A stretch of DNA of 54,356 bases, taken from the IMG/VR virus record IMGVR_UViG_3300035670_000272, positions 1 through 54,356 of that record; one strand, given 5' to 3'. Both the position numbers and the translations under genes were made by a program. Of this stretch, positions 1-54,356 are shown one piece after another. Numbering within the stretch: position 1 is the stretch's first letter; each line of letters opens with the position of its first letter. Below the pieces are notes generated by a model. It searched no databases. It was not told where the DNA came from and saw only the letters and a list, made by a program, of their open reading frames with translations. The stretch comes from a virus (taxonomy: Duplodnaviria > Caudoviricetes).

Positions 1-127
1 GCAGGCGCTAGCGGATCACACGGCATTGTGATTGTGAAGGCACTTTAATCTACCTAATGGATGCATTATGAAAACCTTTGCGGCGCACGATGGAACGTCA
101 ATCGTGAACATCATTGTTGCGGATTCC
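1..127 (+). repeat. 127-bp direct terminal repeat (identical to 54230-54356); circular assembly overlap
   Basis: GCAGGCGCTAGCGGATCAC...GCGGATTCC occurs at both ends; 127 is a common assembler k-mer length. Confidence 0.95.
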
Positions 128-376
128 CTAGAGATAGCCAAGACGCACATTCCTAGCGATCTCAACGTTATTGAGGTAGACGAAACTGTAGGGATAGGTT
201 GGGAACTACATGACGGTTACTGGCGTCCCACGCAAACGTATCCTTCATGGGTGTGGAATGAGGACGCGCGGGAGTGGAACCCTCCGATTCCAGAGCCGGA
301 ACCTACCGAAACTACTGCGTACTATTGGGATGAAAGCACCGTGTCATGGGTTCCATTTGACCGCACCGTAGGCTAA
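68..376 (+). CDS. Hypothetical tail-associated protein
   Basis: Follows the glycine-rich tail gene across the circular junction; Trp/Pro-rich YPSWVWNE...YYWDE motifs. Confidence 0.6.
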   Translation: MKTFAAHDGTSIVNIIVADSLEIAKTHIPSDLNVIEVDETVGIGWELHDGYWRPTQTYPSWVWNEDAREWNPPIPEPEPTETTAYYWDESTVSWVPFDRTVG

Positions 377-386
377 TTTATGGGGC

Positions 387-1223
387 GTGCAGTTCTATTT
401 CATGGCAGGGTTGCCGCGAGCGGGAACGACGCTACTGGCCTCTGTACTTAACCAAAATCCGGCTATCTATTGCTCACCCAATAGCCCTCTGTATGAGCAT
501 CTACGCGATATCGACTTGTCTAACTATGAGACATATCGCCTAGGCGTGATGCAACAGAACAAGCAAGCACTATTGCGTAATGCTATTCGCGCTTTCTACA
601 TGGATACTGACGCAAAGGTCGTGATAGATAAGTCACGCGTATGGGGATTGCCATACTACATTAACGTACTGCGGTACGCCCTAGAGTCTGACCCTAAAAT
701 CATTTGCCCGGTGCGCCCATTAGCGGAAGTAGTGGCGTCTTTTATTGTCAAGTGCCGAAACAATGAGGACAACTTCATAGATAGAAATATGCGACAAGAG
801 GACTTTCTCCCGCTGTGGCATAAGCCTATTGACGATGCTCGCGTGGACTGGCTACTGAGTCCGAACTCAATGCTTGGAACAGCGATGTTAAGCGTGCATA
901 ATGCTTTGCATGAAGACACTAAGCATATGTTTCATGTTGTCGAATACGATGAATTGGTAGACAATCCACATCGAGTTATCTCAGGAATCTATGACTTCCT
1001 TGGAGTAGAAGCCCACGATCACGAGTATTCCAGAATCGCGAATACTGAGCCATACCGCGATGCGGAGGTATTTGGAATACCAGATTTCCACGCGGTGCAT
1101 TACAAAATCCGACGTAGCACGATAGAGCCTGAAGCGGTGTTGTCTGATTATGCGCTGACCCGCTGCCAGTTAGAGGACTTTTGGACCGTGCAAGTCCAGC
1201 AACAAACGCTTGGCAAGGGTTAG
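387..1223 (+). CDS. Sulfotransferase family protein
   Basis: N-terminal 5'-PAPS-binding motif GLPRAGTTLL, IDKSR, and YDELV..P...I..IYDFLG. Confidence 0.85.
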   Translation: MQFYFMAGLPRAGTTLLASVLNQNPAIYCSPNSPLYEHLRDIDLSNYETYRLGVMQQNKQALLRNAIRAFYMDTDAKVVIDKSRVWGLPYYINVLRYALESDPKIICPVRPLAEVVASFIVKCRNNEDNFIDRNMRQEDFLPLWHKPIDDARVDWLLSPNSMLGTAMLSVHNALHEDTKHMFHVVEYDELVDNPHRVISGIYDFLGVEAHDHEYSRIANTEPYRDAEVFGIPDFHAVHYKIRRSTIEPEAVLSDYALTRCQLEDFWTVQVQQQTLGKG

Positions 1224-1231
1224 GTTTCTCT

Positions 1232-1909
1232 ATGAAGATTGCGCTAGTCACTTCTCTGTTCGGTGGGTATGACCCACTTGCCCCGCCGCCTGACGGTTTC
1301 GATGACGCCGTATGCGTGACTGATTCGCCGGATGATATCCCTGAAGGGTGGCGCGTCGTCATGGAGGCGCACCCTCTTGCCGACGATCCACGCCTGTTGA
1401 GTAAAGGCGCGAAGATGCAGCCGTGGCGTTACACGGACTGTGACGCGGCGATTTACCTTGACGCGAGCATCGAAGTAACGTCCCCAAATCTGCGCGCATG
1501 GGTAGAGCCACAACTAACCGCGAACGATCTCATGGTGTGGTCGCACCCGGAAGGCCGCACCTGTTACCGGGATGAGGCGGCGGTCTGTTGGGACTGGCCT
1601 AAGTATGCGCGGTACGACTTGCGCGGTCAGGTCGCAGCGTATGAAGCCGATGGGATGCCTAACGGTTGGGGGTTGTTCGCGTGCGGGATGATCGGCTGGC
1701 GGTTCACAGACGAGGCGCGTGCGTTCGGGGACATGTGGCTAGGGGAGCAATACAGGTGGTCGTGCCAGGATCAGGTCAGCCTCCCGTATCTGTTATGGCG
1801 TGAGGGTAAGTCGTTCGGTATCTGGCCTGCGAACCAGTACCAGAACCCGCACATCCGTATTCGTTGGGATCGGCGTGCCGTGGGCAACGGACCTACCGCA
1901 AGTCGCTAG
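1232..1909 (+). CDS. Glycosyltransferase-like protein (DUF616/TOD1-MUCI70-like)
   Basis: TSLFGGYD, IYLDAS and DQVSLPYLLW motifs; ATG at 1232 preferred over the longer ORF start. Confidence 0.7.
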   Translation: MKIALVTSLFGGYDPLAPPPDGFDDAVCVTDSPDDIPEGWRVVMEAHPLADDPRLLSKGAKMQPWRYTDCDAAIYLDASIEVTSPNLRAWVEPQLTANDLMVWSHPEGRTCYRDEAAVCWDWPKYARYDLRGQVAAYEADGMPNGWGLFACGMIGWRFTDEARAFGDMWLGEQYRWSCQDQVSLPYLLWREGKSFGIWPANQYQNPHIRIRWDRRAVGNGPTASR

Positions 1910-2007
1910 GATCGGCTTTGCGAACCGCTGCTAGTAGCCGTTCGCACCGCCGCTGGTCCCCCGACTTGTGCGGGGGCTAGCGTGCAACATGCGAGGAGGA
2001 TGACGGC

Positions 2008-2283
2008 ATGACCCACGCCGAAGTAGCCGTCCATGTGGATACTCACGACTCCATGTGCCCCTACGGGGGTTTCATGTCCAAGCCTGACGACTGCCGCCTT
2101 CCTGGCGGCATGAGTCTGTGTGACCTCATCCGTAACGTCAGGGCCGAGGAGCACAACTACATCATCTCGATCATTGAGGAACTGCCCTGCAAGTGCGACG
2201 AGGGCAAGGACTACTGCGACGGGCATACGGATGTAATCAATGCCATTGACGAGATTGACCCTTCGGACAAGCAAAGACCATGA
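2008..2283 (+). CDS. Small Cys/His protein (HDxxC...CxLIxxVR family)
   Basis: GAGGAGG RBS; THDSMC...CDLIRNVRAEE. Confidence 0.6.
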   Translation: MTHAEVAVHVDTHDSMCPYGGFMSKPDDCRLPGGMSLCDLIRNVRAEEHNYIISIIEELPCKCDEGKDYCDGHTDVINAIDEIDPSDKQRP

Positions 2284-2462
2284 CCCACGACCCGCTGTGC
2301 AAAGGCGACAAGATCGAGTACGCCTGCATGTGTCCTCTGATCGCCAGGGTCAGGGCTGACACTAGACGGGGCATCGTAGACGGGCTTAAGGCTGGCCTAC
2401 CTGAGTCGGACACTCGTGATACTGCCGTGAGTATCGCCACGTTCGCCGTGTCTCGTTACTGA
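2280..2462 (+). CDS. Small Cys/His protein (HDPLC...CxCxLIARVR family)
   Basis: ATGA overlap with previous gene; THDPLC...CMCPLIARVRAD. Confidence 0.6.
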   Translation: MTHDPLCKGDKIEYACMCPLIARVRADTRRGIVDGLKAGLPESDTRDTAVSIATFAVSRY

Positions 2463-2573
2463 CTCAGGAATAGCGGTACTGCTATTCCGGGTAAAACGGC
2501 ATGATCCTGCCGGAAACCTGCAAACGACGTGGCAAATGTACGGCTAATAATCTAGTTCGGAATGATCTTGCCG

Positions 2574-3227
2574 CTATTGCCACAGCAGATGATCGGGGTG
2601 CTTGTGCCCCCAATGGTGAGCGCACAGACTTTCGGAGTGCGGTTCGCCCCACGGCGTATCAGTCCACGGATTACAGAACCTAGCGGGTAGCACAGGCGTA
2701 TCCGGGTACTGCTGTTCCTTAATCCGTGTCAGCAACTTTGGCCCGGTCTGCCAGTCAATCGAACGAGTTTCCCTAGCGATGTTGCCGGGGATCGCGTCAA
2801 TCACCGCACGGATAAGAGGATGCTGCGGGGCGCTCAGAATCCAAGCGTTAGAGATCAGCCAGTTATCTATCTCGTTCGCTAGAAGAATGTCCATCTGCAT
2901 GAACTCGTCAGGGATCGGGCGCAAAGGTTCCATATCGGTATTCACATACAAACCGCCGTAACGGTAAAGCAGTTCGTAACCCAACAAGTCTGCTTGCGCT
3001 ACCTGAATGATGCTTGTCTGCTTTGCCGCTCCCGCGATGGGCGTCCACTCCGTACCGCAGTTCACGAACAACGATTCGTTAATGAGTGGTGGGCGGTTGT
3101 CGTAACCCCATTCGATCAGTTGCCAGTCGGGGTTCAGTTCCTTCCAACGCTCGCCGTACTGAACGTATTCGTTGGGCATTTCGCGTGGCCCGAACCACGC
3201 GCGGTGAATCAGTTTGGGCGTCGCCAC
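2574..3227 (-). CDS. Glycosyltransferase, GT32/OCH1-like (DxD sugar-binding)
   Basis: PKLIHRAWFG, LYRYGGLYVNTD, TGPKLLT; GTG start at 3227 inferred. Confidence 0.8.
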   Translation of the reverse strand: MATPKLIHRAWFGPREMPNEYVQYGERWKELNPDWQLIEWGYDNRPPLINESLFVNCGTEWTPIAGAAKQTSIIQVAQADLLGYELLYRYGGLYVNTDMEPLRPIPDEFMQMDILLANEIDNWLISNAWILSAPQHPLIRAVIDAIPGNIARETRSIDWQTGPKLLTRIKEQQYPDTPVLPARFCNPWTDTPWGEPHSESLCAHHWGHKHPDHLLWQ

Positions 3228-4225
3228 GCGACACCCTCGTTCTCCCGATACCAATCGACAGTTCGCTTGATACCTTCCGGCAGAGGCACAAACTCCGTGT
3301 GGTTCATGCCGATCGCGAGCAGGGTAGTAACGTCAGCCGAGACTACGGTTCCCATCTGACGGACGGTGCGGCGAACGTCGATAGGCCGAAGGCCGGGGTT
3401 CGCGCGCGTAACAGCATCGACAACGACACGCAGGTCGTACTCCGTACTCATTGGGCCACCATGCGGTTCCCCTGCCCTCATAGGGACCGCTTCGATCGTT
3501 GCCCCAGGCACGTTCTTCTGGACCTCTTCGGCTACCTTCAGGACCGTCGTAGGCTCTGCGTTGCCCACATCGACAGGATGGTCCGGTACGACACCTTCGC
3601 TGGCCTTCTCCAATGCCCGCACGAACACCTTCGCGACATCGCCCACGAACACGCTATCGCTGATCTGAGTGCCGCCACCGTACAGGCGCATCGGGTCACC
3701 CGACAGCGCGGAGCACACGAACGACGGCACGATCTTCCTGACCTTGCTGCTGCCGTACGGAGCCGGGGTGGACTGGCGCGGACCGTATGCGTTCATGGGC
3801 CGGACGCTCGTAACGCGTAGGCCGCGATCCTCGCGGTACATATTCACGAACGCTTCTGCCGCTGACTTGGTAATGCAGTATGTGCCGCGAGCGATGTTGG
3901 CGTTACCGACTGCTGCGAACACGACGGGCAGATCGTAACGTGATGCTGACTCGAACACGTTGAGGGTGCCGATGATGTTGGTCTCTGCGGCTGGCCCTGG
4001 GTTGTCGATGGTCTCGACTGTCCCGAGTACGGCTGCCATGTGGATGATGCCGTCTACGTGCGCGGCGAGTTCCTGAACGATGGTGGCGTCCCGCACATCA
4101 CCGAGCATCGAATCGCCACCGCGACCCTTGTGGTCAAGCACGAGAGCCTCATGCCCTCGGCGCTGGATCTCTTCGACGATGTAACCGCCGATGAAGCCGT
4201 TACCGCCCGTGACTCCGATCTTCAC
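3209..4225 (-). CDS. NAD-dependent epimerase/dehydratase (extended SDR)
   Basis: TGGNGFIG, HMAA, YCITK, NAYGP. Confidence 0.9.
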   Translation of the reverse strand: MKIGVTGGNGFIGGYIVEEIQRRGHEALVLDHKGRGGDSMLGDVRDATIVQELAAHVDGIIHMAAVLGTVETIDNPGPAAETNIIGTLNVFESASRYDLPVVFAAVGNANIARGTYCITKSAAEAFVNMYREDRGLRVTSVRPMNAYGPRQSTPAPYGSSKVRKIVPSFVCSALSGDPMRLYGGGTQISDSVFVGDVAKVFVRALEKASEGVVPDHPVDVGNAEPTTVLKVAEEVQKNVPGATIEAVPMRAGEPHGGPMSTEYDLRVVVDAVTRANPGLRPIDVRRTVRQMGTVVSADVTTLLAIGMNHTEFVPLPEGIKRTVDWYRENEGVAWRRPN

Positions 4226-4857
4226 TTCATTCCCCTAACGTTGTTCTCGGCAACTGCCATATCGGTGTGTAGCGTGATGTTATCCCCATGAATGACGTAC
4301 TCGTAGTCGATGTTCGGTGAAGCCACGAAGCGCGCCCCGTTCTTTGCGGCATCTACCCAAAACATCCAGTCCTCGCAGATCATGTCGCGGAATGGGGACT
4401 TCTCCCATACCCAGCGTCGGAAAGGCGAACCGGAGAAGATCAGATTATGTGGCGACTTCAGCACATCAGCGCGGGTAACGTGATGCGCCGACATCTTCCG
4501 CTCATACAACTGGATACCGAACATGTAGACATCGGCATCGAGACGGCGGAGATTACTGAGCGCGTGAGGGAAGATCAGATCATCCATGTCCATCTTGCAG
4601 ACCCATTCGGTATCTGTGATCGCGATGGCTTCGTTGATGAGGTACTGAGGATGTCGGGAGAACTTTCCCTCCGCCTGCTTGAACGTTACGGGAGCGAGAT
4701 CGGTTCCCCCTAGCCTGCTAATGCAGTCGGGAACATCATCCGTTACGACTACGATCTTGTCAGGTGCCCGATCGAGTGCGCTAACGGCACGCATCCAGCG
4801 GGGCAGGAAGGCACGGTACGTCTTACCGTAGGCAACCGCCACGACGCTGACGCTCAC
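4222..4857 (-). CDS. Glycosyltransferase family 2-like
   Basis: DMDD motif, EDWMFW; GTG start overlapping the upstream TGA. Confidence 0.7.
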   Translation of the reverse strand: MSVSVVAVAYGKTYRAFLPRWMRAVSALDRAPDKIVVVTDDVPDCISRLGGTDLAPVTFKQAEGKFSRHPQYLINEAIAITDTEWVCKMDMDDLIFPHALSNLRRLDADVYMFGIQLYERKMSAHHVTRADVLKSPHNLIFSGSPFRRWVWEKSPFRDMICEDWMFWVDAAKNGARFVASPNIDYEYVIHGDNITLHTDMAVAENNVRGMK

Positions 4858-5126
4858 AGCGCGTTCCATGTCTTGCGGTCGATAACTCCAGTCACCTTCA
4901 GCCCTTCGGCGTCTTGGAAGTGCCTGACGGCTTTGCTGACTTCGAGGTCGTATCGTCCATCGAGTGCGCCTGCGTAGTGTCCTCGTTCGGTCAGTTTGCT
5001 TTGCGCCCAAAGCACCAGCGCGCCACGGTCTCCTGTGTCGAGTGGGTGCCGGAACGGGAAGCGGTCAGCGACTTCACTTGTGCCTTGTTCGATTCGCTGC
5101 ATCTTCTTACGTTTCGCTCCTTCCAT
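4854..5126 (-). CDS. Stand-alone peptidoglycan-binding domain protein (PG_binding_1-like)
   Basis: GDRG..V...Q..L...G.....DG.Y......AVRHFQ...GL.VTG.ID..TW..L. Confidence 0.85.
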   Translation of the reverse strand: MEGAKRKKMQRIEQGTSEVADRFPFRHPLDTGDRGALVLWAQSKLTERGHYAGALDGRYDLEVSKAVRHFQDAEGLKVTGVIDRKTWNAL

Positions 5127-5182
5127 ATCCGGTATCCTAGAGGACTAATACGCTAGTTCGTGACGCGACACGGGAGTAGTCA

Positions 5183-5476
5183 TTGGGTGCCGCTAAGCCT
5201 TCATGGAAACTGCGCCGTCGCGCGGTGTTCGGGTCGATGATGTTCGGCGTCCTAACCGTTATCTATGTGGCTATCCGTTGGGACGATACGGCTCTCGCGC
5301 AAACATTGGCGTTATCGGGGTTCGGTCTGATCGGCGCTGTCGTCGCCGCGTACATTGGTGGCGCGGCTTACGAGGATGTTCGTCTCCGACCGGATCATCA
5401 ACTCTTCTACAATATGACTAATAGCAGCGGGGATGATTACTCGCTGGAAGCAGACGAATACCAGGAGGGGAAATGA
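5183..5476 (+). CDS. Two-TM membrane protein of the lysis cassette
   Basis: Two hydrophobic helices; directly upstream of the holin. Confidence 0.65.
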   Translation: MGAAKPSWKLRRRAVFGSMMFGVLTVIYVAIRWDDTALAQTLALSGFGLIGAVVAAYIGGAAYEDVRLRPDHQLFYNMTNSSGDDYSLEADEYQEGK

Positions 5477-5700
5477 TCTGGACTAAGGCTTTCTGGATGG
5501 ACGCGACCGAGCGAGCCATCAAGACATTCGCGCAGGTCATATTGGCGTTGGGGGTGGCGGGTGCGTTGAACGCTTTCGCTGTCGATTGGGTGACGGTCCT
5601 CGGCATCGGTATCGGCGCGGTCCTGCTGTCCTACGCCTCATCTATCGTTACTGCCGAGATCCGCAAGAGCGATACTGCCAGCCTCGTCAAGCCCGAGTAG
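5473..5700 (+). CDS. Holin (r1t-like)
   Basis: FWMDATERAIKTFAQ followed by two TM segments. Confidence 0.85.
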   Translation: MIWTKAFWMDATERAIKTFAQVILALGVAGALNAFAVDWVTVLGIGIGAVLLSYASSIVTAEIRKSDTASLVKPE

Positions 5701-5736
5701 CACGAACACACAACTGAATAACGTTAGGAGCGGCGC

Positions 5737-6036
5737 GTGAACTTGCAGGAGCAGGCCGTCAGCATCGCAGCACTCGTCGCTGCCGTCACCGCTATCGCCA
5801 TCTTCATGTACAGGGTGTACAAGATCGCTCGCCGCATCGACGACACCCTCGGCGTGGACAAGGAAGGCCGAACCATTAGTGACCGGCTTCAGCGTGTCGA
5901 GCATCAGTTGTTCCCGAACGGCGGGGCTAGCCTGAGCGACAAGATCACCCGTGTCGAGAGTGAACAGAGGCTAATGAAGGGGAAACTGGACACGGTTGAG
6001 ACGATCGTGAACAGTCTACTGAGGGAGAACAAGTGA
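5737..6036 (+). CDS. Membrane-anchored lysis-cassette protein
   Basis: N-terminal TM, PNGGASLSD motif, coiled-coil tail; AGGAG RBS. Confidence 0.65.
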   Translation: MNLQEQAVSIAALVAAVTAIAIFMYRVYKIARRIDDTLGVDKEGRTISDRLQRVEHQLFPNGGASLSDKITRVESEQRLMKGKLDTVETIVNSLLRENK

Positions 6037-6797
6037 GCCTATGGCTGAAAGACCTGAATAAGATCCTGAAGGACGCCGGAGTCCCGGTCATTCAGGAGAA
6101 ATACACGCGCGGCCCATACGCCGGAAAGACCTGGAAGACCGTAGGGTTCAACGGCCAGGGCTATCGCGACTTCAAGTTCATTCTCTGGCATAACGACGCG
6201 TCACCGCAGGGGGACTCGCCGGGAGCGTTGGATTGGATGAAATACATGGAGATCGCCCCGGCTGGCGCTATTTGGGTGTGCTCCGGCTGTAACGGGAAGC
6301 ATGCGTCGGGCACCTGGCATTTGATCGCGAGTGGCCTATCGAATCACGCAGGCACCGGAGGCAACGACCCGCGCCGTAACGGGAACACTTGGGGCGTCCC
6401 GGTGAACGGGATGAACGCTGTCGCGCTCGGCATCGAGACAGACCACACATACGGGGAGCGCTGGACCGGCGCGAAGAAGCAGGCCCAATTGAACTCCCTC
6501 CGCAGGGGTTCGGCAGCGATCATGCTGGAGTACGGCATCAACCCGAAGCCCGGCCTCCTCCGGCACCTCGACTGGACGAACGGACTAATCGACCGAAACG
6601 GACGCTTCACCACGTATGGCCGTAAGAACGACATAGACGGCCTAGATCTCGCCGACGAGCGCAGGCGCGTCAAGCGCATCATGGCGGCTCTCAGTACCGC
6701 TCAGGACCCGGCAAAGGTCACCACAGAGGAAGCGATGGGTAAGCAGCCCCGCAGCATCCTTCGTCGCCTGTTCCGCCGAGCCGATGCCGAAGCCTAG
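6033..6797 (+). CDS. Endolysin, N-acetylmuramoyl-L-alanine amidase (Amidase_2-like)
   Basis: ILWHND, NHAGTG, LGIE, RH.DW...RKND zinc-amidase pattern; located next to the holin. Confidence 0.8.
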   Translation: MSLWLKDLNKILKDAGVPVIQEKYTRGPYAGKTWKTVGFNGQGYRDFKFILWHNDASPQGDSPGALDWMKYMEIAPAGAIWVCSGCNGKHASGTWHLIASGLSNHAGTGGNDPRRNGNTWGVPVNGMNAVALGIETDHTYGERWTGAKKQAQLNSLRRGSAAIMLEYGINPKPGLLRHLDWTNGLIDRNGRFTTYGRKNDIDGLDLADERRRVKRIMAALSTAQDPAKVTTEEAMGKQPRSILRRLFRRADAEA

Positions 6798-7032
6798 CCT
6801 CGCCGACGCGTTAGCAGGACAACAGCCGCGTTACGGTGGACCATCCTGCCGAATCTGCGACATCATCCCGACGCTCCCCAAGGAAGACGCAGCAGCGCTC
6901 CAGGCCGCGTTCGACGACAGGCGTTACACAGGCACCATGATCGTGAACGCACTCAAAGATTACGGCGAGGAAGTATCCATCGCTACGGTACGCAGACACC
7001 GTCGCAAGGAATGTTCCGCCCAAAGGATGTAG
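6784..7032 (+). CDS. Small Cys-containing HTH-like protein
   Basis: CRIC...VSIATVRRHRRKEC, a pattern typical of actinophage small proteins. Confidence 0.6.
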   Translation: MPKPSLADALAGQQPRYGGPSCRICDIIPTLPKEDAAALQAAFDDRRYTGTMIVNALKDYGEEVSIATVRRHRRKECSAQRM

Positions 7033-7049
7033 GTCGAGCGCTCCCTACA

Positions 7050-7098
7050 CGGTGGGGAGGGGCAGCGATCCCCCTCTCGTTACCCCTCCCTACCACCG
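7050..7098 (+). terminator. GC-rich hairpin after the lysis cassette
   Basis: CGGTGGGGAGGGGCAGCGA / TCGTTACCCCTCCCTACCACCG imperfect inverted repeat. Confidence 0.55.
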
Positions 7099-7160
7099 CG
7101 TAACGCGACAGGTTAGACACTAAACAAAGGGAACCGTTAGCGCGGTAACGGATATTCTTA

Positions 7161-7433
7161 GTGGTGGCGGAAGGCGGTGCGGGTATGGCGGAGAGCGCTT
7201 CGACGGAGAGCCAGATCGACGATGCGGTCATGGCTTACCTTCGCGAGACTTATGAGGCTCCCGCGATCCTGACGGGATGGGTCGTTGTGGCTGAGTTCGT
7301 CGATACTGACGGGACACCTGACCTTGCCGCGTTCGCCTCGTCTGGTATGCCGTACTGGAAGATCAACGGCATGATCGAGGCCGCGCCGAACGAGATGGAG
7401 TACGCGTACGAGGATGAGGACGAGGATCTGTGA
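7161..7433 (+). CDS. Hypothetical acidic protein
   Basis: ILTGWVVVAE...GMIE pattern; true start may be the ATG at 7185. Confidence 0.6.
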   Translation: MVAEGGAGMAESASTESQIDDAVMAYLRETYEAPAILTGWVVVAEFVDTDGTPDLAAFASSGMPYWKINGMIEAAPNEMEYAYEDEDEDL

Positions 7434-7597
7434 GCGACCTCGCGAAGACGCTTGACGCGCACATCAACCGTGTCGGAGAGATGGACGATAACGAGTTGAT
7501 GGATAGTTCTCTGCATATCGAGCGCGCCCTAATCCACATGCTCGTTGAGCAGCAGATGCGCATGAACGCCAGCGTGTCGCCGCTCCGCTCTGTCTAA
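7430..7597 (+). CDS. Hypothetical protein (55 aa, not in ORF track)
   Basis: GTGA overlap, GAGGA RBS; translates VSDLAKTLDAHINRVG... Confidence 0.55.
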   Translation: MSDLAKTLDAHINRVGEMDDNELMDSSLHIERALIHMLVEQQMRMNASVSPLRSV

Positions 7598-7616
7598 CTC
7601 ATGCCACGATGCGGTC

Positions 7617-8378
7617 ATGGCGTACTTCACGCAGAACAGAGAGATGAAGGCCGATGGTGTCTGGAACTTCACCCTGCCTGCCTGGGTCGTGGAGTTGCCG
7701 GACGGTAGCCACTTCAACGTCTGCCCCAACGCCGGTGCCTGCGCGAAGTTCTGTTACGCCAGGAACGGGACGTTCCTCTTCCCCAAGGTGCGCGGTAAGC
7801 ACCTGAGCAACCTGGAGTTGGTGCGTGACGATCCGTTGTGGACTGCGGCGCTCGCGGAGGAGTTGGCGCATAAGCGGTTCCTGCCGACCGGCGACCCGCG
7901 AACCGTCCCCGGCCTAACGGACGTAACGCATCTGTCGCCGCGCGTGCAGGCTTGGCTCCGTAACGGTGGCGCGGCTGTCCGCATCCACGATTCCGGCGAC
8001 TTCTTCTCGCGCGAATACCTGCTGGGATGGATCGGCCTAGCGAATATGTTCCCGGAGATCCTGTTCTACGCATACACGAAAGAGGTTGCGTTACTGAGGA
8101 CGGTCGATCTTCCCGACAACTTCCTCGTCATCTTCAGCATGGGCGGGAAGCAGGACCACCTAATCGACCCCGACATAGATAGGCATGCCGATGTGTTCCC
8201 GGATGTTCAGGCGATCGAGGATGCTGGCTACATGACTCAGCATCAGTCGGACCTCCTCGCCGTGCTGCTGCCGACGACGCGCGTCGGGATACCTCAGAAC
8301 AACATCCCCCACTTCAGGAAACGGCTCGCAGGCCGGACATTCGCGGAGGCGCAGCGGGAGCGGGTGAGGCACCGGTGA
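7617..8378 (+). CDS. Gene product 88 (GP88)-like Fe-S/radical-SAM-related protein
   Basis: CPNAGACAKFCYA, VRIHDSGDFFS, FYAYTK. Confidence 0.75.
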   Translation: MAYFTQNREMKADGVWNFTLPAWVVELPDGSHFNVCPNAGACAKFCYARNGTFLFPKVRGKHLSNLELVRDDPLWTAALAEELAHKRFLPTGDPRTVPGLTDVTHLSPRVQAWLRNGGAAVRIHDSGDFFSREYLLGWIGLANMFPEILFYAYTKEVALLRTVDLPDNFLVIFSMGGKQDHLIDPDIDRHADVFPDVQAIEDAGYMTQHQSDLLAVLLPTTRVGIPQNNIPHFRKRLAGRTFAEAQRERVRHR

Positions 8379-8629
8379 AGGCTTGGATCGGGCTTCTCGC
8401 GGAGAAGGCGGCGTGCCGGGAGGCGGACCCTGGCCTGTTCGATGTCGTCGATGGGCCGCTCGTACATATGGCGTTATCGTACTGTCAGCGGTGTGAGGTG
8501 ACGCAGGAGTGCGACACGTTCGTGAGGCCGCGACGATCCTTGTATGACGGGGTTGTGGCTGGTCGGTTGTGGCGGAACGGTCGCATCGTCGATGCCGCTC
8601 AGGATTCCTTGTGGGACGCGGTAAACTAA
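8375..8629 (+). CDS. whiB: WhiB-family transcription factor
   Basis: AACREADPGLF...CQRCEV...C...GVVAG four-Cys pattern. Confidence 0.8.
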   Translation: MKAWIGLLAEKAACREADPGLFDVVDGPLVHMALSYCQRCEVTQECDTFVRPRRSLYDGVVAGRLWRNGRIVDAAQDSLWDAVN

Positions 8630-8633
8630 CGTG

Positions 8634-8780
8634 ATGAAGCAGCAAGCAGCGTTCACGCCACTTCAGGTCTTCGCTGTCTCGCTTCACGAGTTATTCTTGG
8701 CGTTTCGTGAGGCGGGATTCACGGAAGCGCAGGCGATGTTCCTTACGGCGCAGAGGATGAACGCAGATGCACGGAGATGA
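8634..8780 (+). CDS. Small hypothetical protein (48 aa, not in ORF track)
   Basis: LHELFLAFREAGFTEAQA, a motif common in actinophage small proteins. Confidence 0.6.
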   Translation: MKQQAAFTPLQVFAVSLHELFLAFREAGFTEAQAMFLTAQRMNADARR

Positions 8781-10041
8781 CACAGGCTCAGGCCGGGACG
8801 AGTTCATTGAACTAGGTTCCTCGGGTCTGCGGCGTTCTGGCGGGATCATCAACGAGGAGTTCCTGCCTAACCTTCAGGGCGTCAAGGGCTTCAAGATCTA
8901 CCGCGAGATGCGGGATAACGACCCCGTTGTCGGGGCGATGCTGTACGCGATCGACAAGGTAATCACTCGCCTCGAATGGAAGGTCGAGGGGGAGGACGAG
9001 CGGACCGCGACGTTCGTGCAGGAATGTATCGACGATATGTCCGATTCCTGGGACGCGACCCTTCAGAACATCCTGTCGATGCTCGTCTACGGATGGTCGT
9101 TCCATGAGGTCGTTTACAAGATCCGTGGCGGTATGACGGACGACCCGAAGACAGATTCCCGCTTCAAGGATTACCGTATCGGCTGGCGGAAGTGGCCGGT
9201 GCGTGCGCAGGAGACTCTTCAGGAGTGGATGCTTGACGAGCGCGGCGGCATCCAGGGAATGATCCAGATGGACCCGTCCGGCGGCGGTCTTCACCGTATC
9301 CCGATCGAGAAGGCTCTCCTGTTCCGTACGACGACGAACCGGAACAACCCCGAGGGCTACTCCCTGCTGCGTAACGCTTACCGTCCGTGGTACTACAAGC
9401 GCAGGATCGAGGAGATCGAGGCTGTCGGTATCGAGCGCGATCTCGCTGGCCTGCCGATGGCGTATGTGCCGCCCGAGTATCTGATGAATACGGCGAACGC
9501 GGCGCAGAAGGCTGTCCTCAACACGATCACGGAGATCGTCCAGAACGTGAAGCGTAACGAGCAGGAAGGGATCGTGTTCCCTGCCGCCTACGATGAGCAG
9601 GGGAACCGCGTCTTCGACCTGACACTGCTCAGCGCTTCGGGTACGCGGCAGTTCGATACGGGCGCAGTCATCCAGCGTTACGACCAGCGCATCAGCATGT
9701 CGCTGCTCTCGGACTTCCTACTGCTGGGTAGCGATCGTGTCGGGTCGTTCGCGCTCGGCACGGCGAAGGTGGACCTGTGGACGCTGGCGGTTGATAGTAT
9801 CGCGAAGACGATCGCGGAGGTCGTGAATCAGTACGCGATCCCGCGTCTCCTGAAACTGAACGCGATGCGGACCGACAAGATGCCGGAACTGACGTACGGT
9901 CAGGTGTCGAGTGTCGAACTGAACGAGGTCGCGGATTACGTCTCGAAGTTGATGGGCGTCGGCGCGATCATGCCGGACCCGCAGTTGGAGACACACCTCC
10001 GTTCGCTGGGTGACTTGCCCGAGTCCGAGCCGTTAATCTAG
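8767..10041 (+). CDS. Portal protein (DUF935/Mu gp29-like)
   Basis: NPEGYSLLRNAYRPWYYK, IERDLAGLP, GSFALG; precedes MuF. Confidence 0.85.
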   Translation: MHGDDTGSGRDEFIELGSSGLRRSGGIINEEFLPNLQGVKGFKIYREMRDNDPVVGAMLYAIDKVITRLEWKVEGEDERTATFVQECIDDMSDSWDATLQNILSMLVYGWSFHEVVYKIRGGMTDDPKTDSRFKDYRIGWRKWPVRAQETLQEWMLDERGGIQGMIQMDPSGGGLHRIPIEKALLFRTTTNRNNPEGYSLLRNAYRPWYYKRRIEEIEAVGIERDLAGLPMAYVPPEYLMNTANAAQKAVLNTITEIVQNVKRNEQEGIVFPAAYDEQGNRVFDLTLLSASGTRQFDTGAVIQRYDQRISMSLLSDFLLLGSDRVGSFALGTAKVDLWTLAVDSIAKTIAEVVNQYAIPRLLKLNAMRTDKMPELTYGQVSSVELNEVADYVSKLMGVGAIMPDPQLETHLRSLGDLPESEPLI

Positions 10042-10045
10042 TCGC

Positions 10046-11914
10046 ATGCTGGTGTTCAAGGCGTGGCGGAAGTCGCCAGCGCTAACCCAGGAGACGACCC
10101 CGAGCCAGCGCAGGATCACGCGCATCCTGAGCGACGCGCAGCAGGCGGCAGCGCGGGAGTTCGGGGAGCGGCAGCGGGAGGTTGCTGATCTTCTGTCGCG
10201 GGGCCAGGTCGATCGTGTAGTGGCGATGTTGCCGACTGAGCCGTGGCTGGTCGCACAGGAGCAGTTGGCCGCCGAGTTGCTTGGTGAGTTGCTGGACGCG
10301 GGTTCTCGGGTGAAGTTGCCGACGATCGAGAAGGCGACGCTGGAGTTCTCGTTCGATAGGGGTAGGCCGGAGTCCGTGTCTTGGGCGCGGCAGGAGGCAG
10401 GGAACCTTATCTCTCAGATCACGGGTGAGCAGCGGAACGTCGTGCGTGACGTTGTTGCGCTCGCGGGGATGGGCGATGCGGATTGGGGTGATGTTTCCCG
10501 CGAGGTTCAGGGTTCTATCGGGCTCACGACGCAGCAAGCAGGCTGGGTATCTAACTATTACGATCGCGCGTTCTCGCAGCAGATACGGGCAGGCGCGAGC
10601 CCGAGCCAGGCAGCAGCCCGAGCGAGAGACGCATCGGCGCGTTACCAGACCAGCGTTCACCGTTACCGAGCCAACACGATCGCACGCACCGAGACCATGC
10701 GAGCCGCAAGCGAAGGGCGCATGCAGGCGTGGAATCAAGGCCTCACGGATGGGTTCATTTCTCCGTTGTGGGATAAGGAGTGGGTCGCGGAGGCTGACGC
10801 TTGCGACATCTGTCAGGGTCTCGACCGGAATCGCGTGAAGGTGAAGGAGTCGTTCTCGGTCGGTGACCCCCCTGCGCATCCGAACTGCCGATGCGACGTT
10901 ATTCTCGTGCCGCCGAACGTGAAGCCTCAGAGCGCGGGTGGCTTCGGGTTCACCCTGCCTGATGTGCTGTTCAATCTGCCGATCGACGATCTGCTGTTCA
11001 ATCTGCTGTTCAATCAGCCGCTCCCGAGGATTCCTGGCTGGGGACCGAGGCAGCCCGCACCGGAAGTTACTAGGCCGCCAGAGCCGCCTAAGTTCCGGCA
11101 ACCTGGCGAGAAGCCTTCATTCGATGACATCGTTGATAACGCTGAAGAGATTATTGACGAAATGATGGCGAGGGCGCAGGAGGCCATCGACGCTGGCGAT
11201 AGTGACACATCACTCGGTGACTCGATGCTGTCGGCGATCTACAGGAGGATGGGATACGAAGGGCTCCCGCAAGTCGTTGATGAAGATATCTTCGAGCAGT
11301 TAGCGCAAGAGCAGACGATCTGGTTCAGGGGCATGCAAGCGTTTGGGAGAGAGGCAGATGATTTCCTCGACATGCTGCGCTTCGGCGATTATTACGCCGG
11401 TTACGGCACCTTCGGTAACGGCACATATGCCAGCAACTACGAGCGAACAGCCGTTTCCTACGGCGCAGGAAGATTAGGCAACGTTATCCGCATCCTCCTG
11501 AGCCCTACGGCACGGGTCATCGAAAGCAACGACCTCATGGTCATGTATCGGGATTGGCATAGACAATTCGGCGCTACGGGTCCCGCGACCATGCTGATGG
11601 ACGATATGGGTCGCTTTGCCGCCGCGAAGGGATACGACGCCATTATGGTTACCGATATCGGCCTGGGCGGTCCGGGGGGAAAGGAAAGTTACATAGTCAT
11701 CCTCAACCGCAACCTCATGGTGCTGCCGAAAGCGAATGGCCTCGGCCCGAATGTTATCGAGCGAAACGTTCTGGAAAGGGCATGGAACGAGGCGGTCGCT
11801 AACGATCCGAGCATCCTACAAACTTTCGGCAGTATGTACAGTTACGCGAGAAGCAGAGGGTTCAAGTCCGTATGGGAAGGCAGCACCCTCTACGACTTGA
11901 CCATGTTCGATTAG
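10046..11914 (+). CDS. MuF-like head morphogenesis protein with C-terminal ADP-ribosyltransferase-like extension
   Basis: RANTIARTE...PPAHPNCRC MuF core; Pro-rich linker; FRG...GYGTFGNGTY...GYDAI...ESYIVILN. Confidence 0.75.
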   Translation: MLVFKAWRKSPALTQETTPSQRRITRILSDAQQAAAREFGERQREVADLLSRGQVDRVVAMLPTEPWLVAQEQLAAELLGELLDAGSRVKLPTIEKATLEFSFDRGRPESVSWARQEAGNLISQITGEQRNVVRDVVALAGMGDADWGDVSREVQGSIGLTTQQAGWVSNYYDRAFSQQIRAGASPSQAAARARDASARYQTSVHRYRANTIARTETMRAASEGRMQAWNQGLTDGFISPLWDKEWVAEADACDICQGLDRNRVKVKESFSVGDPPAHPNCRCDVILVPPNVKPQSAGGFGFTLPDVLFNLPIDDLLFNLLFNQPLPRIPGWGPRQPAPEVTRPPEPPKFRQPGEKPSFDDIVDNAEEIIDEMMARAQEAIDAGDSDTSLGDSMLSAIYRRMGYEGLPQVVDEDIFEQLAQEQTIWFRGMQAFGREADDFLDMLRFGDYYAGYGTFGNGTYASNYERTAVSYGAGRLGNVIRILLSPTARVIESNDLMVMYRDWHRQFGATGPATMLMDDMGRFAAAKGYDAIMVTDIGLGGPGGKESYIVILNRNLMVLPKANGLGPNVIERNVLERAWNEAVANDPSILQTFGSMYSYARSRGFKSVWEGSTLYDLTMFD

Positions 11915-11919
11915 GGGAG

Positions 11920-12117
11920 ATGAGTGAAATGTCAGTAGCGACCGATCCCGAAGCCTCACGCCGGCTAGCCCTGGCGATGTTCCGGGCTGACCTCACGCCA
12001 GAGGAGCAGATCGACGCGGCTGATGCCTCGCGTCGCGCCGCCAGTTGGAAAGACCTGCCACAATGGTTACGCAACGTAGTCGCGGAGACGGAACGGGAAT
12101 ACGATGGATCTGCTTGA
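11920..12117 (+). CDS. Small hypothetical protein downstream of MuF
   Basis: AGGGGAG RBS before ATG 11920; overlaps the next gene. Confidence 0.5.
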   Translation: MSEMSVATDPEASRRLALAMFRADLTPEEQIDAADASRRAASWKDLPQWLRNVVAETEREYDGSA

Positions 12118-14194
12118 TCGCGTGAACGCGCTAACTGACGACCAACTAAGGATGGTCGCCGAACGCGATGATGCTTCCGGTGTCCTTGCTGCATACCGGC
12201 TCGCCGAACTGCGTGGCCTGCCGTACCCCGATCGCGAGGCTGCGATCCTGGGTGACGGCTACGTTATCGTGGCGCAGAACGGTGAGATCCGTAAGGTGCC
12301 GATCGAGTCGGTCGAGAAGATCATTCGCGAAGAGGGCGGCGAATACTGCGTGTATTCGGAGGACGGCTCGCGTTCATTCGGTTGCTACCCGACGATGGCT
12401 GACGCCGAGAACCGGCTCCGCCAGATTCATGTGTTCCGCGCGGCTATGCGTGAGGGCTCGTTCGTTTCGTGGAACTCGTCGGGCGGTAGGGCGCGGGGCC
12501 AGATTGAGCACATCATGTACGAGGGAACGCTCGGCGTGCCGGATTCCGATTTCTCGATCAACGCGGAGCCGGACGACCCTGCGGTACTGATCCGTATTTG
12601 GCGACAGGGCTCTGACGGTTGGGCGGCGACCGAGACCCTAGTTGGTCACAAGATGTCTACCCTCACCAGCATCCAGTCGCTCGCTAAGGCGACGAAGCGC
12701 GAGGACGGGGAGGACTTCCCTCCCGAGGCGTTCGCGTACGTGCCGGACCCTGAATCACCGTCTACATGGAAGTTGCGGCTATGGGACTCGATGGAAGAGA
12801 AGGTAACCGCTGCTCAGGTGGGTCGTGCGCTCGCTGCGCTGGGACCGGGTGGCTTCCGAGGGAACCGGGTACAGATTCCGGCGGAGGACCTTCCTGCTGT
12901 GCGCCGCAAGATCCTTACTGCGTGGCGGAGCGTCCATGAAGGCGACGAGGAGATCCCCGAGGTTCTGAAGAAGGAGTCGTTCGTGCCACCGAAGGGTGTG
13001 CAGGAAGCCGCTCAACGCGCTCTCGATTGGATCGCGGAAGGTCACGCCGGTTCGGGGTTCACAGATGTTGGTCGGGCTCGGGCAGCGCAACTAGCGCGCG
13101 GTGACGCCGTTAGCGAGACCACGATCCGGCGTATGCGTTCGTTCCTGGCTAGGCACGGCGTAAACCGGGAGAAGCCGGGCTGGAACGCCGGTGATGAGGG
13201 CTTCCCTTCGGGCGGTCGGGTCGCTTGGGATGCGTGGGGCGGCGACGCTGCCGTGTCGTGGACTGAACGCATCATGGGACAGATCACGGATGAAGAGAAG
13301 CAGTACGACCCGGACGATCTTCTGACACCGCGCCAGAAGATGATGTACGAGAAGTACGAGTGGATCGCGGAAAGCATCGGCCCTTGGGACGGCGGCATCA
13401 GCGGTTCGGGCGCTCACTACATCCCCGCCTCAGATAACGTGTTCGCTGAGTCGGACATCAAGTGCGCTAACTGCGTCTTCTTCGAGGGCGGTGGCGGCTG
13501 CGAGATCCTTGACATGGCGGTCGAGCCGGAGGGTGCCTGCAAACTCTGGATCATCCCCGAGGGTCAAGTGAAGGAGACTGTGAAGTCCCTGTCGCGCGAC
13601 GATCGGTTCCTCCGTAAGCAGGCGGCGTCCCGCTTCACGCTCGGTCCTCTGTATGTGCCGGACTTCATGGACGCTCACGGTGAATGGACCGATAGCGAGG
13701 AGTTGCAGCAGGCGGTGTGGAAGTGGGTTCAGGGCGGCGACCGCACTATCTACCTTCAGCACGACCGGGAAGTACGGGCTGGCGAGTGGGTCGAGGTCAT
13801 GACGATGCCGCAACCCTGGACCGTCGATATGTTGAACGGGCAGGGCGAGTCGATCGGGAAGATCACGTACCCGAAGGGCACCGTCTTCCTCGGCGTTATT
13901 TGGGATGAGGGTCCCTGGAAGCAGATCCTGAACGGCGAACTGCGCGGATACAGCATCGGCGGCTTCTCTGACCGTGTGCTGGCTGATTTGCCGGAGGAGG
14001 CGGCTCGCGACGGTATCGAACTGGAGCAGGAACCGTCGCTGGCGAAGTCGATCGCTGACGCGGTGGCCGAGGCGATGAGACAATCGCAGCCTGTCGTGAA
14101 TGTCGTTATGCCGGAGCAGGGTAAGGCGAAGGTGCGGCGTATTGAACGGGACGAGCATGGCAACATCGCTCGCATTATCGAAGAGGATGAGTAA
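12104..14194 (+). CDS. Multi-domain prohead protease (C-terminal XkdF-like serine protease)
   Basis: C-terminal LGPLYVPD..DAHGE...LQHD...ILNGELRGYSIGG; long multi-domain N-terminus. Confidence 0.75.
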   Translation: MDLLDRVNALTDDQLRMVAERDDASGVLAAYRLAELRGLPYPDREAAILGDGYVIVAQNGEIRKVPIESVEKIIREEGGEYCVYSEDGSRSFGCYPTMADAENRLRQIHVFRAAMREGSFVSWNSSGGRARGQIEHIMYEGTLGVPDSDFSINAEPDDPAVLIRIWRQGSDGWAATETLVGHKMSTLTSIQSLAKATKREDGEDFPPEAFAYVPDPESPSTWKLRLWDSMEEKVTAAQVGRALAALGPGGFRGNRVQIPAEDLPAVRRKILTAWRSVHEGDEEIPEVLKKESFVPPKGVQEAAQRALDWIAEGHAGSGFTDVGRARAAQLARGDAVSETTIRRMRSFLARHGVNREKPGWNAGDEGFPSGGRVAWDAWGGDAAVSWTERIMGQITDEEKQYDPDDLLTPRQKMMYEKYEWIAESIGPWDGGISGSGAHYIPASDNVFAESDIKCANCVFFEGGGGCEILDMAVEPEGACKLWIIPEGQVKETVKSLSRDDRFLRKQAASRFTLGPLYVPDFMDAHGEWTDSEELQQAVWKWVQGGDRTIYLQHDREVRAGEWVEVMTMPQPWTVDMLNGQGESIGKITYPKGTVFLGVIWDEGPWKQILNGELRGYSIGGFSDRVLADLPEEAARDGIELEQEPSLAKSIADAVAEAMRQSQPVVNVVMPEQGKAKVRRIERDEHGNIARIIEEDE

Positions 14195-14550
14195 TGGCTG
14201 GTCTTGTTGATGCGGGCAAGAACCTTATGCTTGACGGGTTCGCAGGCTCGGTGACGTTTGTTTCGCTGCATACCGCTGACCCTTCGACGGGCGGCACGGA
14301 TGAGGTTTCTGCGTCGCCGTACACGCGGGAGGCTGTGTCGTGGGCGTCCGCCGCGAGCGGTAGCGTGTCGAGTGCGTCTGCGATCGTCTTCGATGTTCCG
14401 GGTTCGACGACGATCACACATCTCGGCTACTGGTCGGCATCAACGAGCGGCACATTCTATGGGTCACGTGCGCTTGATACTGCGCAGACGTTCGCTACTG
14501 CGGGAACGTACACGATCACGACCGGGAACATTACTGAATCCATATCGTAA
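14194..14550 (+). CDS. Virion structural protein
   Basis: VSLHTADP...YTRE, ITHLGYW...GTFY; Ser/Thr/Gly-rich. Confidence 0.6.
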   Translation: MAGLVDAGKNLMLDGFAGSVTFVSLHTADPSTGGTDEVSASPYTREAVSWASAASGSVSSASAIVFDVPGSTTITHLGYWSASTSGTFYGSRALDTAQTFATAGTYTITTGNITESIS

Positions 14551-15431
14551 TGTCCTTCCCGTATGACGATCCTAGAATCCCGTATTCTGTTGGAAAGATA
14601 CGATACGACGGTTCAGCAGATGGTCTGATCCAGGGGCTGAATGCTTTCACAGGCAGCACACAAAGCCAAAGCAATAATTCTAGTGGTTTAGTTTTCGGTG
14701 TTGTTGGCTACTCGGGATCGGTCGCAGGTTCCTCTCTTGCTGACGGCGCAACGGGCGGCGAAGTTGGCTACACGGGTTTCGCATTTGGGTCTGTTGCTAG
14801 TTCTGGTTCAGTATCAGGTATCTCCGGATTTATCGGGATTGCGTCGGCGGTCACGGTCGTCGCAGGGGTTGTCGGCGGTTTCCCTGCACTAAACGGCAAC
14901 ATCGCCGGGACGATTGCCATGCAAGGCGCGGCTGGTGGGTCTGCGAGACTCGCAGGGGCGGCGGCGGGAGCGTCTGGCACTACGGGCGTGGCTGCGGGTT
15001 CTGTCGGCTACACAGGTAGCGTTACGGGGGCTAGCGGGACTGTCGGGGCGGGTACTGGTTTTGTCGGCTTCACGGGTTTTATAGGCGGTTCGACGGGTGC
15101 GGCGGGTGTAGCGATTGGATCACCCAACAGCAGCGGCAGTATTGCCGGGAGCAGCGTCAGCACGGGTCGTATAACCCCGGTATCGCCATCTGCGCCACCG
15201 GATTTGCCTGCAAGCGGCGGTTACGTTTGGTCGTTCTCCGGCGACGCGACACTCATCGACCCGTCAGGACTCATCGACGGACTGACGCAATCAGTCGCAA
15301 GAGTCAGCGGCACAATCGGTCACACAGGCGGCACGATCGGACTCATCCCAACGTTGGGCAGCGCCACGGGCCAGGTTCGTATCCGCGAGGACGACGACAT
15401 GGAGATTCTGCAACTACTCGGCATCCTCTAA
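14550..15431 (+). CDS. Gly/Ser/Ala-rich repetitive structural protein
   Basis: Recurrent VGYTGSVxG-like units. Confidence 0.55.
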   Translation: MSFPYDDPRIPYSVGKIRYDGSADGLIQGLNAFTGSTQSQSNNSSGLVFGVVGYSGSVAGSSLADGATGGEVGYTGFAFGSVASSGSVSGISGFIGIASAVTVVAGVVGGFPALNGNIAGTIAMQGAAGGSARLAGAAAGASGTTGVAAGSVGYTGSVTGASGTVGAGTGFVGFTGFIGGSTGAAGVAIGSPNSSGSIAGSSVSTGRITPVSPSAPPDLPASGGYVWSFSGDATLIDPSGLIDGLTQSVARVSGTIGHTGGTIGLIPTLGSATGQVRIREDDDMEILQLLGIL

Positions 15432-15441
15432 CATAGACGTT

Positions 15442-15645
15442 ATGGCTAAGACGATCCGGCCCGGCACCTACGTCAAGGTTGAGACAGACGCAGGCAGGAT
15501 TCGCCATGCGCGGGTCACGGCGGTCACGGACCAAGACAACATCACGGCGCGGCTCGGCACCGCCAAGACAAGCGCATCCGTGACGTTCGAGGCGGATCGC
15601 ATCGCATCGACAACGACCCGAGGCACCATCTTCCAGGAGGACTGA
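15442..15645 (+). CDS. Hypothetical SH3/KOW-like small protein
   Basis: IRPGTYVKV...ARVTAV; fills the gap between genes. Confidence 0.5.
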   Translation: MAKTIRPGTYVKVETDAGRIRHARVTAVTDQDNITARLGTAKTSASVTFEADRIASTTTRGTIFQED

Positions 15646-16575
15646 GTGCGTTGGCTTGTTACTGGCGGTGCGGGCTACATCGGTTCTCACGTGCTGCGCT
15701 CGCTCATCGCGGCAGGCCACGATGCGGTCGTCATCGACAACCTATCGAACGGTAACAGGAGGCGCGTACCTCCGACTGTCAGGTTCGTCGACGGCGACAT
15801 ACGGGACGGCGACCTGCTGCTCGACGCTATCGAGGATGTCGATGGCGTTATTCATCTCGCGGGTCTGAAGTCGGTAGCCGAATCTGTAGATAAGCCGCTC
15901 GCCTATTACGACACGAACGTCACCGGGACACTCAGCGTCCTCCGCGCGATGCGTTACCGGAACGTGTGCCGCATCCTGTTCTCTAGCACCGCGTCCCTGT
16001 ACGCGCCAAGCGATCTCCCGATCAAGGAGATCAACGCGACCTACCTGTCGTCTCCGTATGCGGCAAGTAAGTTCATGGCGGAACGGCTCATCGCCGATAA
16101 TGCGCGAGCGACAGGTGGCGAGTACGCGATCCTGCGTTACTTCAACGTCGCTGGTGCCGTGTCACCCGATCTGCGCGACGACTCGCAAGACAACCTGCTG
16201 CCGCGACTGACGCGCGCGCTCCGCAACGGTGAAGCGCCGGAGATCTTCGGTGACGACTACCCGACGCGGGACGGGACATGCGTGAGGGATTACGTCCATG
16301 TGGCTGATATCGCCGACGCGCACGTTCTCGTCGCTGAACGGCTCGGCCAACTGGACGAGCAGGTCTACAACGTCGGCACAGGACGCGGCGTAACGGTTCG
16401 CGAGATGGTGTCTGCCGCGAGCCGCGCTGTCGGATGGCAGATCGCGCCCGTCATTCGGGACCGCAGGCCGGGAGATAGCGCTTCGACGATCGCGGACGTT
16501 ACGCGCATCGAGAAGGAACTAGGGTTCAAGGCAAAGTTCGACATCGAGCAGATCGTGGAGTGCGTGAAAGATTAG
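15646..16575 (+). CDS. galE: UDP-glucose 4-epimerase
   Basis: TGGAGYIGSH, SVAESV..PL.YY, YAASK, LRYFNVAGA, PTRDGTCVRDYVHV. Confidence 0.9.
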   Translation: MRWLVTGGAGYIGSHVLRSLIAAGHDAVVIDNLSNGNRRRVPPTVRFVDGDIRDGDLLLDAIEDVDGVIHLAGLKSVAESVDKPLAYYDTNVTGTLSVLRAMRYRNVCRILFSSTASLYAPSDLPIKEINATYLSSPYAASKFMAERLIADNARATGGEYAILRYFNVAGAVSPDLRDDSQDNLLPRLTRALRNGEAPEIFGDDYPTRDGTCVRDYVHVADIADAHVLVAERLGQLDEQVYNVGTGRGVTVREMVSAASRAVGWQIAPVIRDRRPGDSASTIADVTRIEKELGFKAKFDIEQIVECVKD

Positions 16576-16631
16576 CCTCTCAGGGCCTCTCGAAACTCAT
16601 GTATCATTATCCGTGAAGTAGGAGGTGCGGT

Positions 16632-17465
16632 TTGGCGCGCAAAGCCCCCAAGATGACTGAACTCGTCATTGAGGAAACGTCAGGCGTTGATCATCCGGCG
16701 CATTTGCACGAAGGCTGGCTCGTCATCAAGGCGTCTAATACTGAATCTGTGGCAGATGTGCTCGCCGCTCTGCCCGAACCGTTAGGAGAGAGCATGTCGG
16801 AAGAGGCCACAGAGGTCACGGCTGCTGAAGACGAGGTCACTCTCGCCGTTGAGGACGAGAAGGCCGACGGCATGGAGCCGGAGTCGAAGCAGATGGAAGA
16901 GGAACTGGCGATGGCGCAGGCGCGCATCGCTGAGTTGGAGGCTCGAATCTCGGAACTTGAGGGTTCTTCAGATGAGGAGATGGCGGTTGAGGAGGCGGCA
17001 GATGATGTCGTTGCGCTCGCGAAGTCCGCACCCGAGCCGATCCGCAAGGCTATGGAGGAGTTGGCTAAGGCTAAGGCCGAGGCTGAGACTGCTCTCGCGA
17101 AGGAGCGGGAGGATCGCGCTGACGCCGACGCCATCGTCAAGGCGCGCGACACCTTCAAGCACCTCACGCTCGACCCGGAGAAGGTTGGGCCTGCGCTGCG
17201 TCGCCTCGCGGCGATTGACGCCGATCTTGCGAAGAGCGTTGAGGATGCTCTCGCCTCGGCGGACGCGCAGAACGAGTCGGCTGACATCTTCACGGAGGTT
17301 GGCAAGGGCTTCGTCCCTGCGGGTGACGCAATCAACAAGATGACTTCCTTGGCTAAGGCAGCGGTAGCCGAGGGTAAGGCTGCGACCGTCGAGCAGGCAA
17401 TGGCTCAGGTCGCGGTGGAAAACCCTGCCCTCTACAACGATTACCTGAGTGAGAAGGGAGCCTGA
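16632..17465 (+). CDS. Capsid scaffolding protein
   Basis: Acidic/Ala-rich coiled coil directly upstream of decoration and capsid genes; GGAGG RBS. Confidence 0.7.
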   Translation: MARKAPKMTELVIEETSGVDHPAHLHEGWLVIKASNTESVADVLAALPEPLGESMSEEATEVTAAEDEVTLAVEDEKADGMEPESKQMEEELAMAQARIAELEARISELEGSSDEEMAVEEAADDVVALAKSAPEPIRKAMEELAKAKAEAETALAKEREDRADADAIVKARDTFKHLTLDPEKVGPALRRLAAIDADLAKSVEDALASADAQNESADIFTEVGKGFVPAGDAINKMTSLAKAAVAEGKAATVEQAMAQVAVENPALYNDYLSEKGA

Positions 17466-17467
17466 GA

Positions 17468-17866
17468 ATGGCCTTCGAGTTCTCTAATGCCGCAGTCAAG
17501 ACCACGTTCGTCGCTGGCGAGGATCTGTCGGCGAAGCAGTTCCATTTCGTGAAGATCGACAATGGTGACGGTGAGGTCGTCGCTGTGTCGGCTGCCACGG
17601 ATCGTCCCATCGGTGTCCTTCAGAATGCCCCGACCGCTGGTCAGGCTGCTGAGGTCACCATCGTTGGCGGGACCAAGGTTGAGTGCGGTGGCTCCGCTTC
17701 GTTCGGTGAGCCGCTCTTCACTTCGGCTTCCGCTACTGCCGTCACCCTTGTGTTTGGCGGTTCCGCTTCAGCCAACTACGCCGTGGGCACGTTCATCGAG
17801 AACGCCGCTGCCGGTACGGTTGCCGCTGCCGTCATCGACTGCGCCAACGCTGCGCGTGGACTCTAA
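17468..17866 (+). CDS. Capsid decoration/cement protein (DUF2190-like)
   Basis: PIGVLQNAP.AGQAAEV...G.TKV; lies between scaffold and MCP. Confidence 0.7.
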   Translation: MAFEFSNAAVKTTFVAGEDLSAKQFHFVKIDNGDGEVVAVSAATDRPIGVLQNAPTAGQAAEVTIVGGTKVECGGSASFGEPLFTSASATAVTLVFGGSASANYAVGTFIENAAAGTVAAAVIDCANAARGL

Positions 17867-17879
17867 GGAGTAGTAACAA

Positions 17880-18857
17880 ATGCCTCAGCCCACTCAGAGT
17901 CAGGTCCATGTTGACGCAATCCTGACGAACATCAGCGTCGCTTACCTTCAGCGTGCAGAGAACTTCATCGCTGACAAGGTGTTCCCCGTTGTCCCGGTCG
18001 ACAAGCAGTCCGACAAGTACTTCGTTTACTCGAAGAACGACTGGCTGCGTGACGAGGCTCGCGTCCGCACGGACGGTACCGAGTCTGTCGGCTCCGGCTA
18101 CAACATCACGACCGAGACGTACTACGCCGACGTTTACGCGATCCACAAGGATATCGGCGACCAGACGCGCGCTAACGCTGACGCCCCGATCAACGTTGAT
18201 CGTGAGGCTGCGGAGTTCGTTACGCACCGCCTGCTCACTCGCCGCGAGATCCAGTTCGTGAACGACTTCATGACCACGAACAAGTGGGCCACGGACGTCA
18301 CCGGTGTTGCCGCTTCCCCCACCACGGGCCAGACGGTTCAGTGGTCGGACTACACCAACTCTGACCCGATCGAGGACATCGAGGCTGGCAAGGCTCAGAT
18401 CCTCAGCACGACGGGCCTGGAGGCTAACACCCTCGTCCTCGGTTACGACGTCTTCCGCAAGTTGAAGAATCACCCGGATCTCGTCGATCGCATCAAGTAC
18501 ACCAGCAGCCAGACGATCACGGAGGACATGCTTGCTCGCATGTTCGATATCGAGCGCGTGCTTGTGTCGAAGTCCGTGAAGGCGACGAACGCTGAGGGTG
18601 CTACTGGCGCTTACTCGTTCACGACGGGCAAGACGGCGCTTCTCGCGCACGTTGCCCCGACGCCGGGCATCCTTACCCCGTCCGCTGGCTACACGTTCTC
18701 GTGGACTGGCGTTTCGCAGGGCATGGGCCTCACGATCGGTACGTCATCGTTCCGGCTTGAGTCGCTGCGCGCGACCCGCGTCGAGGCTGAGTTGGCGTTC
18801 GACAACAAGGTCGTCGCTTCGGATCTCGGCTACTTCTGGAACACCATCGTTGCCTGA
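17880..18857 (+). CDS. Major capsid protein
   Basis: VDAILTNISVAY...FIADKVFP.VPVDKQS, LKNHP; strong codon bias; AAGGAG RBS. Confidence 0.9.
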   Translation: MPQPTQSQVHVDAILTNISVAYLQRAENFIADKVFPVVPVDKQSDKYFVYSKNDWLRDEARVRTDGTESVGSGYNITTETYYADVYAIHKDIGDQTRANADAPINVDREAAEFVTHRLLTRREIQFVNDFMTTNKWATDVTGVAASPTTGQTVQWSDYTNSDPIEDIEAGKAQILSTTGLEANTLVLGYDVFRKLKNHPDLVDRIKYTSSQTITEDMLARMFDIERVLVSKSVKATNAEGATGAYSFTTGKTALLAHVAPTPGILTPSAGYTFSWTGVSQGMGLTIGTSSFRLESLRATRVEAELAFDNKVVASDLGYFWNTIVA

Positions 18858-18882
18858 TCCGGATACTGACAACTGAATAGCG

Positions 18883-18922
18883 CGGAGCGGGGTCATCCAC
18901 AAAGTTGGGTGGCCCCGTTTCG
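18883..18922 (+). terminator. Hairpin terminator after the major capsid gene
   Basis: CGGAGCGGGGTCATCCA-CAAAGT-TGGGTGGCCCCGTTTCG (with G-U pairs). Confidence 0.7.
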
Positions 18923-18970
18923 GCACATTAGGGGCAATCGCGATTACACTTGGGGACGGGAGGTTGCCGC

Positions 18971-19384
18971 ATGACTTGGAGTTATTCGGGTGACCCTGGC
19001 GCATCGGACCTGGACCATATCCGGTTTCTGATCCAGGACACTGACACAACTGAGCAACTGTTCAGTAACGAGGAATTGACGTTCCTGTTCAATCAGTACG
19101 GGGATGCCTATTCTGCCGCTATCGCTGCCGTGACGACGCTGATCGCTAAGGGTTCGCGCGTTGCTGAGGAGTCGAAGACTGTCGGCGACCTGTCCCTGTC
19201 GGTGAAGTCGGGCGCTCTCGTCACGCAATGGGAAGCCCTGCTGAAGTACCTGAAGGCGGAACGGTTCCGTTACGCTCCTGCGTCGCCGATCATTAACACG
19301 AACGCGATCGTGCCTACTGTCGAACGGGTCGAGGAGGATGAGTCCACAGACTTCGTGATCGGGCAGATGGATAACCGCACATGA
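18971..19384 (+). CDS. Head-to-tail adaptor
   Basis: MTWSYSGDP...IRFLIQDTD...SNEEL; GGAGG RBS. Confidence 0.75.
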   Translation: MTWSYSGDPGASDLDHIRFLIQDTDTTEQLFSNEELTFLFNQYGDAYSAAIAAVTTLIAKGSRVAEESKTVGDLSLSVKSGALVTQWEALLKYLKAERFRYAPASPIINTNAIVPTVERVEEDESTDFVIGQMDNRT

Positions 19385-19728
19385 GTATCGAGCGGAACTT
19401 CCGCGAACTGTTCTCGCAGACCGTGACGCTGTTCGCTCCACCGGCCTCGGGTTCGATCGACAAGTACGGTAAGCGTTCATTCACCGCGTCGGCGTCGGTA
19501 TCGGCTTGCGCCCATTACGTGAGCGAGACCATGTTGCGGCGCACCGCTGATGGCCGCGAGGTTGTCGAGGACGGGCGCTTCTACCTGTACGGGATCTATC
19601 CGGTCACGACGGACTACAAGATCCGGCTCGACGACGGCTCGGAGCCGATCATCGTCGCGGTCGATACGCCATACGATCAGAACGGCGCGCACCATACAGT
19701 CGTTCACGTGGGAGGTCAGGTCCGATGA
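19381..19728 (+). CDS. Head-tail connector/stopper
   Basis: Position and size; DKYG motif. Confidence 0.6.
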   Translation: MSIERNFRELFSQTVTLFAPPASGSIDKYGKRSFTASASVSACAHYVSETMLRRTADGREVVEDGRFYLYGIYPVTTDYKIRLDDGSEPIIVAVDTPYDQNGAHHTVVHVGGQVR

Positions 19729-20141
19729 AGGGCGGCATCGAACTCAAAGGCATGAAGAAACTCATCGAGATAACGGAACGTGTCGATGGTGGCGAGCAGA
19801 TCCTCGCGCAAGCGATGTACGCCGAGGCGACGACAATCCTGAACGAGTCGAAGAAGATCGTGCCTGTCGCGACCGGCAACTTGCGCGCTTCCGGCAGGGT
19901 CGAGCGCCCCGTCACCGGGAAGGGTCGCGCGTCTGTCGAGATCACTTACGGAGGCGCTGCCGCCCCGTACGCGCTCATTGTGCATGAGGTACCGCCGAAT
20001 AGCGGTGGCCGCTGGGGTACTGGCCTGACGCACGCCGCCGGGAAGTCCTACAAGTATCTGGAGATCCCGGTGATGGCGCACAAGGACAAGTTCGTCGATG
20101 GCGTGCGTGGCCGCGTGAACGACATGCTAGAAGGTGAATGA
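19725..20141 (+). CDS. Neck protein (HK97 gp10-like)
   Basis: VPVATGNLRAS, YALIVHE, KYLE. Confidence 0.75.
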   Translation: MKGGIELKGMKKLIEITERVDGGEQILAQAMYAEATTILNESKKIVPVATGNLRASGRVERPVTGKGRASVEITYGGAAAPYALIVHEVPPNSGGRWGTGLTHAAGKSYKYLEIPVMAHKDKFVDGVRGRVNDMLEGE

Positions 20142-20533
20142 TGCTGGAAGCGTTAGCGGATAAGTTGCAGGCTGCGAGCATCGCGACCGCAGGCGTCGAT
20201 ATGTTCATCGGGCTCATGCCGAGTTCCCCCGATGTGTGCGTTGCCCTGTATGAGTATGCGGGTGAGCAGCCTCTCGAAGTGCTGCGCGATAACGACGCGA
20301 CGCTGGAGCGGCCTAGCGTTCAGGTGATGGCTCGCGCTTCCCGCAACGATTATCCGACCGCGCGCGCGCTCATCGAGAGTGTTCGCGACAGTCTTACGGA
20401 CATAACGGATGAGACTATTTCCGGTGTCCGGTTCCTGCGGGTCAACCAGAACTCCTCGATCAACGCTGTTGGTACGGACGAGAACGACAGGCCACTATTC
20501 ACGCTGTCTCTCTTGACGGTTGTGGAGCGTTGA
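20138..20533 (+). CDS. Tail terminator / minor capsid protein
   Basis: PSVQV..R, GTDENDRP.F motifs; position. Confidence 0.7.
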   Translation: MMLEALADKLQAASIATAGVDMFIGLMPSSPDVCVALYEYAGEQPLEVLRDNDATLERPSVQVMARASRNDYPTARALIESVRDSLTDITDETISGVRFLRVNQNSSINAVGTDENDRPLFTLSLLTVVER

Positions 20534-20670
20534 TGGACCCGTACGGGCGTGGCGCTGTTACGATTGAGCGTCCGAGGTGCTGGAGGTGCAACAAGTTACT
20601 CGCTGAACAGGTGACCGCTCCGTGGCGGATCACATGCCCCCGCTGCAAGGCGGCGAACCAGCAGGAGTGA
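20533..20670 (+). CDS. Com-like zinc-ribbon protein (45 aa, not in ORF track)
   Basis: RCWRCNKLLAE...ITCPRCKAAN; TGATG overlap. Confidence 0.7.
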   Translation: MDPYGRGAVTIERPRCWRCNKLLAEQVTAPWRITCPRCKAANQQE

Positions 20671-20671
20671 G

Positions 20672-21838
20672 ATGAGCCTGAAGGACGAGTTCACGAAACA
20701 GATCCAGGCGGCAGAAGAACTAACGGCAAGGAAGCGCAAGTGGGTACCGGGTGTCGAATGGCTCGGTTCCGAGGGGACCGTCACTACTGACGCTGTTCAA
20801 GGCGAACCGGAATGGGACCATATCCTCCGGGCTTGGGACCTTGATCCAAACGAGTTTCAGATCGTTGAGCCTGTCCTGTTCAACTCTTGGGGCGGCGAAG
20901 ACGGCCTAACGAACCGCCAGTTCAAGGCGAAGGTGATTCGGCGCGTTCACGCTATCGCCGATATCGAACCGCTGATAGCAGATGCCATGAAGCATAAGCC
21001 AAAGCGTAAGACATACGACGGGACCGCAACGTTCAACGCGGTTCTCGCGGACTGGCAGATCGGTAAGGCTGACGGCGACGGGCTGGAAGGTACGATCCGG
21101 CGAGTCATCGACTGCCGTGATGCCCTCGTTCAGCGGGTGAAGGAACTACGGAAGATCGGTCGCCCCGTCGCGCACCTGAACGTCCTCTGGACTGGCGACA
21201 GCATCGAGGGTTGCTTCGGGCATTACGCATCGCAGACTTTCTCTGTCGAGTTGAACCGTAGAGACCAAGTGAAGGTCACCCGTCGCCTACTCACGGACAC
21301 GCTTCAGGCTTGGGCACCGCACTTCGAGAGCATCACGGTCGCGGCGGTCGGCGGTAACCACGGCGAGCACCGTAATGGCAAGGGCAAGATGTTCACCGGC
21401 ATCGACGACAACGATGATCTGGCTATCGTCGAACAGGTGTCCGAGATCCTCGCCGCGAACGAGGCAGCATACGGGCATATCCGTTTCGTTATAGCGCGGG
21501 ACACCCTCACTTGTACTATCCCATCTGCAGGTTGGATATTGGGCATCACGCATGGTCACGTGTCGCGCAACGGCGCGAACGCTGAAGGTAAGTTGCGTTC
21601 GTGGTGGGAGAAGCAGGCAGCGGGTAAGCAGCCGATCGGTGACGCGGACATCCTCATCTCCGGTCACTATCATCATTTCCGCGTCGCTGACTGGGGCGGG
21701 TGTGTCTGGATGCAGTCTCCTGCGTTGGACGGTGGTAGTGATTGGTGGCGGACGTATGCCGGTGAGGTCTCGGAACCGGGTATGCTCACTTTCGTAACGA
21801 CAGAAGAGCAGAGGGTCGGGGACATAGCGATACTGTGA
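20672..21838 (+). CDS. Calcineurin-like metallophosphoesterase (MRE11-like)
   Basis: DWQIG, GDSIEG, GNHG, HGH, GHYHH. Confidence 0.85.
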   Translation: MSLKDEFTKQIQAAEELTARKRKWVPGVEWLGSEGTVTTDAVQGEPEWDHILRAWDLDPNEFQIVEPVLFNSWGGEDGLTNRQFKAKVIRRVHAIADIEPLIADAMKHKPKRKTYDGTATFNAVLADWQIGKADGDGLEGTIRRVIDCRDALVQRVKELRKIGRPVAHLNVLWTGDSIEGCFGHYASQTFSVELNRRDQVKVTRRLLTDTLQAWAPHFESITVAAVGGNHGEHRNGKGKMFTGIDDNDDLAIVEQVSEILAANEAAYGHIRFVIARDTLTCTIPSAGWILGITHGHVSRNGANAEGKLRSWWEKQAAGKQPIGDADILISGHYHHFRVADWGGCVWMQSPALDGGSDWWRTYAGEVSEPGMLTFVTTEEQRVGDIAIL

Positions 21839-21847
21839 GGGGACCGC

Positions 21848-22123
21848 ATGGACATCGTTGAGGAACGCGCCAAGAGTTACGGCGACCCTGCCGAGAACAT
21901 CACGCGCATCGCGGCGCTCTGGTCTGCCTATTTGGGTGTCGAGATCTACGCGCACGATGTGGCCTGGATGATGGTGATGCTGAAGGCTAGCCGGTCGAAG
22001 AATGATCCCGCGAACTTGGACAATTACGAGGACGGGCACGGCTATGTCGAGATCGCCGAGCGTCTGCGCTTCCACGAGAAGTTGCAGATGATCGCGCACC
22101 GGAGGAAGGACACGTTGCTGTGA
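21848..22123 (+). CDS. DUF6378-like protein
   Basis: ERAKSYGDP.EN..RIA.LWS.YL...DVA.MM..LK..R...DN..D..GY. Confidence 0.75.
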   Translation: MDIVEERAKSYGDPAENITRIAALWSAYLGVEIYAHDVAWMMVMLKASRSKNDPANLDNYEDGHGYVEIAERLRFHEKLQMIAHRRKDTLL

Positions 22124-22255
22124 TCTGCCCATCGTGCAAACTCGGCGGAGAGATCAACCGCGAAGGCAACCCCGAACTCGCGACGCGTTACCACGAGAAG
22201 TGTCAATGGCCGAATAAGGGCTGTTTCTGCCAGCATGCGGTAGGCGATCACGGGT

Positions 22256-23311
22256 ATGTCGGATCTTAGCGTCGCGTTCATCAGCGGTGACTGGAACAAT
22301 CAGTCAGATCCGCCAGAACCTAACGGATGCGCCTACTATCGCCAGGTGCTCCCCTGCCAACTGCTTCAGGAGCAGGGTATCGACGCGCTGGTGGGGCAGC
22401 CGCGACCGCACGAACCGATGGGCATTGGTCTCGCCAAGGACGACGGCGCGTTATTCGGGTTCGACATTAACGTCTACAAACTCATGATGCACGCGAGCGT
22501 CCCACAACTGTTCCGTACGATGCAGTCGAAAGGCCAGACGGTCGCTATCGACATTGACGACTTTCATTTCGATCTGCATGAAGAGAACATCGCGTATGCG
22601 GCGACGAACCCACACACCAACCCGACTAATAACAGGATGTGGTACGAGATCGGGATTCGGCAGGCCGACTTCATCACCGTATCGACCGCGTTCCTAGCAG
22701 ACTTCTATGGTCGGCGCTGCCGCGATGTACGCCTCGTCAGGAACGCCGTCGAGACTGACCGCTTCATGCCGGTCGAGCAGCCAGAGTCGCCGACGTTCGG
22801 GTGGCTCGGCGGGACACTCTGGCGTTCTGGCGATATCGAGTTGCTGAACGAGTGGCTGCCGGGCTTCGTGAAACAACACAAGATCAAGGTCCAGCACGCC
22901 GGGCACATCCCCGGCGACCCTAAGCACTTCGCCGTACGCGCGGGGTTGAAGCGTGTCGAGACGACGCCGATGCAGACGATCAGTAACGTGCCGAAGATGA
23001 TGACGTTCCATGTCGGGCTAGTCCCGCTCGCCCGTAACGGCTTCAATGAGGCTAAGAGTTACCTGAAGGGTCTGGAGTACGCGGCTGCTGGCATCCCGTT
23101 CATTGCTACCCCGACAGAGGAATACAGGGTCCTAGCGGCTGCGGGAGTCGGGAGGCTGGCGTCGTCCCCGGATGAGTGGATTGACCACGCTACGGCGCTC
23201 CTAGACCCGTCTACGCGCATCGCAGAGGCCGAACGGAACCGGGCCATCGTCAAGGAGCAGTTCGATATCTCGGGAATGGGGCAGGTATGGGCTACCGCGA
23301 TCACTTCCTGA
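22256..23311 (+). CDS. Glycosyltransferase (GT-B, GT4-like)
   Basis: DIDDFHF, GLVPL...FNEAKSYLKGLEYAAAGIP. Confidence 0.85.
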   Translation: MSDLSVAFISGDWNNQSDPPEPNGCAYYRQVLPCQLLQEQGIDALVGQPRPHEPMGIGLAKDDGALFGFDINVYKLMMHASVPQLFRTMQSKGQTVAIDIDDFHFDLHEENIAYAATNPHTNPTNNRMWYEIGIRQADFITVSTAFLADFYGRRCRDVRLVRNAVETDRFMPVEQPESPTFGWLGGTLWRSGDIELLNEWLPGFVKQHKIKVQHAGHIPGDPKHFAVRAGLKRVETTPMQTISNVPKMMTFHVGLVPLARNGFNEAKSYLKGLEYAAAGIPFIATPTEEYRVLAAAGVGRLASSPDEWIDHATALLDPSTRIAEAERNRAIVKEQFDISGMGQVWATAITS

Positions 23312-23892
23312 ATCACGCAGGCTGCATAGCCGCGCAGAACGAAGCGACCCTGCACGCGTTCGACCGCACTATCCCGCCGCGACCAATCGCCATGTTACTC
23401 ATCGGTATCGGTAACGGTGGCGTTGTAGAGATCTGGCGCAACACACTCACCGAAGGATCGACCGTTACGGCACTCGACAGTAACCCGGATGCCGTCGCGG
23501 TCCCCGGCCTAGGCGTTATCGGATGCGATACGACAAACCGTGACGAGGTTCGGGAGACGCTGAAGGGCCAATGGTACGACGCAGTCATTGACAGCACCGG
23601 CACGATGCAGCCTTATGCGTGGCCTTTCCTCCGACCAGGCGGAGTTCTCATTTATGAATCCTACAATCCTGAAATGATAATGATGCTGGCTCGCGATCTC
23701 GCGTTAGGTGATGATTCGTGGCTGCCTATCGAAGAGGTCATGCGCATCGACATCTACCAGTCCTGCGCCGTTATCGAGAAGCGGAACCCTCGCGTCGTCC
23801 CATACCTGAACGTACTGACGGGTAACTTCGCTGAGGTCGTGCCGGAATCGGAACTGATCGCGGCTGGCTGCAAGCGCGTCATACCCGCGTAA
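23287..23892 (+). CDS. SAM-dependent methyltransferase-like protein (degenerate)
   Basis: LLIGIGNGG, YDAVIDS, LRPGGVLIYE. Confidence 0.55.
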   Translation: MGYRDHFLNHAGCIAAQNEATLHAFDRTIPPRPIAMLLIGIGNGGVVEIWRNTLTEGSTVTALDSNPDAVAVPGLGVIGCDTTNRDEVRETLKGQWYDAVIDSTGTMQPYAWPFLRPGGVLIYESYNPEMIMMLARDLALGDDSWLPIEEVMRIDIYQSCAVIEKRNPRVVPYLNVLTGNFAEVVPESELIAAGCKRVIPA

Positions 23893-23901
23893 ACTAGAGC
23901 C

Positions 23902-24441
23902 ATGGCGAACTACTGGCGTAAGCGTGCCTATCAGGAATCTGCGACGGATGCTGATGGGTTGGCGAAGCGTGGCCTCGTCTTCCTTATGTCGGAGTTCTTC
24001 AACATCGCCGGCAACGGCTCCGTGTATTTCGCTCTCGACACTAACGGTAAGGAAGTTGAGTTTCAGTTCTACGACATATCTACAGACCAGGCCGAGGTTC
24101 AGGCTACGTTGATTGAGGCTCCCGCCAGCGTTACACAGTTCAATTACATTACGCCGAGGAATCTGAACCGGAACTTCCCCGACAACGCGACCGCTTCTCT
24201 GTCGGCTGCGAGTGCGGTCTCTGGCGGCACCGCGATCGCGACAGAACTGATCGGTAACACATCGAAGGCTGGTGGTGATGTGTCGTCGCGGAAGGTGCAC
24301 ACCCTGAAGAATGGCACCGTGTATGTGATGCAGTTCGTGAACGTTATCAACCAGGCTGGTATCTGCCACATGAACCTGGGATGGTCGGAGGCGGACCCGC
24401 AGCCTTACCGCCTCGTCGATCCGGTCGACCCTACCGGCTAG
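23902..24441 (+). CDS. Hypothetical protein
   Basis: 179-aa ORF with a leaderless-style start. Confidence 0.6.
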   Translation: MANYWRKRAYQESATDADGLAKRGLVFLMSEFFNIAGNGSVYFALDTNGKEVEFQFYDISTDQAEVQATLIEAPASVTQFNYITPRNLNRNFPDNATASLSAASAVSGGTAIATELIGNTSKAGGDVSSRKVHTLKNGTVYVMQFVNVINQAGICHMNLGWSEADPQPYRLVDPVDPTG

Positions 24442-24811
24442 TAATCTTGGACTCGTTCCAAGGGCAGTAGGTCAGGATAGCGGCGGCGATGATCGCGGCT
24501 GCCTCCTCCTGCGTGAAGCCGGAGTCGATGGCGACGCTCATGATCGTGATGACATCGTAGCCTTGATCGAGCGTTGAGCAGACAGTCTTCCCTACCTCGA
24601 TACTGGTCTCGTCAGTAGCGTAGATCCCCTTCGAGCGAAGGAACTCCAGGTAGGTCTGGTCGTCCCCGCGCGGCGGCTCCGCTCGCGTCGGCTCTGGGCG
24701 CGGCTCTGGGGCTTCCTGCGTGACCGTGACGGTCGTTTCCGGGGCGGCGGCAGGAACGGCACACCCCGCCAGGAATAACGCGGCACAGGCCGCGACAGCG
24801 ATTCTCTTCAT
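24431..24811 (-). CDS. Lipoprotein with DUF732-like domain
   Basis: MKR signal peptide plus lipobox LAGC, Pro/Thr linker, G..VC..L..G...YCP. Confidence 0.75.
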   Translation of the reverse strand: MKRIAVAACAALFLAGCAVPAAAPETTVTVTQEAPEPRPEPTRAEPPRGDDQTYLEFLRSKGIYATDETSIEVGKTVCSTLDQGYDVITIMSVAIDSGFTQEEAAAIIAAAILTYCPWNESKITSR

Positions 24812-24825
24812 TGTTCCCCCATTCA

Positions 24826-25839
24826 TTAGATAGCCAGCCACTCGGGATGAGCCAGCGTCCACTTGATCGTTCTCTCCAAAGACTCTTCCAGCGACAGCGG
24901 GGCCGACCACCCAGCGGCGGCAATCTTCGACCCATCCAGCGCGTAACGCAGATCGTGTCCCGGGCGCGACGAGTGAAAGTCCACCAGTTCGTAACGCAGA
25001 GGCTTACCGATGTAGGCGGCGATCAACTCCGCCATCTCTAGGTTGCTCATCTCCCGTTCCCCCACGACATGCCACTTCGCGGGAGCACGCCGCTCCGCAT
25101 ACGTCGGCGCATCCTCACCCAACGCGAACAGCAACGCGTCCGCTTGATTCCGCGCGTGCAGGTAGAACCGGGAACCAACATGACCCGTAGCCGAAGCATG
25201 AATCGGGACAGTCTCCCCAGCGAGAATCCGCTTCATCACCATCGGCACAAACTTCTCAGGGTCCTGCGACTCCCCAATAATGTTCATCGTGTTCGTGATA
25301 ATCACCGGCACCCCATAGGTACGCCAGTACGAGTAAGCGATCGACTCCTGAGCAGCCTTACTAGCCGAATAAGGATTCGACGGGTAATACTGATCGACCC
25401 ATTCCCGGTGAGCAGTACCCGCAGGAGCAGGCCCATACACCTCATCCGTCGAAACATGCAGGAACCGCTCAACCGGGTAAGACCGCGCATAGTCCAGCAT
25501 GTTCGTCACAAGAGCAACGTTATTCTGGATGAACGCGGCAGGCTCCGCGATACTCCGATCCACGTGCGACTCAGATGCCACATTCAGGACGTAGTCGATA
25601 CCGCCTATCTCCGATGCCAGGACAGGGGACACAGGAGCGGTCAAGTCGTGAGTGATAACACGCGTCCGCGTGTAGGACCCATCCACGCCACCAACCGCCA
25701 GCCGAATCCGGTCCGTAAGCCCACGGTGGCGGAAACTCACGAGGCAGACTACCTCGTAGTCTGTCGTGGTGAGTAGGTGCCGCAGGACATGGGAGCCTAC
25801 GAAGCCGCTCGCCCCGGTGAGGAGGACACGCTTGCTCAT
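24826..25839 (-). CDS. rmlB: dTDP-glucose 4,6-dehydratase
   Basis: ASESHVDRSI, HVSTDEVYG, PYSASKA, RPGHDLRYALD. Confidence 0.85.
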   Translation of the reverse strand: MSKRVLLTGASGFVGSHVLRHLLTTTDYEVVCLVSFRHRGLTDRIRLAVGGVDGSYTRTRVITHDLTAPVSPVLASEIGGIDYVLNVASESHVDRSIAEPAAFIQNNVALVTNMLDYARSYPVERFLHVSTDEVYGPAPAGTAHREWVDQYYPSNPYSASKAAQESIAYSYWRTYGVPVIITNTMNIIGESQDPEKFVPMVMKRILAGETVPIHASATGHVGSRFYLHARNQADALLFALGEDAPTYAERRAPAKWHVVGEREMSNLEMAELIAAYIGKPLRYELVDFHSSRPGHDLRYALDGSKIAAAGWSAPLSLEESLERTIKWTLAHPEWLAI

Positions 25840-25840
25840 G

Positions 25841-27409
25841 TCAGATCCATCCACTCGTCTGAGTAATGCTCAGCGGAGGCGCGAGCATCGGTTCTTTACT
25901 TGGTGGCTCGAATAACGCCAACAGTATCGCCTCGGCACGGTCAGGGCTGCTAACGCCACGCCGCTTCATATCGGCTTTCGCTTCGATCTGGATGCGTCCG
26001 CTGCTGTTGGAACGGTACGTGGGTGCCGTCAGTTGCGCGATCTCCTTCTTGCCTACCGCGAGCGACAACTCTTGCCTGCCGTCTTCGTCTGGCTGGATGA
26101 GCGTGCGCATGTTCCACCACATCTCGGCACGCTGATTAGCGAACTTGCCGTTATCGTACGCGCGTTCGGCCACGTTCACGGCGACGATCTCTGCGTTATG
26201 CCGGGACTCCTTGCCCCATTCGTCGAGGATGCTGGCGACGCCCCAGCCGACGCCGATGCTGTCGATCTTCACACGTACGGCTTCCTGTACGCCGTGGAGC
26301 GCGTGGTACTCCTGCGCTTTGTGGATCTCGCTGAGTACCTGACCGGCGACCGTGACCGCGTTATCGTTATGGCTGGATGCGTGTTGCACATACGCGCACA
26401 TGCCGTCTGCTCGCGCGATCACGAACTCGTCTCCGCCATCTGCCGCGACATCGACCCCGATACGGACGCGCCCGACCCCTGCCGGTTCTGCGACTACGGC
26501 GGATTCCAGCCAGTCGATAGGCAGCGTGACGTTCGTGGTGGTGCGCGGGAAGCGCGCGTGAACGCGTGCCTGAACGAACGGGGACTCCGCACCGAACTCG
26601 CGGATAACGTCCCGCACCCAGGTCTCGTCAACCAGGTTCTTGGCCCAATCCCCCACGGGCTCGCCTGTGAAGTTGGGTGTGGAGTAGGCGTCGATGGGGA
26701 TGGTGTTGTAGAGATCGCTGTTGCAGGCTCTCTCGAACCATGACCCGACGTTATCTGTCGGAGGGTTACCGAGCAGTAGCAGACGAGTGTGCCCACCGGT
26801 CATCAGCGCTTCGAGAGCGTTACCGATGATGGGGCTGATGCCTCCGGCTTCATCGACGACGATGAGCAGATTGTCTGAGTGGATACCCTGAACCGCTGTC
26901 TCATTATGGTCAGCCGGGGAGAACCCATCGGCGACAACGATGTCGTTGATCTTCCATTCGGTCGTGAGGACTTCGCCGGGAAGATGGTGGGCCGTATGCA
27001 GCCTGCGGATATGGGGCCAGAGGATTCCCCGCACCTGACGGAACGTGGTCGCTGTCGTCACGACACGGACCTTCTCGGCGGGGTGTACGGCGCACCACCA
27101 AGCGATAGCGCGTGCCGCGATGTGTGACTTTCCGGGCGCGTGGCATGCGGGGACGGCTGTGCGCTTATTGTCGCGCACCGAGTTCAGGATCTCTACCTGC
27201 TTGCTCCATACGTCTTCGCCGAGGCCATCGGTCACGAAAGCGACGGGATCGTTGCGGTAGCGCGCCCACTTAGGGTCCACGCCTTCGCGCAGTTCGTTCA
27301 CTAACGCCAGCAGTCCTGCTTCGGACATACGTTCGAGTGTCGCTAACGCTTTCTCCGCTGGTGCGTCACGGAGAATCTGCTCAGGCGTCATCCTCGTCAT
27401 CCGTGTCAT
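25841..27409 (-). CDS. terL: Terminase large subunit
   Basis: Walker A HAPGKS, Walker B LLIVVDEA, LGNP, nuclease IGVDVA and SPDRAEA. Confidence 0.9.
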   Translation of the reverse strand: MTRMTRMTPEQILRDAPAEKALATLERMSEAGLLALVNELREGVDPKWARYRNDPVAFVTDGLGEDVWSKQVEILNSVRDNKRTAVPACHAPGKSHIAARAIAWWCAVHPAEKVRVVTTATTFRQVRGILWPHIRRLHTAHHLPGEVLTTEWKINDIVVADGFSPADHNETAVQGIHSDNLLIVVDEAGGISPIIGNALEALMTGGHTRLLLLGNPPTDNVGSWFERACNSDLYNTIPIDAYSTPNFTGEPVGDWAKNLVDETWVRDVIREFGAESPFVQARVHARFPRTTTNVTLPIDWLESAVVAEPAGVGRVRIGVDVAADGGDEFVIARADGMCAYVQHASSHNDNAVTVAGQVLSEIHKAQEYHALHGVQEAVRVKIDSIGVGWGVASILDEWGKESRHNAEIVAVNVAERAYDNGKFANQRAEMWWNMRTLIQPDEDGRQELSLAVGKKEIAQLTAPTYRSNSSGRIQIEAKADMKRRGVSSPDRAEAILLALFEPPSKEPMLAPPLSITQTSGWI

Positions 27410-27857
27410 TGAACCCTAGGAGACTGCTGATCTCCTCGATCAGTTCGTCGCGTGTCACCTCGACCTGAATCGGTCCGCTGTTCGGTCCCGACAGTTCGGT
27501 TCTGATCTGCCTGCCGAAGTGCTGCGGCGCGGTCCTTTCAAGGAACCATCCTGCGGCCTGCCAGTTCGTCTGCGCGGCCTGCTGAATGATGCCGACGTTA
27601 CGGACGATCGCCGCTGCCCTGGCGGTATCGACCTCTTCGCTGAAGTGCGCGTAACGCTGTTCGGTCTCGTCGAGATCTTCCCCGGCTTCCCGCTTCTGCC
27701 TCGCGGCATCGCCCTTCTTCAACCAGTTGTAGAGCGTCGCCCGTGAGATACCTGCGTAGGTAGCGGCGTGTTCCACGTAGTTGCCGAGACGTAACGCGCC
27801 GATGATCCGGTCGTGTGTCTCGTCGGTGAGCAGAAGCGAAGTACGCTTGCCCGGCAT
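27381..27857 (-). CDS. terS: Terminase small subunit
   Basis: HTH GISRATLYNW, WQAAGWFLER, ELSGPNSGPIQV; adjacent to TerL. Confidence 0.8.
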   Translation of the reverse strand: MPGKRTSLLLTDETHDRIIGALRLGNYVEHAATYAGISRATLYNWLKKGDAARQKREAGEDLDETEQRYAHFSEEVDTARAAAIVRNVGIIQQAAQTNWQAAGWFLERTAPQHFGRQIRTELSGPNSGPIQVEVTRDELIEEISSLLGFNDTDDEDDA

Positions 27858-27903
27858 GACCTCTCCTTGTTCTACGGTTATCGTGAGAGCATAACGTGGA
27901 TCG

Positions 27904-28131
27904 TCACGTATCGCCGCGCGCTACACCGATGGCGTGCGTCGCGGAGATCCAACGATCGGGTCGCTCCCGCTGACCGTCTTCATAGTTGAGCCAGTCCGTC
28001 CTGACGTAACGGCACTCGTCACGCAAGGCCAGATCGTGTATCGCATTAGCGGAATCCTCGCGGCCACGCCGGTAGCCTTCGATCGCTCCGCGCTGGTACG
28101 CCTCGTCTACGAGGTCGTTTATCTCTGTCAT
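27904..28131 (-). CDS. Hypothetical protein
   Basis: MTEINDLVDEAYQRG...; GAGGGG RBS. Confidence 0.5.
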   Translation of the reverse strand: MTEINDLVDEAYQRGAIEGYRRGREDSANAIHDLALRDECRYVRTDWLNYEDGQRERPDRWISATHAIGVARGDT

Positions 28132-28289
28132 GCTGCCCCTCTTCCAATGAACTCCCGCAGACAGGTCTTGTTGCAGAAGTCGAAGATCTCCCCTGTGCCC
28201 TTCATGATTCTCATGGTGCCGACGCTTGCGGTGACGACGTTGTTGCAGGACGCCGCGTGACATCTCAGCGCGGTCTCTTCTCCTGCCAC
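28128..28289 (-). CDS. Small zinc-finger (TRASH-like) protein (not in ORF track)
   Basis: GTG start; CHAASC...FDFCNKTCL. Confidence 0.5.
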   Translation of the reverse strand: MAGEETALRCHAASCNNVVTASVGTMRIMKGTGEIFDFCNKTCLREFIGRGAA

Positions 28290-28489
28290 TCCACAATGAT
28301 TACCCATAGGTAGTCCGCGATCTCCTGGGAACCGGATCGTTCCGTTATCGGAGAGTGTAACGCATACTGTGTTAGTTCTGCGAGTAGTTCGTCCCAGGCT
28401 TCTTTCCGGCCTGCCGCATACGCCGACATACGAACGATGTCGTACTGCGTCGGCGCGCCACTAACGGATGCACTTTCCGGGGAAGGCAT
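28265..28489 (-). CDS. Hypothetical protein
   Basis: C-terminal part of ORF 28265..28582; start uncertain. Confidence 0.4.
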   Translation of the reverse strand: MPSPESASVSGAPTQYDIVRMSAYAAGRKEAWDELLAELTQYALHSPITERSGSQEIADYLWVIIVEWQEKRPR

Positions 28490-28946
28490 TGTAATAACGG
28501 ATGTAGGGATTCCAGATCCAGTTCTGGTGCTGCCAGGAAGACCACGATCCATAATGCGAAGTATCCAGTCCACGACCATCACTTGTCAGCCCCCAAGGAC
28601 GCCAGTAAGTACCCCTCTTGCTCATGTATTTGTAGACGATCTCGGACTGCCGCACGGGTGTCAGCATCGCGGCACGCGACCACCATCTGTTATGCGAGTG
28701 AGCCGATGTCTGGATCTGCCAAATACCTAACGCTCCGCTGAACCACGGACTGCTTTCGGTAAGGTTCTGGCCTTTGCTTTCCCGCATGACGATCCCGTAT
28801 GCGATACGCAGATTGTTTCCCGTGAAACCTGCCTTTTGAAGTACCTTCACGGTGCGGCACTCCCCGGCTTGCGATGCTGGCGCGAGAACGAACCAGCCGA
28901 ACATGAAACCTAACGTGAACGTGATAACGAGTATCGCGCGCTTCAC
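28461..28946 (-). CDS. Secreted lytic transglycosylase-like (SLT/Rpf-like) protein
   Basis: N-terminal signal/TM; MRESKG...ALGIWQI...WRPW. Confidence 0.7.
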   Translation of the reverse strand: MKRAILVITFTLGFMFGWFVLAPASQAGECRTVKVLQKAGFTGNNLRIAYGIVMRESKGQNLTESSPWFSGALGIWQIQTSAHSHNRWWSRAAMLTPVRQSEIVYKYMSKRGTYWRPWGLTSDGRGLDTSHYGSWSSWQHQNWIWNPYIRYYNAFPGKCIR

Positions 28947-28948
28947 GG

Positions 28949-29692
28949 TTACCTCCTAGGGTTCAGCAACTTCACTTCGAGATAACCGTCCGGTCTGCGC
29001 TTGCTGATACGCACGTACTGAGGCCATTCGCTCAGCAGATAGTGGACATCTCGCTCGTTCTCCTCTGTTCTGTCGTGATTCTGCGAACCTCCTGACCCGC
29101 TACGCATCGGAGCGGCTTTGGCGCACATCATGTCGAACCGGATTACTTCACCATCGGCGACATAACGCATGAGTGACTTCTCGTAGTCTTGCTTGTAGTT
29201 GAGGCGCATGGTCTCTGAACGCCGGTTCAGGAAACCGTGGAGGTGCCCGATGCAGAAGAGCAGTCCGCTGTTGATGCGGGGCTTCATGAAGTAAGCGTTA
29301 GCGACCGGGTAGACGCCCCACATCGTGGCACTCCCGCGAGCCATGATCCTGAACGTGTCGGCGAATGTCTTGTCGAGATCGCTGACCGTCGCTAGGTCAG
29401 ATCCGTTGAGCATCTGAACGGCGAGAATGTCGTCGTCTAGTTCCACGATGGGAGTGTTCTCGTCGTAGTAACGGTTGATGGCGTTGCGGTTATTGGCGAG
29501 CCCCGTGCCGCCTGTCTCGATCGCGCCGTACAGAGAATCGTCCACTTGGTCGCGGTACTGCTGTTCCTGCCCTGGCGTGACGAACACGCGAATCTTCTCG
29601 GCGGGTACGCCCCCATCGCGCAGGCACTTCAGCGTCCGCTCGGTTAACTGTTGTGGCCGCGCGTGGCTGACGATCGCTACCTCGTAGGTCAC
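28949..29692 (-). CDS. TET-associated glycosyltransferase (TAGT/GREB1-like)
   Basis: IVSHAR, RNAI, ELDDDI, WGVYPVANAYFM, KQDYEKSL; directly downstream of the TET/JBP gene. Confidence 0.75.
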   Translation of the reverse strand: MTYEVAIVSHARPQQLTERTLKCLRDGGVPAEKIRVFVTPGQEQQYRDQVDDSLYGAIETGGTGLANNRNAINRYYDENTPIVELDDDILAVQMLNGSDLATVSDLDKTFADTFRIMARGSATMWGVYPVANAYFMKPRINSGLLFCIGHLHGFLNRRSETMRLNYKQDYEKSLMRYVADGEVIRFDMMCAKAAPMRSGSGGSQNHDRTEENERDVHYLLSEWPQYVRISKRRPDGYLEVKLLNPRR

Positions 29693-30594
29693 TTCGCCTT
29701 TCCCGTCATTCCCTTCATCTTGCTAATGCTCTTCGCCATCTCCTCCGTAACGAACGGGCGCTCTCCGCGAATCGCAGAAGCCATGTTGTCCTCGCGCTCG
29801 GTCCGCGTCTCCTGAGCCCTGGCTGTCTCGATCGCGTAAGTGAAGCAGTCCTTCATCCCGCGCAACGCGTAATACACGACGCTGTAACGGTAGCCGTCCT
29901 TCGCGGTCTGCGTCATGGGAGTGACGCCATGAACGAGGCGGTAGCCGCAGAAGTAGAGCGCGTAACCGTCACGGGCGGCGCAAGTGACATCGTATTCGGG
30001 GATGTGCAGATACCCGCCAGTAACATTCCTGCGGAGGACCGGCATCGCCGACCATGTATCGAAGTTGAATCCGTCGCGGTGATACGGGAGGGTGCTTGTC
30101 TTGTTGATGACGCCGCTAGTCCAGAGCGCATCTTTCGCCATACGCCAGTCGTCCGCGACCTCGATAATGGTGCGCTCGTCGCGGTCGTGAACCTCCGGGA
30201 ACACCTCACGCAACTGGTCCGCCAACGCGTACGCTGTCGTGACGATAACGGTATGTGCCTCGGGCTCTTCCTGAGCGAGCGTGTAGGGGCGGCAGGAATC
30301 CCGCTGTGCGAGCGGCTTACGCGGCGACATGCCGAACGTCCGCGACACGTTAGTCATACCGCTGCCGGTGCGGACAGTCTTCCCGTACTTCACCTTCAGA
30401 ACGGCGCGACGCAGGTGACTGATCGTGTCCCGCTCCAACGGCAGATAAGCGAACACCGGCTCGTTTGTTTCCGCGTCGGCGATAACGCACGCTTCCGTTA
30501 TGTTCGGTTCGATTTCCGGTACGGTCTCGCCTAGGTACTTGTCGGCTTCTTGCTTGTCGAGTACCCGTTCACGCTTCAGGATTCGATATTCCAT
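29689..30594 (-). CDS. TET/JBP-family 2-oxoglutarate/Fe(II) dioxygenase
   Basis: HxD (YHRDGFN), distal His (VHGVTP), RxS (YRYSVVYY). Confidence 0.8.
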   Translation of the reverse strand: MEYRILKRERVLDKQEADKYLGETVPEIEPNITEACVIADAETNEPVFAYLPLERDTISHLRRAVLKVKYGKTVRTGSGMTNVSRTFGMSPRKPLAQRDSCRPYTLAQEEPEAHTVIVTTAYALADQLREVFPEVHDRDERTIIEVADDWRMAKDALWTSGVINKTSTLPYHRDGFNFDTWSAMPVLRRNVTGGYLHIPEYDVTCAARDGYALYFCGYRLVHGVTPMTQTAKDGYRYSVVYYALRGMKDCFTYAIETARAQETRTEREDNMASAIRGERPFVTEEMAKSISKMKGMTGKAK

Positions 30595-31229
30595 TCAGGA
30601 GCCTTCTCTCCGCACCAATTCTCGACTAGTAGGACGATCGCGCGGCTGTTGCTTTCGAGGTCCTGCTCCAACCGCAAGCGACCTAGCCGCTCGACCAGCC
30701 ACACGAATACGTGATTCGGGTAGTCGCTGACGAGTTGCCGCGTCGCCCTATTAGCGTAACGCTCCGCGAGGTCATCCAGCGTGAGCGAAGTTGTGACATT
30801 CGTCGGGTGCGTGATGTCTGGCTCCGCCTCCTCAACGATCGCGCGAAGGTCGTCGATCTCTGTGTCGGTGAATCCCGCTGCTTCCAGCAGGTCGTACTCG
30901 CTCAGGTCAGCGAGAATGTCGAGAAGGACTTCCTCGTCCCAAGCCGCGAGATCGCTAGTGCGGTTATCGGCGACCGCGTATGCCGCGATCTGGTCAGCCG
31001 TCCAGTCGTCAGGTACGCGCGTGATCTCAACGTCGGTCCAGCCGAGCGCGATCGCAGCCTGCAACGTTCCGTTACCAGCGATCACCGTGTCTTGATGAAC
31101 GACAAGAGGCTTCCGCTGACCAAACTGCGTGAGCGACTTCTGGATCGTTTCCAGATTCCGCTGATTGTGCTGCCGCGCGTTAGCAGGGTCCTGCTTCAGC
31201 GCCGACACCTTGATCTTCTCGATCTTCAC
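30576..31229 (-). CDS. ParB/Srx-like N-terminal domain protein
   Basis: DPANARQH...SLTQFGQRKPLVV...IAGNG...ADNRTSDLAAWD. Confidence 0.85.
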   Translation of the reverse strand: MKIEKIKVSALKQDPANARQHNQRNLETIQKSLTQFGQRKPLVVHQDTVIAGNGTLQAAIALGWTDVEITRVPDDWTADQIAAYAVADNRTSDLAAWDEEVLLDILADLSEYDLLEAAGFTDTEIDDLRAIVEEAEPDITHPTNVTTSLTLDDLAERYANRATRQLVSDYPNHVFVWLVERLGRLRLEQDLESNSRAIVLLVENWCGEKAPEWNIES

Positions 31230-31483
31230 GACTTCTCCTTACGCGCTGCCGCGAGCGCTTCGACATCTGCGCGGCGGAAGATTGTCCTGCGACCCGCTTT
31301 ACCGACAGGAATAAGTTGCTTCTTATGGACGATCTGGCGGAGATTATTCGGCGTCACCCCGAGGATGCCAGCCGCAAGGAGGCTGTCCACCGTATCGCTG
31401 ACCGCGATCGTCGGCGGTGCCGGTGGCTCGGGGAAACTGCTCGCCCCGACAGTCACGAAAGCGTTAGTAGGAAACTCGTTCAC
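31226..31483 (-). CDS. HTH DNA-binding protein (MerR/excisionase-like)
   Basis: AAGILGVTPNNLRQIV...FRRADVEAL; GTG start at 31483. Confidence 0.65.
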   Translation of the reverse strand: MNEFPTNAFVTVGASSFPEPPAPPTIAVSDTVDSLLAAGILGVTPNNLRQIVHKKQLIPVGKAGRRTIFRRADVEALAAARKEKS

Positions 31484-31860
31484 CAGGGATCTCCTTGATC
31501 GTCGTTCTGCTTCTTTGTGCTTGGCTTGTCGAGAGGCTTGGGGATAACGCCGATCGCCTCGGCGGTGACCTCGGGGATGGACCGCTTCACGCCGTCTTTC
31601 TCGAACGAGGTCATCTCGATACTGCCTGCGACGAGGACTCGCATGTCGGCGCGGATATGTTCCGCCGCTGCCTCGGCAGCCTGACGCCAGAGCGCGACGC
31701 GATACCACGACGGTTCGCCCTTGCCCCACTCGCCGTTCTTCTTCTTGCGCGGCGTGACCTTCACGGTCAGGTTGCAGACGGCATCACCGTTCGGCATGAT
31801 CCGCACCTCGGGATCTTTCTGCACGTATCCCACGAACCAGATTGTTGCTTCACCAGCCAT
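31480..31860 (-). CDS. ssb: Single-stranded DNA-binding protein
   Basis: DPEVR..PNG.AVCN..V, W..AE; acidic C-terminus DDQGDPW. Confidence 0.9.
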   Translation of the reverse strand: MAGEATIWFVGYVQKDPEVRIMPNGDAVCNLTVKVTPRKKKNGEWGKGEPSWYRVALWRQAAEAAAEHIRADMRVLVAGSIEMTSFEKDGVKRSIPEVTAEAIGVIPKPLDKPSTKKQNDDQGDPW

Positions 31861-32197
31861 GATCTCTGTCCTCTGTTATTTGGTACTCGCCCTCTGTGGT
31901 GAGAATGACGCGCGTCCCATTGGCGAGCGTAACGGGGCACGCGGCTGGGTCGTCCCATGAATGAACGAGCCAACCGTTGTCGTAACTGATGCGAGGGTTC
32001 TGGTGTACGGAGCCGGGAGCGATGTTGTGGCAGGGGGAGCAGAGCGCGATGAGGTTAGTGATCTCATCCTTGCCGCCGTGCTTACGCAGTTTCCTGTGAT
32101 GAACGGCGACGGGTTCGCTGAGAGGCTTCCCGCATTTCACGCAGTGGCGGTCGCGTGTGAATACGGCCTCCCTCAATGCCTGGTCCATTACCGTCAC
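31850..32197 (-). CDS. HNH endonuclease
   Basis: RDRHCVKC...HHR...GG...NLIALCSPCH. Confidence 0.85.
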   Translation of the reverse strand: MTVMDQALREAVFTRDRHCVKCGKPLSEPVAVHHRKLRKHGGKDEITNLIALCSPCHNIAPGSVHQNPRISYDNGWLVHSWDDPAACPVTLANGTRVILTTEGEYQITEDRDHGW

Positions 32198-32242
32198 TTA
32201 CCCCTATCGAGGAGCCAGAAGAGAGGCGTAAAGAGCAGCCGA

Positions 32243-32650
32243 TCAACGAGGATGATCAAACATTCCCTCATCGCGGTTCCCCTCTATCACGAACACCGCT
32301 CCCGGTGCCCCATACACTTTCCTCGCCGTTAGCGTAACCACTTGCGCGTCGTCCGCGAACGCCGCACCAGTCAGACCATCTAGCGCTGCTCGCGCCAGTT
32401 TGTCTACATCCGGCCTCACGTGCGGTAGTGCTCGCGGCGCACTCCTAGGCGACTGGAGCCTGAACGTCACATCGACCGTAACGGGTCCCTCTAACGGTTC
32501 CATGATCGCACGGCAGGCTTCATGGATAGCGTTACGCCACGCCGTTAGTTCCTTCGATTTCTGGTGCACGATGCGACCGCGAAAGACACTCATACTGCCT
32601 TGCGTGATCGGGGTGCCAGCGACCGAGAAACTGTAACTCGCCGCAGCCAT
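32243..32650 (-). CDS. rusA: RusA Holliday junction resolvase
   Basis: PDVDKLARAALDGL...DDAQVV. Confidence 0.9.
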   Translation of the reverse strand: MAAASYSFSVAGTPITQGSMSVFRGRIVHQKSKELTAWRNAIHEACRAIMEPLEGPVTVDVTFRLQSPRSAPRALPHVRPDVDKLARAALDGLTGAAFADDAQVVTLTARKVYGAPGAVFVIEGNRDEGMFDHPR

Positions 32651-32755
32651 AGCGATATGTTACGTTATCCTGCGCGGCGCATCAACACCAGGCACGTGAC
32701 GCATGCTCGCGCGCGGTGAACCCAGCCGCCGCAACCGGGGCACCGGGAGACCGCG

Positions 32756-33229
32756 CTATCCATCTTCGCTCATATGCCGGTGGCGGATAACGCTGAAGTC
32801 GCTCTCGGTCCTGCTGCCTGGTGGCCCGACCTTGGCGAGAACGTTCGCGAGGCTACTGCGGCATACCGGGCAGGGGCTCGTCTCGTAATCGCTGTCGAAC
32901 CAGCCCTTGAAGCACGGTTCGCTGTGGGTGCATAGGCAACCTGTTCTGCCGCAATGCCGCTCGGGTGATTGCTGCTCTCGCGCCATGCGCGCTTCGGCGG
33001 CGACGCGGCGTGCCTGCTTCCATGCGGTAACGAGTACGGCGGGAGTGACCATCGCATCGACCAGACCGTAATGCTTCTTGATCTGATCCTTCGCGAACTG
33101 GACCGTCATGCCAGGTGCCCCGGCTTCCAGTACCTCCTGCCATGCGTAGACCTTGGCTTCGTTGGGTGAGTGCCTGCCGTCTAGTTCGTTGGCGTAGATC
33201 AGCAGTCCCAGGATCTCGTCGTCTGTCAT
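32756..33229 (-). CDS. Replication-associated protein (helicase loader/inhibitor-like) with C-terminal Cys cluster
   Basis: Near the initiator; AW..VL pattern; CxxxxCxCxH..C..CPVC. Confidence 0.5.
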   Translation of the reverse strand: MTDDEILGLLIYANELDGRHSPNEAKVYAWQEVLEAGAPGMTVQFAKDQIKKHYGLVDAMVTPAVLVTAWKQARRVAAEARMAREQQSPERHCGRTGCLCTHSEPCFKGWFDSDYETSPCPVCRSSLANVLAKVGPPGSRTESDFSVIRHRHMSEDG

Positions 33230-33531
33230 GCCCTCACCCGCGCTAACGCATCACGGAGCATCTGACTGTAACGCTCGCACTCTGAGTAATTCCCGGCGTA
33301 GGGCACCACGATAGATCCGCCAGGGTTGGATGTATGCGCGGTGGCCTTCTCGTAGGCGGCATCCGCGCTGACGCAACCAGTCGCGTAAGCCCAAGTCTGG
33401 AAGGATGAGTAGTCGTACTCCACATCCCACTCCTCATCCCCATCAGGATCCACCCATGCCACGTTGTAGAACGCCATATTCCACGTTCCATCAGCGCTCT
33501 GCCACGTTACGTTCTCTCGGTTGAAACTCAT
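33226..33531 (-). CDS. Hypothetical protein
   Basis: MSFNRENVTWQSADGTW; ATGA-type overlaps on both sides. Confidence 0.6.
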   Translation of the reverse strand: MSFNRENVTWQSADGTWNMAFYNVAWVDPDGDEEWDVEYDYSSFQTWAYATGCVSADAAYEKATAHTSNPGGSIVVPYAGNYSECERYSQMLRDALARVRA

Positions 33532-33800
33532 CGGCTGCACCCCTGTCCTACGTAGCAGACGCGGTAATCGAAATGAACCCCGGTCTCGCACTTGAACTGA
33601 TCTTCGCCACAGCACTCGGCTAGGGTCTTCTCACATGAGTCCCCGCAAGGGCACATCGCTTTGGCCCTCTCATCTTCCCGCACTCGGGCGATCAGTTCGC
33701 AGGCGCAGATCGCCTGGTCGAAATGCGTATCAAGTCCGTACAGTTTCGCTGGCATGCTGCTGACGCGGCATAGCGGATCATGGTCCTCTTGTTTGTTCAT
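33528..33800 (-). CDS. Cys-rich protein (HDPLC...CxCxLIARVR family)
   Basis: DHDPLC...CACELIARVREDER. Confidence 0.6.
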   Translation of the reverse strand: MNKQEDHDPLCRVSSMPAKLYGLDTHFDQAICACELIARVREDERAKAMCPCGDSCEKTLAECCGEDQFKCETGVHFDYRVCYVGQGCSR

Positions 33801-34651
33801 GGCTGAATACCCTTCTTCGTTTGTTGGATTCGTGCGTGTATCTCGGCGTACTGATCCATGCGCCGCTGGCCCCCGACTTTCTGACCGGATCGCGACGGCA
33901 GGGGTTCGTCCTCCCATCTTCCTTGCCGCAGCCAGGTCGTCGGGTGCGGCGTGAACTGATCTTCGCGGTTCGGGTCGGCGGCGAATCGCTTGGCTGCCGC
34001 GAGCAGGGTCTCCGCATCTACGCTGGATAAGGCTTCCTTGTAGGCGGTCGCCGCTGCACGCTTCCCGACCTTGCGTGGGTAGGCCCTCCAGAAGTCCTCG
34101 AAGGTGGCGCTGTAAGCGATTCTGGCGGGTCCGGCAGGGCTGGTGAGGGGAACCGGGAGGGGCTGGTCCTCGGGCGCTTCTGAGGGCGACTCAGGGCTCC
34201 CGCTCTCGGTATCTGTTATCTCGCCGGAATCGGTCAATAGTTCTTGATCTTTAGTACTTAAGTGGGTCTTAGTTAGTGAGTCGGTTTCGTTGCATGCATA
34301 GAACGATTCGTTCCTAGGGGCATGGAACATTTCGTTCCTACCCCGAGGCTCCCAATGAACGCGGTAAAGCGAAGTCAGCCAACGGTCATCTGATGATCTC
34401 CGCTGACGCACCTCGATAGCCCCGACATCCACCAACTGCTTCCTCGCGCGATCGACGGTCGGAACCCCGACGCCGAGCAGATCAGCGAGCCGCTGACGCG
34501 ACGGGAAACAGTCACCCCGAGCGTCCGCATGTTTCCGCAGTATGAGGTAAAGCCGTATCGCTAACGCGCTCACGCGCCGATCCATGAGAAGCCAATGCGG
34601 ACACATCTCGAATGGCCCCCGATGGACTTCTACTGTGCTATCGTCTGTCAT
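33797..34651 (-). CDS. Replication initiator (N-terminal wHTH, lambda O/RepA-like)
   Basis: CFPSRQRLA..LG...TV......L...G; FEDFWRAYPRKVGK...HPTTWL...RWEDE. Confidence 0.85.
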   Translation of the reverse strand: MTDDSTVEVHRGPFEMCPHWLLMDRRVSALAIRLYLILRKHADARGDCFPSRQRLADLLGVGVPTVDRARKQLVDVGAIEVRQRRSSDDRWLTSLYRVHWEPRGRNEMFHAPRNESFYACNETDSLTKTHLSTKDQELLTDSGEITDTESGSPESPSEAPEDQPLPVPLTSPAGPARIAYSATFEDFWRAYPRKVGKRAAATAYKEALSSVDAETLLAAAKRFAADPNREDQFTPHPTTWLRQGRWEDEPLPSRSGQKVGGQRRMDQYAEIHARIQQTKKGIQP

Positions 34652-34669
34652 GCGAATACCCTTTCGTTC

Positions 34670-34711
34670 GCGTGAGCCGTCTGGAATCCCCCCGATCCGG
34701 ACGGCTCACGC
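34670..34711. promoter_or_regulatory. Long hairpin upstream of the replication initiator
   Basis: GCGTGAGCCGTCTGGA / TCCGGACGGCTCACGC 16-bp stem. Confidence 0.6.
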
Positions 34712-34724
34712 ATGTCTCGGGCGG

Positions 34725-35198
34725 TCATTCTGCCTTGAAGAGCGCGTCAGCGCCGTTCATCGTGATCCGTAAGACACGTTGCTGCCTGCCGGACGTACCA
34801 GCGCGTGTCAGCAACTCGCCATCGGCCTCGATCGGTTCGATGAGACCGGCGTTCAGGAGATCGCTGACGCGTTTGCTCGCGGCCCACGGGTCAAGGTTGG
34901 CGCGCGTCGCGGCTTCCTCGCCCGTCAGATCCGCCTTAGCGAACTCCCTCAGCAACGCATGTAGCATGGAGGACCGCTCCAGGGTCCGCGCTGCCGCCTT
35001 ACTCGTCGCTGGATCGCCCTTACGCGCGAGTTTCCCGGCATCGGGCACCCCGCTATCGGTGATCCAGCCGCGCTCCCTATCGAGCCGACAGACCTGACAG
35101 GCCGCACCGCCGCAAGCATGCGGTCGCGTGTCGATACTGGAGGTCGTGAAGAGGCCATTGAACATGCCCCCATCGCTGTTCATCCTGCGCTCGGGCAT
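34725..35198 (-). CDS. Winged-HTH DNA-binding protein
   Basis: ARKGDPATSKAAA...LTGEE...KRVSDL...GLIE. Confidence 0.7.
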   Translation of the reverse strand: MPERRMNSDGGMFNGLFTTSSIDTRPHACGGAACQVCRLDRERGWITDSGVPDAGKLARKGDPATSKAAARTLERSSMLHALLREFAKADLTGEEAATRANLDPWAASKRVSDLLNAGLIEPIEADGELLTRAGTSGRQQRVLRITMNGADALFKAE

Positions 35199-35830
35199 CC
35201 GACATCCCCCGTCCCGTCGTAATACTGGCAGTAGTCACGGCAGAACCGCTTCGGCATCTCCGGCTCGGGGATCACATCAAGGTTCTGCTCGATATCCCGT
35301 AGCCACTTCAAGCCATCTAGCGCGATACCTGCATCGTATGGCTCGCTGTGAATCTTGATGTCGAGTTCATTACCGTCTCGGGGGAGACCGACAAGGCTGA
35401 CGGTATCGACACGACGACCCGTATTCTCTAGCAGATACCCATAGATCTGTACCTGGGTGCGCTGCTGAGATGACGGGAACGCCGATGTCTTCTTCTTCGT
35501 GATCGTCTTCCAATCCACGACCTCGAAGTTCTGCGTGTCGTAGCAGTCCACGTGACCACGCATACCGCCGTACTCCACCTCCAACTCCAGCAGGTAGCGA
35601 GGGTTGAACGGGTCGTCCTTCCGCTTCAGGTTCTTCTCGATAGCGGCATGGATCGCGGTACCCATCCACGCGGCCATCCCCAACGTGTCGTGATTTGTCG
35701 GCTGAGAGCCGATGAGCCTATGCCAGATACGGCGACGGCAGCCCCCGATCTCGCTCGGGCCTACGGCTTTCTGAAGCGAACGCTTACTGCCCTTGTCGTT
35801 CACAAGGGACATAACGAATTCCTTATCCAT
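35180..35830 (-). CDS. Cas4-like PD-(D/E)XK exonuclease
   Basis: GPSEIGGC, GTAIH, GHVD, VVDWKT, QVQIYG, C..YC.Y...C. Confidence 0.85.
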   Translation of the reverse strand: MDKEFVMSLVNDKGSKRSLQKAVGPSEIGGCRRRIWHRLIGSQPTNHDTLGMAAWMGTAIHAAIEKNLKRKDDPFNPRYLLELEVEYGGMRGHVDCYDTQNFEVVDWKTITKKKTSAFPSSQQRTQVQIYGYLLENTGRRVDTVSLVGLPRDGNELDIKIHSEPYDAGIALDGLKWLRDIEQNLDVIPEPEMPKRFCRDYCQYYDGTGDVGCPSAG

Positions 35831-35928
35831 AGCGTTACCCTTTCCTGTTGTTGTCGCCGGTCATGCCTAGCCAGTAGCCAAGCGCGAACACTAGGAGCAG
35901 AAGGATGATCTCGACGAGGTTCATCCCA

Positions 35929-36297
35929 TCACCCCATATCCATCGCGGCACGAACCGCAGTACCGACGCTGCGAGCAATGTCGATCTGCACCTTGATCCG
36001 GTTCACGTTACTGCGAGCGACCCGCACCATCGCGTCCGCAGCGCAGAACGCGACGTACTGCAACTCGCAGAGGATCAAAGCCTCGTCCTCGATCTCCTGA
36101 ACAGTCATCTTCCTGCCGGACTCGTTCGCCCTAGCCCGAACGGAGAAGCGCGTCTTCGCCACCTCCAGATCCCATTCGGGCTTCGTCTTGCCGTAGTCAG
36201 TCTCGGCTGTCTCCAGTTTGGCGTGCGCTTCATCTAGTTCCTTGCTGAGCGAGATCAGTTTGTTCTCGACATCGGCAGGGGTCACCAACTTGTTCAT
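35929..36297 (-). CDS. Coiled-coil hypothetical protein in the recombination module
   Basis: Helical 122-aa ORF between the glycosylase and the exonuclease. Confidence 0.6.
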   Translation of the reverse strand: MNKLVTPADVENKLISLSKELDEAHAKLETAETDYGKTKPEWDLEVAKTRFSVRARANESGRKMTVQEIEDEALILCELQYVAFCAADAMVRVARSNVNRIKVQIDIARSVGTAVRAAMDMG

Positions 36298-36725
36298 ACC
36301 GTTACCTTTCCGGGCCAGTAGTACGGAAGATCGTCGGGCACATCGGGCCAGATCGGACCGTAGTAGTGAGGCATCTTCCGAATCAGATTGCTGCGATGGC
36401 TGCGGATAAGGTCATCCCCTGAGTCGCCGTACAGCCAGTCAGGACGCGGCGCTAACTTCTCCTTGTGGTAATTGAACTGCATGAGGAGCGTGTCCTTGTA
36501 GCCACGCGACCGCCACTCACGGCACATCGCGATACCGTAATCGACGAGCGAGGCTTCGTAGCCTGCCCACATCTTCACGGCGGGATGATGCCGCCAGCCG
36601 TCCGTGATACCAACGAGCGTGCGATAGATCTGCCACGCTTCGACGCGTTGCTTCCCGAGCCGCTGCCGGTCCAGGCTCAACGCGCACTTCCAGTAGTCAG
36701 CCCCGTAGGGCAGGAACGTTTGCAT
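36294..36725 (-). CDS. Pyrimidine-dimer DNA glycosylase family (MSMEG_6728-like)
   Basis: MQTFLPY...LDRQRLGKQRVEAWQI...GWRHHPAVKMW...SHRSNL. Confidence 0.85.
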   Translation of the reverse strand: MQTFLPYGADYWKCALSLDRQRLGKQRVEAWQIYRTLVGITDGWRHHPAVKMWAGYEASLVDYGIAMCREWRSRGYKDTLLMQFNYHKEKLAPRPDWLYGDSGDDLIRSHRSNLIRKMPHYYGPIWPDVPDDLPYYWPGKVTV

Positions 36726-36744
36726 AGCGATACCCTTCTGTCGG

Positions 36745-37455
36745 TTACTCAGTCTCTCCGTCGATGATGGAGAGGCGATCAAGGATGATGAGGCGGAGTG
36801 TTGCCCCGGCATCGGCGCTCTCGACTGGATCGTCGAGACAGCCTGCATCTGTGGCCGTATCCCAGATGCTCTTCAACTCGTCGCGGTCAAGCGAAACGGA
36901 AGCGGCCTCAACCCATTGGGACAGGATCTCTTGCCGCGCGGCGTCGGGCTGCGTTGCCGCAGGCTCTTTCTCGTCCTCGTAATCCAGCGGAGGTACGAGC
37001 GTAGCCTTCACGACATCGTTACGGTTCCCGTCGTCGTACAGCGAGAGCCCGAACTGCGTACCCAGGTTGATCGCGGCACGCTTCAACGCGTCAGACTCGG
37101 CAGTCTTCACGGCCATATCGTGCGCCTCTCCACGGGACGGCTGAGTTGATGAACCGATAGCCGCTTCCGTGTAGGTCGTGTCCCCAAGGAAGTCGTCGAA
37201 CGCGTGGATGCGTAGCCGCATGATGACCTTGTAGCCAACATTCCAGCGACCGTTCTCATCCTTCTCCTCGAACATGAGATCCGCAGAGATAACGTCGGCG
37301 GACCAATTCCCGAATCCGAAGATACGGATGAGGTGAGCCTTCACATCCCAAGCCTCCAGATAGGAGAGGCTGATGCCGGACTGCTTCCGGCTCTGGATGC
37401 GCGAGACATTGAGCGGCTTCAGTAGTTGCGCGTACTGCTCGGCCGTCAGTTTCAT
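36745..37455 (-). CDS. Rad52/Sak-like single-strand annealing protein
   Basis: LSYLEA, IFGFGNWS, A.KTAESDALKRAA...G..FGL.LYD. Confidence 0.85.
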   Translation of the reverse strand: MKLTAEQYAQLLKPLNVSRIQSRKQSGISLSYLEAWDVKAHLIRIFGFGNWSADVISADLMFEEKDENGRWNVGYKVIMRLRIHAFDDFLGDTTYTEAAIGSSTQPSRGEAHDMAVKTAESDALKRAAINLGTQFGLSLYDDGNRNDVVKATLVPPLDYEDEKEPAATQPDAARQEILSQWVEAASVSLDRDELKSIWDTATDAGCLDDPVESADAGATLRLIILDRLSIIDGETE

Positions 37456-37461
37456 GGTGCG

Positions 37462-37653
37462 TTACCCTTCCTTCGTCCGGTGACCGGGGATCGGTCGCCA
37501 TGCGTTGAGCGTGCTGAACTTCCAGACCGGCGTTCTGCCGACCTGAAGATCGGGCGGCGGCATCTGACCCCTCGCCTTGTATGAAGTGATCGTCTTCTCC
37601 GTGATCCCGTAGGCACGGGCGATATCGCTGATCGTGAAGAAGTCCTCGCTCAC
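37462..37653 (-). CDS. AlpA/excisionase-like HTH protein
   Basis: DIARAYGI...TI..Y..RGQMPPPD..VGRTPVW. Confidence 0.75.
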   Translation of the reverse strand: MSEDFFTISDIARAYGITEKTITSYKARGQMPPPDLQVGRTPVWKFSTLNAWRPIPGHRTKEG

Positions 37654-38105
37654 GTTCTCTCCTTACTCGCGTAGTTGCAGTTCTGAATGAAGTTCACTAC
37701 CTCGTCCGGTGTCTCGGCGGATATCTCGTCGAGCATCAGCGGCTCCGGTGGCTCGTTGCGTTCGCGCGACCCTGGCTTCATGCGCCAATGTGAAGCGACG
37801 AACTTGTCGCCCCAGCGCGATACCTCGCACCACTCTTCGCTGTTCGGTATGAGTAGTTCGAGGCTGCACACGACTCGCTTGCCCCAGCCCTCTTCGGTGG
37901 CCCATCCCCAACTCAGGTCCTCGTCGTTGAGGGCTTTCGTTAGGGGCGCGTAGAAACGCCACGCAGCGGCAGCGAGATCGCGCTCTACCGCATCGTAGCG
38001 GGCAGGCCACCAGCAGGCCGGGCAGATGCAGTCATCGCTGCACTTGTCAGGCTCGTGGCAGGATAGGCAGTCGAGTCCTAGGTCTAGCGTCAGGTTGAAT
38101 GGCAT
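37650..38105 (-). CDS. Hypothetical protein with N-terminal Cys cluster
   Basis: AAGGAGG RBS; CLSC...C...CICPAC. Confidence 0.6.
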   Translation of the reverse strand: MPFNLTLDLGLDCLSCHEPDKCSDDCICPACWWPARYDAVERDLAAAAWRFYAPLTKALNDEDLSWGWATEEGWGKRVVCSLELLIPNSEEWCEVSRWGDKFVASHWRMKPGSRERNEPPEPLMLDEISAETPDEVVNFIQNCNYASKERT

Positions 38106-38118
38106 TACTTTCCCCTCC

Positions 38119-38256
38119 TTATGGCTTGACGTAATCGGTGATGTCCCAACCGCGCGGAACACAGGACAGGCAGAAGTACCCTGCCCATCCTCCAGCGCAA
38201 CGGTCCATCGCGTAGACACTCGCGGTCCTTCCGCATTGGCACTTCGCTTCGTACAT
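38119..38256 (-). CDS. Small zinc-binding protein
   Basis: MYEAKCQC...FCLSC. Confidence 0.5.
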   Translation of the reverse strand: MYEAKCQCGRTASVYAMDRCAGGWAGYFCLSCVPRGWDITDYVKP

Positions 38257-38267
38257 ACGGGGTCCGG

Positions 38268-38612
38268 TCACGACAGGATCTCTTCCTGCTCGATCGCGGA
38301 CTCGCACAGATTGCAGCCGAACCACCAGCGCGGGTACGCCAGGAGATCCTGCCGCGAGATACCGCACCAGCGGCAGTCGCCGAAGTCGTCGAAGACGGGC
38401 GACGCGGCATCCTGCTTGATGTATTCCAGAGCCGCGCTGAGTGTCGGCTCGGTGCGGAGCGGAGAGTAGTACGTCCCGCCGTACTTACGAACGTGGATGC
38501 TGAAGGCATTTACCTGTAAGCCCTCGCGCAGCCACGGGTCGCGGTCGATGTAAACCGTGTAGCGATCGTCGCTGCACTCCCAGCGGTCCTCGCTCACTCG
38601 TCGTAGTTCCAT
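38268..38612 (-). CDS. Hypothetical protein with C-terminal zinc ribbon
   Basis: GAAGGG RBS; CRWC...CNLC. Confidence 0.6.
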   Translation of the reverse strand: MELRRVSEDRWECSDDRYTVYIDRDPWLREGLQVNAFSIHVRKYGGTYYSPLRTEPTLSAALEYIKQDAASPVFDDFGDCRWCGISRQDLLAYPRWWFGCNLCESAIEQEEILS

Positions 38613-38657
38613 GCGAATACCCTTCTCTCGTAGGCTAACGATCGCTAGCCAAGGCGA

Positions 38658-38690
38658 GGCAGGAGGGAAAGGGAAGGGAACCCTCCTGCC
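38658..38690 (-). terminator. Hairpin downstream of the DUF932 gene
   Basis: GGCAGGAGGG / CCCTCCTGCC 10-bp stem with a 13-nt loop. Confidence 0.6.
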
Positions 38691-38706
38691 CCACGTTGGT
38701 GAGCGA

Positions 38707-39705
38707 TCACGCAGATAGCAGCGAGTACGCCTTCTGCTTGATCGGTTCGACAGCGCCCAGGAAGACGCGCTCGGCGCGCGCAACATCAGCGTCGCGCTTG
38801 CCTGCCTTCACGGGCTTCACCCAGTCAGCCCACTCGGTGATGGCGTTGAACGCTGCCCAGCGAGTTCCGGCGACGTTATGCTGGGTCGGGGCGAGCCAAA
38901 GACCGGCAACCTGCTCGCGGGTCTCCTCGACGCGCATCATCTGGAGGCTGCTCATGTCCTTACGCATCGGGAACAACTTCTCCGTGAACGTGTCGAACTC
39001 ACGGCGCGACATCTCCTGCGACACGAGTTCATCAACCGCAGTCTGGAACGCGTCGGCGTAATCGACGACGAGCCCCATCGCCTCGCGCGCCTGCTGGATC
39101 TTGCCGCGAATGTTGGTCGTGTGCTTCATCGACCACTTGCTGACCGCGCTCTGCAGACCGAACTGAACGGTGTTCGCGCAGACAGGCCGGACCGCAGTGA
39201 CGAACGCGGTGAAAGCCTTGCTCCCGTCGTGGCTAGTTGAGCAGACGAGGTACAGGTCTACGGTGTCCTGCCCTCCGGCGATGCTGATGTGCTGCGGCAT
39301 CTTCATGGATACGAACACCTGAGTCCCGCCGCGCAGGGAACCGGCAGTCTCGAAGACCGCGCCGGACTCGTCAACGAGAGTGTTCAGGAAGTCGAACGCT
39401 TCCTTGTTCTGGATGACGGTGTATTGCGATCCGACGACACCGAGACCTTGGAGTCCCAACTTCGGGTGGTCGCGGTAAGTCATGAAGCGATCGGGCGCGC
39501 TCACCATAACGACGCCGTTCTCGGTGAGTACCGGGGTCTGGACCGGATCGTCGGACTTCACGACCTCCCAATCCAACTGCGAGAGCCGGAGCGCGTCCTC
39601 AACTGTCTGCGCGCCGTCCGTGATAACGCCTAGGTGATGCCAGGGAACCTCGCGGTTGCTGAAGAACGCGGCGCTCCCGTCTTTGAATGTCTCTACTGCG
39701 TGCAT
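38707..39705 (-). CDS. DUF932 / phage-plasmid-like protein (TIGR03299-like)
   Basis: PWHHLG, L.WEV, LGVVG..Y..IQN.EAF, FETAGSL.GG, SHDGS, RPVCANT, HT; ATG at 39705. Confidence 0.85.
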   Translation of the reverse strand: MHAVETFKDGSAAFFSNREVPWHHLGVITDGAQTVEDALRLSQLDWEVVKSDDPVQTPVLTENGVVMVSAPDRFMTYRDHPKLGLQGLGVVGSQYTVIQNKEAFDFLNTLVDESGAVFETAGSLRGGTQVFVSMKMPQHISIAGGQDTVDLYLVCSTSHDGSKAFTAFVTAVRPVCANTVQFGLQSAVSKWSMKHTTNIRGKIQQAREAMGLVVDYADAFQTAVDELVSQEMSRREFDTFTEKLFPMRKDMSSLQMMRVEETREQVAGLWLAPTQHNVAGTRWAAFNAITEWADWVKPVKAGKRDADVARAERVFLGAVEPIKQKAYSLLSA

Positions 39706-39732
39706 GTGCGTACCCTTCCGGTTAGGTCTGAC

Positions 39733-39783
39733 GATCTCGTCAGCGGCACTATTCAGCACCGGACCCCTCTCGGGGTTTCGATC
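39733..39783 (-). ncRNA. Type II hammerhead ribozyme HHR1
   Basis: GATC-GAAA-CCCC GAGA GGGG-TC^-CGGTGCT GAAT AGTGCCG-CTGACGA-GATC; predicted cleavage after 39762. Confidence 0.85.
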
Positions 39784-39965
39784 TAGTCAGTACGTTGATC
39801 GCAAGCGTGGCGAACCTTGAAGATCGGTCCGTCAGCCGCGAGTTCTGCGAGGCGTCGCATCCCCTCTTCGGTCGCGATGTTGATTGCCTCATATTCGGCA
39901 ATCGTTATTGGCTTGTATTTCTCAGCAGAAGACGTAGACAGTTCCGTCGAAGTCTCCATCGTCAT
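39783..39965 (-). CDS. Hypothetical protein
   Basis: GAGGAGG RBS; its TAG overlaps HHR1. Confidence 0.55.
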   Translation of the reverse strand: MTMETSTELSTSSAEKYKPITIAEYEAINIATEEGMRRLAELAADGPIFKVRHACDQRTD

Positions 39966-40194
39966 CCTCCTCGGGGTCGTGAATCTGATACTCGTCGTGG
40001 TAGTCGTCCCACTTAGCGGTCATTTCGTGAACGTTGTTCTCAATGAAGCGGTATCCGAGCCGCGTCTGCCAGTAATCAGCAGAGGCAGCGCTGAACAGGA
40101 TCGGCTTGTCGAGATCCGGCAGCGCATAAAGCGCGTCGATAAGTTCCCGAACCGTGAGTGTTGCCTTGTTCGCTTCGACATTCGTCGTTGCCAT
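39922..40194 (-). CDS. Hypothetical acidic protein
   Basis: GGAGG RBS; LTVRELIDAL..L pattern. Confidence 0.65.
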   Translation of the reverse strand: MATTNVEANKATLTVRELIDALYALPDLDKPILFSAASADYWQTRLGYRFIENNVHEMTAKWDDYHDEYQIHDPEEDDDGDFDGTVYVFC

Positions 40195-40298
40195 TACCGC
40201 ATACCTCCCTCAACCCATCCCGCGATCCCCATGAACGCGAGCATTACTAGTGTGAAGAGTGTTGCTGCGGCGATCTCGCCGCGTTGCGTGAGCCTCAC
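40194..40298 (-). CDS. Small single-TM peptide (34 aa, not in ORF track)
   Basis: GTG; RLTQRGEIAAATLFTLVMLAFMGIAGWVEGG; GAGGAGG RBS. Confidence 0.55.
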   Translation of the reverse strand: MRLTQRGEIAAATLFTLVMLAFMGIAGWVEGGMR

Positions 40299-40504
40299 GA
40301 TGCCTCCTCTGTCGGCGTGATCGGTGCCCCGAGCCATTCCTCAACGGCTTTGATGTGGAATAACTCGGGTGCGTTACTGAACTGCGTGATCTGAATGTGC
40401 TGAAGCGGGTCCCACCCGATCCGTTCCAACTCGTTCAGGGTGTTCCTGAGCGAGAAGATCGTCGGTCGGCGCAGGATGTAACCCGTCTGCAATCTTTCGA
40501 TCAT
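40295..40504 (-). CDS. Hypothetical protein
   Basis: First ORF after HHR2; GGAAGGGGAAG RBS. Confidence 0.65.
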   Translation of the reverse strand: MIERLQTGYILRRPTIFSLRNTLNELERIGWDPLQHIQITQFSNAPELFHIKAVEEWLGAPITPTEEAS

Positions 40505-40526
40505 GCGCTTCCCCTTCCGTTAGCCT

Positions 40527-40583
40527 GTCTCTTCAGGCGTAGGAGGCTATCCCTACGCGACCCCGGCGAACCGGGGTTTCGAC
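40527..40583 (-). ncRNA. Type II hammerhead ribozyme HHR2
   Basis: GTC-GAAA-CCCCGG TTCG CCGGGG-TC^-GCGTAGG GATAGCCT CCTACGC-CTGAAGA-GAC; tail AGGCTA pairs with loop TAGCCT; cleavage after 40559. Confidence 0.92.
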
Positions 40584-40867
40584 TAGAACGGCGGAGCGGA
40601 CTTTTCTCTGGCGGATTCCTCTCCGGCCTCCCAACCTTTCGACCAGCCGCGATCGAACTCGGCGAACTCGGCGTCCCAAATGAGTTCACGGATCTTCTGA
40701 AGGCTCTCCTTGTCTACCCCCAACTCGCGGAAGTAGTGGATGAGCGCGTGGTACATGACGCGGCTCTCGTTCGAGGCACCCTTGGTCGGGTACTGCTCAA
40801 CGAAGCGCCACGCGCCAGCGATAGCCATGTCGATCGTCTCGGTCAGCGGCGTGCGTGTCTCTGTCAT
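40583..40867 (-). CDS. Hypothetical protein
   Basis: GAAAGGGAAG RBS; MTETRTPLTE...; its TAG overlaps HHR2. Confidence 0.65.
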   Translation of the reverse strand: MTETRTPLTETIDMAIAGAWRFVEQYPTKGASNESRVMYHALIHYFRELGVDKESLQKIRELIWDAEFAEFDRGWSKGWEAGEESAREKSAPPF

Positions 40868-40889
40868 TGGCTTCCCTTTCGTCTCGCCT

Positions 40890-40942
40890 GTCTCTTCAGC
40901 GCCAGGAGGCGAACCCTGACGGACCCCTCTCGGGGTTTCGAC
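40890..40942 (-). ncRNA. Type II hammerhead ribozyme HHR3
   Basis: GTC-GAAA-CCCC GAGA GGGG-TC^-CGTCAGG GTTCGCCT CCTGGCG-CTGAAGA-GAC; tail AGGCGA pairs with TCGCCT; cleavage after 40922. Confidence 0.92.
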
Positions 40943-41244
40943 TAGTCGCGCGTCGCGTAGATACGGATGACGCGGCGCTCGCCGTACTCGTTCTCGTTGC
41001 CGTACTCGTAGGACCAGATCTCCGTGTCGCCGAAGTGGTCTACCTCGACTGCCTCGGGGTTGCTCTCTAGTGCCTTCAGGATCTTGTTGAGCCGGATCTT
41101 GACGGTGCGGTCGCTCACCGGCGTGTAGTGATTGACTTCGCCGTGCTCTGGCGCGGCGTAGGTGCCGCCGCAACCGCAGGCGCATCCGGTCTTGCCGCAG
41201 TACGTCTTCTGGATGTTCTTGAATGAGATACCGATGGTGGTCAT
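40942..41244 (-). CDS. Hypothetical protein with YCGKTGCACGCGG motif
   Basis: GAAAGGGAAG RBS; its TAG overlaps HHR3. Confidence 0.7.
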   Translation of the reverse strand: MTTIGISFKNIQKTYCGKTGCACGCGGTYAAPEHGEVNHYTPVSDRTVKIRLNKILKALESNPEAVEVDHFGDTEIWSYEYGNENEYGERRVIRIYATRD

Positions 41245-41267
41245 GTGCTTCCCTTTCGTCTGGCCCT

Positions 41268-41322
41268 GTCTCGTCAGCGGTAGGCGGGCAGTTCTACCGG
41301 ACCCCGTTTCCGGGGTTTCGAC
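41268..41322 (-). ncRNA. Type II hammerhead ribozyme HHR4
   Basis: GTC-GAAA-CCCCG GAAA CGGGG-TC^-CGGTAG AACTGCCCGC CTACCG-CTGACGA-GAC; tail GGGC pairs with GCCC; cleavage after 41300. Confidence 0.92.
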
Positions 41323-41606
41323 TAATAGCCGAGTCGCTTCAGGTCAGCGTTCGCATACTTGCCGAGAACGCGCGACGTTGCCGCGACGTAGGTGTGTCCG
41401 TGAATGTCGGTCTTGATAACCGGGTCGGTGTACACGACCTGAGCGTTGATCGCGTTCACGAGTCGCTGCGCGGTTCGCTTGTTACGCAGGACGTAGCCGT
41501 GGGTGCTTGGCCTATCGACTGGCGCATCCCAGGTTGAGTAGACGCGCCACTCGCCACCGGGATCGTCGTCTGTCTCGCACTCGTACATATCGGCTCGGAC
41601 CTTCAT
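41322..41606 (-). CDS. Hypothetical protein
   Basis: GAAAGGGAAG RBS; its TAG overlaps HHR4. Confidence 0.7.
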   Translation of the reverse strand: MKVRADMYECETDDDPGGEWRVYSTWDAPVDRPSTHGYVLRNKRTAQRLVNAINAQVVYTDPVIKTDIHGHTYVAATSRVLGKYANADLKRLGY

Positions 41607-41628
41607 GTGCTTCCCTTTCGTTACACCT

Positions 41629-41681
41629 GTCTCGTCAGCACGGGTCGGTGATTTCCCGTGGACCCCTCTCGGGGTTTCGAC
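41629..41681 (-). ncRNA. Type II hammerhead ribozyme HHR5
   Basis: GTC-GAAA-CCCC GAGA GGGG-TC^-CACGGG AAATCACCGA CCCGTG-CTGACGA-GAC; tail GGTG pairs with CACC; cleavage after 41661. Confidence 0.92.
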
Positions 41682-41884
41682 TATTCAGCACCGCACTCGC
41701 AGCCTCGCTTGTTGCAGCGGTTGGGCGCGGCCTGCCGGAAGACCCGCTCGCCGCAGAGCGAGCAGCAGGTCATCGCGGCGATGCAGGACTTCTGTTCGGT
41801 CGGGCAAGTGATGACCCGTACCCATGCGCCGTACTCGTTGCGGTACTCGAAGTCCAGCGTATGCAGGTTGGTCGCGGTCATCAT
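41681..41884 (-). CDS. Cys-rich hypothetical protein
   Basis: ATGA overlap with the upstream ORF; its TAG overlaps HHR5. Confidence 0.55.
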   Translation of the reverse strand: MMTATNLHTLDFEYRNEYGAWVRVITCPTEQKSCIAAMTCCSLCGERVFRQAAPNRCNKRGCECGAE

Positions 41885-42165
41885 GCCGTCACCGACCGTG
41901 TATCGAACGCGAACATGACCGCGTACTGGGCATCTGTCTTCGTTCGGCAAGTCGCTATCACGGCACCGTTGATGATCGCGTCCCAGGAGCCGACATCGTT
42001 CGGCTGGACCGATGCCGCGATGGGTCGGTTGTCGCGACCAATGACGTCGTAGCCGTACACGGCGATCAGTCGCTTGCCACGACGCTCGGTGCGCATCAGG
42101 TAGCCGCGCCAGATCAGGTCGCCGTACTTGTCGGTCTTCGGCTGAAGTTCAGCAAGAAGGCTCAT
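41881..42165 (-). CDS. Hypothetical protein
   Basis: GAAAGGGAAG RBS; MSLLAELQPK... Confidence 0.65.
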   Translation of the reverse strand: MSLLAELQPKTDKYGDLIWRGYLMRTERRGKRLIAVYGYDVIGRDNRPIAASVQPNDVGSWDAIINGAVIATCRTKTDAQYAVMFAFDTRSVTA

Positions 42166-42190
42166 TGTTCTTCCCTTTCGTTGGTCGCCT

Positions 42191-42243
42191 GTCTCTTCAG
42201 GTGCGGGAGGCGATCTCCGCACGACCCCTCGCGGGGTTTCGAC
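42191..42243 (-). ncRNA. Type II hammerhead ribozyme HHR6
   Basis: GTC-GAAA-CCCC GCGA GGGG-TC^-GTGCGG AGATCGCCTC CCGCAC-CTGAAGA-GAC; tail AGGCGA pairs with TCGCCT; cleavage after 42223. Confidence 0.92.
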
Positions 42244-42494
42244 TAGGAGTTGCTTCGGATAGGCTCGGCCATCTCCGGGTAGATCATCGCGGCGTACTCC
42301 TTCGCTTGCCGCAGCGTCGCGAACTGCTCTCCCAGCGGCTGCTCGTGCCAGTAGCCGCGACCGTCGCGGTACTGCGACACAAGCGCGTAGCCGGAGCGAC
42401 CATCGCGGTGGTCCATTCGGATGACGAACTTCTCTCCGCTATCACGTGAGAACTCGTAGCGGTACTCGAAGCCGTTCTTGATCCACATGTCCAT
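42243..42494 (-). CDS. Hypothetical protein
   Basis: GAAAGGGAAG RBS; FATLRQAKEYA; its TAG overlaps HHR6. Confidence 0.7.
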   Translation of the reverse strand: MDMWIKNGFEYRYEFSRDSGEKFVIRMDHRDGRSGYALVSQYRDGRGYWHEQPLGEQFATLRQAKEYAAMIYPEMAEPIRSNS

Positions 42495-42518
42495 CGTTCT
42501 TCCCTTTCTTCTTGACCT

Positions 42519-42573
42519 GTCTCTTCAGGCACGGTAGGTCAGTTCCGCGCGACCCGCCGAAGCGGGTTTCGAC
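42519..42573 (-). ncRNA. Type II hammerhead ribozyme HHR7
   Basis: GTC-GAAA-CCCGC TTCG GCGGG-TC^-GCGCGG AACTGACCTA CCGTGC-CTGAAGA-GAC; tail AGGTCA pairs with TGACCT; cleavage after 42551. Confidence 0.92.
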
Positions 42574-42848
42574 TAACGCACGATCGACGCGTCGGCCCAA
42601 GTAGCGCTCTCCGTGATGCGCCCGGTGGCGTTACCGATGGAATTCTGGATGCCGAGGCGGATCTCGTGGATCGTCTCGCCGTCCGCCTTTGAGTAGTCGT
42701 AGCAGCGGTCGGTGCGGAACTCCATGTTGATCTCGTCTGACTCGGCGATAGCGTCCGCGAGCAGACGCACAAGCCGAGCGGCTTCCTTGCGGTTCATCGT
42801 GAAGTAAGCGACGTTCCGGTCGGTCATGGCGGTGTATGTCGTGGCCAT
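42573..42848 (-). CDS. Hypothetical protein
   Basis: GAAAGGGAAGG RBS; its TAG overlaps HHR7. Confidence 0.7.
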   Translation of the reverse strand: MATTYTAMTDRNVAYFTMNRKEAARLVRLLADAIAESDEINMEFRTDRCYDYSKADGETIHEIRLGIQNSIGNATGRITESATWADASIVR

Positions 42849-42870
42849 TGTGTTTCCTTCCCTTTCGCGT

Positions 42871-42929
42871 GTCTCTTCAGCGTTAGGACGCGACCCCTAA
42901 CGGACCTCCCCCGAAGGGGAGGTTTCGAC
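42871..42929 (-). ncRNA. Type II hammerhead ribozyme HHR8
   Basis: GTC-GAAA-CCTCCCC TTCG GGGGAGG-TC^-CGTTAGG GGTCGCGT CCTAACG-CTGAAGA-GAC; tail ACGCGA pairs with TCGCGT; cleavage after 42903. Confidence 0.92.
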
Positions 42930-43355
42930 TGGGAAGTCAACTGTCGCTTAGGGTTACTGCGGCTCGTCTTGCCCCACTTCCCGCCCTGCCGCTTGCTCTG
43001 ACGCGTTACGCGGTGATCGCATCGCAACATCGGGCGCTGGTGAGGTAGGTCCCTTCCGGGTCTCCCCTCGCACGGATCGGGCTGGTTCACTAGGCGGTTC
43101 CGGTCGCGCGCTGGCCCTTCTCTGCTCAGCCATTCGCCGGAGGCGGTGCCCCGATCCGCTCTTCAGTTGTAGCACGATCTTACCGTGTCAGACGGTAGTT
43201 CGGGGACTTTTGAGGAAACTAATTTGGGCGAGTTTCCGGGGTCAGAATCCAGGCCCCCACCAGGCCCCCGCCCAAGGGTCCTAGACGCTTACAGGTCGAT
43301 ACAGGTCGATCCAGGGGCAGCCCTACGCGGGTCGGCTCCGGGAAGCCCGATCGCG

Positions 43356-43363
43356 TGTAGAAT
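43356..43363 (+). promoter_or_regulatory. Candidate -10 element (TAGAAT) for the tail operon
   Basis: GTGTAGAAT in the divergent intergenic region upstream of the tail genes. Confidence 0.45.
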
Positions 43364-43455
43364 GGTGGGAGCAACGTGTCCATCCGTGACCCCGCTCTCG
43401 CCGTGGCTCGCGTGGCCCCAGGGAAGCCGGGGTTGCCGTGCGCCCAGGGAGCGGA

Positions 43456-43668
43456 ATGGCTTCGTACCGAGTCCTCGTAGGAATCGACTACGCAGGGAAG
43501 CGCGCTGAGGCTGGCGCTATCGTTAATGACCTACCCGCGAAGAGCGTTACTTGGCTGCTCGCGCAGAACCTCATCGAGACCGTAGATAACGCTTCAGACG
43601 ATCAGCCTGTAACACCAAAGACTACTGCTGCGCGTGAGCCAAAGTCTCCCAGCAAGGGAGGCGAATGA
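43456..43668 (+). CDS. Small protein preceding the tail tube genes
   Basis: MASYRVLVGIDY...WLL.Q.LIE; AGGGAG RBS. Confidence 0.65.
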   Translation: MASYRVLVGIDYAGKRAEAGAIVNDLPAKSVTWLLAQNLIETVDNASDDQPVTPKTTAAREPKSPSKGGE

Positions 43669-44387
43669 TGCCCACATTCCGTCACGGTAAGCGCACCGTA
43701 GTTCTGCTGAACGGGACCGACATGTCCCCGTTCTTGAATGAGGCTACGCAGACCCAGGAGATCGAGACTGCGGAGACTACGACCTTCGCGGATACGGACA
43801 AGACGTACATTACGGGACTAGGCGACGGGACGATCTCTACGAGCGGCCTCTTCGACGGAACCGCTAACGCTTCTAACGATGTCCTCACGGGCGCTATCGG
43901 GCAGGAAGATAACACCTTCACGGTGCTGCCGGAGGGCGCTACTGCCGGCGCGAGAAGCATCATCGCTAACGGCCAACTCACCTCCTACGAGGTCTCCTCA
44001 CCGGTCGGCGATGTTGTCGCTATCTCGGCAGAAGTTCAGGCCGATGGAGGGCTGTTCTCCGGGCGCGCTCTGAACGCTCTCACCAACACCGGAACTTCGG
44101 CATCGCTGACCGCTATCAACGACGGCGCAGCGACCGATGGTGGAGGCCTCTTCAACCTTCACGTTACGGCGAATACGCGCGACGGCGCATCCACCGTCAA
44201 GGTCCAGCACTCAGCGGATAACGCAACCTGGGCGGACCTCGTCATATTCTCTTCCGTTAGCGCGAGCAGCACGGCGGGAGAGAGCATCACCAGCACGGGC
44301 ACGGTGAATCAGTATCTCCGTGCAACGCACACCCTCGCCGGATCGTCCGGCTCCATCACCTACCACGTTTCGGCAGCAAGGAGATAA
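43665..44387 (+). CDS. Tail tube-like protein, long paralogue with C-terminal extension
   Basis: N-terminal half strongly similar to the 44390..44818 product. Confidence 0.75.
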   Translation: MMPTFRHGKRTVVLLNGTDMSPFLNEATQTQEIETAETTTFADTDKTYITGLGDGTISTSGLFDGTANASNDVLTGAIGQEDNTFTVLPEGATAGARSIIANGQLTSYEVSSPVGDVVAISAEVQADGGLFSGRALNALTNTGTSASLTAINDGAATDGGGLFNLHVTANTRDGASTVKVQHSADNATWADLVIFSSVSASSTAGESITSTGTVNQYLRATHTLAGSSGSITYHVSAARR

Positions 44388-44389
44388 CT

Positions 44390-44818
44390 GTGCCTACCTT
44401 CAAGCATGGCAAGAACGCCTACTTCGCGCTCGACGGCACCGCCGCGAGCCTCGTGAACATCAGCGACACCCTGAACGAGATCTCGATGCCGCGTGAGATC
44501 GAGACGGCAGAGACGACCGCGTTCGGTCAGAACGACAAGACCTACATCACGGGCCTCGGCGACGCCACGATCTCGCTCTCCGGCATGTTCGACGCCACGG
44601 TCGATACGCAGATTGCCGGAAATATCGCCAACCTGAAGTCCGGTTCGGTGTCCAGCCTCTCGTTCGAGTACGGTCCTGCCGGTTCCGCGTCGGCCCAGCC
44701 GAAGTTCACGGGCGAGGCGCTCATCACTTCGTACGAGGTGTCGTCCCCGGTCGGTGATGTCGTCACCTACTCGCTCGAACTTCAGGTCACGGGCGGCGTT
44801 ACCGGCACCACGTTCTGA
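44390..44818 (+). CDS. Major tail tube protein
   Basis: ETTAFG...KTYITGLGD..ISLSG.FD...YEVSSPVGDVV; upstream of the chaperone and TMP. Confidence 0.85.
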   Translation: MPTFKHGKNAYFALDGTAASLVNISDTLNEISMPREIETAETTAFGQNDKTYITGLGDATISLSGMFDATVDTQIAGNIANLKSGSVSSLSFEYGPAGSASAQPKFTGEALITSYEVSSPVGDVVTYSLELQVTGGVTGTTF

Positions 44819-44874
44819 CGCACGGTTCAGTAACTTCCACGTTCCCTCGTGGACCAACCCAAGGAGTAACGGTA

Positions 44875-45264
44875 ATGGCTAGTTTGCGTGACAAGATCTT
44901 CGCAGCACAGGACATCCCGACCGAGGTAGTGACCATCCCCGAGTGGGGAGTCGATGTTCTCGTTCGTGGCATGAGCGCAGGCGACCGCATCACCCTGATG
45001 CAGAACGCCTTCGACCAGACCACGCAGCAAGTGAACATGAGCATCGTCTACCCGGACGTTGTCGTGTCGTGCACGTTCGACCCGGAGAGCAACGAGCCGG
45101 TGTTCACGACCGCTGACAAGGACGCGATCCTGGCGAAGTCAAGCGCAGCAGTCGAGCGCCTAGCGAATGTCGGCCTTCGACTGTCCGGTATCGGCAAGGA
45201 AGAGCAGGACGCGGCGGGAAAAGATTCCTCCAAGTCCCCGAACGACGATTCATCTTCGAAATAG
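44875..45264 (+). CDS. Tail assembly chaperone (gpG-like)
   Basis: EVVTIPEWG..V.VRGM; located before the TMP; slippery site near its end. Confidence 0.85.
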   Translation: MASLRDKIFAAQDIPTEVVTIPEWGVDVLVRGMSAGDRITLMQNAFDQTTQQVNMSIVYPDVVVSCTFDPESNEPVFTTADKDAILAKSSAAVERLANVGLRLSGIGKEEQDAAGKDSSKSPNDDSSSK

Positions 45265-45410
45265 CACAGCGGTTGGGGAGGACGGTGGATGAACTCCTAC
45301 TTGGAGGCCCAGGCCACCGTCCTCTCACTTCCGCAGAACTGACGGAGTGGATCGCGCTAGAGCACTTGCGGGTCTGGGAGCAGGAACAGGCCTCGAAGAA
45401 GAAGAGGTGA
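45216..45410 (+). other. -1 programmed frameshift (G GGA AAA) and gpGT-like extension
   Basis: GGGAAAA at 45216-45222; the -1 frame reads RFLQVPERRFIFEIAQRLGRTVDEL...SAELTEWIA...* to 45410. Confidence 0.8.
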
Positions 45411-45414
45411 ACGC

Positions 45415-48400
45415 ATGGCGGTAGCAACACAGGTCGTCGCCAAGTTCACCGCCGACATCAGCGATGTCCAGAGCAAGATGGCGCTCGCTCGCGGAGCCTT
45501 TGGCACCGTATCCGAGGCCGCGTCGTTCTCTAGCAAGCGTATCGCCGAGGTCGGCGACGCTATGGCTAACGTCGGCAAGAAGATGACGGTCGGCATCACC
45601 CTACCTTTGGGTGGTGTAGCGGCTGCCGCGAGTACGGCAGCGATCTCGTTCGAGCAAAGCATGAACAAGATCATCGGCCTGGTCGGTATCGCGTCTGAGG
45701 AAGTCGCCATGATGGGCGACGAGGTCCTGCAAATGGCGACCAACGTCGGAAAGTCACCCGACGAACTCGCTAACGGCCTGTTCGTTGTGACCTCCGCGGG
45801 CCTGCGCGGGTCCGAAGCGATGGCTGCCTTGGCTAATGCGTCGAAGGCTGGCGCGGCTGGACTCGGCGAAACGAACGATATCGCTCGCGCTGTCGCCGGA
45901 ACCCTGTCTGCTTACGGCTCGGAAGTGATCTCCGCGTCGGAAGCGACCGACGCTATCGTCGCTACGGCTCGCGCAGGTAACTTTGAGACGAGCCAGTTCG
46001 CTGCCGCGATCGGTCGGGTGCTGCCTTTCGCGAAGCAGGCAGGCGCTTCATTCCAAGATATGGGCGGCGCTGTCGCGCTTCTGACCCGTGTGAACGGCGA
46101 TGCGGCGCAATCTGTGACTCAGATGCAGGCATTGTTCCGCGCTTTCGTCGTCCCGACCGAGGAAGCGAAGACTGCGCTCGATGAGGTTGGCCTGAGCGCT
46201 CAGGATCTCCGCGACTCGATCGCCGCGAAGGGACTCCCGGCTACCCTGACGATGCTAGATAAGGCTCTCGGTGGCAACCGGGAGCAGTTGGGTAGGCTGC
46301 TTGGCTCGTCTGAGGCTGCGTCAGCAGCGTTCCAGATCCTCGACTCTGACGCTAAAACGATCAACGAGACCTTCGGGGTCGTCGCTGGCAGCGCTGGAAT
46401 GACGGCAGAGGCGTTCCTTGCCGCCTCTCAGACGACGCAGTTCCAGATGAATCAGGCGATGATGCAGTTGAAGGCGACTCTCATCGGCCTGGGTGAGCAG
46501 TTCCTACCGATTATCAAGAGTGTCGCTGACTTCGCAGCCGCAAACATGAGAGCCTTCAGTTCGCTGCCGGGTCCGATCAAGACGTTCATTACGGCGTTCG
46601 CGGGTATTCTCGCTGTGATTGGTCCACTTCTGTTCATTGTCGGCAAGTTGATCGTCGTCTTCTCCGGCCTGCTGTCCGTGATGCTGAAGATGAAGGCCAT
46701 TGGCGCGATGCGACTCGCGTTCGCGCAGTTGCGCGGAGAAATGGCCGCGACCAGGGCCAGCATGAAGCAGACCCAGACATCTATCGGGATGCTCGGGACC
46801 GCCGCTAATCAGGCAAAGGTGACTGTCGTAGCGTCGTTCAAGGCTATTGGTATTGCCGCAAAGGGTCTTCTAGGGAGTCTTGGGCCTATCGGCATCGCGA
46901 TGATCGCTGTTGGCGCGGCGTTCGAGATCTTTGTCGGTCAGGCAGCAGGGGCGCAGCATCACATCGCTAATTTGCGGGACGAGATCGACCTCACCACGGG
47001 CAAGATGACTGAGGCTGCGAAGATCTTTATCGCCTCAGAACTCCGTACCAACATCAGCCAGGAAGATCTGGCGATGATGGAGAACTACGGTATCTCTATC
47101 TCTGGCTTTATCGCGGCGTTGGAGCAGGGCGGCCCCGCGCTTGATGCGTACCGAGACAAGTTCGCGCAAATGCAGCAGGCCCAATCGGAGATGGGCGGTC
47201 TGTTCGGGACCGGATTTGCCAACGTAGGAACCGTCAACTCCGTCAATACGATCGTTGAGACTCTTGACGGCATGATCGGATACTACGATCAGGCGAAGCA
47301 GGCTGCCGCCGATGCAGCCGCAGCACAAGTGGACGGTGCTGTTGCCGCTTCTGACGCACAGCGCGGCATGATGGAGTCGTACAGGGCTACGGCGCAGGAG
47401 CAGCGAGCGATCGCGGCAGGGACCGCGTCTGACGGCACCCTCATGCAGAACGTCATCGACACGACTGCGGCTGCCGTGCGTGGCCTACGCGATGCCTTCT
47501 CCGAACTGAATGACATAGTGAGTGACATTCGCGCGGAGGACGCCGCAAAGGATGCCTACGCTGCCCTAACTGCCAGTATCAAGGAGAACGGGGACGGTTT
47601 CCGCCGAACAACCGAGGAGCAGCGTGCCAACCGCGACGCACTCCTCGACTACATCGACGCACAGGTCGCGTTCGCTGAGTCTCTTGATGAGCCGCAGAAG
47701 CAGTTGGCTGCCTTGCAGCAGTTGGAGAAGGATACGAAGGCCGCGCTGAAGGCCGGTGGCGTCAAGGCTAAGGACTCCGCGATCTATCAGAGCGTCCGTG
47801 ACGCGGTTGATGAAGCCGAGAAGAAGGTCGGCGACATGAAGACCGCCGTGAAGGATGCGGAGAAGAAGGGTCTGGACGTATCCGAGGCGATCGCTACGGG
47901 TATTGAGCAGGGCATGAGCCAGCAGGAGGCCACCCTGAACGCTGCCGGTGCCGCCGCTGGCGACTTCACCGCAGAGGGACTGAACACCGCTCTCGGCATC
48001 TCCTCACCCTCCCGTGTCGCCATGGACGCCGGACGCAACACGGGCCTTGGCTTGATCCAAGGCTTGAATCAGATGCGTGCCGCTGCCGAGGGCGCTGGCA
48101 TGAACGTCGGCGCGAACGTGGTGCGCGGTATGCTGACCTCTCTGAATAACGGACAGGGTCCGGTTGCTTCTGCCGCGCGTGCGATCGTCGCCGCCGCGAT
48201 CGCCGCAGCACGAGACGAGTCGCAGGAAGGCTCCCCCTCTAAGGTGTTCATGGGTATCGGACGCAACATGGTCCTCGGCCTCGCAAGAGGCATCACCTAT
48301 GAGATCCCACTTGCCAAGGGCGCGGGAAGCAAACTCGCCAACTCCCTCATCACGGCCTTCCGCGAGGCGATGGAAGACAACTCAGGCTCCGTCGCTGGCG

Positions 48401-50190
48401 CGATCAATCAGGTGTTCGGGTCGATCCCGACCAAGACCCCGCTCGAAATGCAGTTGGGTGTCAAGGGTGCCGAGAAGTTCATCAAGGACAACAAGAAGGC
48501 ACTCATGGCGCTCGTCGAACTCGGCGAAGCGATCGACCTCATTAACGCGAAGGTGCAGTATGCGGGGCAGGCTTTCGCGTCGCTCGGCGAGTTGGTCGCT
48601 CGCCCGTTCGGACGCGAGTCGGCGATCTCGGAAATGTTCGGCAGCGAAGCCGACATCGACAGGGTCATTGACGGTTTCCTGTCTATCCGGGATCAGGTCA
48701 AGCAGGCATACTCGGTCCTGACTGATGCTTCTATCGTTGGGGCGAAGGCTGCTGCGCGTAACCGCGCAGAGATGTACAAGACAATCGGCGCTCTGCGTAG
48801 CCTGACGGATCAGGCAATCGGACTCCGTGAGCAGTACGACACCGTTATGTCGGAACTAGATGCGCTAGAGAAGGGCTATCAGAAGTCTGTAGCCGACACA
48901 AACAAGTTCTATGACGACGCTGACAAGGCTGCACAGGAGAACATCAAGGCGATTGAGGAGCGCTGGGCCAAGGCTATCCCCGGCCTAGAGGCTGCGCTCA
49001 AGACCGCGACAGAGGCATTCGATAAGGAGAACGCTGTTCTGCAGAGGCTCATCGGGGAGCGCGACCAGTTCGTCGATCAAATCAAATCCGGGTTCCGCTC
49101 ATTCGTCAATAGCCTGTCCTTCGAGTCTCGTTCGGCATCTAAGCAGATTGTGAAGGAAACAAAGCGCCTGGCAGACGGCATAACGGTAACGCTAGAGCGT
49201 GAGTTGGAGATTGGCGGTGGCCCTGCGTCTATCCGGCAGACGCTGGAAGAGCGACTTGCTGCCGTGCGTGACTTCTCGCGCAACATTCGTACCCTCATGC
49301 AGCGTGGCCTTGATCCTTCTCTGGTTCAGGATTTCGTTTCGGCAGGTGTGTCCGGTGCTGGTGACGCTGCTGCCGCGCTCGCAGCCGGCTCGCAGGACGA
49401 CATCTCCGCGATCAACACGGTTCAGTCGCAACTGCTGGCAGAGTCCGAGGACTTCGGGAAGTACGCTGCTGCTCAATGGCATGACATCGGGATCGCCCAG
49501 CAGCAGGCTCTCGTTACTCCGCTGCAGATCGCTAAGGATGCCGCGCAGACAGCGCTCAATGAAGCAAATAAGTTGCGTGATGAGGAACTAGCCGCAGCGC
49601 GTAAGCAGTTGGAGACGTTGCAGACTCAGCGCACCGAGGCCTTGGCAAAGTTGGAGTCCGACTATAACGCGAAGAAGGCGGAACTTCAGGCTCGGGCTAA
49701 CGAGTTGCAGACGCAGATGGATACTGTCGCTGCGCAGATCGAAGAGAAGATCCTGACGATCCTGAACACGACCGCTGTGAAGAGCGCAGAAGCCGGGATG
49801 AAGGCAGGTCAGCAACTCCTCGAAGGTTTCCGTAAGGAGTATCCGAAGGTCTATGACCAACTGAACCGGCTTATGAATCAGTTGGCGGCCTCTCTAACGA
49901 GGACGGCGACAGTCACGGTGAAGGCTGTGTATGACGCTACTGTGCCTGTCCAGGCAGCGGGTAGGGGTTCTGTTCGCACACGGGCGGCGTTCACACCTGA
50001 TCCGACTCGGGTGAATGTGGGTACGGTTTCGGTGCCCGTCTCGTCCCCGGCTGCTACGGGCGGCACGAATAACGTGTACCAGATTACGGTGAACGCGGGT
50101 GTGGGTGATCCGCGCGAGATCGGCAGGGTGACGGTCGAAGCGATCAAGGCTTACGAACGTTCTAACGGTCGCGTGTTTGCGAGCGCCTAA
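45415..50190 (+). CDS. Tape measure protein
   Basis: 1591 aa, Ala-rich helical; TP901-type TMP core; SPSRV/SPSKVF repeats. Confidence 0.95.
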   Translation: MAVATQVVAKFTADISDVQSKMALARGAFGTVSEAASFSSKRIAEVGDAMANVGKKMTVGITLPLGGVAAAASTAAISFEQSMNKIIGLVGIASEEVAMMGDEVLQMATNVGKSPDELANGLFVVTSAGLRGSEAMAALANASKAGAAGLGETNDIARAVAGTLSAYGSEVISASEATDAIVATARAGNFETSQFAAAIGRVLPFAKQAGASFQDMGGAVALLTRVNGDAAQSVTQMQALFRAFVVPTEEAKTALDEVGLSAQDLRDSIAAKGLPATLTMLDKALGGNREQLGRLLGSSEAASAAFQILDSDAKTINETFGVVAGSAGMTAEAFLAASQTTQFQMNQAMMQLKATLIGLGEQFLPIIKSVADFAAANMRAFSSLPGPIKTFITAFAGILAVIGPLLFIVGKLIVVFSGLLSVMLKMKAIGAMRLAFAQLRGEMAATRASMKQTQTSIGMLGTAANQAKVTVVASFKAIGIAAKGLLGSLGPIGIAMIAVGAAFEIFVGQAAGAQHHIANLRDEIDLTTGKMTEAAKIFIASELRTNISQEDLAMMENYGISISGFIAALEQGGPALDAYRDKFAQMQQAQSEMGGLFGTGFANVGTVNSVNTIVETLDGMIGYYDQAKQAAADAAAAQVDGAVAASDAQRGMMESYRATAQEQRAIAAGTASDGTLMQNVIDTTAAAVRGLRDAFSELNDIVSDIRAEDAAKDAYAALTASIKENGDGFRRTTEEQRANRDALLDYIDAQVAFAESLDEPQKQLAALQQLEKDTKAALKAGGVKAKDSAIYQSVRDAVDEAEKKVGDMKTAVKDAEKKGLDVSEAIATGIEQGMSQQEATLNAAGAAAGDFTAEGLNTALGISSPSRVAMDAGRNTGLGLIQGLNQMRAAAEGAGMNVGANVVRGMLTSLNNGQGPVASAARAIVAAAIAAARDESQEGSPSKVFMGIGRNMVLGLARGITYEIPLAKGAGSKLANSLITAFREAMEDNSGSVAGAINQVFGSIPTKTPLEMQLGVKGAEKFIKDNKKALMALVELGEAIDLINAKVQYAGQAFASLGELVARPFGRESAISEMFGSEADIDRVIDGFLSIRDQVKQAYSVLTDASIVGAKAAARNRAEMYKTIGALRSLTDQAIGLREQYDTVMSELDALEKGYQKSVADTNKFYDDADKAAQENIKAIEERWAKAIPGLEAALKTATEAFDKENAVLQRLIGERDQFVDQIKSGFRSFVNSLSFESRSASKQIVKETKRLADGITVTLERELEIGGGPASIRQTLEERLAAVRDFSRNIRTLMQRGLDPSLVQDFVSAGVSGAGDAAAALAAGSQDDISAINTVQSQLLAESEDFGKYAAAQWHDIGIAQQQALVTPLQIAKDAAQTALNEANKLRDEELAAARKQLETLQTQRTEALAKLESDYNAKKAELQARANELQTQMDTVAAQIEEKILTILNTTAVKSAEAGMKAGQQLLEGFRKEYPKVYDQLNRLMNQLAASLTRTATVTVKAVYDATVPVQAAGRGSVRTRAAFTPDPTRVNVGTVSVPVSSPAATGGTNNVYQITVNAGVGDPREIGRVTVEAIKAYERSNGRVFASA

Positions 50191-51488
50191 TGTCTCTGAC
50201 TGTCCGTATCGGTTTCGACCTTTCCGCTATCGGTGACCCGACGCTGTTCACGTTGGATGACCCGGTACAGGGCGAGTTGGATTCGGCGTATGTGTTGGGC
50301 GGGACTCTATTCCAAGATGTTACGTCGTATGTGCGTGGGTTGAGTGTGCGGCGTGGTAGGTCACGCAGGTTGGACAAGTTCCAGACAGGAACCGCCACAG
50401 TCACACTAGACAACACAGGCAGAGTGTTCGACCCGGAGTATTCCGGTTCACCCTATGCTGGGCAGATTCAGCCACGCCGCCCGATACAGATAACTGACGG
50501 GGTTAACTTCCTGTTCGTTGGGCTGATCGAAGATTGGAACCTTGACTATTCGCTGAACCGTGACAGCATCGCTACCGCTCTGTGCGTGGATGGGTTCACT
50601 CTGCTGGCGTCGTCGGAACTGGCAGGGTTTACCGCGTCGGCTACGTTGCCGGGTGCGCGTATCTCTGAGGTTTTGGACCGCCCAGAAGTATCGTGGCCTG
50701 CGGGTTCTCGCGATATCGCGTCGGGTACGCAGCAGTTGCAGACCGATACGGTTAATGAGGGCACCGGGGTTCTCAACTACTTGCAGATCGTGGAGGAAAC
50801 GGAAGCGGGTGCCCTGTTTGTGGGATCGGACGGGGTGCTTACGTTTAAGGGTAGCAACACTCCGGCTGCTGCTTACACAGAGTACGTATTCACTAACACT
50901 AACGAAGGCGTGGATACTCCGTACGATTCGGCATCCGTCAGTTATGACAGTCTCACTACCGCCTACGCCTTTGACGCTATCGACGGAACGTACATTCCGT
51001 TTAATGACATAGGTGTCGAGTATGGTACTGAGACTTTGCATAACCGTGTTGTGGTAGGGCGTGTGAATAGCGCGACAGTCGCGACCGCTGACGACACGAC
51101 AAGTCAAGCAGCGTTCGGTGTATCTACTTTGTCGCGCACAGGTTTGTTGTTCTCGTCGGATGATCAGTTGTCTCCTATGGCTGAATACCTAGTGAACCGT
51201 TACGGCACTCCGCAGGTTCGCATCCGTAGCGTCGGCGTAGACGTAGGCAACAGCGTCTATAAGTCTGAATTGTTGGGTTTGGATTTCGGTGATGTTGTAC
51301 GCGTCCGGTTCACGCCTAACGGCATAGGCGACCCGATAGATCAGTTCCTAACGATTGAGGGTGTATCGCACGAGATCACCCCGTCACGGCATCAGATGAC
51401 GTTCCAGTTTGAGCGCATCACATACTTCCCGTTCGAACTGGACTCAAGCGATTACGGTATCCTTGACACTAATGTTTTGGGATTGTGA
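50190..51488 (+). CDS. Minor tail protein
   Basis: DVTSYVR...RRGR...G.A...LDN..R.FDP; directly after the TMP. Confidence 0.75.
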   Translation: MSLTVRIGFDLSAIGDPTLFTLDDPVQGELDSAYVLGGTLFQDVTSYVRGLSVRRGRSRRLDKFQTGTATVTLDNTGRVFDPEYSGSPYAGQIQPRRPIQITDGVNFLFVGLIEDWNLDYSLNRDSIATALCVDGFTLLASSELAGFTASATLPGARISEVLDRPEVSWPAGSRDIASGTQQLQTDTVNEGTGVLNYLQIVEETEAGALFVGSDGVLTFKGSNTPAAAYTEYVFTNTNEGVDTPYDSASVSYDSLTTAYAFDAIDGTYIPFNDIGVEYGTETLHNRVVVGRVNSATVATADDTTSQAAFGVSTLSRTGLLFSSDDQLSPMAEYLVNRYGTPQVRIRSVGVDVGNSVYKSELLGLDFGDVVRVRFTPNGIGDPIDQFLTIEGVSHEITPSRHQMTFQFERITYFPFELDSSDYGILDTNVLGL

Positions 51489-51494
51489 GGGCTA

Positions 51495-52019
51495 ATGGCT
51501 GGCGCAGGCAAAAAGACTTTCGTTGCAGGTGATGTGCTCACCGCATCGGACGTTAATTCCTATCTGATGGATCAGAGTGTGATGCGTTTTGCCACGGCAT
51601 CGGCTAGGTCTAGTGCGCTGCCCTCGCCATCTGAGGGAATGGTCACATACCTTGACGATACAAACGTCGTAGAGGTCTATGATGGTTCATCATGGGTTAG
51701 CGTTGCGGGTGACGAAATCCCATACGCACAGTATGCGACACGCGTTATTGCGCCGCTTGGATTCTCGTTAGGTCCGGGTGATGGGATTACTACGGCGGCT
51801 ACCATTACTTTCCCCACCGGACGGTTTAGCGTTGCGCCTATTTGTTTCACCACTCCGGTTAGCAATGGCGCTGGATCGTATCGTTTGATGTATACACCGG
51901 ACCCTAGCGCGTCGGCGGTCACGGTGTATGTATCGAACGCTAACATTTCGGCGTCAGTTGCAAGCGTGGCGTTCGCGCTCACGGCGATTCAGATGACCTC
52001 AGGGAGTGCGGCAGGATGA
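51495..52019 (+). CDS. Minor tail protein
   Basis: KTFVAGDVLTASDVN.YLM...EGM..YL.D....EVYDGS.W. Confidence 0.7.
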   Translation: MAGAGKKTFVAGDVLTASDVNSYLMDQSVMRFATASARSSALPSPSEGMVTYLDDTNVVEVYDGSSWVSVAGDEIPYAQYATRVIAPLGFSLGPGDGITTAATITFPTGRFSVAPICFTTPVSNGAGSYRLMYTPDPSASAVTVYVSNANISASVASVAFALTAIQMTSGSAAG

Positions 52020-52195
52020 GCGAACCTACACCTTCATATGATCATGTAGCAGAGTGCTCTAGTTTGTGCTTGCGTCCACCATGCCCGAATGAAGGAATTG
52101 TCTACGATGTTCCATCATTGGACGGGCGTATCTCGCAGATGATTTGCGGAACATGCGGCGTAAACTTCACGGCTAACGTCGTCCCGAAGGAGTAG
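52016..52195 (+). CDS. Small Cys-rich protein (59 aa, not in ORF track)
   Basis: ATGA overlap; C...CPN...CGTC. Confidence 0.5.
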   Translation: MSEPTPSYDHVAECSSLCLRPPCPNEGIVYDVPSLDGRISQMICGTCGVNFTANVVPKE

Positions 52196-52199
52196 GCAA

Positions 52200-52676
52200 A
52201 TGGGCAGCAGCGTTTATCCTAACTCTCTTGATGACTTTGCCGAGGCATCACCTACTAATTTGGGTGACGCCGATTCTACGGGCAGAACTCATAGCGAGCG
52301 GCACGACGATATCGAATCCGCTATGGAAGCCGTACAGGGCGAGTTGGGCACGAATCCCGCAGGTTCCGCGTCTACCGTTTCTGCTCGCTTGGATAATGTT
52401 GACACTACCGTTAGCAACTTGATTTCCGCATCAGCGGTCACGGCTTCTCTCTCTGCAATTCAGTCAGATGTGGACTCTAAGATCGCCGCTTCCGCTTTCA
52501 CGGCAGCAGGCGATTTGCTGGTAGGCGCTGGTTCCGCATCTGTGGGTACGCTAGCAATTGGCAGTAACTCTACGGTTCTCACGGTAGACACAAATGAACC
52601 GTTTAAGGTGAAGTGGGCACCCCCGGCAACGGTGGAAGATACTACAATTAACCCGTTTCTGTTGATGGGAGCATGA
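52200..52676 (+). CDS. Tail-associated structural protein
   Basis: YPNSLD, ELGTNPAGS, GDLLVG; ends INPFLLMGA. Confidence 0.65.
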   Translation: MGSSVYPNSLDDFAEASPTNLGDADSTGRTHSERHDDIESAMEAVQGELGTNPAGSASTVSARLDNVDTTVSNLISASAVTASLSAIQSDVDSKIAASAFTAAGDLLVGAGSASVGTLAIGSNSTVLTVDTNEPFKVKWAPPATVEDTTINPFLLMGA

Positions 52677-52679
52677 CTC

Positions 52680-53009
52680 ATGGCTATTAACTACAAAGTG
52701 TTGGGCCAGTCTGCCCCATCCGCGACAACGCCTACCGCTCTTTACACGGTTCCTTCCGCGACTGAAACTGTCGTTTCGACATTGTTCGTGTGTAATCGTG
52801 GGGTAACTGCTGGAACGTTCCGTATCTCTGTGCGACCGGACGGCGCTACGCAAGCCGATGAGCATTACATCGCTTACGATATTTCTATCGACGCTAACGC
52901 CACTATCCCGTTCACTACTGGTATCACTATCGACGCGTCAGATGTTTTGACTGTGTATGCGTCCACGGGTGATATGTCGTTCTCTGCGTTCGGATCGGAG
53001 ATCACCTGA
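52680..53009 (+). CDS. Tail-associated structural protein
   Basis: YKVLGQSAPSATT...LYTVP...SFSAFGSEIT. Confidence 0.65.
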   Translation: MAINYKVLGQSAPSATTPTALYTVPSATETVVSTLFVCNRGVTAGTFRISVRPDGATQADEHYIAYDISIDANATIPFTTGITIDASDVLTVYASTGDMSFSAFGSEIT

Positions 53010-54277
53010 TGAGTATTGAGCAGATTCCTGCGCGTCAGGCGGCTGCTGGCGGTGCGGTTGTTTCGTGGAATCCTGTTCCCGCTACTGGAACTTACGCGTT
53101 GCAGGATTCTCTTGACGCTGGACTCTATCGTGTCGTAACGGATACTACGCAGAGCATTGCATCAGCGAGCGTAAAGATTCTAGGATCATCCGGTTATCAG
53201 TTCGGTAGTATCGCTATTCGCGGTGGATTGGGTTATGTGGCGGTTGGGGATACGGCTGCTTCATTCACGGTGAGCGCAGGAACATTCCCGCTGCTGATTG
53301 GGTTTGAGAAGTTGGATACATACGCGCTGCGTAGTGCCCCGACGAATGTGTCTGTCGATTACACAAGCGCGTCAGCGCCGTACACCTTCACCGCGACCTA
53401 CACTCCCCCTGCTGGCGCGGCGAGCATCGGCATCTACTGGCCCAATGGCACGTTCACGAACTATGGTGCGGCTAGCGGATCGTTCTCCGGTTCACTTGTT
53501 GGCATTACTCCGGTTAGTGGTTCTACCGTGTCGTTCATTATTGCCGCTAGTGACGCTAATGGAATCTTTGGTATCGGCGCTTCCGCGTCTGACCCTTATC
53601 CGTATTATGTGTTCACAACATCGGGCACGTACACTCCTCCTGTTGGTAGCAGTTACGCAGATGTTTGGGTTGCTGGCGGCGGTGGCGCAGGGGGTGGCGC
53701 AACAAGTAGTTACACTAAGGGCGGTGGCGGCGCAGCCGGAACCCTAGTCTATTCAGCCTCAGTTTCCACTAGCGGTTCTGTATCTGTGACTATTGGCTCC
53801 GGTGGAACTCCTAACGCAAGTGGCAATGGTGGGGCTGGTGGATCGTCAAGTTTCGGTGGCGTGTCGGCAGGCGGTGGCCTAGGCGGTGGAGTTAGCGGCG
53901 CTAACGGTCAAAACGGTGAAGTTGGCAGCGGCGCAGGATCACCTAACAAGACTGGTGGAACGGCAACTATTGGCTTTGCTGGCGGTAACTCTACATACAA
54001 CGCTGGCGGCGGCGGTGGAATGTCGGCGTCTGGCGGCACAGGCGGGAACGGCACCCAAAATGGGTTCACCCCTGGCGGCAGCGGCTCTGTTACCCTTGGC
54101 TATTTGATTTCACAAGGTGGTAGCGGCGGCGCGCGTTTCGGTGGCACAGGAACTAACTATTCGTCACAAGCGCCTACGTCCGTTGCTGGTGGCGGCGGTG
54201 GCGCGAGCAAGACAACAGGCGCGAACGTAGCAGGCGCTAGCGGATCACACGGCATTGTGATTGTGAAGGCACTTTAA
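53009..54277 (+). CDS. Glycine-rich tail fibre/adhesin-like protein
   Basis: FTTSGT...VAGGGGAGG glycine-rich domain; ends GIVIVKAL. Confidence 0.75.
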   Translation: MSIEQIPARQAAAGGAVVSWNPVPATGTYALQDSLDAGLYRVVTDTTQSIASASVKILGSSGYQFGSIAIRGGLGYVAVGDTAASFTVSAGTFPLLIGFEKLDTYALRSAPTNVSVDYTSASAPYTFTATYTPPAGAASIGIYWPNGTFTNYGAASGSFSGSLVGITPVSGSTVSFIIAASDANGIFGIGASASDPYPYYVFTTSGTYTPPVGSSYADVWVAGGGGAGGGATSSYTKGGGGAAGTLVYSASVSTSGSVSVTIGSGGTPNASGNGGAGGSSSFGGVSAGGGLGGGVSGANGQNGEVGSGAGSPNKTGGTATIGFAGGNSTYNAGGGGGMSASGGTGGNGTQNGFTPGGSGSVTLGYLISQGGSGGARFGGTGTNYSSQAPTSVAGGGGGASKTTGANVAGASGSHGIVIVKAL

Positions 54278-54356
54278 TCTACCTAATGGATGCATTATGA
54301 AAACCTTTGCGGCGCACGATGGAACGTCAATCGTGAACATCATTGTTGCGGATTCC
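54230..54356 (+). repeat. Second copy of the 127-bp terminal repeat
   Basis: Exact match to 1-127. Confidence 0.95.

Follow-up and report, generated by a model that had tools for sequence, protein, structure and literature searches.

The 54-kb genome of this uncultured phage (the window, i.e., the whole stretch of 54,356 nucleotides analyzed) carries on its − strand, between 42930 and 39725, eight type II hammerhead ribozymes, interspersed with genes (Table 1). Each has the order stem II 5′ strand, GAAA, stem III hairpin, GUC, stem I hairpin, CUGA(A/C)GA, and stem II 3′ strand. All were found at the places and in the arrangement given by an earlier note made from the letters alone, and the C17 positions that we computed are identical to the eight cleavage positions it had named. 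The core nucleotides are invariant in all eight copies (CUGANGA, GAA, A15.1-U16.1, C17, and G10.1-C11.1). Stem II is GUC/GAC in seven of them and has 4 bp (GAUC/GAUC) in HHR8; the note had recognized this variant but attributed it to HHR1, whereas it belongs to the copy at 39784-39725, the last in transcription order. In the array copies, loop I also pairs with the 3′ tail in a pseudoknot of 4 to 6 bp (4 pairs in three of the eight), a feature absent from the earlier description. In seven cases the ribozyme begins on the TAG stop codon of the gene before it, the G of TAG being the outermost base of stem II; HHR1 has CAG directly before it and no stop codon.

The − strand genes have GC3 values of 0.57 to 0.87, and their differences from relatives are distributed 326/275/992 by codon position, which supports the − strand as the sense strand, as had been claimed, and the sense orientation of the ribozymes with the genes. 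Twelve genes are served by the eight ribozymes, gene L being the last. Four boundaries (C/D, H/I, I/J, and J/K) have none, so the claim of a hammerhead at nearly every gene boundary was overstated. Genes C and D (41681..42165) meet in a ribozyme-free ATGA overlap, and H-I-J-K form a block of four genes that overlap or abut, likewise uninterrupted by any ribozyme. The three named clusters among the 13 related to gene F are all annotated as “hypothetical protein.” Directly after gene L there is an imperfect hairpin (minimum free energy of −56.7 kcal/mol for 131 nt, z of −3.7), with no U-run after it, which may be a 3′-end or processing signal closing the ribozyme-punctuated unit. A 73-codon open reading frame in the leader was rejected as a gene, as it has no coding signature (GC by codon position of 0.76/0.62/0.61; differences from relatives of 8/9/10, with 36 gaps). 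The sole PHROG “RNA ligase” label in the phage was also rejected, since Pfam identifies an XkdF-type protease, and no ligase gene was found by PHROG/Pfam annotation.

Table 1. Features of the array, in transcription order. RF02276, Rfam Hammerhead_II (gathering score, 37 bits); R1, covariance model built from the eight copies.
Feature	Coordinates	Strand	Description	Basis
Non-coding leader	42931..43175	−	Upstream of HHR1	
HHR1	42863..42930	−	In non-coding leader; predicted cut after C at 42903; stem III 8 bp with UUCG loop; pseudoknot 6 bp	RF02276 44.8 bits (above gathering); R1 67.9 bits
Gene A	42573..42848	−	91 aa; no known family	GC3 0.84
HHR2	42511..42574	−	Predicted cut after 42551; starts on stop of gene A	RF02276 31.6 bits (below gathering); R1 67.8 bits; 6-bp pseudoknot in register
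Gene B	42243..42494	−	83 aa; no known family	
HHR3	42183..42244	−	Predicted cut after 42223; starts on stop of gene B	RF02276 31.0 bits (below gathering); R1 81.9 bits
Gene C	42165-41881	−	94 aa	
Gene D	41884-41681	−	67 aa; Cys-rich	
HHR4	41621..41682	−	Predicted cut after 41661; starts on stop of gene D; pseudoknot 4 bp	RF02276 30.8 bits (below gathering); R1 79.3 bits
Gene E	41322..41606	−	94 aa	
HHR5	41259..41323	−	Predicted cut after 41300; starts on stop of gene E; pseudoknot 4 bp	Unreported by Rfam; R1 70.1 bits; core and helices intact
Gene F	40942..41244	−	100 aa	Relatives in 13 protein clusters
HHR6	40882..40943	−	Predicted cut after 40922; starts on stop of gene F	RF02276 39.8 bits (above gathering); R1 81.7 bits
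Gene G	40583..40867	−	94 aa	Only match DUF6892, sub-threshold
HHR7	40519..40584	−	Predicted cut after 40559; starts on stop of gene G	RF02276 43.7 bits (above gathering); R1 73.7 bits
Genes H, I, J, K	39783..40504	−	69 aa, 34 aa (hydrophobic), 90 aa, and 60 aa	
HHR8	39725..39784	−	Predicted cut after 39762; starts on stop of gene K; upstream of DUF932 gene; 4-bp stem II variant	Unreported by Rfam; R1 52.9 bits
Gene L	38707..39705	−	332 aa; DUF932 (PF06067)/phrog_1221	Pfam 2.6e-63; PHROG 5.7e-99
Imperfect long hairpin	38638..38712	−	Directly after gene L stop	

Covariance models and folding

The window contains 10 occurrences of the motif CTGANGAGA, where 2.46 would be expected (none of 100 shuffles reached 10), and eight of them are the hammerhead elements. 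The covariance model R1 retrieved exactly those eight, with 52.9 to 81.9 bits, and no further copy in the 54-kb genome, where the next best match had 11.8 bits. In the alignment of the eight copies, 95.6% of the cells are paired, and double changes occur in 11 of the 20 pairs; neither value was reached in any of 500 shuffles, and slid controls were 33 to 46% paired. With five related contigs added to the window, the alignment grew to 40 copies (36 distinct), of which 94.8% of the cells are paired (slid controls, 34 to 47%), with double changes in 15 of 20 pairs and a covariation score of 0.534 versus 0.168 when shuffled (0/500). Covariation extends to all five helices, stem II and the pseudoknot among them. 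Across the 40 copies, from six genomes, the conserved core positions show no substitution except the allowed variants at N7 and H17.

The Rfam model, which had been suggested as a check, agreed in part. Overall, three of the eight copies scored above gathering and three below, and two were missed: two exceeded the gathering score in the whole-window scan, three exceeded it and two fell below it in a 7-kb scan, and six were found at E ≤ 1 in the genome search, while the elements at 41323 and 39784 went unreported in all three. Core, topology, and helices are those of RF02276, but stem II has 3 to 4 bp versus the two annotated pairs of the model, and the pseudoknot, an interaction beyond the scoring of a covariance model, shapes the stem I loops. 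The invariant core, the covariation in all helices, and the Rfam matches together strongly support the type II identity that the earlier note had proposed.

Plain folds recovered stems I and III in all eight copies. For HHR8, whose variant is found at the same place in all five related contigs, the plain fold favors a rival 6-bp hairpin that sequesters the catalytic core, although folding without pseudoknot energies overrates such hairpins. The tail of HHR8 has three possible pairing partners, i.e., loop I, the catalytic core (6 bp), and CUGAC just upstream of the stop codon, and all three options are conserved in the five relatives. Rapid cleavage has been shown to depend on the type II pseudoknot, and shortening it from 6 to 4 pairs cost ca. 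20-fold in rate in the construct used (Perreault et al. 2011, PLoS Comput Biol, PMC3088659). The 4-pair pseudoknots of three array copies and the core-sequestering fold of HHR8 count against full activity.

The array in other viruses

The array is kept in all five relatives having a gene L of at least 65% identity (8, 8, 8, and 5 copies, and 3 at a contig end), with different genes between the ribozymes. Among the four closely related genomes with eight ribozymes each, members of the gene A family lie behind ribozyme 1 in two, whereas in the other two, which have an extra cassette, they lie behind ribozyme 2. The ribozymes travel with the upstream gene: in 21 of 23 pairs with the same upstream and a different downstream gene, the 3′ half of the ribozyme keeps a similarity of ≥0.85, against only one of nine pairs with a different upstream and the same downstream gene, the pairs coming from four related genomes and thus being non-independent. 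Nucleotide homology between the genomes breaks at or within ca. 30 nt of the ribozymes, with one break at the ribozyme-free start of gene D.

A search of viral sequences for similar arrays, also suggested beforehand, did find them, with eight to nine copies on unrelated viral contigs. The wider-class pattern search covered 80 viral loci of at least 130 stretches and gave 86 unique matches, 82 of them with a Shine-Dalgarno-like block within 45 nt; 27 of the 86 start on TAG, and 93% of those 27 terminate a reading frame that has stayed open for 40 codons or more. None of five cultured phages sharing the capsid or gene L at 38 to 57% identity carries any copy, so the array is dispensable for this phage type in general.

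Predicted processing of the leftward RNA

A conserved ribosome-binding block, with the sequence GAAAGGGAAG or nearly so, lies after each ribozyme and precedes ATG, and the distance from the predicted cut to this ATG is 54 to 57 nt in all eight cases. The predicted cleavage products are seven RNAs of 352, 328, 562, 361, 378, 363, and 797 nt, in which stem I forms the 5′ terminus and stem III the 3′ terminus. The best explanation, which we consider likely and which agrees with the role proposed in the earlier note, is that eight active sense-strand ribozymes cut the leftward RNA, presumably an early transcript from one promoter, into separate messages. A sigma-70 consensus scan found no promoter, and a single transcript is thus only assumed; none of the RNA runs searched for the array sequence contains a match.

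Each ribozyme would be a 3′-terminal appendage of the preceding gene that folds during leftward transcription, through stem III, stem I, a stem II of 3 to 4 bp, and the 4- to 6-bp pseudoknot, and then cleaves itself after GUC. Cleavage would strip the non-coding leader and release the seven RNAs plus the downstream DUF932 message, and the products should separate at once because they are joined by nothing but stem II, which is short and nearly constant. The released RNAs would begin with a 5′-OH directly on the closed stem I hairpin, giving a standard 5′ untranslated region, and end with the stem III hairpin (GNRA or UUCG loop) and a 2′,3′-cyclic phosphate, 20 to 28 nt past the stop codon. In Bacillus, the 5′-OH end that results from glmS ribozyme cleavage marks the RNA for degradation, so that stabilization of the released RNAs is not a given. 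As for translation, the predicted accessibility of the ribosome-binding block is higher in the cleaved than in the uncleaved form in six of the eight copies, by 0.03 to 0.23, i.e., nearly alike, and a benefit is not evident from folding.

The ca. 80-nt blocks of ribozyme plus ribosome-binding site could instead act at the DNA level, as homology patches for swapping cassettes (ribosome-binding site, gene, and ribozyme) between co-infecting phages, with RNA cleavage being secondary or only making new neighbor combinations expressible. The changing genes and constant ribozyme number in the four related genomes, the shifting gene A family, the location of the homology breaks, and the similarity that follows the upstream gene all fit such a role. 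So does the distribution of variation, with the variable helices all inside one cleavage product and the joining helix nearly constant, by which chimeras would stay functional. However, a patch could do without a pseudoknot, an intact catalytic core, and compensation in four helices, and the maintenance of all these means that selection acts on the RNA. Besides the non-independence of the pair counts, the coincidence of breaks with conserved blocks is partly a truism of scoring where homology ends, and the break at gene D has no ribozyme. On balance, we regard this reading as unlikely.

Regulated or deliberately slow copies, whose partial or conditional cleavage would set the ratio of mono- to polycistronic RNAs and the dosage of small proteins, seem improbable. 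They would match the different pseudoknot lengths and the conserved pairing options of the HHR8 tail, and regulated cleavage has been suggested for some phage hammerheads (PMC3088659), but the copies lack any domain for sensing or for binding a ligand, the differences might be neutral, and the rival hairpins are overrated by the folding. We give even less credence to ligation of the ends, with circular single-gene RNAs or spliced products as the outcome, whether a host RtcB-type ligase or the hammerhead reaction run in reverse does the joining. The end chemistry established for hammerheads (5′-OH and 2′,3′-cyclic phosphate) is the correct one, and the constant stem II would let a 3′ half and the 5′ half of the next ribozyme rebuild a whole hammerhead in a circle, heterologous halves being compatible wherever stem II is GUC/GAC. 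Retrozymes and viroid-like RNAs use hammerheads likewise (PMC7761336), and Perreault et al. raised the possibility, but neither spliced nor circular products were detected when sought from prophage clusters (data not shown in that paper; PMC3088659). Moreover, a stem II of 3 bp offers ligation little support when it has to close a loop of 300 nt, and the phage has no ligase gene that we could find. Finally, that the copies are non-functional repeats (REP-like elements or terminators), hammerhead-like by chance or decay, is hardly credible: although activity here is predicted and only three copies pass the Rfam gathering score, the unsubstituted core and the compensatory changes speak against it, as do the lack of U-runs after the hairpins and a terminator scan that gave 3 hits versus 4.3 expected, none at any ribozyme.

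Precedents and proposed insulation

The hint in the earlier note that a hammerhead-punctuated phage operon might be undescribed is not supported. Perreault et al. described multiple hammerheads flanking individual prophage genes and proposed processing into single-gene mRNAs; three tandem arrangements were cleaved at all sites in vitro and one in vivo, those tested being tandem or triple and from Clostridium scindens, Azorhizobium caulinodans, and Agrobacterium tumefaciens (PMC3088659). Like the array, the prophage clusters are type II with a loop I/3′-tail pseudoknot, consist of close copies flanking single genes or short blocks of varying identity, and have the same proposed role on long phage transcripts. 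Since the arrangement was already described in phages in 2011, the present array is a clean, large example and not a new kind of thing, differing in having eight consecutive ribozymes and in belonging to a complete uncultured phage with a capsid nearest those of actinobacterial phages. Stop codon fusion, fixed start distance, and upstream-gene linkage are not among the features that the relevant passages of that paper describe. In Desulfovibrio vulgaris, three type II hammerheads, also adjoining hypothetical and phage-like genes but at three separate chromosomal loci, cleave in cells as seen by cyPhyRNA-seq (PMC8782182), in vivo proof that the class cleaves. The sequence between two hammerhead cuts would have circularizable ends here as in retrozymes and viroid-like circular RNAs (PMC7761336), but those are eukaryotic, type I or type III, and replicate or retrotranspose, while the array needs no circle. 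Upstream-gene linkage and cassette-like exchange are possibly the only new points.

In mitochondrial tRNA punctuation, structured RNAs at gene boundaries are cut in trans by RNase P and RNase Z (protein and RNA enzymes); the array would similarly mark boundaries for cutting a long transcript, but here the mark would cut itself. In the RiboJ-type insulators of synthetic biology, a hammerhead before the ribosome-binding site trims the 5′ untranslated region to a fixed, hairpin-started end and makes expression independent of upstream context, as HHR1 in the leader would do here. RiboJ is an engineered derivative of a plant satellite hammerhead with another topology and is deployed as a single copy, whereas the array is natural, type II, and serial and would in addition fix the 3′ terminus of the message before each element. 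The likely benefit of processing into single messages would be insulation, each small gene receiving the same structured ends and ribosome-binding context whatever its neighbors, which would suit a region of gene swapping between related phages.

Eight hammerheads of the type II permutation

The record is complete (54,356 bp, direct terminal repeats, 59.2% G+C), and its genes include those for tail, capsid and terminase. Eight elements on its - strand, from 42930 to 39725 (HHR1 to HHR8 in order of transcription), follow one plan: A-G, UC (or AUC in HHR8), GAAAC, one hairpin, GUC, another hairpin, CUGA(A/C)GA, GAC (or GAUC in HHR8) and a brief tail. Numbered as a hammerhead, the plan corresponds to the 3' side of stem II, G12-A14, stem III, C17, stem I, C3-A9 and the 5' side of stem II, and the type II permutation can be read directly from the sequence, with loops closing stems I and III and stem II open to the flanks. 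The core (C3 U4 G5 A6 N7 G8 A9, G12 A13 A14, A15.1-U16.1 and H17) is intact in 8/8 copies, N7 being A or C and H17 being C. Across 40 copies from six genomes, the sole core variation is at N7, where all four bases are found, and in one copy with U at H17, which the hammerhead consensus allows. Of ten occurrences of the motif CTGANGAGA in the window, eight are the ribozyme elements; 2.46 were expected, and none of 100 shuffles had as many as ten. A covariance model built from the eight window copies (R1), scored at every position of the window, recovered exactly these eight at 52.9 to 81.9 bits, the next best position scoring 11.8 bits.

The Rfam model Hammerhead_II (RF02276, gathering score 37 bits), which the earlier note had named as a check, gave a divided answer: three of the eight copies scored above gathering (44.8, 43.7 and 39.8 bits), but another three fell below it (31.6, 31.0 and 30.8), and the two at 41323 and 39784 were never reported, whether in the whole-window, the 7-kb or the genome search. 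The whole-window scan returned two copies (44.8 and 39.8 bits), the 7-kb scan three above gathering and two below, and the genome search six at E<=1. Within its clan, Rfam places the matches in Hammerhead_II.

The paired structure is supported by covariation. In the alignment of the eight window copies, 95.6% of cells are paired and 11 of the 20 pairs have changed on both sides, values that none of 500 shuffles reached; sliding the partner by 1 to 3 columns lowered pairing to 33 to 46%. A larger alignment of 40 copies (eight from the window and 32 from five related contigs, 36 distinct) was 94.8% paired, with double changes in 15 of 20 pairs and a covariation score of 0.534 against 0.168 when shuffled (0/500), although it was fitted to the nested structure of its own model and is thus biased towards it, the pseudoknot lying outside the model. 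Compensated variation was present in all five helices of the 40 copies, stem II included. Stems I, II and III were 100% paired, except for the inner columns of stem III (94.4%), and double changes were found in 5/6, 2/3 and 3/5 of their pairs, respectively.

One helix had escaped the earlier note. The 3' tail just past stem II pairs with loop I over 4 to 6 pairs, in one register in all eight copies, with double changes in five of six pairs and 84.7 to 87.5% of cells paired. It is the same helix as in the type II hammerheads of Perreault et al. 2011, who reported the pseudoknot for most of them and showed it to be a requirement for fast cleavage (PMC3088659). Plain minimum-energy folds recovered stems I and III in 8/8 copies. 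In HHR8, the pseudoknot has 4 pairs and competes with other pairings: its 3' tail GUCAG (region 39725-39800, - strand) has three possible partners, namely loop I, with which it forms the active pseudoknot of 4 bp, the catalytic core, in a 6-bp hairpin that plain minimum-energy folding prefers, and a CUGAC just 5' of the TAG, pairing with which would add 5 bp to stem II across a 2-nt bulge. All three partners are kept in 5/5 relatives (L142-L146), even with a different upstream gene; one relative has U for C, with a wobble pair retained.

On these sequence criteria, we regard the membership of the eight elements in the type II hammerhead class as established, short of a cleavage assay. The core, the covariation and R1 bear out the identification made in the earlier note, and the cut sites that it gave (42903, 42551, 42223, 41661, 41300, 40922, 40559 and 39762) are the C17 positions that we computed.

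Gene setting and predicted messages

The ribozymes lie on the coding strand of a run of small genes (A to K), eight copies within 3.2 kb, followed by gene L, which codes for a DUF932 protein. For genes A-L, GC3 on the - strand is 0.57 to 0.87 against about 0.6 for shadow ORFs on the + strand, and differences from the relatives at codon positions 1, 2 and 3 number 326, 275 and 992. In seven of the eight cases, the TAG stop codon of the preceding gene is the start of the ribozyme; the first ribozyme sits in the leader and not on a stop codon. A leader ORF of 73 codons (43175-42954) was considered as a gene and rejected, as it had no coding signature. On the 3' side of every ribozyme come a conserved block of purines (GAAAGGGAAG, in some cases slightly varied) and an ATG, which places the predicted cut 54 to 57 nt before a start codon in 8/8 cases. 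The stretches bounded by ribozymes are five single genes, one pair (C/D, with an ATGA overlap) and one four-gene block (H-K); the pair and the block being undivided, four gene boundaries are without a ribozyme. Among the small genes, 10 of 11 had no PHROG family, and gene F had one marginal match; its protein has 13 related clusters, the three with a name being "hypothetical protein"; none of the small proteins was above the Pfam cut-off.

The last ribozyme precedes the DUF932 gene, and a long hairpin after the stop codon of this gene is the end of the ribozyme-punctuated stretch. The ribosome-binding site of the next gene follows the hairpin, which lacks a U-run and could serve as a terminator lacking the U-tract, as a site for RNase III or to stabilise the 3' end. 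Further down the - strand come genes for a MerR-like DNA-binding protein, a Rad52-type annealing protein and a PD-(D/E)XK nuclease, and then a replication initiator, RusA, an HNH nuclease, a TET/JBP-like protein with a glycosyltransferase, and the terminase, while tail genes occupy the + strand from 43665 onward. With non-structural genes running leftward and tail genes rightward, the ribozyme region seems to open a leftward operon of non-structural genes, and from this gene content we infer that it is probably early. A sigma-70 consensus scan of 38500-43700 found no promoter-like sites, and a terminator scan of the same region gave three candidates where 4.3 were expected, all of them away from the ribozymes. 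A search for RNA data sets covering 39600-43100 found none. Between the ribozyme operon and the tail genes, two short tandem direct repeats in non-coding DNA may act as operators or be associated with a promoter. Just 5' of the leader ribozyme (42931-42945, - strand), a CUUCCC is complementary to the GGGAAG of the downstream ribosome-binding site (42853-42862); the two could form a helix around the uncut ribozyme that would mask the ribosome-binding site until cleavage. The CUUCCC is kept in the three closest relatives, as is the whole leader.

If all sites self-cleave, the leader would be discarded and RNAs of 352, 328, 562, 361, 378, 363 and 797 nt released, together with the DUF932 message. 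In the type II geometry, the upstream product would keep stem III and the downstream product stem I, the core and the pseudoknot tail. Each message would then finish in a G+C-rich hairpin, 20 to 28 nt beyond the stop codon, that has a GNRA or UUCG loop and carries a cyclic phosphate, and the next would start as a closed hairpin with a 5'-OH. Stem II (3 to 4 bp) alone joins the products, so they should part at once. Judging by bacterial RNA decay in general, ends of this kind should impede 3' exonucleases, and also RNase E and RNase J where these depend on the 5' end. The glmS ribozyme in Bacillus, by contrast, leaves a 5'-OH that invites RNase J1, and thus the terminal hairpin may be the part that matters. 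A cut placed 3' of the stop codon would avoid non-stop messages, and the leader ribozyme would equip the first message, too, with the standard 5' end, a role that we liken to that of the synthetic RiboJ insulators, which standardise the 5' end of a message. Folding gave no clear gain in accessibility of the ribosome-binding site when cleaved and uncleaved forms were compared.

Elsewhere in the genome, the gene with a queuine tRNA-ribosyltransferase label has a TET/JBP oxygenase match below the Pfam threshold, and its neighbour belongs to the TET-associated glycosyltransferase family, above the Pfam cut-off; the two suggest cytosine hypermodification of the phage DNA. The load of sugar-modifying genes is unusual, with three nucleotide-sugar epimerase-like, three glycosyltransferase-like and one sulfotransferase. 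The terminase genes (-) are apart from those for portal, capsid and tail (+). An "RNA ligase" PHROG label at 12104-14194 was rejected, the Pfam assignment being an XkdF-type protease.

Features of the phage genome outside the ribozymes, with their positions in the window
Feature	Position	Strand	Remarks
Sugar-modifying genes	387-5010, 15646-16575, 22256-23311, 24826-25854		scattered among structural genes
Small and large terminase genes	25841-27857	-	far end of the leftward non-structural block
PHROG queuine tRNA-ribosyltransferase label; Pfam TET/JBP oxygenase, sub-threshold	28949-30594	-	29.7 bits, cut-off 34.9
Imperfect hairpin, 26 pairs	38638-38712	-	directly 3' of the DUF932 gene stop; z -3.7
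Tandem direct repeat	43245-43275	read on -	G-rich unit of ~10 nt, x2
Tandem direct repeat	43291-43310	read on -	10-nt unit, x2

Relatives, possible cassettes and wider occurrence

With the DUF932 protein as query, viral contigs yielded 36 loci. The five with 65 to 94% identity all carry ribozymes upstream of the gene (8, 8, 8, 5 and 3 copies, the locus with three lying beside a contig end). The other 31 (<=32% identity) had no R1 match, and Rfam found none in 18 of them; since these distant loci lack ribozymes, gene L is not generally tied to them. The window and its three closest genomes have eight ribozymes each, with different genes between. The gene A family, for instance, comes after ribozyme 1 in two genomes and after ribozyme 2 in the other two, where there is an extra cassette. 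The cassette map of the six related genomes has conserved ribozymes with variable gene families between them, and nucleotide homology between genomes breaks at or near the ribozymes.

What the ribozyme travels with can be judged from cross-genome pairs, counted in four related genomes and thus not independent of each other. Where the upstream gene is the same and the downstream gene different, 21 of 23 pairs keep a similarity of >=0.85 over stem I and tail; where the upstream gene differs and the downstream gene is the same, one of nine does. This suggests that the ribozyme goes with the gene before it, in cassettes of ribosome-binding site, gene and ribozyme, and such linkage fits the fusion to the stop codon. 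Reassortment of ribozyme halves inside the ribozyme was also considered and mostly rejected, because the whole ribozyme follows the upstream gene. The variable helices are all inside one predicted product and the shared helix is nearly constant, so that, if the ribozyme belongs to, and moves with, the preceding gene, any cassette could stand beside any other and still be excised with standard ends. That the cassette (ribosome-binding block, small gene and stop-fused hammerhead) is the unit of both expression and evolution, in a natural plug-and-play array, is a tentative proposal that we consider possible but rather doubtful. It likens the array to integron cassettes at the DNA level and to RiboJ insulators at the RNA level.

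Beyond these relatives, a pattern for the ribozyme subtype matched at least 130 stretches of viral contigs, and R1, applied to 78 of the 80 loci taken with their flanks, gave 147 matches. Among the matches listed, one unrelated viral contig has at least eight copies in ~3 kb, another at least nine in ~6.5 kb, and several more have four to six. Six unrelated array-bearing loci (49 to 65% G+C) had no tblastx match and no protein similarity to the window. A Shine-Dalgarno-like block follows within 45 nt in 82 of the 86 unique pattern matches listed (80 loci). Of the 86, 27 began on a TAG, and 93% of these TAGs were the stop of an open frame of 40 codons or more. Up to and including the first G of stem II, the three bases were AGG in 31 of the listed matches, TAG in 27 and AAG in 12; with AGG and AAG common, an A before stem II is frequent even without a stop codon.

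The earlier note had also proposed a search of phage databases for similar arrays. Viral contigs carry them, but megablast of the region and blastn of one ribozyme with its ribosome-binding site found no match among 50,697 phage records. The nearest capsids (52 to 57%) are those of Arthrobacter and Microbacterium phages. R1 found no copies in any of five cultured phages (Sonali, Mufasa8, Ottawa, ValentiniPuff and Jace) related through capsid (52 to 57%) or gene L (38 to 41%). A gene L scan of genome contigs gave just five distant loci, at 30 to 35% identity, in unrelated MAGs.

Relation to known hammerhead clusters

The array had been put forward as possibly undescribed in phages, and this did not hold: Perreault et al. 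2011, with whom the record of type II hammerheads from nature begins and who also reported their pseudoknot, already describe such clusters (PMC3088659). As in their prophage clusters, several close hammerheads flank single genes or short blocks on the sense strand, and the identities of the genes between them vary across relatives. Three tandem arrangements were reported there to cleave at all sites in vitro, and the Agrobacterium one in E. coli; circular or spliced products were sought there and not found (PMC3088659). Cleavage in Desulfovibrio cells is reported for type II hammerheads close to phage-like genes (PMC8782182), and a 2026 paper takes it that DNA bacteriophage hammerheads have been described before (PMC13725137). 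The idea of mRNA processing recurs in a 2019 review, which calls the biological role of bacterial ribozymes, including bacterial and phage hammerheads, largely elusive (PMC6765202). Splitting into separate messages is the accepted hypothesis for such clusters, and applies here as a proposed function. Our literature search, the coverage of which misses many journals, gave no paper on arrays in actinobacterial phages or on linkage of a ribozyme to its upstream gene, and no later paper on phage hammerhead arrays.

The array is thus a large and very regular example of a known phenomenon and not a new one, and it leaves the view of the nature and distribution of hammerheads as it was. New points may be the stop-codon fusion, the constant spacing and the evidence that a ribozyme is inherited with its upstream gene, with few and related genomes behind them. 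If cassettes do move as units, phages could trade, and at once express, small genes for host takeover or anti-defence. Eight copies, stop-codon fusion, a spacing of 54 to 57 nt and five related genomes with changing genes make the array a clean test bed, suited to asking whether self-cleavage insulates, stabilises or doses phage messages, and it also prompts one to ask whether genes with a ribozyme tag travel as cassettes.

Follow-up and report, generated by a model that had tools for sequence, protein, structure and literature searches.

A type II hammerhead ribozyme array in register with the gene boundaries of a phage early operon, predicted to process its transcript into linear mRNAs

Clustered hammerhead ribozymes flanking single genes have been described in prophages by Perreault et al. 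2011 (PMC3088659); all of these cleaved in vitro, one triple arrangement cleaved in E. coli, and the authors proposed a polycistronic transcript being processed into single-gene mRNAs. In Desulfovibrio vulgaris, three type II hammerheads beside phage-like genes were found to cleave by cyPhyRNA-seq, both fragments being captured from cells and demonstrating in vivo activity; these are three separate loci and no array, and the part of that study considered here mapped both ends on linear fragments and did not set out to address circles (PMC8782182). Reviews, to the extent covered here, still call the role of prokaryotic and phage hammerheads an open question. Here, we describe eight type II hammerheads, all on the minus strand within 39726-42931 of the window, i.e. 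the whole analysed stretch of 54,356 nt, which is a complete 54-kb phage genome with a leftward early operon opening with eleven small ORFs. As in the prophage clusters of Perreault et al. 2011 (PMC3088659), several hammerheads on one strand of phage DNA enclose individual genes or small groups of genes; the arrangement is already known, and the array adds an example, not a new principle. Different from those clusters as described there, eight copies are present in one complete metagenomic phage genome, bounding units of 1, 1, 2, 1, 1, 1 and 4 ORFs. The copies are:

42863..42931, minus strand: HH1, type II hammerhead, C17 at 42903; Rfam RF02276 44.8 bits, R1 68.5 bits; predicted to cut off the 5' leader
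42511..42575, minus strand: HH2, C17 at 42551; R1 67.3 bits, unreported by Rfam
42183..42245, minus strand: HH3, C17 at 42223; Rfam 31.0 bits (below the gathering score), R1 81.4 bits
41621..41683, minus strand: HH4, C17 at 41661; Rfam 30.8 bits, R1 79.0 bits
41260..41324, minus strand: HH5, C17 at 41300; R1 69.6 bits, unreported by Rfam
40882..40944, minus strand: HH6, C17 at 40922; Rfam 39.8 bits, R1 83.9 bits
40519..40585, minus strand: HH7, C17 at 40559; Rfam 43.7 bits (local scan), R1 75.8 bits
39726..39784, minus strand: HH8, variant in front of the DUF932 gene, C17 at 39762; R1 57.3 bits

A strict pattern finds these eight matches compared to 0.00 expected from 100 dinucleotide shuffles, and the model R1 yields a single weak match elsewhere in the genome (10.9 bits, E 0.79), the array being restricted to the opening 3.2 kb of this early operon. 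Rfam RF02276 (gathering threshold 37 bits) places two of the eight copies above the gathering score in a whole-window scan and reports five in a local scan (three above the gathering score, two at ~31 bits), leaving three copies unreported. All eight contain the core elements CUGANGA and GAAA together with the A15.1-U16.1 pair and a cleavage triplet of the form GUH, arranged as a three-way junction in which loops cap stems I and III while stem II is left open. Mean column identity among the copies is only 69%, and standard pairs make up 93.4% of the pair cells of the eight copies versus 75.1 +/- 2.1 in shuffles, with 0/500 shuffles reaching the observed value. Double changes are present in 12 of 21 pairs, including five of the six pseudoknot pairs, and all three stems (I, II and III) as well as the pseudoknot covary strongly. 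Seven of the eight copies have the GUC/GAC stem II that the original prediction assigned to seven copies, and its placement of the pseudoknot in the 5' part of the downstream product is correct for HH1-HH7, in which loop I pairs with the tail just 3' of stem II. HH8 has no pseudoknot but a longer stem II, in which GAUC/GAUC is continued beyond a 2-nt bulge by 5 additional bp, and this form recurs in three related loci (L011, L043, L073). These features suggest the eight copies being self-cleaving type II hammerheads with cleavage predicted after C17.

The predicted cleavage sites are spaced by 352, 328, 562, 361, 378, 363 and 797 nt, recomputation being in exact agreement with the original prediction, which also correctly described the five units of 328-378 nt (U1, U2, U4, U5 and U6) as holding one ORF each (83-100 aa):

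42551..42902, minus strand: U1, 352 nt, one ORF 42573-42848 (91 aa)
42223..42550, minus strand: U2, 328 nt, one ORF 42243-42494 (83 aa)
41661..42222, minus strand: U3, 562 nt, ORFs 41881-42165 (94 aa) and 41681-41884 (67 aa, Cys-rich), overlapping in ATGA
41300..41660, minus strand: U4, 361 nt, one ORF 41322-41606 (94 aa)
40922..41299, minus strand: U5, 378 nt, one ORF 40942-41244 (100 aa)
40559..40921, minus strand: U6, 363 nt, one ORF 40583-40867 (94 aa)
39762..40558, minus strand: U7, 797 nt, four ORFs 40295-40504, 40194-40298 (small hydrophobic peptide), 39922-40194 and 39783-39965
38707..39705, minus strand: gene of a DUF932/TIGR03299 phage/plasmid-like protein (Pfam PF06067 2.6e-63; TIGR03299 2.2e-73)
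42932..43664, no strand: divergent non-coding region

Each unit carries a different ORF cluster, the units not being copies of one sequence. The ORFs are coding, as third-position changes dominate in all six ORFs with ungapped homologues and GC3 is 0.85 in two array ORFs; the U1 ORF has no match in Pfam, PHROG or NCBIfam. The DUF932 gene is the first after the array and heads the long 3' product of HH8. The early leftward promoter must lie in the divergent region, as must the leader that HH1 would remove; a sigma-70-type consensus was not found in it, and on the minus strand inside the array we found 0 terminator-like sites and likewise no promoter-like sites.

One module of ~80-90 nt separates each of the first six cistronic blocks from the next and also precedes the DUF932 gene, in the order of a UAG stop codon overlapping stem II (in 7/8 copies), the type II hammerhead, the pseudoknot tail, a conserved purine-rich ribosome-binding site 22-28 nt past stem II and the AUG. 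The distance from the predicted 5'-OH end to the AUG is 54-57 nt in all eight copies. The strict overlap of stop codon and stem II and the constant leader were neither of them found stated in the portion of Perreault et al. 2011 (PMC3088659) considered here. The stem I hairpin (-6.3 to -11.3 kcal/mol) has no single-stranded overhang, its first paired base being the nucleotide predicted to carry the 5'-OH. The upstream product is predicted to end 20-24 nt past the stop codon, with the stem III hairpin (-8.3 to -15.7 kcal/mol) and then a single nucleotide bearing the predicted 2',3'-cyclic phosphate.

We consider it probable, with a probability of roughly 65%, that co-transcriptional cleavage results in linear mRNAs, mono- or oligocistronic and bearing a hairpin at either end. 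According to this model, the ribozyme would fold as RNA polymerase passes the module and cut after C17, splitting the long transcript into linear mono- or oligocistronic mRNAs, the downstream product starting with a 5'-OH on the stem I hairpin and a near-constant leader of 54-57 nt and the upstream product ending in the stem III hairpin with a 2',3'-cyclic phosphate. Likely benefits would be the insulation of each early gene from its neighbours together with a uniform translation start, and ends that are poorly handled by common exonucleases and 5'-end-dependent RNases. We infer that cleavage takes place in vivo, that the products are linear and in which direction stability and translation would change. 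RiboJ, which derives from a type III satellite-RNA hammerhead, is an engineered element used once per gene, whereas the array is natural, of type II and repeated at every gene boundary. Like the module, RiboJ precedes the ribosome-binding site; as predicted for the module, its self-cleavage cuts off the preceding sequence context so that the RNA ends in a hairpin, and in E. coli it increases mRNA levels about 2-fold and protein levels 2-10-fold (PMC6206723). Ribozymes in the 5' UTRs of linear RNA viruses similarly self-cleave in the leader to serve translation of a linear RNA, not rolling-circle replication, translation of a chrysovirus requiring this cleavage; as reported there, these viruses differ in being eukaryotic, in using cap-independent translation and in having mostly type I hammerheads (PMC13725137).

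The design is present in many related phage contigs. The R1 search yielded 184 matches across 80 viral loci; of 155 distinct copies, 149 have an SD-like motif no more than 40 nt away and 129 have a stem II of 3 bp, the latter count being biased by the seed pattern. Such ribozymes are absent from three cultured Arthrobacter phages, which by terminase are the closest (52% identity), showing that the design is not needed by the phage lineage in general. With eight copies, a fixed register to stop codon and ribosome-binding site and many natural variants, the array represents a clean test case and can be used to measure the effect of ribozyme processing on the life and translation of bacterial mRNAs.

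Alternatively, cleavage might set a decay timer, the 5'-OH ends being attacked by a host RNase J-type 5' exonuclease to give shorter early messages and a sharper early-to-middle switch, which we regard as unlikely. RNase J occurs in the actinobacterial phylum, and WhiB and GP88 genes and the terminase relatives suggest that the host is probably an actinobacterium; the confinement of the array to the start of the early operon would also fit. In B. subtilis, RNase J1 degrades the 5'-OH product of the glmS ribozyme, i.e. a 5'-OH can act as decay signal and not as protection. However, base pairing of the 5'-OH in a stable hairpin without overhang should impede exonucleolytic attack from the 5' side, selection for expression is suggested by the strong, conserved ribosome-binding site together with the constant leader, and RiboJ increases expression instead of lowering it (PMC6206723).

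The original prediction proposed circular mRNAs, or at least stable mRNAs capped by a 5'-OH hairpin; sequence and literature favour the latter, while circles gain no specific support. It stated correctly that the ends of each unit can rebuild one hammerhead, U1-U6 carrying the 3' part at the 5' end and the 5' part at the 3' end with complementary stem II halves, and that the 797-nt unit is the exception, the halves in U7 being mismatched as HH8 has GAUC/GAUC. Complementary halves are also found at the ends of 84 of 98 related units; this geometry is automatic for any array of same-type hammerheads. Nearest-neighbour energies for stem II are 2.4-5.7 kcal/mol in cis and 0.9-5.7 kcal/mol across a unit's own ends, i.e. 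the cross-end stem costs no more, and this overlap means that modelled thermodynamics does not forbid reassembly of the ends. Closure of single-gene units, by the reverse hammerhead reaction or a host RtcB-type ligase, would yield translatable, exonuclease-proof circles, and RtcB is present in the actinobacterial control genome of Corynebacterium glutamicum. Engineered hammerhead constructs circularise RNAs of 83-103 nt in E. coli with 6.7-9.5% efficiency (PMC11592204), and a metatranscriptome survey (preprint) reports an apparent circle of 286 nt that has a type II hammerhead in one polarity and to which 13 CRISPR spacers match. Folded as circles, the single-gene array units are 57-64% paired, comparable to 57% in this apparent circle, whereas viroid-like circles are strongly self-paired (73% in one rod-like cluster of the preprint). 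Avsunviroidae viroids and retrozymes resemble the predicted cleavage units in having unit-length RNAs of similar size range, 5'-OH and cyclic phosphate ends and ribozyme halves at both ends, but as described they consist of identical repeats, the viroids being non-coding, use type I or type III ribozymes and are circularised by host ligases (PMC7761336, PMC6765202), while the array units are different protein-coding genes with no excess structure.

Several observations argue against circles. The viroid-like size, taken earlier as a pointer to circles, merely reflects ORFs of 83-100 aa plus the module, the lengths of the 98 related units being continuous from 231 to 3799 nt with no gap and tracking gene content. 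The ends are mismatched in 14 of 31 informative related units, including units of 245-382 nt, and stem II variation is compensated within the hammerhead, not across the unit. RtcB was not found in the complete phage genome nor in five related contigs, and the products bounded by HH1 and HH8 cannot be small circles. A stem II of only 3 bp should favour product release, and a closed RNA would bear an intact fast ribozyme and should recut itself; the single-gene units have folding z values of +0.99 to -1.18 as linear RNA, and a ribozyme-silencing alternative fold was not seen in them, U3 (z -2.0) and U7 (z -3.4) being more structured. Perreault et al. 2011 (PMC3088659) already considered circles, sought circular or spliced products and detected none, according to a statement given there as data not shown. 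We judge it very unlikely that a measurable share of the single-gene RNAs is closed to translatable circles in the infected cell via host RtcB or the reverse reaction, in which case some CRISPR-matched 'viroid-like' circles with one type II hammerhead would be phage gene cassettes. To our knowledge, no natural circular mRNA of a DNA phage is known so far; if true, circles would be the first, and some reported viroid-like circles would need re-reading. As stem I differs between the copies, any back-junction would be diagnostic, so that the question can be settled by a read search.

It is similarly improbable that the modules are kept mainly as recombination boundaries for swapping, losing or gaining cassettes between phages with RNA cleavage being secondary, as the compensatory changes in stems and pseudoknot indicate selection on RNA structure and not on DNA similarity alone, and as mean column identity among the copies is low. 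Close relatives do contain the same cassettes in other combinations and orders, and the phage has genes for a Rad52-family annealing protein and a PD-(D/E)XK exonuclease. Joints across 329 nt corresponding to U2 are present in a minor short contig of the DNA run X1, possibly the source sample, and in a contig of X6, a run of another study; of eight other joints, six have one or both ends no more than about 10 nt from a hammerhead module, the joints coming from short contigs matched at 85% likeness with a shorter side of 24-45 nt, for which other organisms or repeats are a possible source. A role in recombination would be compatible with the processing into linear mRNAs, and the cassettes also vary as DNA, their boundaries falling at the hammerhead modules or close to them.

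We found the full hammerhead core at eight sites in the window, all on the minus strand and each in the order of a 3-4-nt stem II strand, GAAA, a closed stem III, GUC, a closed stem I, CUGA(A/C)GA and the other stem II strand. The predicted C17 of the copies HH1 to HH8 lies at the following positions:

42903, minus strand: HH1
42551, minus strand: HH2
42223, minus strand: HH3
41661, minus strand: HH4
41300, minus strand: HH5
40922, minus strand: HH6
40559, minus strand: HH7
39762, minus strand: HH8

These positions reproduce exactly the cleavage-site spacings of the original prediction (352, 328, 562, 361, 378, 363 and 797 nt), and its description of stem II as GUC/GAC in seven of the eight copies and of a single ORF (83-100 aa) in each of five units between successive sites was likewise recovered, with two ORFs in the third unit (U3) and four in the seventh (U7). 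A strict pattern matches exactly these eight sites and no others in the window, with 0.00 expected from 100 shuffles, and scanning the genome with R1, a model built from the window's own hammerheads, gave no further convincing copy (best extra match 10.9 bits, E 0.79). The type II model of Rfam placed two copies above threshold in a whole-window scan; a local scan raised this to three, reported two more below threshold and missed the other three. Standard pairs make up 93.4% of the pair cells over the eight copies compared to 75.1 +/- 2.1 in shuffles, changes on both sides are present in 12 of 21 pairs and covariation extends to five of the six pseudoknot pairs, which indicates that the eight motifs are real ribozymes under selection; inactive or chance motifs were rejected on the strength of this covariation. 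Stem I differs in sequence between the copies. A loose regular expression returned 11 raw minus-strand matches, two being nested inside true sites; its match at 43156-43240 is supported neither by R1 nor by the strict pattern and was discarded.

HH8 (39726-39795, minus strand) has a 4-bp GAUC/GAUC stem II with five additional pairs possible beyond a 2-nt bulge and, unlike the seven other copies, lacks the pseudoknot. In three related viral contigs (L011, L043 and L073) a hammerhead of this form also lies upstream of the DUF932 homologue. The strand extending stem II could alternatively pair with the start of the catalytic core, and this pairing might form a switch.

The array most likely acts through co-transcriptional cleavage at each module, which would cut the transcript into linear early mRNAs, mono- or oligocistronic, that share a uniform leader and have hairpin-closed ends bearing unusual chemistry. 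One fixed module fills each intergenic gap: in seven of the eight copies the stem II strand takes its first base from the UAG that ends the upstream ORF, the pseudoknot tail directly follows stem II, and a conserved purine-rich ribosome-binding site lies a few bases further on. The predicted 5'-OH end is 54-57 nt from the AUG in all eight copies, and the upstream product keeps a 3' untranslated tail of 20-24 nt. At the 5' end, pairing in stem I (predicted -6.3 to -11.3 kcal/mol) begins with the 5'-OH nucleotide itself, and the predicted 3' end consists of stem III (-8.3 to -15.7 kcal/mol) followed by a single nucleotide. Inside the array, no promoter-like consensus was found and the minus strand has no terminator-like site, which fits a single transcript. 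The six leader bases directly upstream of HH1 (42931-42936, minus strand) perfectly complement the core of the ribosome-binding site of the first unit, U1 (~42860-42855), and the minimum-energy fold pairs the two (z -2.0), so cleavage of HH1 might free this first ribosome-binding site.

Changes at the third codon position dominate in all six array ORFs with ungapped homologues (by codon position, U4 has 26/23/79 and the second U3 ORF 7/5/31, for example), indicating that the array ORFs are coding; ten ORFs entered this comparison, four of them having no ungapped homologue after gapped matches were dropped. For 10 of the 11 array ORFs, Pfam, PHROGs and NCBIfam gave no match or a single sub-threshold one; the ORF of U6 matched Pfam DUF6892 at 19.5 bits, under the cut-off of 24.6, and an atlas look-up of one array ORF returned unnamed viral clusters only. 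By these three databases and the atlas entry of one ORF, none of the array ORFs appears to belong to a recognisable family.

Two engineered or natural systems support the co-transcriptional cleavage mechanism by analogy. For the insulator RiboJ an approximately 2-fold rise in mRNA and a 2-10-fold rise in protein are reported and credited by its authors to the terminal hairpin (PMC6206723), and translation of a chrysovirus is described as requiring cleavage by a 5' UTR ribozyme (PMC13725137). The sign of the effect on the mRNA is what we infer here, and a live rival is that the array is a decay timer, in which the 5'-OH ends made by cleavage would shorten the life of the message: a review describes the ribozyme-made 5'-OH in B. 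subtilis as a decay signal attacked by RNase J1, so this reading stays in play.

The modules may also serve as recombination boundaries at the DNA level. Close relatives (L011, L014, L028, L073 and L080) carry the same ORF clusters between hammerheads in different combinations and orders; the ORF of U2, alone in its unit in the window, shares one unit with another ORF in L014, and the U4 and U5 clusters are reversed in L028 compared to the window. These varied cassette orders, together with joint ends near hammerhead modules, hint at such a role. Among the phage's gene products are a Rad52-type annealing protein and an exonuclease. The joints come from contigs of four DNA runs aligned to the region, which are short and aligned at 85% likeness and are thus hints only. 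At 42180-42512, contigs in the DNA runs X1 (as a minor form) and X6 (from a different study) join over 329 nt, corresponding to U2; further joints are located near 40945, 41684, 42157 and 42856, and of the eight other joints, six have one or both ends no more than ~10 nt from a hammerhead module. Taken as such a hint, the joints suggest gain or loss of cassettes in the DNA.

The original prediction had proposed that the units may be closed into circular single-gene mRNAs, or at least yield stable mRNAs capped by 5'-OH hairpins. This is partly borne out: hairpin-capped processed mRNAs are likely, whereas circular mRNAs are unsupported and improbable. Both the arrangement and the idea of circles are already in print: Perreault et al. 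2011 (PMC3088659) describe naturally occurring type II hammerheads carrying this pseudoknot, report in vitro cleavage by three tandem arrangements, one of which cleaved in E. coli, and raise the alternative that the products are circular or spliced, forms stated there to be undetected (data not shown). In a 2017 review, hammerheads are described as flanking small ORFs that are not conserved and have no known function, and their role is called open; a 2019 review restates the idea of processing and differential stability. What is new here is one further example, large and tidy.

A pattern derived from the window's ribozymes matched in 83 viral contig stretches; R1 found 184 copies over the 80 loci searched, and a custom scanner, which recovered the window's full set of eight, found 188 sites in 74 of 84 sources. 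Collapsing identical sequences left 98 units of 231-3799 nt (quartiles 357, 468 and 722), 67 of them with a single ORF and the longer ones with more. The commonest length class is 300-399 nt (32 of 98) and the distribution has neither a gap nor a ceiling, which suggests that the viroid-like size reflects small early genes plus a module of ~80 nt. Stem II has 3 bp in 129 and is GUC/GAC in 127 of 155 distinct copies, counts that are biased since the seed pattern imposes a 3-bp GUC/GAC on at least one copy per locus. The two ends of a unit are complementary in 84 of the 98, mostly by default; among the 31 units flanked by a copy with a different stem II, 17 match, some via G-U only, and 14 mismatch, including units of 245-382 nt. 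Stem II thus covaries inside each ribozyme, as needed for cleavage, and is not kept matched over a unit, as self-ligation would need. Two related four-hammerhead arrays lie in MAG contigs of Actinomycetota, one of Acidimicrobiaceae (L088, 425-2144) and one in a 261-kb contig of Solirubrobacterales (L090, 5487-7709), the latter probably a prophage.

Against dinucleotide shuffles, the five single-gene units show no excess stability (z +0.99, -0.56, -1.18, -0.42 and -0.51; 57-64% paired when folded as circles), and more structure is predicted for U3 (z -2.0) and U7 (z -3.4) (50 shuffles per unit, 25 for U7). No alternative fold silencing the ribozyme was seen, every one of the seven linear folds containing stem III and most of them stem I, so that a circle would be expected to keep an intact fast ribozyme and to re-cut itself, unlike the circles of viroids; a pseudoknotted type II construct is reported to cleave at >1.2 per minute (Perreault 2011, PMC3088659). 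Forcing stem II over the unit's own ends costs 0.9-5.7 kcal/mol compared to 2.4-5.7 in cis, contradicting the expectation that loop closure forbids reassembly and leaving the energies neutral to slightly favourable for it; stem II is absent from all seven circular minimum-energy folds. The energy model ignores tertiary contacts, hence neither stem II result discriminates. RtcB is encoded neither in the phage genome nor in five related partial contigs; its family is present in the actinobacterial control genome of Corynebacterium glutamicum, so joining by a host ligase is possible. One lead favouring circles is an apparent circle of 286 nt catalogued in a metatranscriptome survey preprint: one polarity alone carries a type II hammerhead, the RNA is 57% paired, and 13 CRISPR spacers drawn from 10 metagenomes match it. 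It looks like one of these units and could instead be an assembly effect. No later report of circular RNAs made by such phage arrays turned up in the literature searched.

The 54,356 bases are the entire virus record, with direct terminal repeats, a completeness rating of 100% and 59% GC. Structural and lysis genes are located on the plus strand, and a long leftward operon begins at ~42,930 with the eleven small ORFs, followed by:

38707-39705, minus strand: DUF932/TIGR03299 gene, then an HTH protein
further leftward: Rad52-family annealing protein and PD-(D/E)XK exonuclease
further leftward: replication initiator, RusA and HNH
further leftward: TET/JBP-like oxygenase with its glycosyltransferase, and two terminase subunits

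A WhiB-like gene, a GP88-family gene and terminase relatives in Arthrobacter phages (~52% identity) point to an actinobacterial host. The sequence is present in subsurface metagenome runs from a single study, none of them recorded as RNA. Megablast of the array region against phage records gave no match, nor did R1 in three Arthrobacter phage genomes, an empty result of little weight; the sole blastn match of a single hammerhead, 30 nt in an Achromobacter phage tail gene, was attributed to chance. The TET/JBP-like oxygenase and associated glycosyltransferase (28949-30594) suggest hypermodified DNA bases in the phage. Several nucleotide-sugar epimerases, glycosyltransferases and one sulfotransferase are encoded at 387-4225, 15646-16575, 22256-23311 and 24826-25854. 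Just behind the DUF932 gene lies a near-perfect long hairpin (38638-38712), which gave weak microRNA-like Rfam matches on both strands and, on the minus strand, a terminator-like site; the early transcript may stop or pause there.

Follow-up and report, generated by a model that had tools for sequence, protein, structure and literature searches.

The leftward early operon of the complete 54-kb phage genome studied here (the window, i.e., the whole 54,356-nt stretch of DNA that was analysed) is punctuated by eight hammerhead ribozymes which, as read from the sequence, probably cut its transcript into uniform, hairpin-ended messages that mostly carry one to two genes. The eight type II hammerheads (HHR8 to HHR1) run along the minus strand from 42930 to 39725 and were identified by reading the sequence; a pattern scan yielded eight matches in the array and 0 in 100 shuffles. 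Since it carries a WhiB gene, the phage probably infects an actinobacterium. The modules and genes are as follows.

42846..42936, minus strand: leader module HHR8, type a, with no upstream ORF and CAG instead of TAG; CUUCCC at 42936-42931, then AG, the ribozyme at 42930-42863 (predicted cut after 42903), RBS GAAAGGGAAG at 42866-42857 and ATG at 42848
42573..42848, minus strand: cargo ORF of family 1, 91 aa, without a Pfam or PHROG family
42492..42575, minus strand: HHR7, type c; TAG 42575-73, predicted cut after 42551, RBS 42508-42499, ATG 42494
42243..42494, minus strand: cargo ORF of family 2, 83 aa
42163..42245, minus strand: HHR6, type d; TAG 42245-43, predicted cut after 42223, RBS 42179-42170, ATG 42165
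41681..42165, minus strand: two-gene cargo after HHR6, 94 aa (41881-42165) and 67 aa (41681-41884)
41604..41683, minus strand: HHR5, type e; TAG 41683-81, predicted cut after 41661, RBS 41619-41610, ATG 41606
41322..41606, minus strand: cargo ORF of family 5, 94 aa
41242..41324, minus strand: HHR4, type f; TAG 41324-22, predicted cut after 41300, RBS 41257-41248, ATG 41244
40942..41244, minus strand: cargo ORF of family 6, 100 aa, Cys-rich
40865..40944, minus strand: HHR3, type g; TAG 40944-42, predicted cut after 40922, RBS 40880-40871, ATG 40867
40583..40867, minus strand: cargo ORF of family 7, 94 aa
40502..40585, minus strand: HHR2, type h; TAG 40585-83, predicted cut after 40559, variant RBS GGAAGGGGAAG, ATG 40504
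39783..40504, minus strand: four-gene cargo after HHR2, 69, 47, 90 and 60 aa
39703..39785, minus strand: HHR1, type i; TAG 39785-83, predicted cut after 39762, variant RBS GGAAGGGTAC, ATG 39705
38707..39705, minus strand: DUF932 gene, the last ribozyme-served gene (Pfam PF06067, E 2.6e-63)
36745..37455, minus strand: Rad52/Rad22-family annealing protein (Pfam E 5.2e-24; PHROG match)
35180-35830: PD-(D/E)XK exonuclease (Pfam E 2.4e-07; PHROG match)

Judging by core, architecture and covariation, the eight hammerheads are genuine type II ribozymes. The CUGA[A/C]GA plus GAAA core and the GUC cleavage site are intact in 8/8 copies, and the elements follow the order stem II strand, GAAA, stem III hairpin, cut, stem I hairpin, CUGANGA and stem II strand, with stem II open and loops closing stems I and III, as defines type II. 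In a search with Rfam RF02276 (gathering score 37 bits), HHR8, HHR2 and HHR3 scored above the gathering score (44.8, 43.7 and 39.8 bits; 3/8), HHR7, HHR6 and HHR5 scored below it (31.6, 31.0 and 30.8 bits; 3/8), and HHR4 and HHR1 had no row. Across 35 copies (29 distinct) taken from the window phage and related genomes, pairing of stem I is complete (100%) and 5/6 of its pairs show compensatory changes, and a pseudoknot between loop I and the 3' tail is paired in 86.8% of cells with changes on both sides in 3/6 pairs; the covariation score of 0.740 compares with 0.185 in shuffles (reached by 0/500) and with at most 0.116 when the partners were slid. For HHR1, the pseudoknot is a pairing of 4 bp (CUGA/UCAG) that was recognised only on visual inspection. 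Stem II covaries as well (GUC/GAC, GAUC/GAUC, GGUC/GACC and ACC/GGU), the 4-bp GAUC/GAUC stem of HHR1 being GGUC/GACC in its counterpart in the relative L141.

Each module joins an upstream stop, a ribozyme, an RBS and a start codon at nearly constant spacing. As the sequence-only reading had stated, each of HHR7 to HHR1 is preceded by an ORF whose stop is a TAG fused to stem II, at the positions listed above, with the G of the TAG serving as the outer (first) base of stem II in 7/7 internal copies; the junction reads TAGTCGAAAC in six modules and TAGATCGAAAC in HHR1. Its claim of a conserved RBS after the ribozyme in six modules, with variants in two, is likewise confirmed: on the minus strand, GAAAGGGAAG occurs at exactly six sites in the whole 54-kb genome, all inside hammerhead modules, and HHR2 and HHR1 carry GGAAGGGGAAG and GGAAGGGTAC, respectively. 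The span from stop to start is 80-84 nt per module, the ribozyme occupying the entire gap, with 21-27 nt from the stop to the predicted cut and 54-57 nt from the predicted cut to the ATG in 8/8 modules. The RBS is left mostly unpaired when the 3' products are folded in silico; in the predicted fold of HHR8, the CUUCCC in front of the ribozyme pairs with GGGAAG of the RBS. The conserved module edges are TAGTCGAAACC and ACGAAAGGGAAG, between which the interiors vary.

TAG is used by 7/7 of the ORFs adjacent to a hammerhead, which, the modules being repeats, do not amount to seven independent trials, as compared to 14/68 other genes in a rough gene call; the four ORFs inside cassettes end in TGA, TGA, TAA and TGA (TAG 0/4). 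The ribozyme would itself fix the AG, the A being unpaired and the G forming the outer base of stem II, and a U placed before this AG would create the closest possible stop. Across four genomes, the TAG letters at the module edge are kept in 25 of 28 internal modules and serve as a stop in 21; since the letters outlast their use as a stop, the U may have a further role.

The cargo proteins are mutually unrelated and matched no Pfam family above cut-off and no informative PHROG family; sub-threshold matches were to DUF6892 (ORF 40583-40867) and to phrog_5930, of unknown function (ORF 40942-41244). The cassette grammar proposed by the sequence-only reading thus stands with regard to unrelated cargo and the DUF932 gene after HHR1, but cassettes are not always single-gene. 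Behind HHR6, the TGA stop of the 94-aa ORF overlaps the ATG of the 67-aa ORF; behind HHR2, the four genes are joined by GGAGG-type RBSs and overlapping stop and start codons with no ribozyme between them. Promoter- or terminator-like sites between modules did not exceed shuffle expectation (0 sigma-70-like sites in a scan for this one promoter type; 3 terminator-like sites vs 4.0 expected, none of them between modules).

We infer that cleavage takes place in vivo, as well as when it does so and how stable its products are. Each ribozyme would cut after GUC while the long transcript is being made, leaving an upstream message that would end about 20 nt past its stop in the GC-rich hairpin of stem III and carry a cyclic phosphate, and a downstream message that would begin with a 5'-OH, continue with a stem I hairpin that the pseudoknot locks in place and lead on to an exposed RBS, the distance from cut to ATG being fixed at 54-57 nt. 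All cassettes, that of the first gene after the leader copy among them, would gain the same context-independent ends. As the stop abuts the ribozyme, ribosomes would never read into it and the cut would never yield a stop-less message. In RiboJ-type insulators of synthetic biology, a self-cleaving ribozyme placed before the RBS strips variable 5' context and leaves a standard leader for each gene. The window modules resemble these in giving each gene a standard leader from a ribozyme upstream of its RBS; unlike these engineered single parts behind promoters, they form a natural array inside one operon and are predicted also to provide the upstream message with a 3' tail ending in a hairpin.

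The portable stop-ribozyme-RBS module put forward by the sequence-only reading was borne out as a pattern and proved to be general. Among 84 hammerheads from other viral contigs, 60 have an upstream stop flush against them, 3-8 nt before the ribozyme (vs 9/430 random positions), 78 have a start codon within 45 nt, and only one contains a stop inside the ribozyme; the stop-flush layout is thus usual for phage hammerheads, not special to the window phage, and not new. Clusters of phage hammerheads have been on record since Perreault et al. 2011 (PMC3088659); in the available portions of that paper, prophage clusters flank single genes, all of their hammerheads cleaved when fragments of about 2 kb were transcribed in vitro, and processing to single-gene mRNAs was already proposed. 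These prophage and phage clusters share with the window array the ribozyme class RF02276 with its loop-I/3'-tail pseudoknot as well as the arrangement of several same-orientation copies flanking single genes or short blocks, with variable flanked genes; the terms "stop codon" and "Shine-Dalgarno" are absent from those portions of the text (PMC3088659). The window array adds the stop overlap, the 54-57 nt leader, the leader copy and documented cassette turnover among close relatives. What is new in the window phage is this comparative evidence, i.e., the same ribozymes with different cargo in close relatives.

Gene order among the relatives is not fixed and breakpoints do fall at the repeats, as the sequence-only reading had expected of a module that takes part in gene shuffling. 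Ribozyme types run a c d e f g h i in the window, a b' c d e g h i in L137 and a b' c e f g h i in L140, and the cargo varies among relatives behind types a, c, d, g and h; in L205, type e with family 5 and type f with family 6 occur in swapped order. Three scar-free indels each comprise exactly one gene-plus-ribozyme unit, the switch falling within 6-15 nt of sequence common to both neighbouring modules, and in 5/5 mapped re-associations of ribozyme and cargo the switch lies downstream of the pseudoknot tail and ahead of the start codon, within or adjacent to the box ACGAAAGGGAAG. BLAST segment ends fall in modules in 60/86 cases vs 14.2 expected from length share, a comparison drawn from few relatives with five layouts, in which the pairwise comparisons are not independent. 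Joints of the "goes back" kind are accounted for by relatives with another layout (assembled contigs). While unit gain and loss, cargo replacement, one order swap and joints at module edges support shuffling, the joints lie at the RBS box or the stop/stem II edge and not in the catalytic core, and ribozyme-free boundaries are used about as often per boundary. Recombination seeded by the ribozymes, with the repeat or the Rad52-like protein as its cause, would be compatible with these data.

How this turnover comes about can be read in several ways. The module may be a plug-and-play junction kept by selection for evolvability: the ribozyme would supply any following ORF with one and the same leader and the preceding ORF with a safe end, so that recombination at the two conserved edges could insert, delete and reorder promoterless early genes without disturbing their neighbours; we regard this as possible but rather doubtful. 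It is quite conceivable, if on balance not what we would expect, that the modules are passive landmarks of pure gene-boundary mosaicism, in which illegitimate or microhomology recombination strikes anywhere and selection spares genes and ribozymes. Segment ends at ribozyme-bearing and ribozyme-free boundaries stand at 60:26, close to the proportion of the two boundary types in an array (roughly 8:4), so that ribozymes attract no more joints than other gene boundaries do; ribozyme-free joints occur at family 3|4, family 20|7, family 21|8 and within the HHR2 cassette, and a CGCATGA repeat of 7 nt, rather than a module, delimits the family 21 insertion. Passive landmarks would, however, sit less easily with the three scar-free one-unit indels that switch within sequence common to neighbouring modules, with the two copies of the box ACGAAAGGGAAG that flank the family 20 insertion, or with a second, unrelated low-GC clade in which four different genes come after one and the same combination of upstream gene, ribozyme and RBS box. 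Overall, the turnover would fit short-repeat recombination and also ordinary gene-boundary mosaicism filtered by selection. Shuffling at the RNA level, in which excised units would undergo ligation or circularisation before being copied into DNA again, is disfavoured to the point of being hardly credible. Hammerhead-made ends (5'-OH and cyclic phosphate) are substrates of RtcB-type ligases and would suit such a route, but the moving units carry the uncut flanks of the ribozyme, and the re-integration of RNA units suggested by the sequence-only reading finds no counterpart among the 78 window ORFs scanned, in which reverse transcriptase, integrase and RNA ligase domains are absent. Spliced or circular products were raised as a possibility, looked for and not detected, according to the available portions of Perreault et al. 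2011 (PMC3088659).

Two further readings concern what the ribozyme is for. Under translation-gated cleavage, a ribosome terminating on the UAG would cover stem II, GAAA and half of stem III, so that translation of the upstream gene would slow or regulate ribozyme folding and cleavage, and what becomes of the downstream message would depend on that translation. The footprint of a ribosome reaches about 12-15 nt past the A site. The overlap of stop and stem II in 7/7 internal copies and the 3-8 nt spacing in 60/84 other phage hammerheads agree with such gating, but compaction, or the need to keep ribosomes off the ribozyme, would lead to flush placement just as well, and no ORF precedes the leader copy, which relatives also retain, so that gating cannot be required for the ribozyme; we consider it unlikely. 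That the module is a selfish repeat, spreading in intergenic gaps without benefit to the phage, seems very improbable: many copies are present and their density differs among relatives (3 + 2 at the far contig end in L139, 4 in L141, 0 in more distant DUF932 phages), but compensatory changes preserve stem I, stem II and the pseudoknot, and strict orientation, fixed stop and start spacing and an intact core in every copy point to selection on function.

Among known cassette systems, integron cassettes are alike in being same-orientation, promoterless, single-gene arrays that have structured repeats between the genes and differ among relatives; unlike attC sites, the window repeats are ribozymes and do not imply site-specific recombination, and the 78 window ORFs scanned contain no integrase or recombinase domain beyond Rad52 and RusA. 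The PeSL of T4-type phages, as described in the available portions of Arbiol et al. 2010 (PMC2839356), is an intergenic repeat of about 100 bp that extends from an upstream stop codon to a downstream Shine-Dalgarno and start; PeSLs flank small ORFan early genes and bound differences between close relatives, and recombination between flanking copies deletes one ORF; mini-circles have been shown for PeSLs. The hammerhead module is likewise an intergenic repeat bounded by an upstream stop and a downstream Shine-Dalgarno and start, and indels and replacements in the array are likewise bounded by the motif; in contrast to PeSLs, which act on transcription through a sigma-70 promoter and a terminator (PMC2839356), the hammerhead modules showed neither in the scan for sigma-70-like and terminator-like sites and are predicted to self-cleave the RNA.

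Self-cleaving ribozymes are common in phages, and their biological role is largely unassigned. The array and its close relatives provide a clean natural data set, with the same ribozymes before different cargo, scar-free one-unit indels and a swapped pair, and a second, unrelated clade repeats the pattern, so that standardised expression and edge exchange of accessory genes become testable ideas. These elements are natural modules whose leader is fixed at 54-57 nt and whose pseudoknots are distinct, and they could serve as insulator parts. If the plug-and-play reading is true, such arrays would represent an RNA-processing counterpart of PeSL or integron cassettes in at least two unrelated phage clades.

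Eight type II hammerhead ribozymes, designated HHR8 to HHR1 in transcription order, head the minus-strand early block of the phage; a pattern scan yielded eight matches and none in 100 shuffles, and Rfam placed three copies above its gathering score and three just under it, with no report for HHR4 and HHR1. The CUGANGA and GAAA cores and the GUC cleavage site are present in 8/8 copies. The sequence-only reading had claimed that the seven ORFs upstream of the internal copies end in TAG, with the G starting stem II, and that a purine ribosome binding site (RBS) follows each ribozyme, and both claims were confirmed: all seven internal copies start on the TAG of the preceding ORF, the G serving as the outer base of stem II (3 bp, but 4 bp in HHR1), and GAAAGGGAAG, which is absent elsewhere on the same strand of the genome, follows six copies, with close variants behind the other two. 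The leader copy, HHR8, has no ORF in front. Spacing within the module (i.e., the stop-ribozyme-RBS interval) is uniform, with 80-84 nt from stop to start, 21-27 nt from stop to cut and, in all eight copies, 54-57 nt from cut to ATG; no promoter-like or terminator-like sites were found between modules. By a rough gene call, TAG terminates 7/7 ribozyme-adjacent ORFs versus 14/68 other genes, and it ends none of the four ORFs internal to cassettes, which have GGAGG-type RBSs and overlapping stop and start codons. As a correction to the same reading, HHR6 is followed by two cargo ORFs and HHR2 by four. Two further features lie at the downstream end of the array.

39783-39791, minus strand: TGACTAG ahead of HHR1, conserved in the window and relatives L137, L138 and L140, with stops in two frames (a 60-aa ORF ends at TAG in the window, an unrelated 88-96-aa ORF at TGA in the relatives)
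38641-38707, minus strand: long near-perfect hairpin directly 3' of the DUF932 stop codon, followed by CTTCCCTTTC; it surfaced through chance microRNA-model matches and as a terminator-like site, and may be the end of the ribozyme-punctuated operon

Covariation was examined in an alignment of the segment from stem I to the tail, comprising 35 copies (29 distinct) from the window phage and six related contigs. Every cell of stem I is paired (100%), and 5/6 of its pairs show compensatory changes; in a pseudoknot between loop I and the tail, 86.8% of cells are paired and 3/6 pairs have changed on both sides. The covariation score was 0.740, versus 0.185 for shuffled alignments (0/500) and no more than 0.116 when the partners were slid. 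Covariation extends to stem II (GUC/GAC, GAUC/GAUC, GGUC/GACC, ACC/GGU). Judged from these sequences, the copies look like working ribozymes and not like decayed repeats.

A ribozyme-pattern scan of viral contigs returned at least 130 stretches with at least 138 distinct copies. Among the matches listed, TAG precedes 50 of 138 copies and in 44 closes, in frame, an ORF of at least 50 codons, the loci with this overlap ranging from 36 to 66% G+C. For 84 listed copies (seven from close relatives and copies short of flank being left out), the stop starts 3-8 nt before TCGAAAC in 60, versus 9 of 430 random same-locus positions; the stop lies further upstream in 13 and inside the ribozyme in one, and 10 have no such ORF. 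Of these 84 listed copies, 78 have, within 45 nt, a start codon that opens at least 40 codons, versus 200/430 for what is a loose control. Alternative solutions among the matches listed include TAAG, TGAG, TAAGG and TAACAGG; given these and the flush placement, the AG (or GG, in the variant with a 4-bp stem II) is ascribed to the ribozyme itself, with the stop apparently pushed against it. The stop-ribozyme-RBS layout is thus the rule for phage type II hammerheads, and the window array is not special; it adds one more clean case to an arrangement already known. Perreault 2011 (PMC3088659) describes prophage hammerhead clusters that flank single genes of varying identity, reports cleavage in ~2-kb transcripts and proposes processing into single-gene mRNAs; stop codons and Shine-Dalgarno sequences are not mentioned in its text. 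It was the only literature found on a stop/RBS layout or on hammerhead-linked cassette shuffling, subscription journals and PDF supplements being outside the scope of the search. Among 50,697 phage records, megablast found no match to the array.

About 20 nt past the stop should suffice for a message to escape the treatment given to broken messages by trans-translation. By hammerhead chemistry and Perreault 2011 (PMC3088659), cutting would be co-transcriptional; the upstream message would terminate in the stem III hairpin, ~20 nt beyond its stop and bearing a cyclic phosphate, and the downstream one would open with a 5'-OH and the stem I hairpin in its pseudoknot, ahead of an accessible RBS. 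The leader carries two complementary elements.

42936-42931, minus strand: CUUCCC, directly 5' of HHR8
42857-42862, minus strand: GGGAAG, in the RBS of the first gene

The predicted folds give this pairing a probability of ~1.0 in the window, L137, L138 and L206, include it in the minimum-energy fold of L140 and give it 0.03 in L205, such that 5/6 leaders are predicted to pair; CTTCCCA ahead of the first ribozyme is kept in otherwise diverged relatives. CUUCCC may act as a clamp for open stem II where coding sequence imposes no constraint, or as a mask on the first RBS that is lifted by cleavage. In fold predictions that leave out the pseudoknot, the leader is the sole module whose RBS opens clearly upon cutting (unpaired probability 0.36 to 0.73). 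RBS masking released by cleavage was rejected for the seven internal modules, where the Shine-Dalgarno window is alike before and after the cut (full/product: 0.69/0.92, 0.71/0.76, 0.79/0.83, 0.54/0.41, 0.51/0.69, 0.62/0.72, 0.59/0.56), and TTGACT before HHR8 was rejected as a -35 box, with no matching -10 and no conservation of the hexamer in L205 and L206, both of which retain CTTCCCA. The equivalent of HHR8 reads CAG in the window and all relatives, and therefore the ribozyme as such can do without the U.

The window, a virus record of 54,356 bp, is complete and has direct terminal repeats; the plus strand carries structural and lysis genes and a minus-strand block, from ~43.0 to 24.8 kb, carries early and replication genes, i.e., those for DUF932, a Rad52/Rad22-family annealing protein, a PD-(D/E)XK exonuclease, a replication initiator, RusA, SSB, a ParB-like protein, a TET/JBP oxygenase with a TET-associated glycosyltransferase, and terminase. 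Individual genes are as follows.

7617-8378, plus strand: GP88-family gene, near the WhiB gene
8375-8629, plus strand: WhiB-family transcription factor gene
28949-30594, minus strand: TET/JBP-family oxygenase (E 4.5e-07, below the Pfam cut-off; PHROG 6059, E 4e-86), adjoined by the TET-associated glycosyltransferase (E 7e-08)
387-1223, plus strand; 3209-4225, minus strand; 15646-16575, plus strand; 24826-25854, minus strand: a sulfotransferase and three NAD-dependent sugar epimerase/dehydratase genes, dispersed, one of them amid structural genes

The WhiB and GP88-family genes hint at an actinobacterial host, because of the known distribution of WhiB, and the oxygenase-glycosyltransferase pair suggests hypermodified phage DNA. 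With regard to the cargo, none of 11 window ORFs and none of eight relatives' ORFs matched at the Pfam cut-off, and no informative PHROG family was found for any of those examined; sub-threshold matches were DUF6892, phrog_5930 (unknown function) and, for a 207-aa ORF of L138, two peptidase families.

Related contigs were retrieved with DUF932 protein identities of 93-94% (L137, L138, L140), 74% (L139) and 65% (L141); no hammerhead pattern was found in more distant DUF932 contigs (32% identity). A scan for the tail plus the RBS box found four further contigs, with L192 showing the layout of L137, L182 that of L140, L205 a new layout, and L206/L248 being the far end of the contig of L139. Scans with the HHR1 pattern returned one 2-kb contig from metagenomes and four viral contigs, all already among the relatives.

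Ribozyme order and cargo (numbered protein families) in the window phage and relatives; ribozyme types a, b' and c to i were assigned from stem I and the pseudoknot.
Order, window and L138: a c d e f g h i
Order, L137: a b' c d e g h i
Order, L140: a b' c e f g h i
After a: family 1 (window, L138), family 12 (L137), family 22 (L140)
After c: family 2 (window), two small ORFs (L137), a 213-aa ORF (L138), families 19 and 4 (L140)
After d: families 3 and 4 (window), 2 and 4 (L137), 19 and 4 (L138)
After g: family 7, with an extra family 20 gene ahead in L138 and L140
After h: family 8, with an extra family 21 gene ahead in L138 and L140

L205 carries the units of f with family 6 and e with family 5 in reverse order relative to the window, each ribozyme staying together with its downstream gene (proteins 77-86% identical to those of the window). 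In five cases the same cargo lies behind two different ribozymes (family 1 behind a or b', family 6 behind f or e, family 19 behind d or c, family 2 behind c or d, and family 3 behind d or c), and in 5/5 the parent changes in the stretch from the pseudoknot tail to the start codon, inside or beside the shared box ACGAAAGGGAAG. Three of the five are scar-free gains or losses of exactly one gene-plus-ribozyme unit (family 12 or 22 with b', family 18 with d, family 5 with f). Where cargo is replaced between two ribozymes, the other joint lies at TAG/TCGAAAC. The family 20 insertion has a copy of the box on either side, of which the second lacks a ribozyme. In L137 (7460-7520 and 7788-7848), the c copy has the stem III of its d neighbour (CGCCGAGAGGCG), unlike c copies in three other genomes; gene conversion, or a crossover within a ribozyme, may account for this. 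Assembled contigs of relatives from four coded sequencing runs gave at least 15 joints, of which we relied on four with sides of 37-93 letters, including the following.

42512 to 42182, run X5: one extra letter, c then family 3 (the run also has d then family 2)
41603 to 41223, run X6: 26 other letters, e then family 6 (the run also has family 3 replaced)

Most other listed joints were set aside, either as possible cross-matches between similar ribozymes, with sides of at most 44 letters at 85% likeness, or as irrelevant to the cassettes, as with a 3-letter skip at 43108.

The sequence-only reading proposed that the module could seed gene shuffling, through DNA or RNA, and that a terminating ribosome may gate cleavage. 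Such gating is unlikely, and as a requirement it is excluded because the leader copy has no upstream ORF. Shuffling at the RNA level is highly improbable, as no integrase, reverse transcriptase or RNA ligase domain was found among the 78 window ORFs scanned. For DNA, order does vary among relatives with breakpoints at the repeats, in a shuffling pattern that resembles that of the PeSL cassettes of T4-type phages (PMC2839356); seeding by the repeat is, however, not separated from ordinary gene-boundary mosaicism filtered by selection, to which we give a real but less than even chance. When BLAST segments of at least 150 nt and 80% identity were compared among four genomes, 60 of 86 ends fell in modules (±5 nt), versus 14.2 expected from length, in pairwise comparisons that share events and cover five layouts only. 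The other 26 fall at or near ribozyme-free gene boundaries and, since an array contains about eight ribozyme-bearing boundaries to four that lack one, there is no excess at the former, which favors mosaicism, as does the family 21 insertion, whose boundaries are a 7-nt repeat (CGCATGA) at start codons. The joint data thus fit recombination seeded at module edges and mosaicism alike, and the shuffling idea survives its test as a pattern, without causal attribution to the ribozyme repeat.

Against mosaicism alone stands an unrelated low-GC clade (G+C 36-41%; L017, L023, L030, L106 and ~15 further loci among the matches listed), in which two hammerhead types are followed by the same RBS box (AATGAAAGGATGGTTGAT) and then by many different genes. 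Among 93 listed copy pairs with stem I at least 90% identical, which are non-independent, 18 share the 200 nt upstream and are unrelated downstream and four show the reverse, while both sides match in four, both differ in 65 and two are intermediate on one side; among the matches listed, four different genes stand behind one upstream gene, ribozyme and RBS box. These sequence comparisons argue in favor of a real role for the module, and the low-GC clade offers another natural collection in which cassette exchange at ribozyme modules can be studied.
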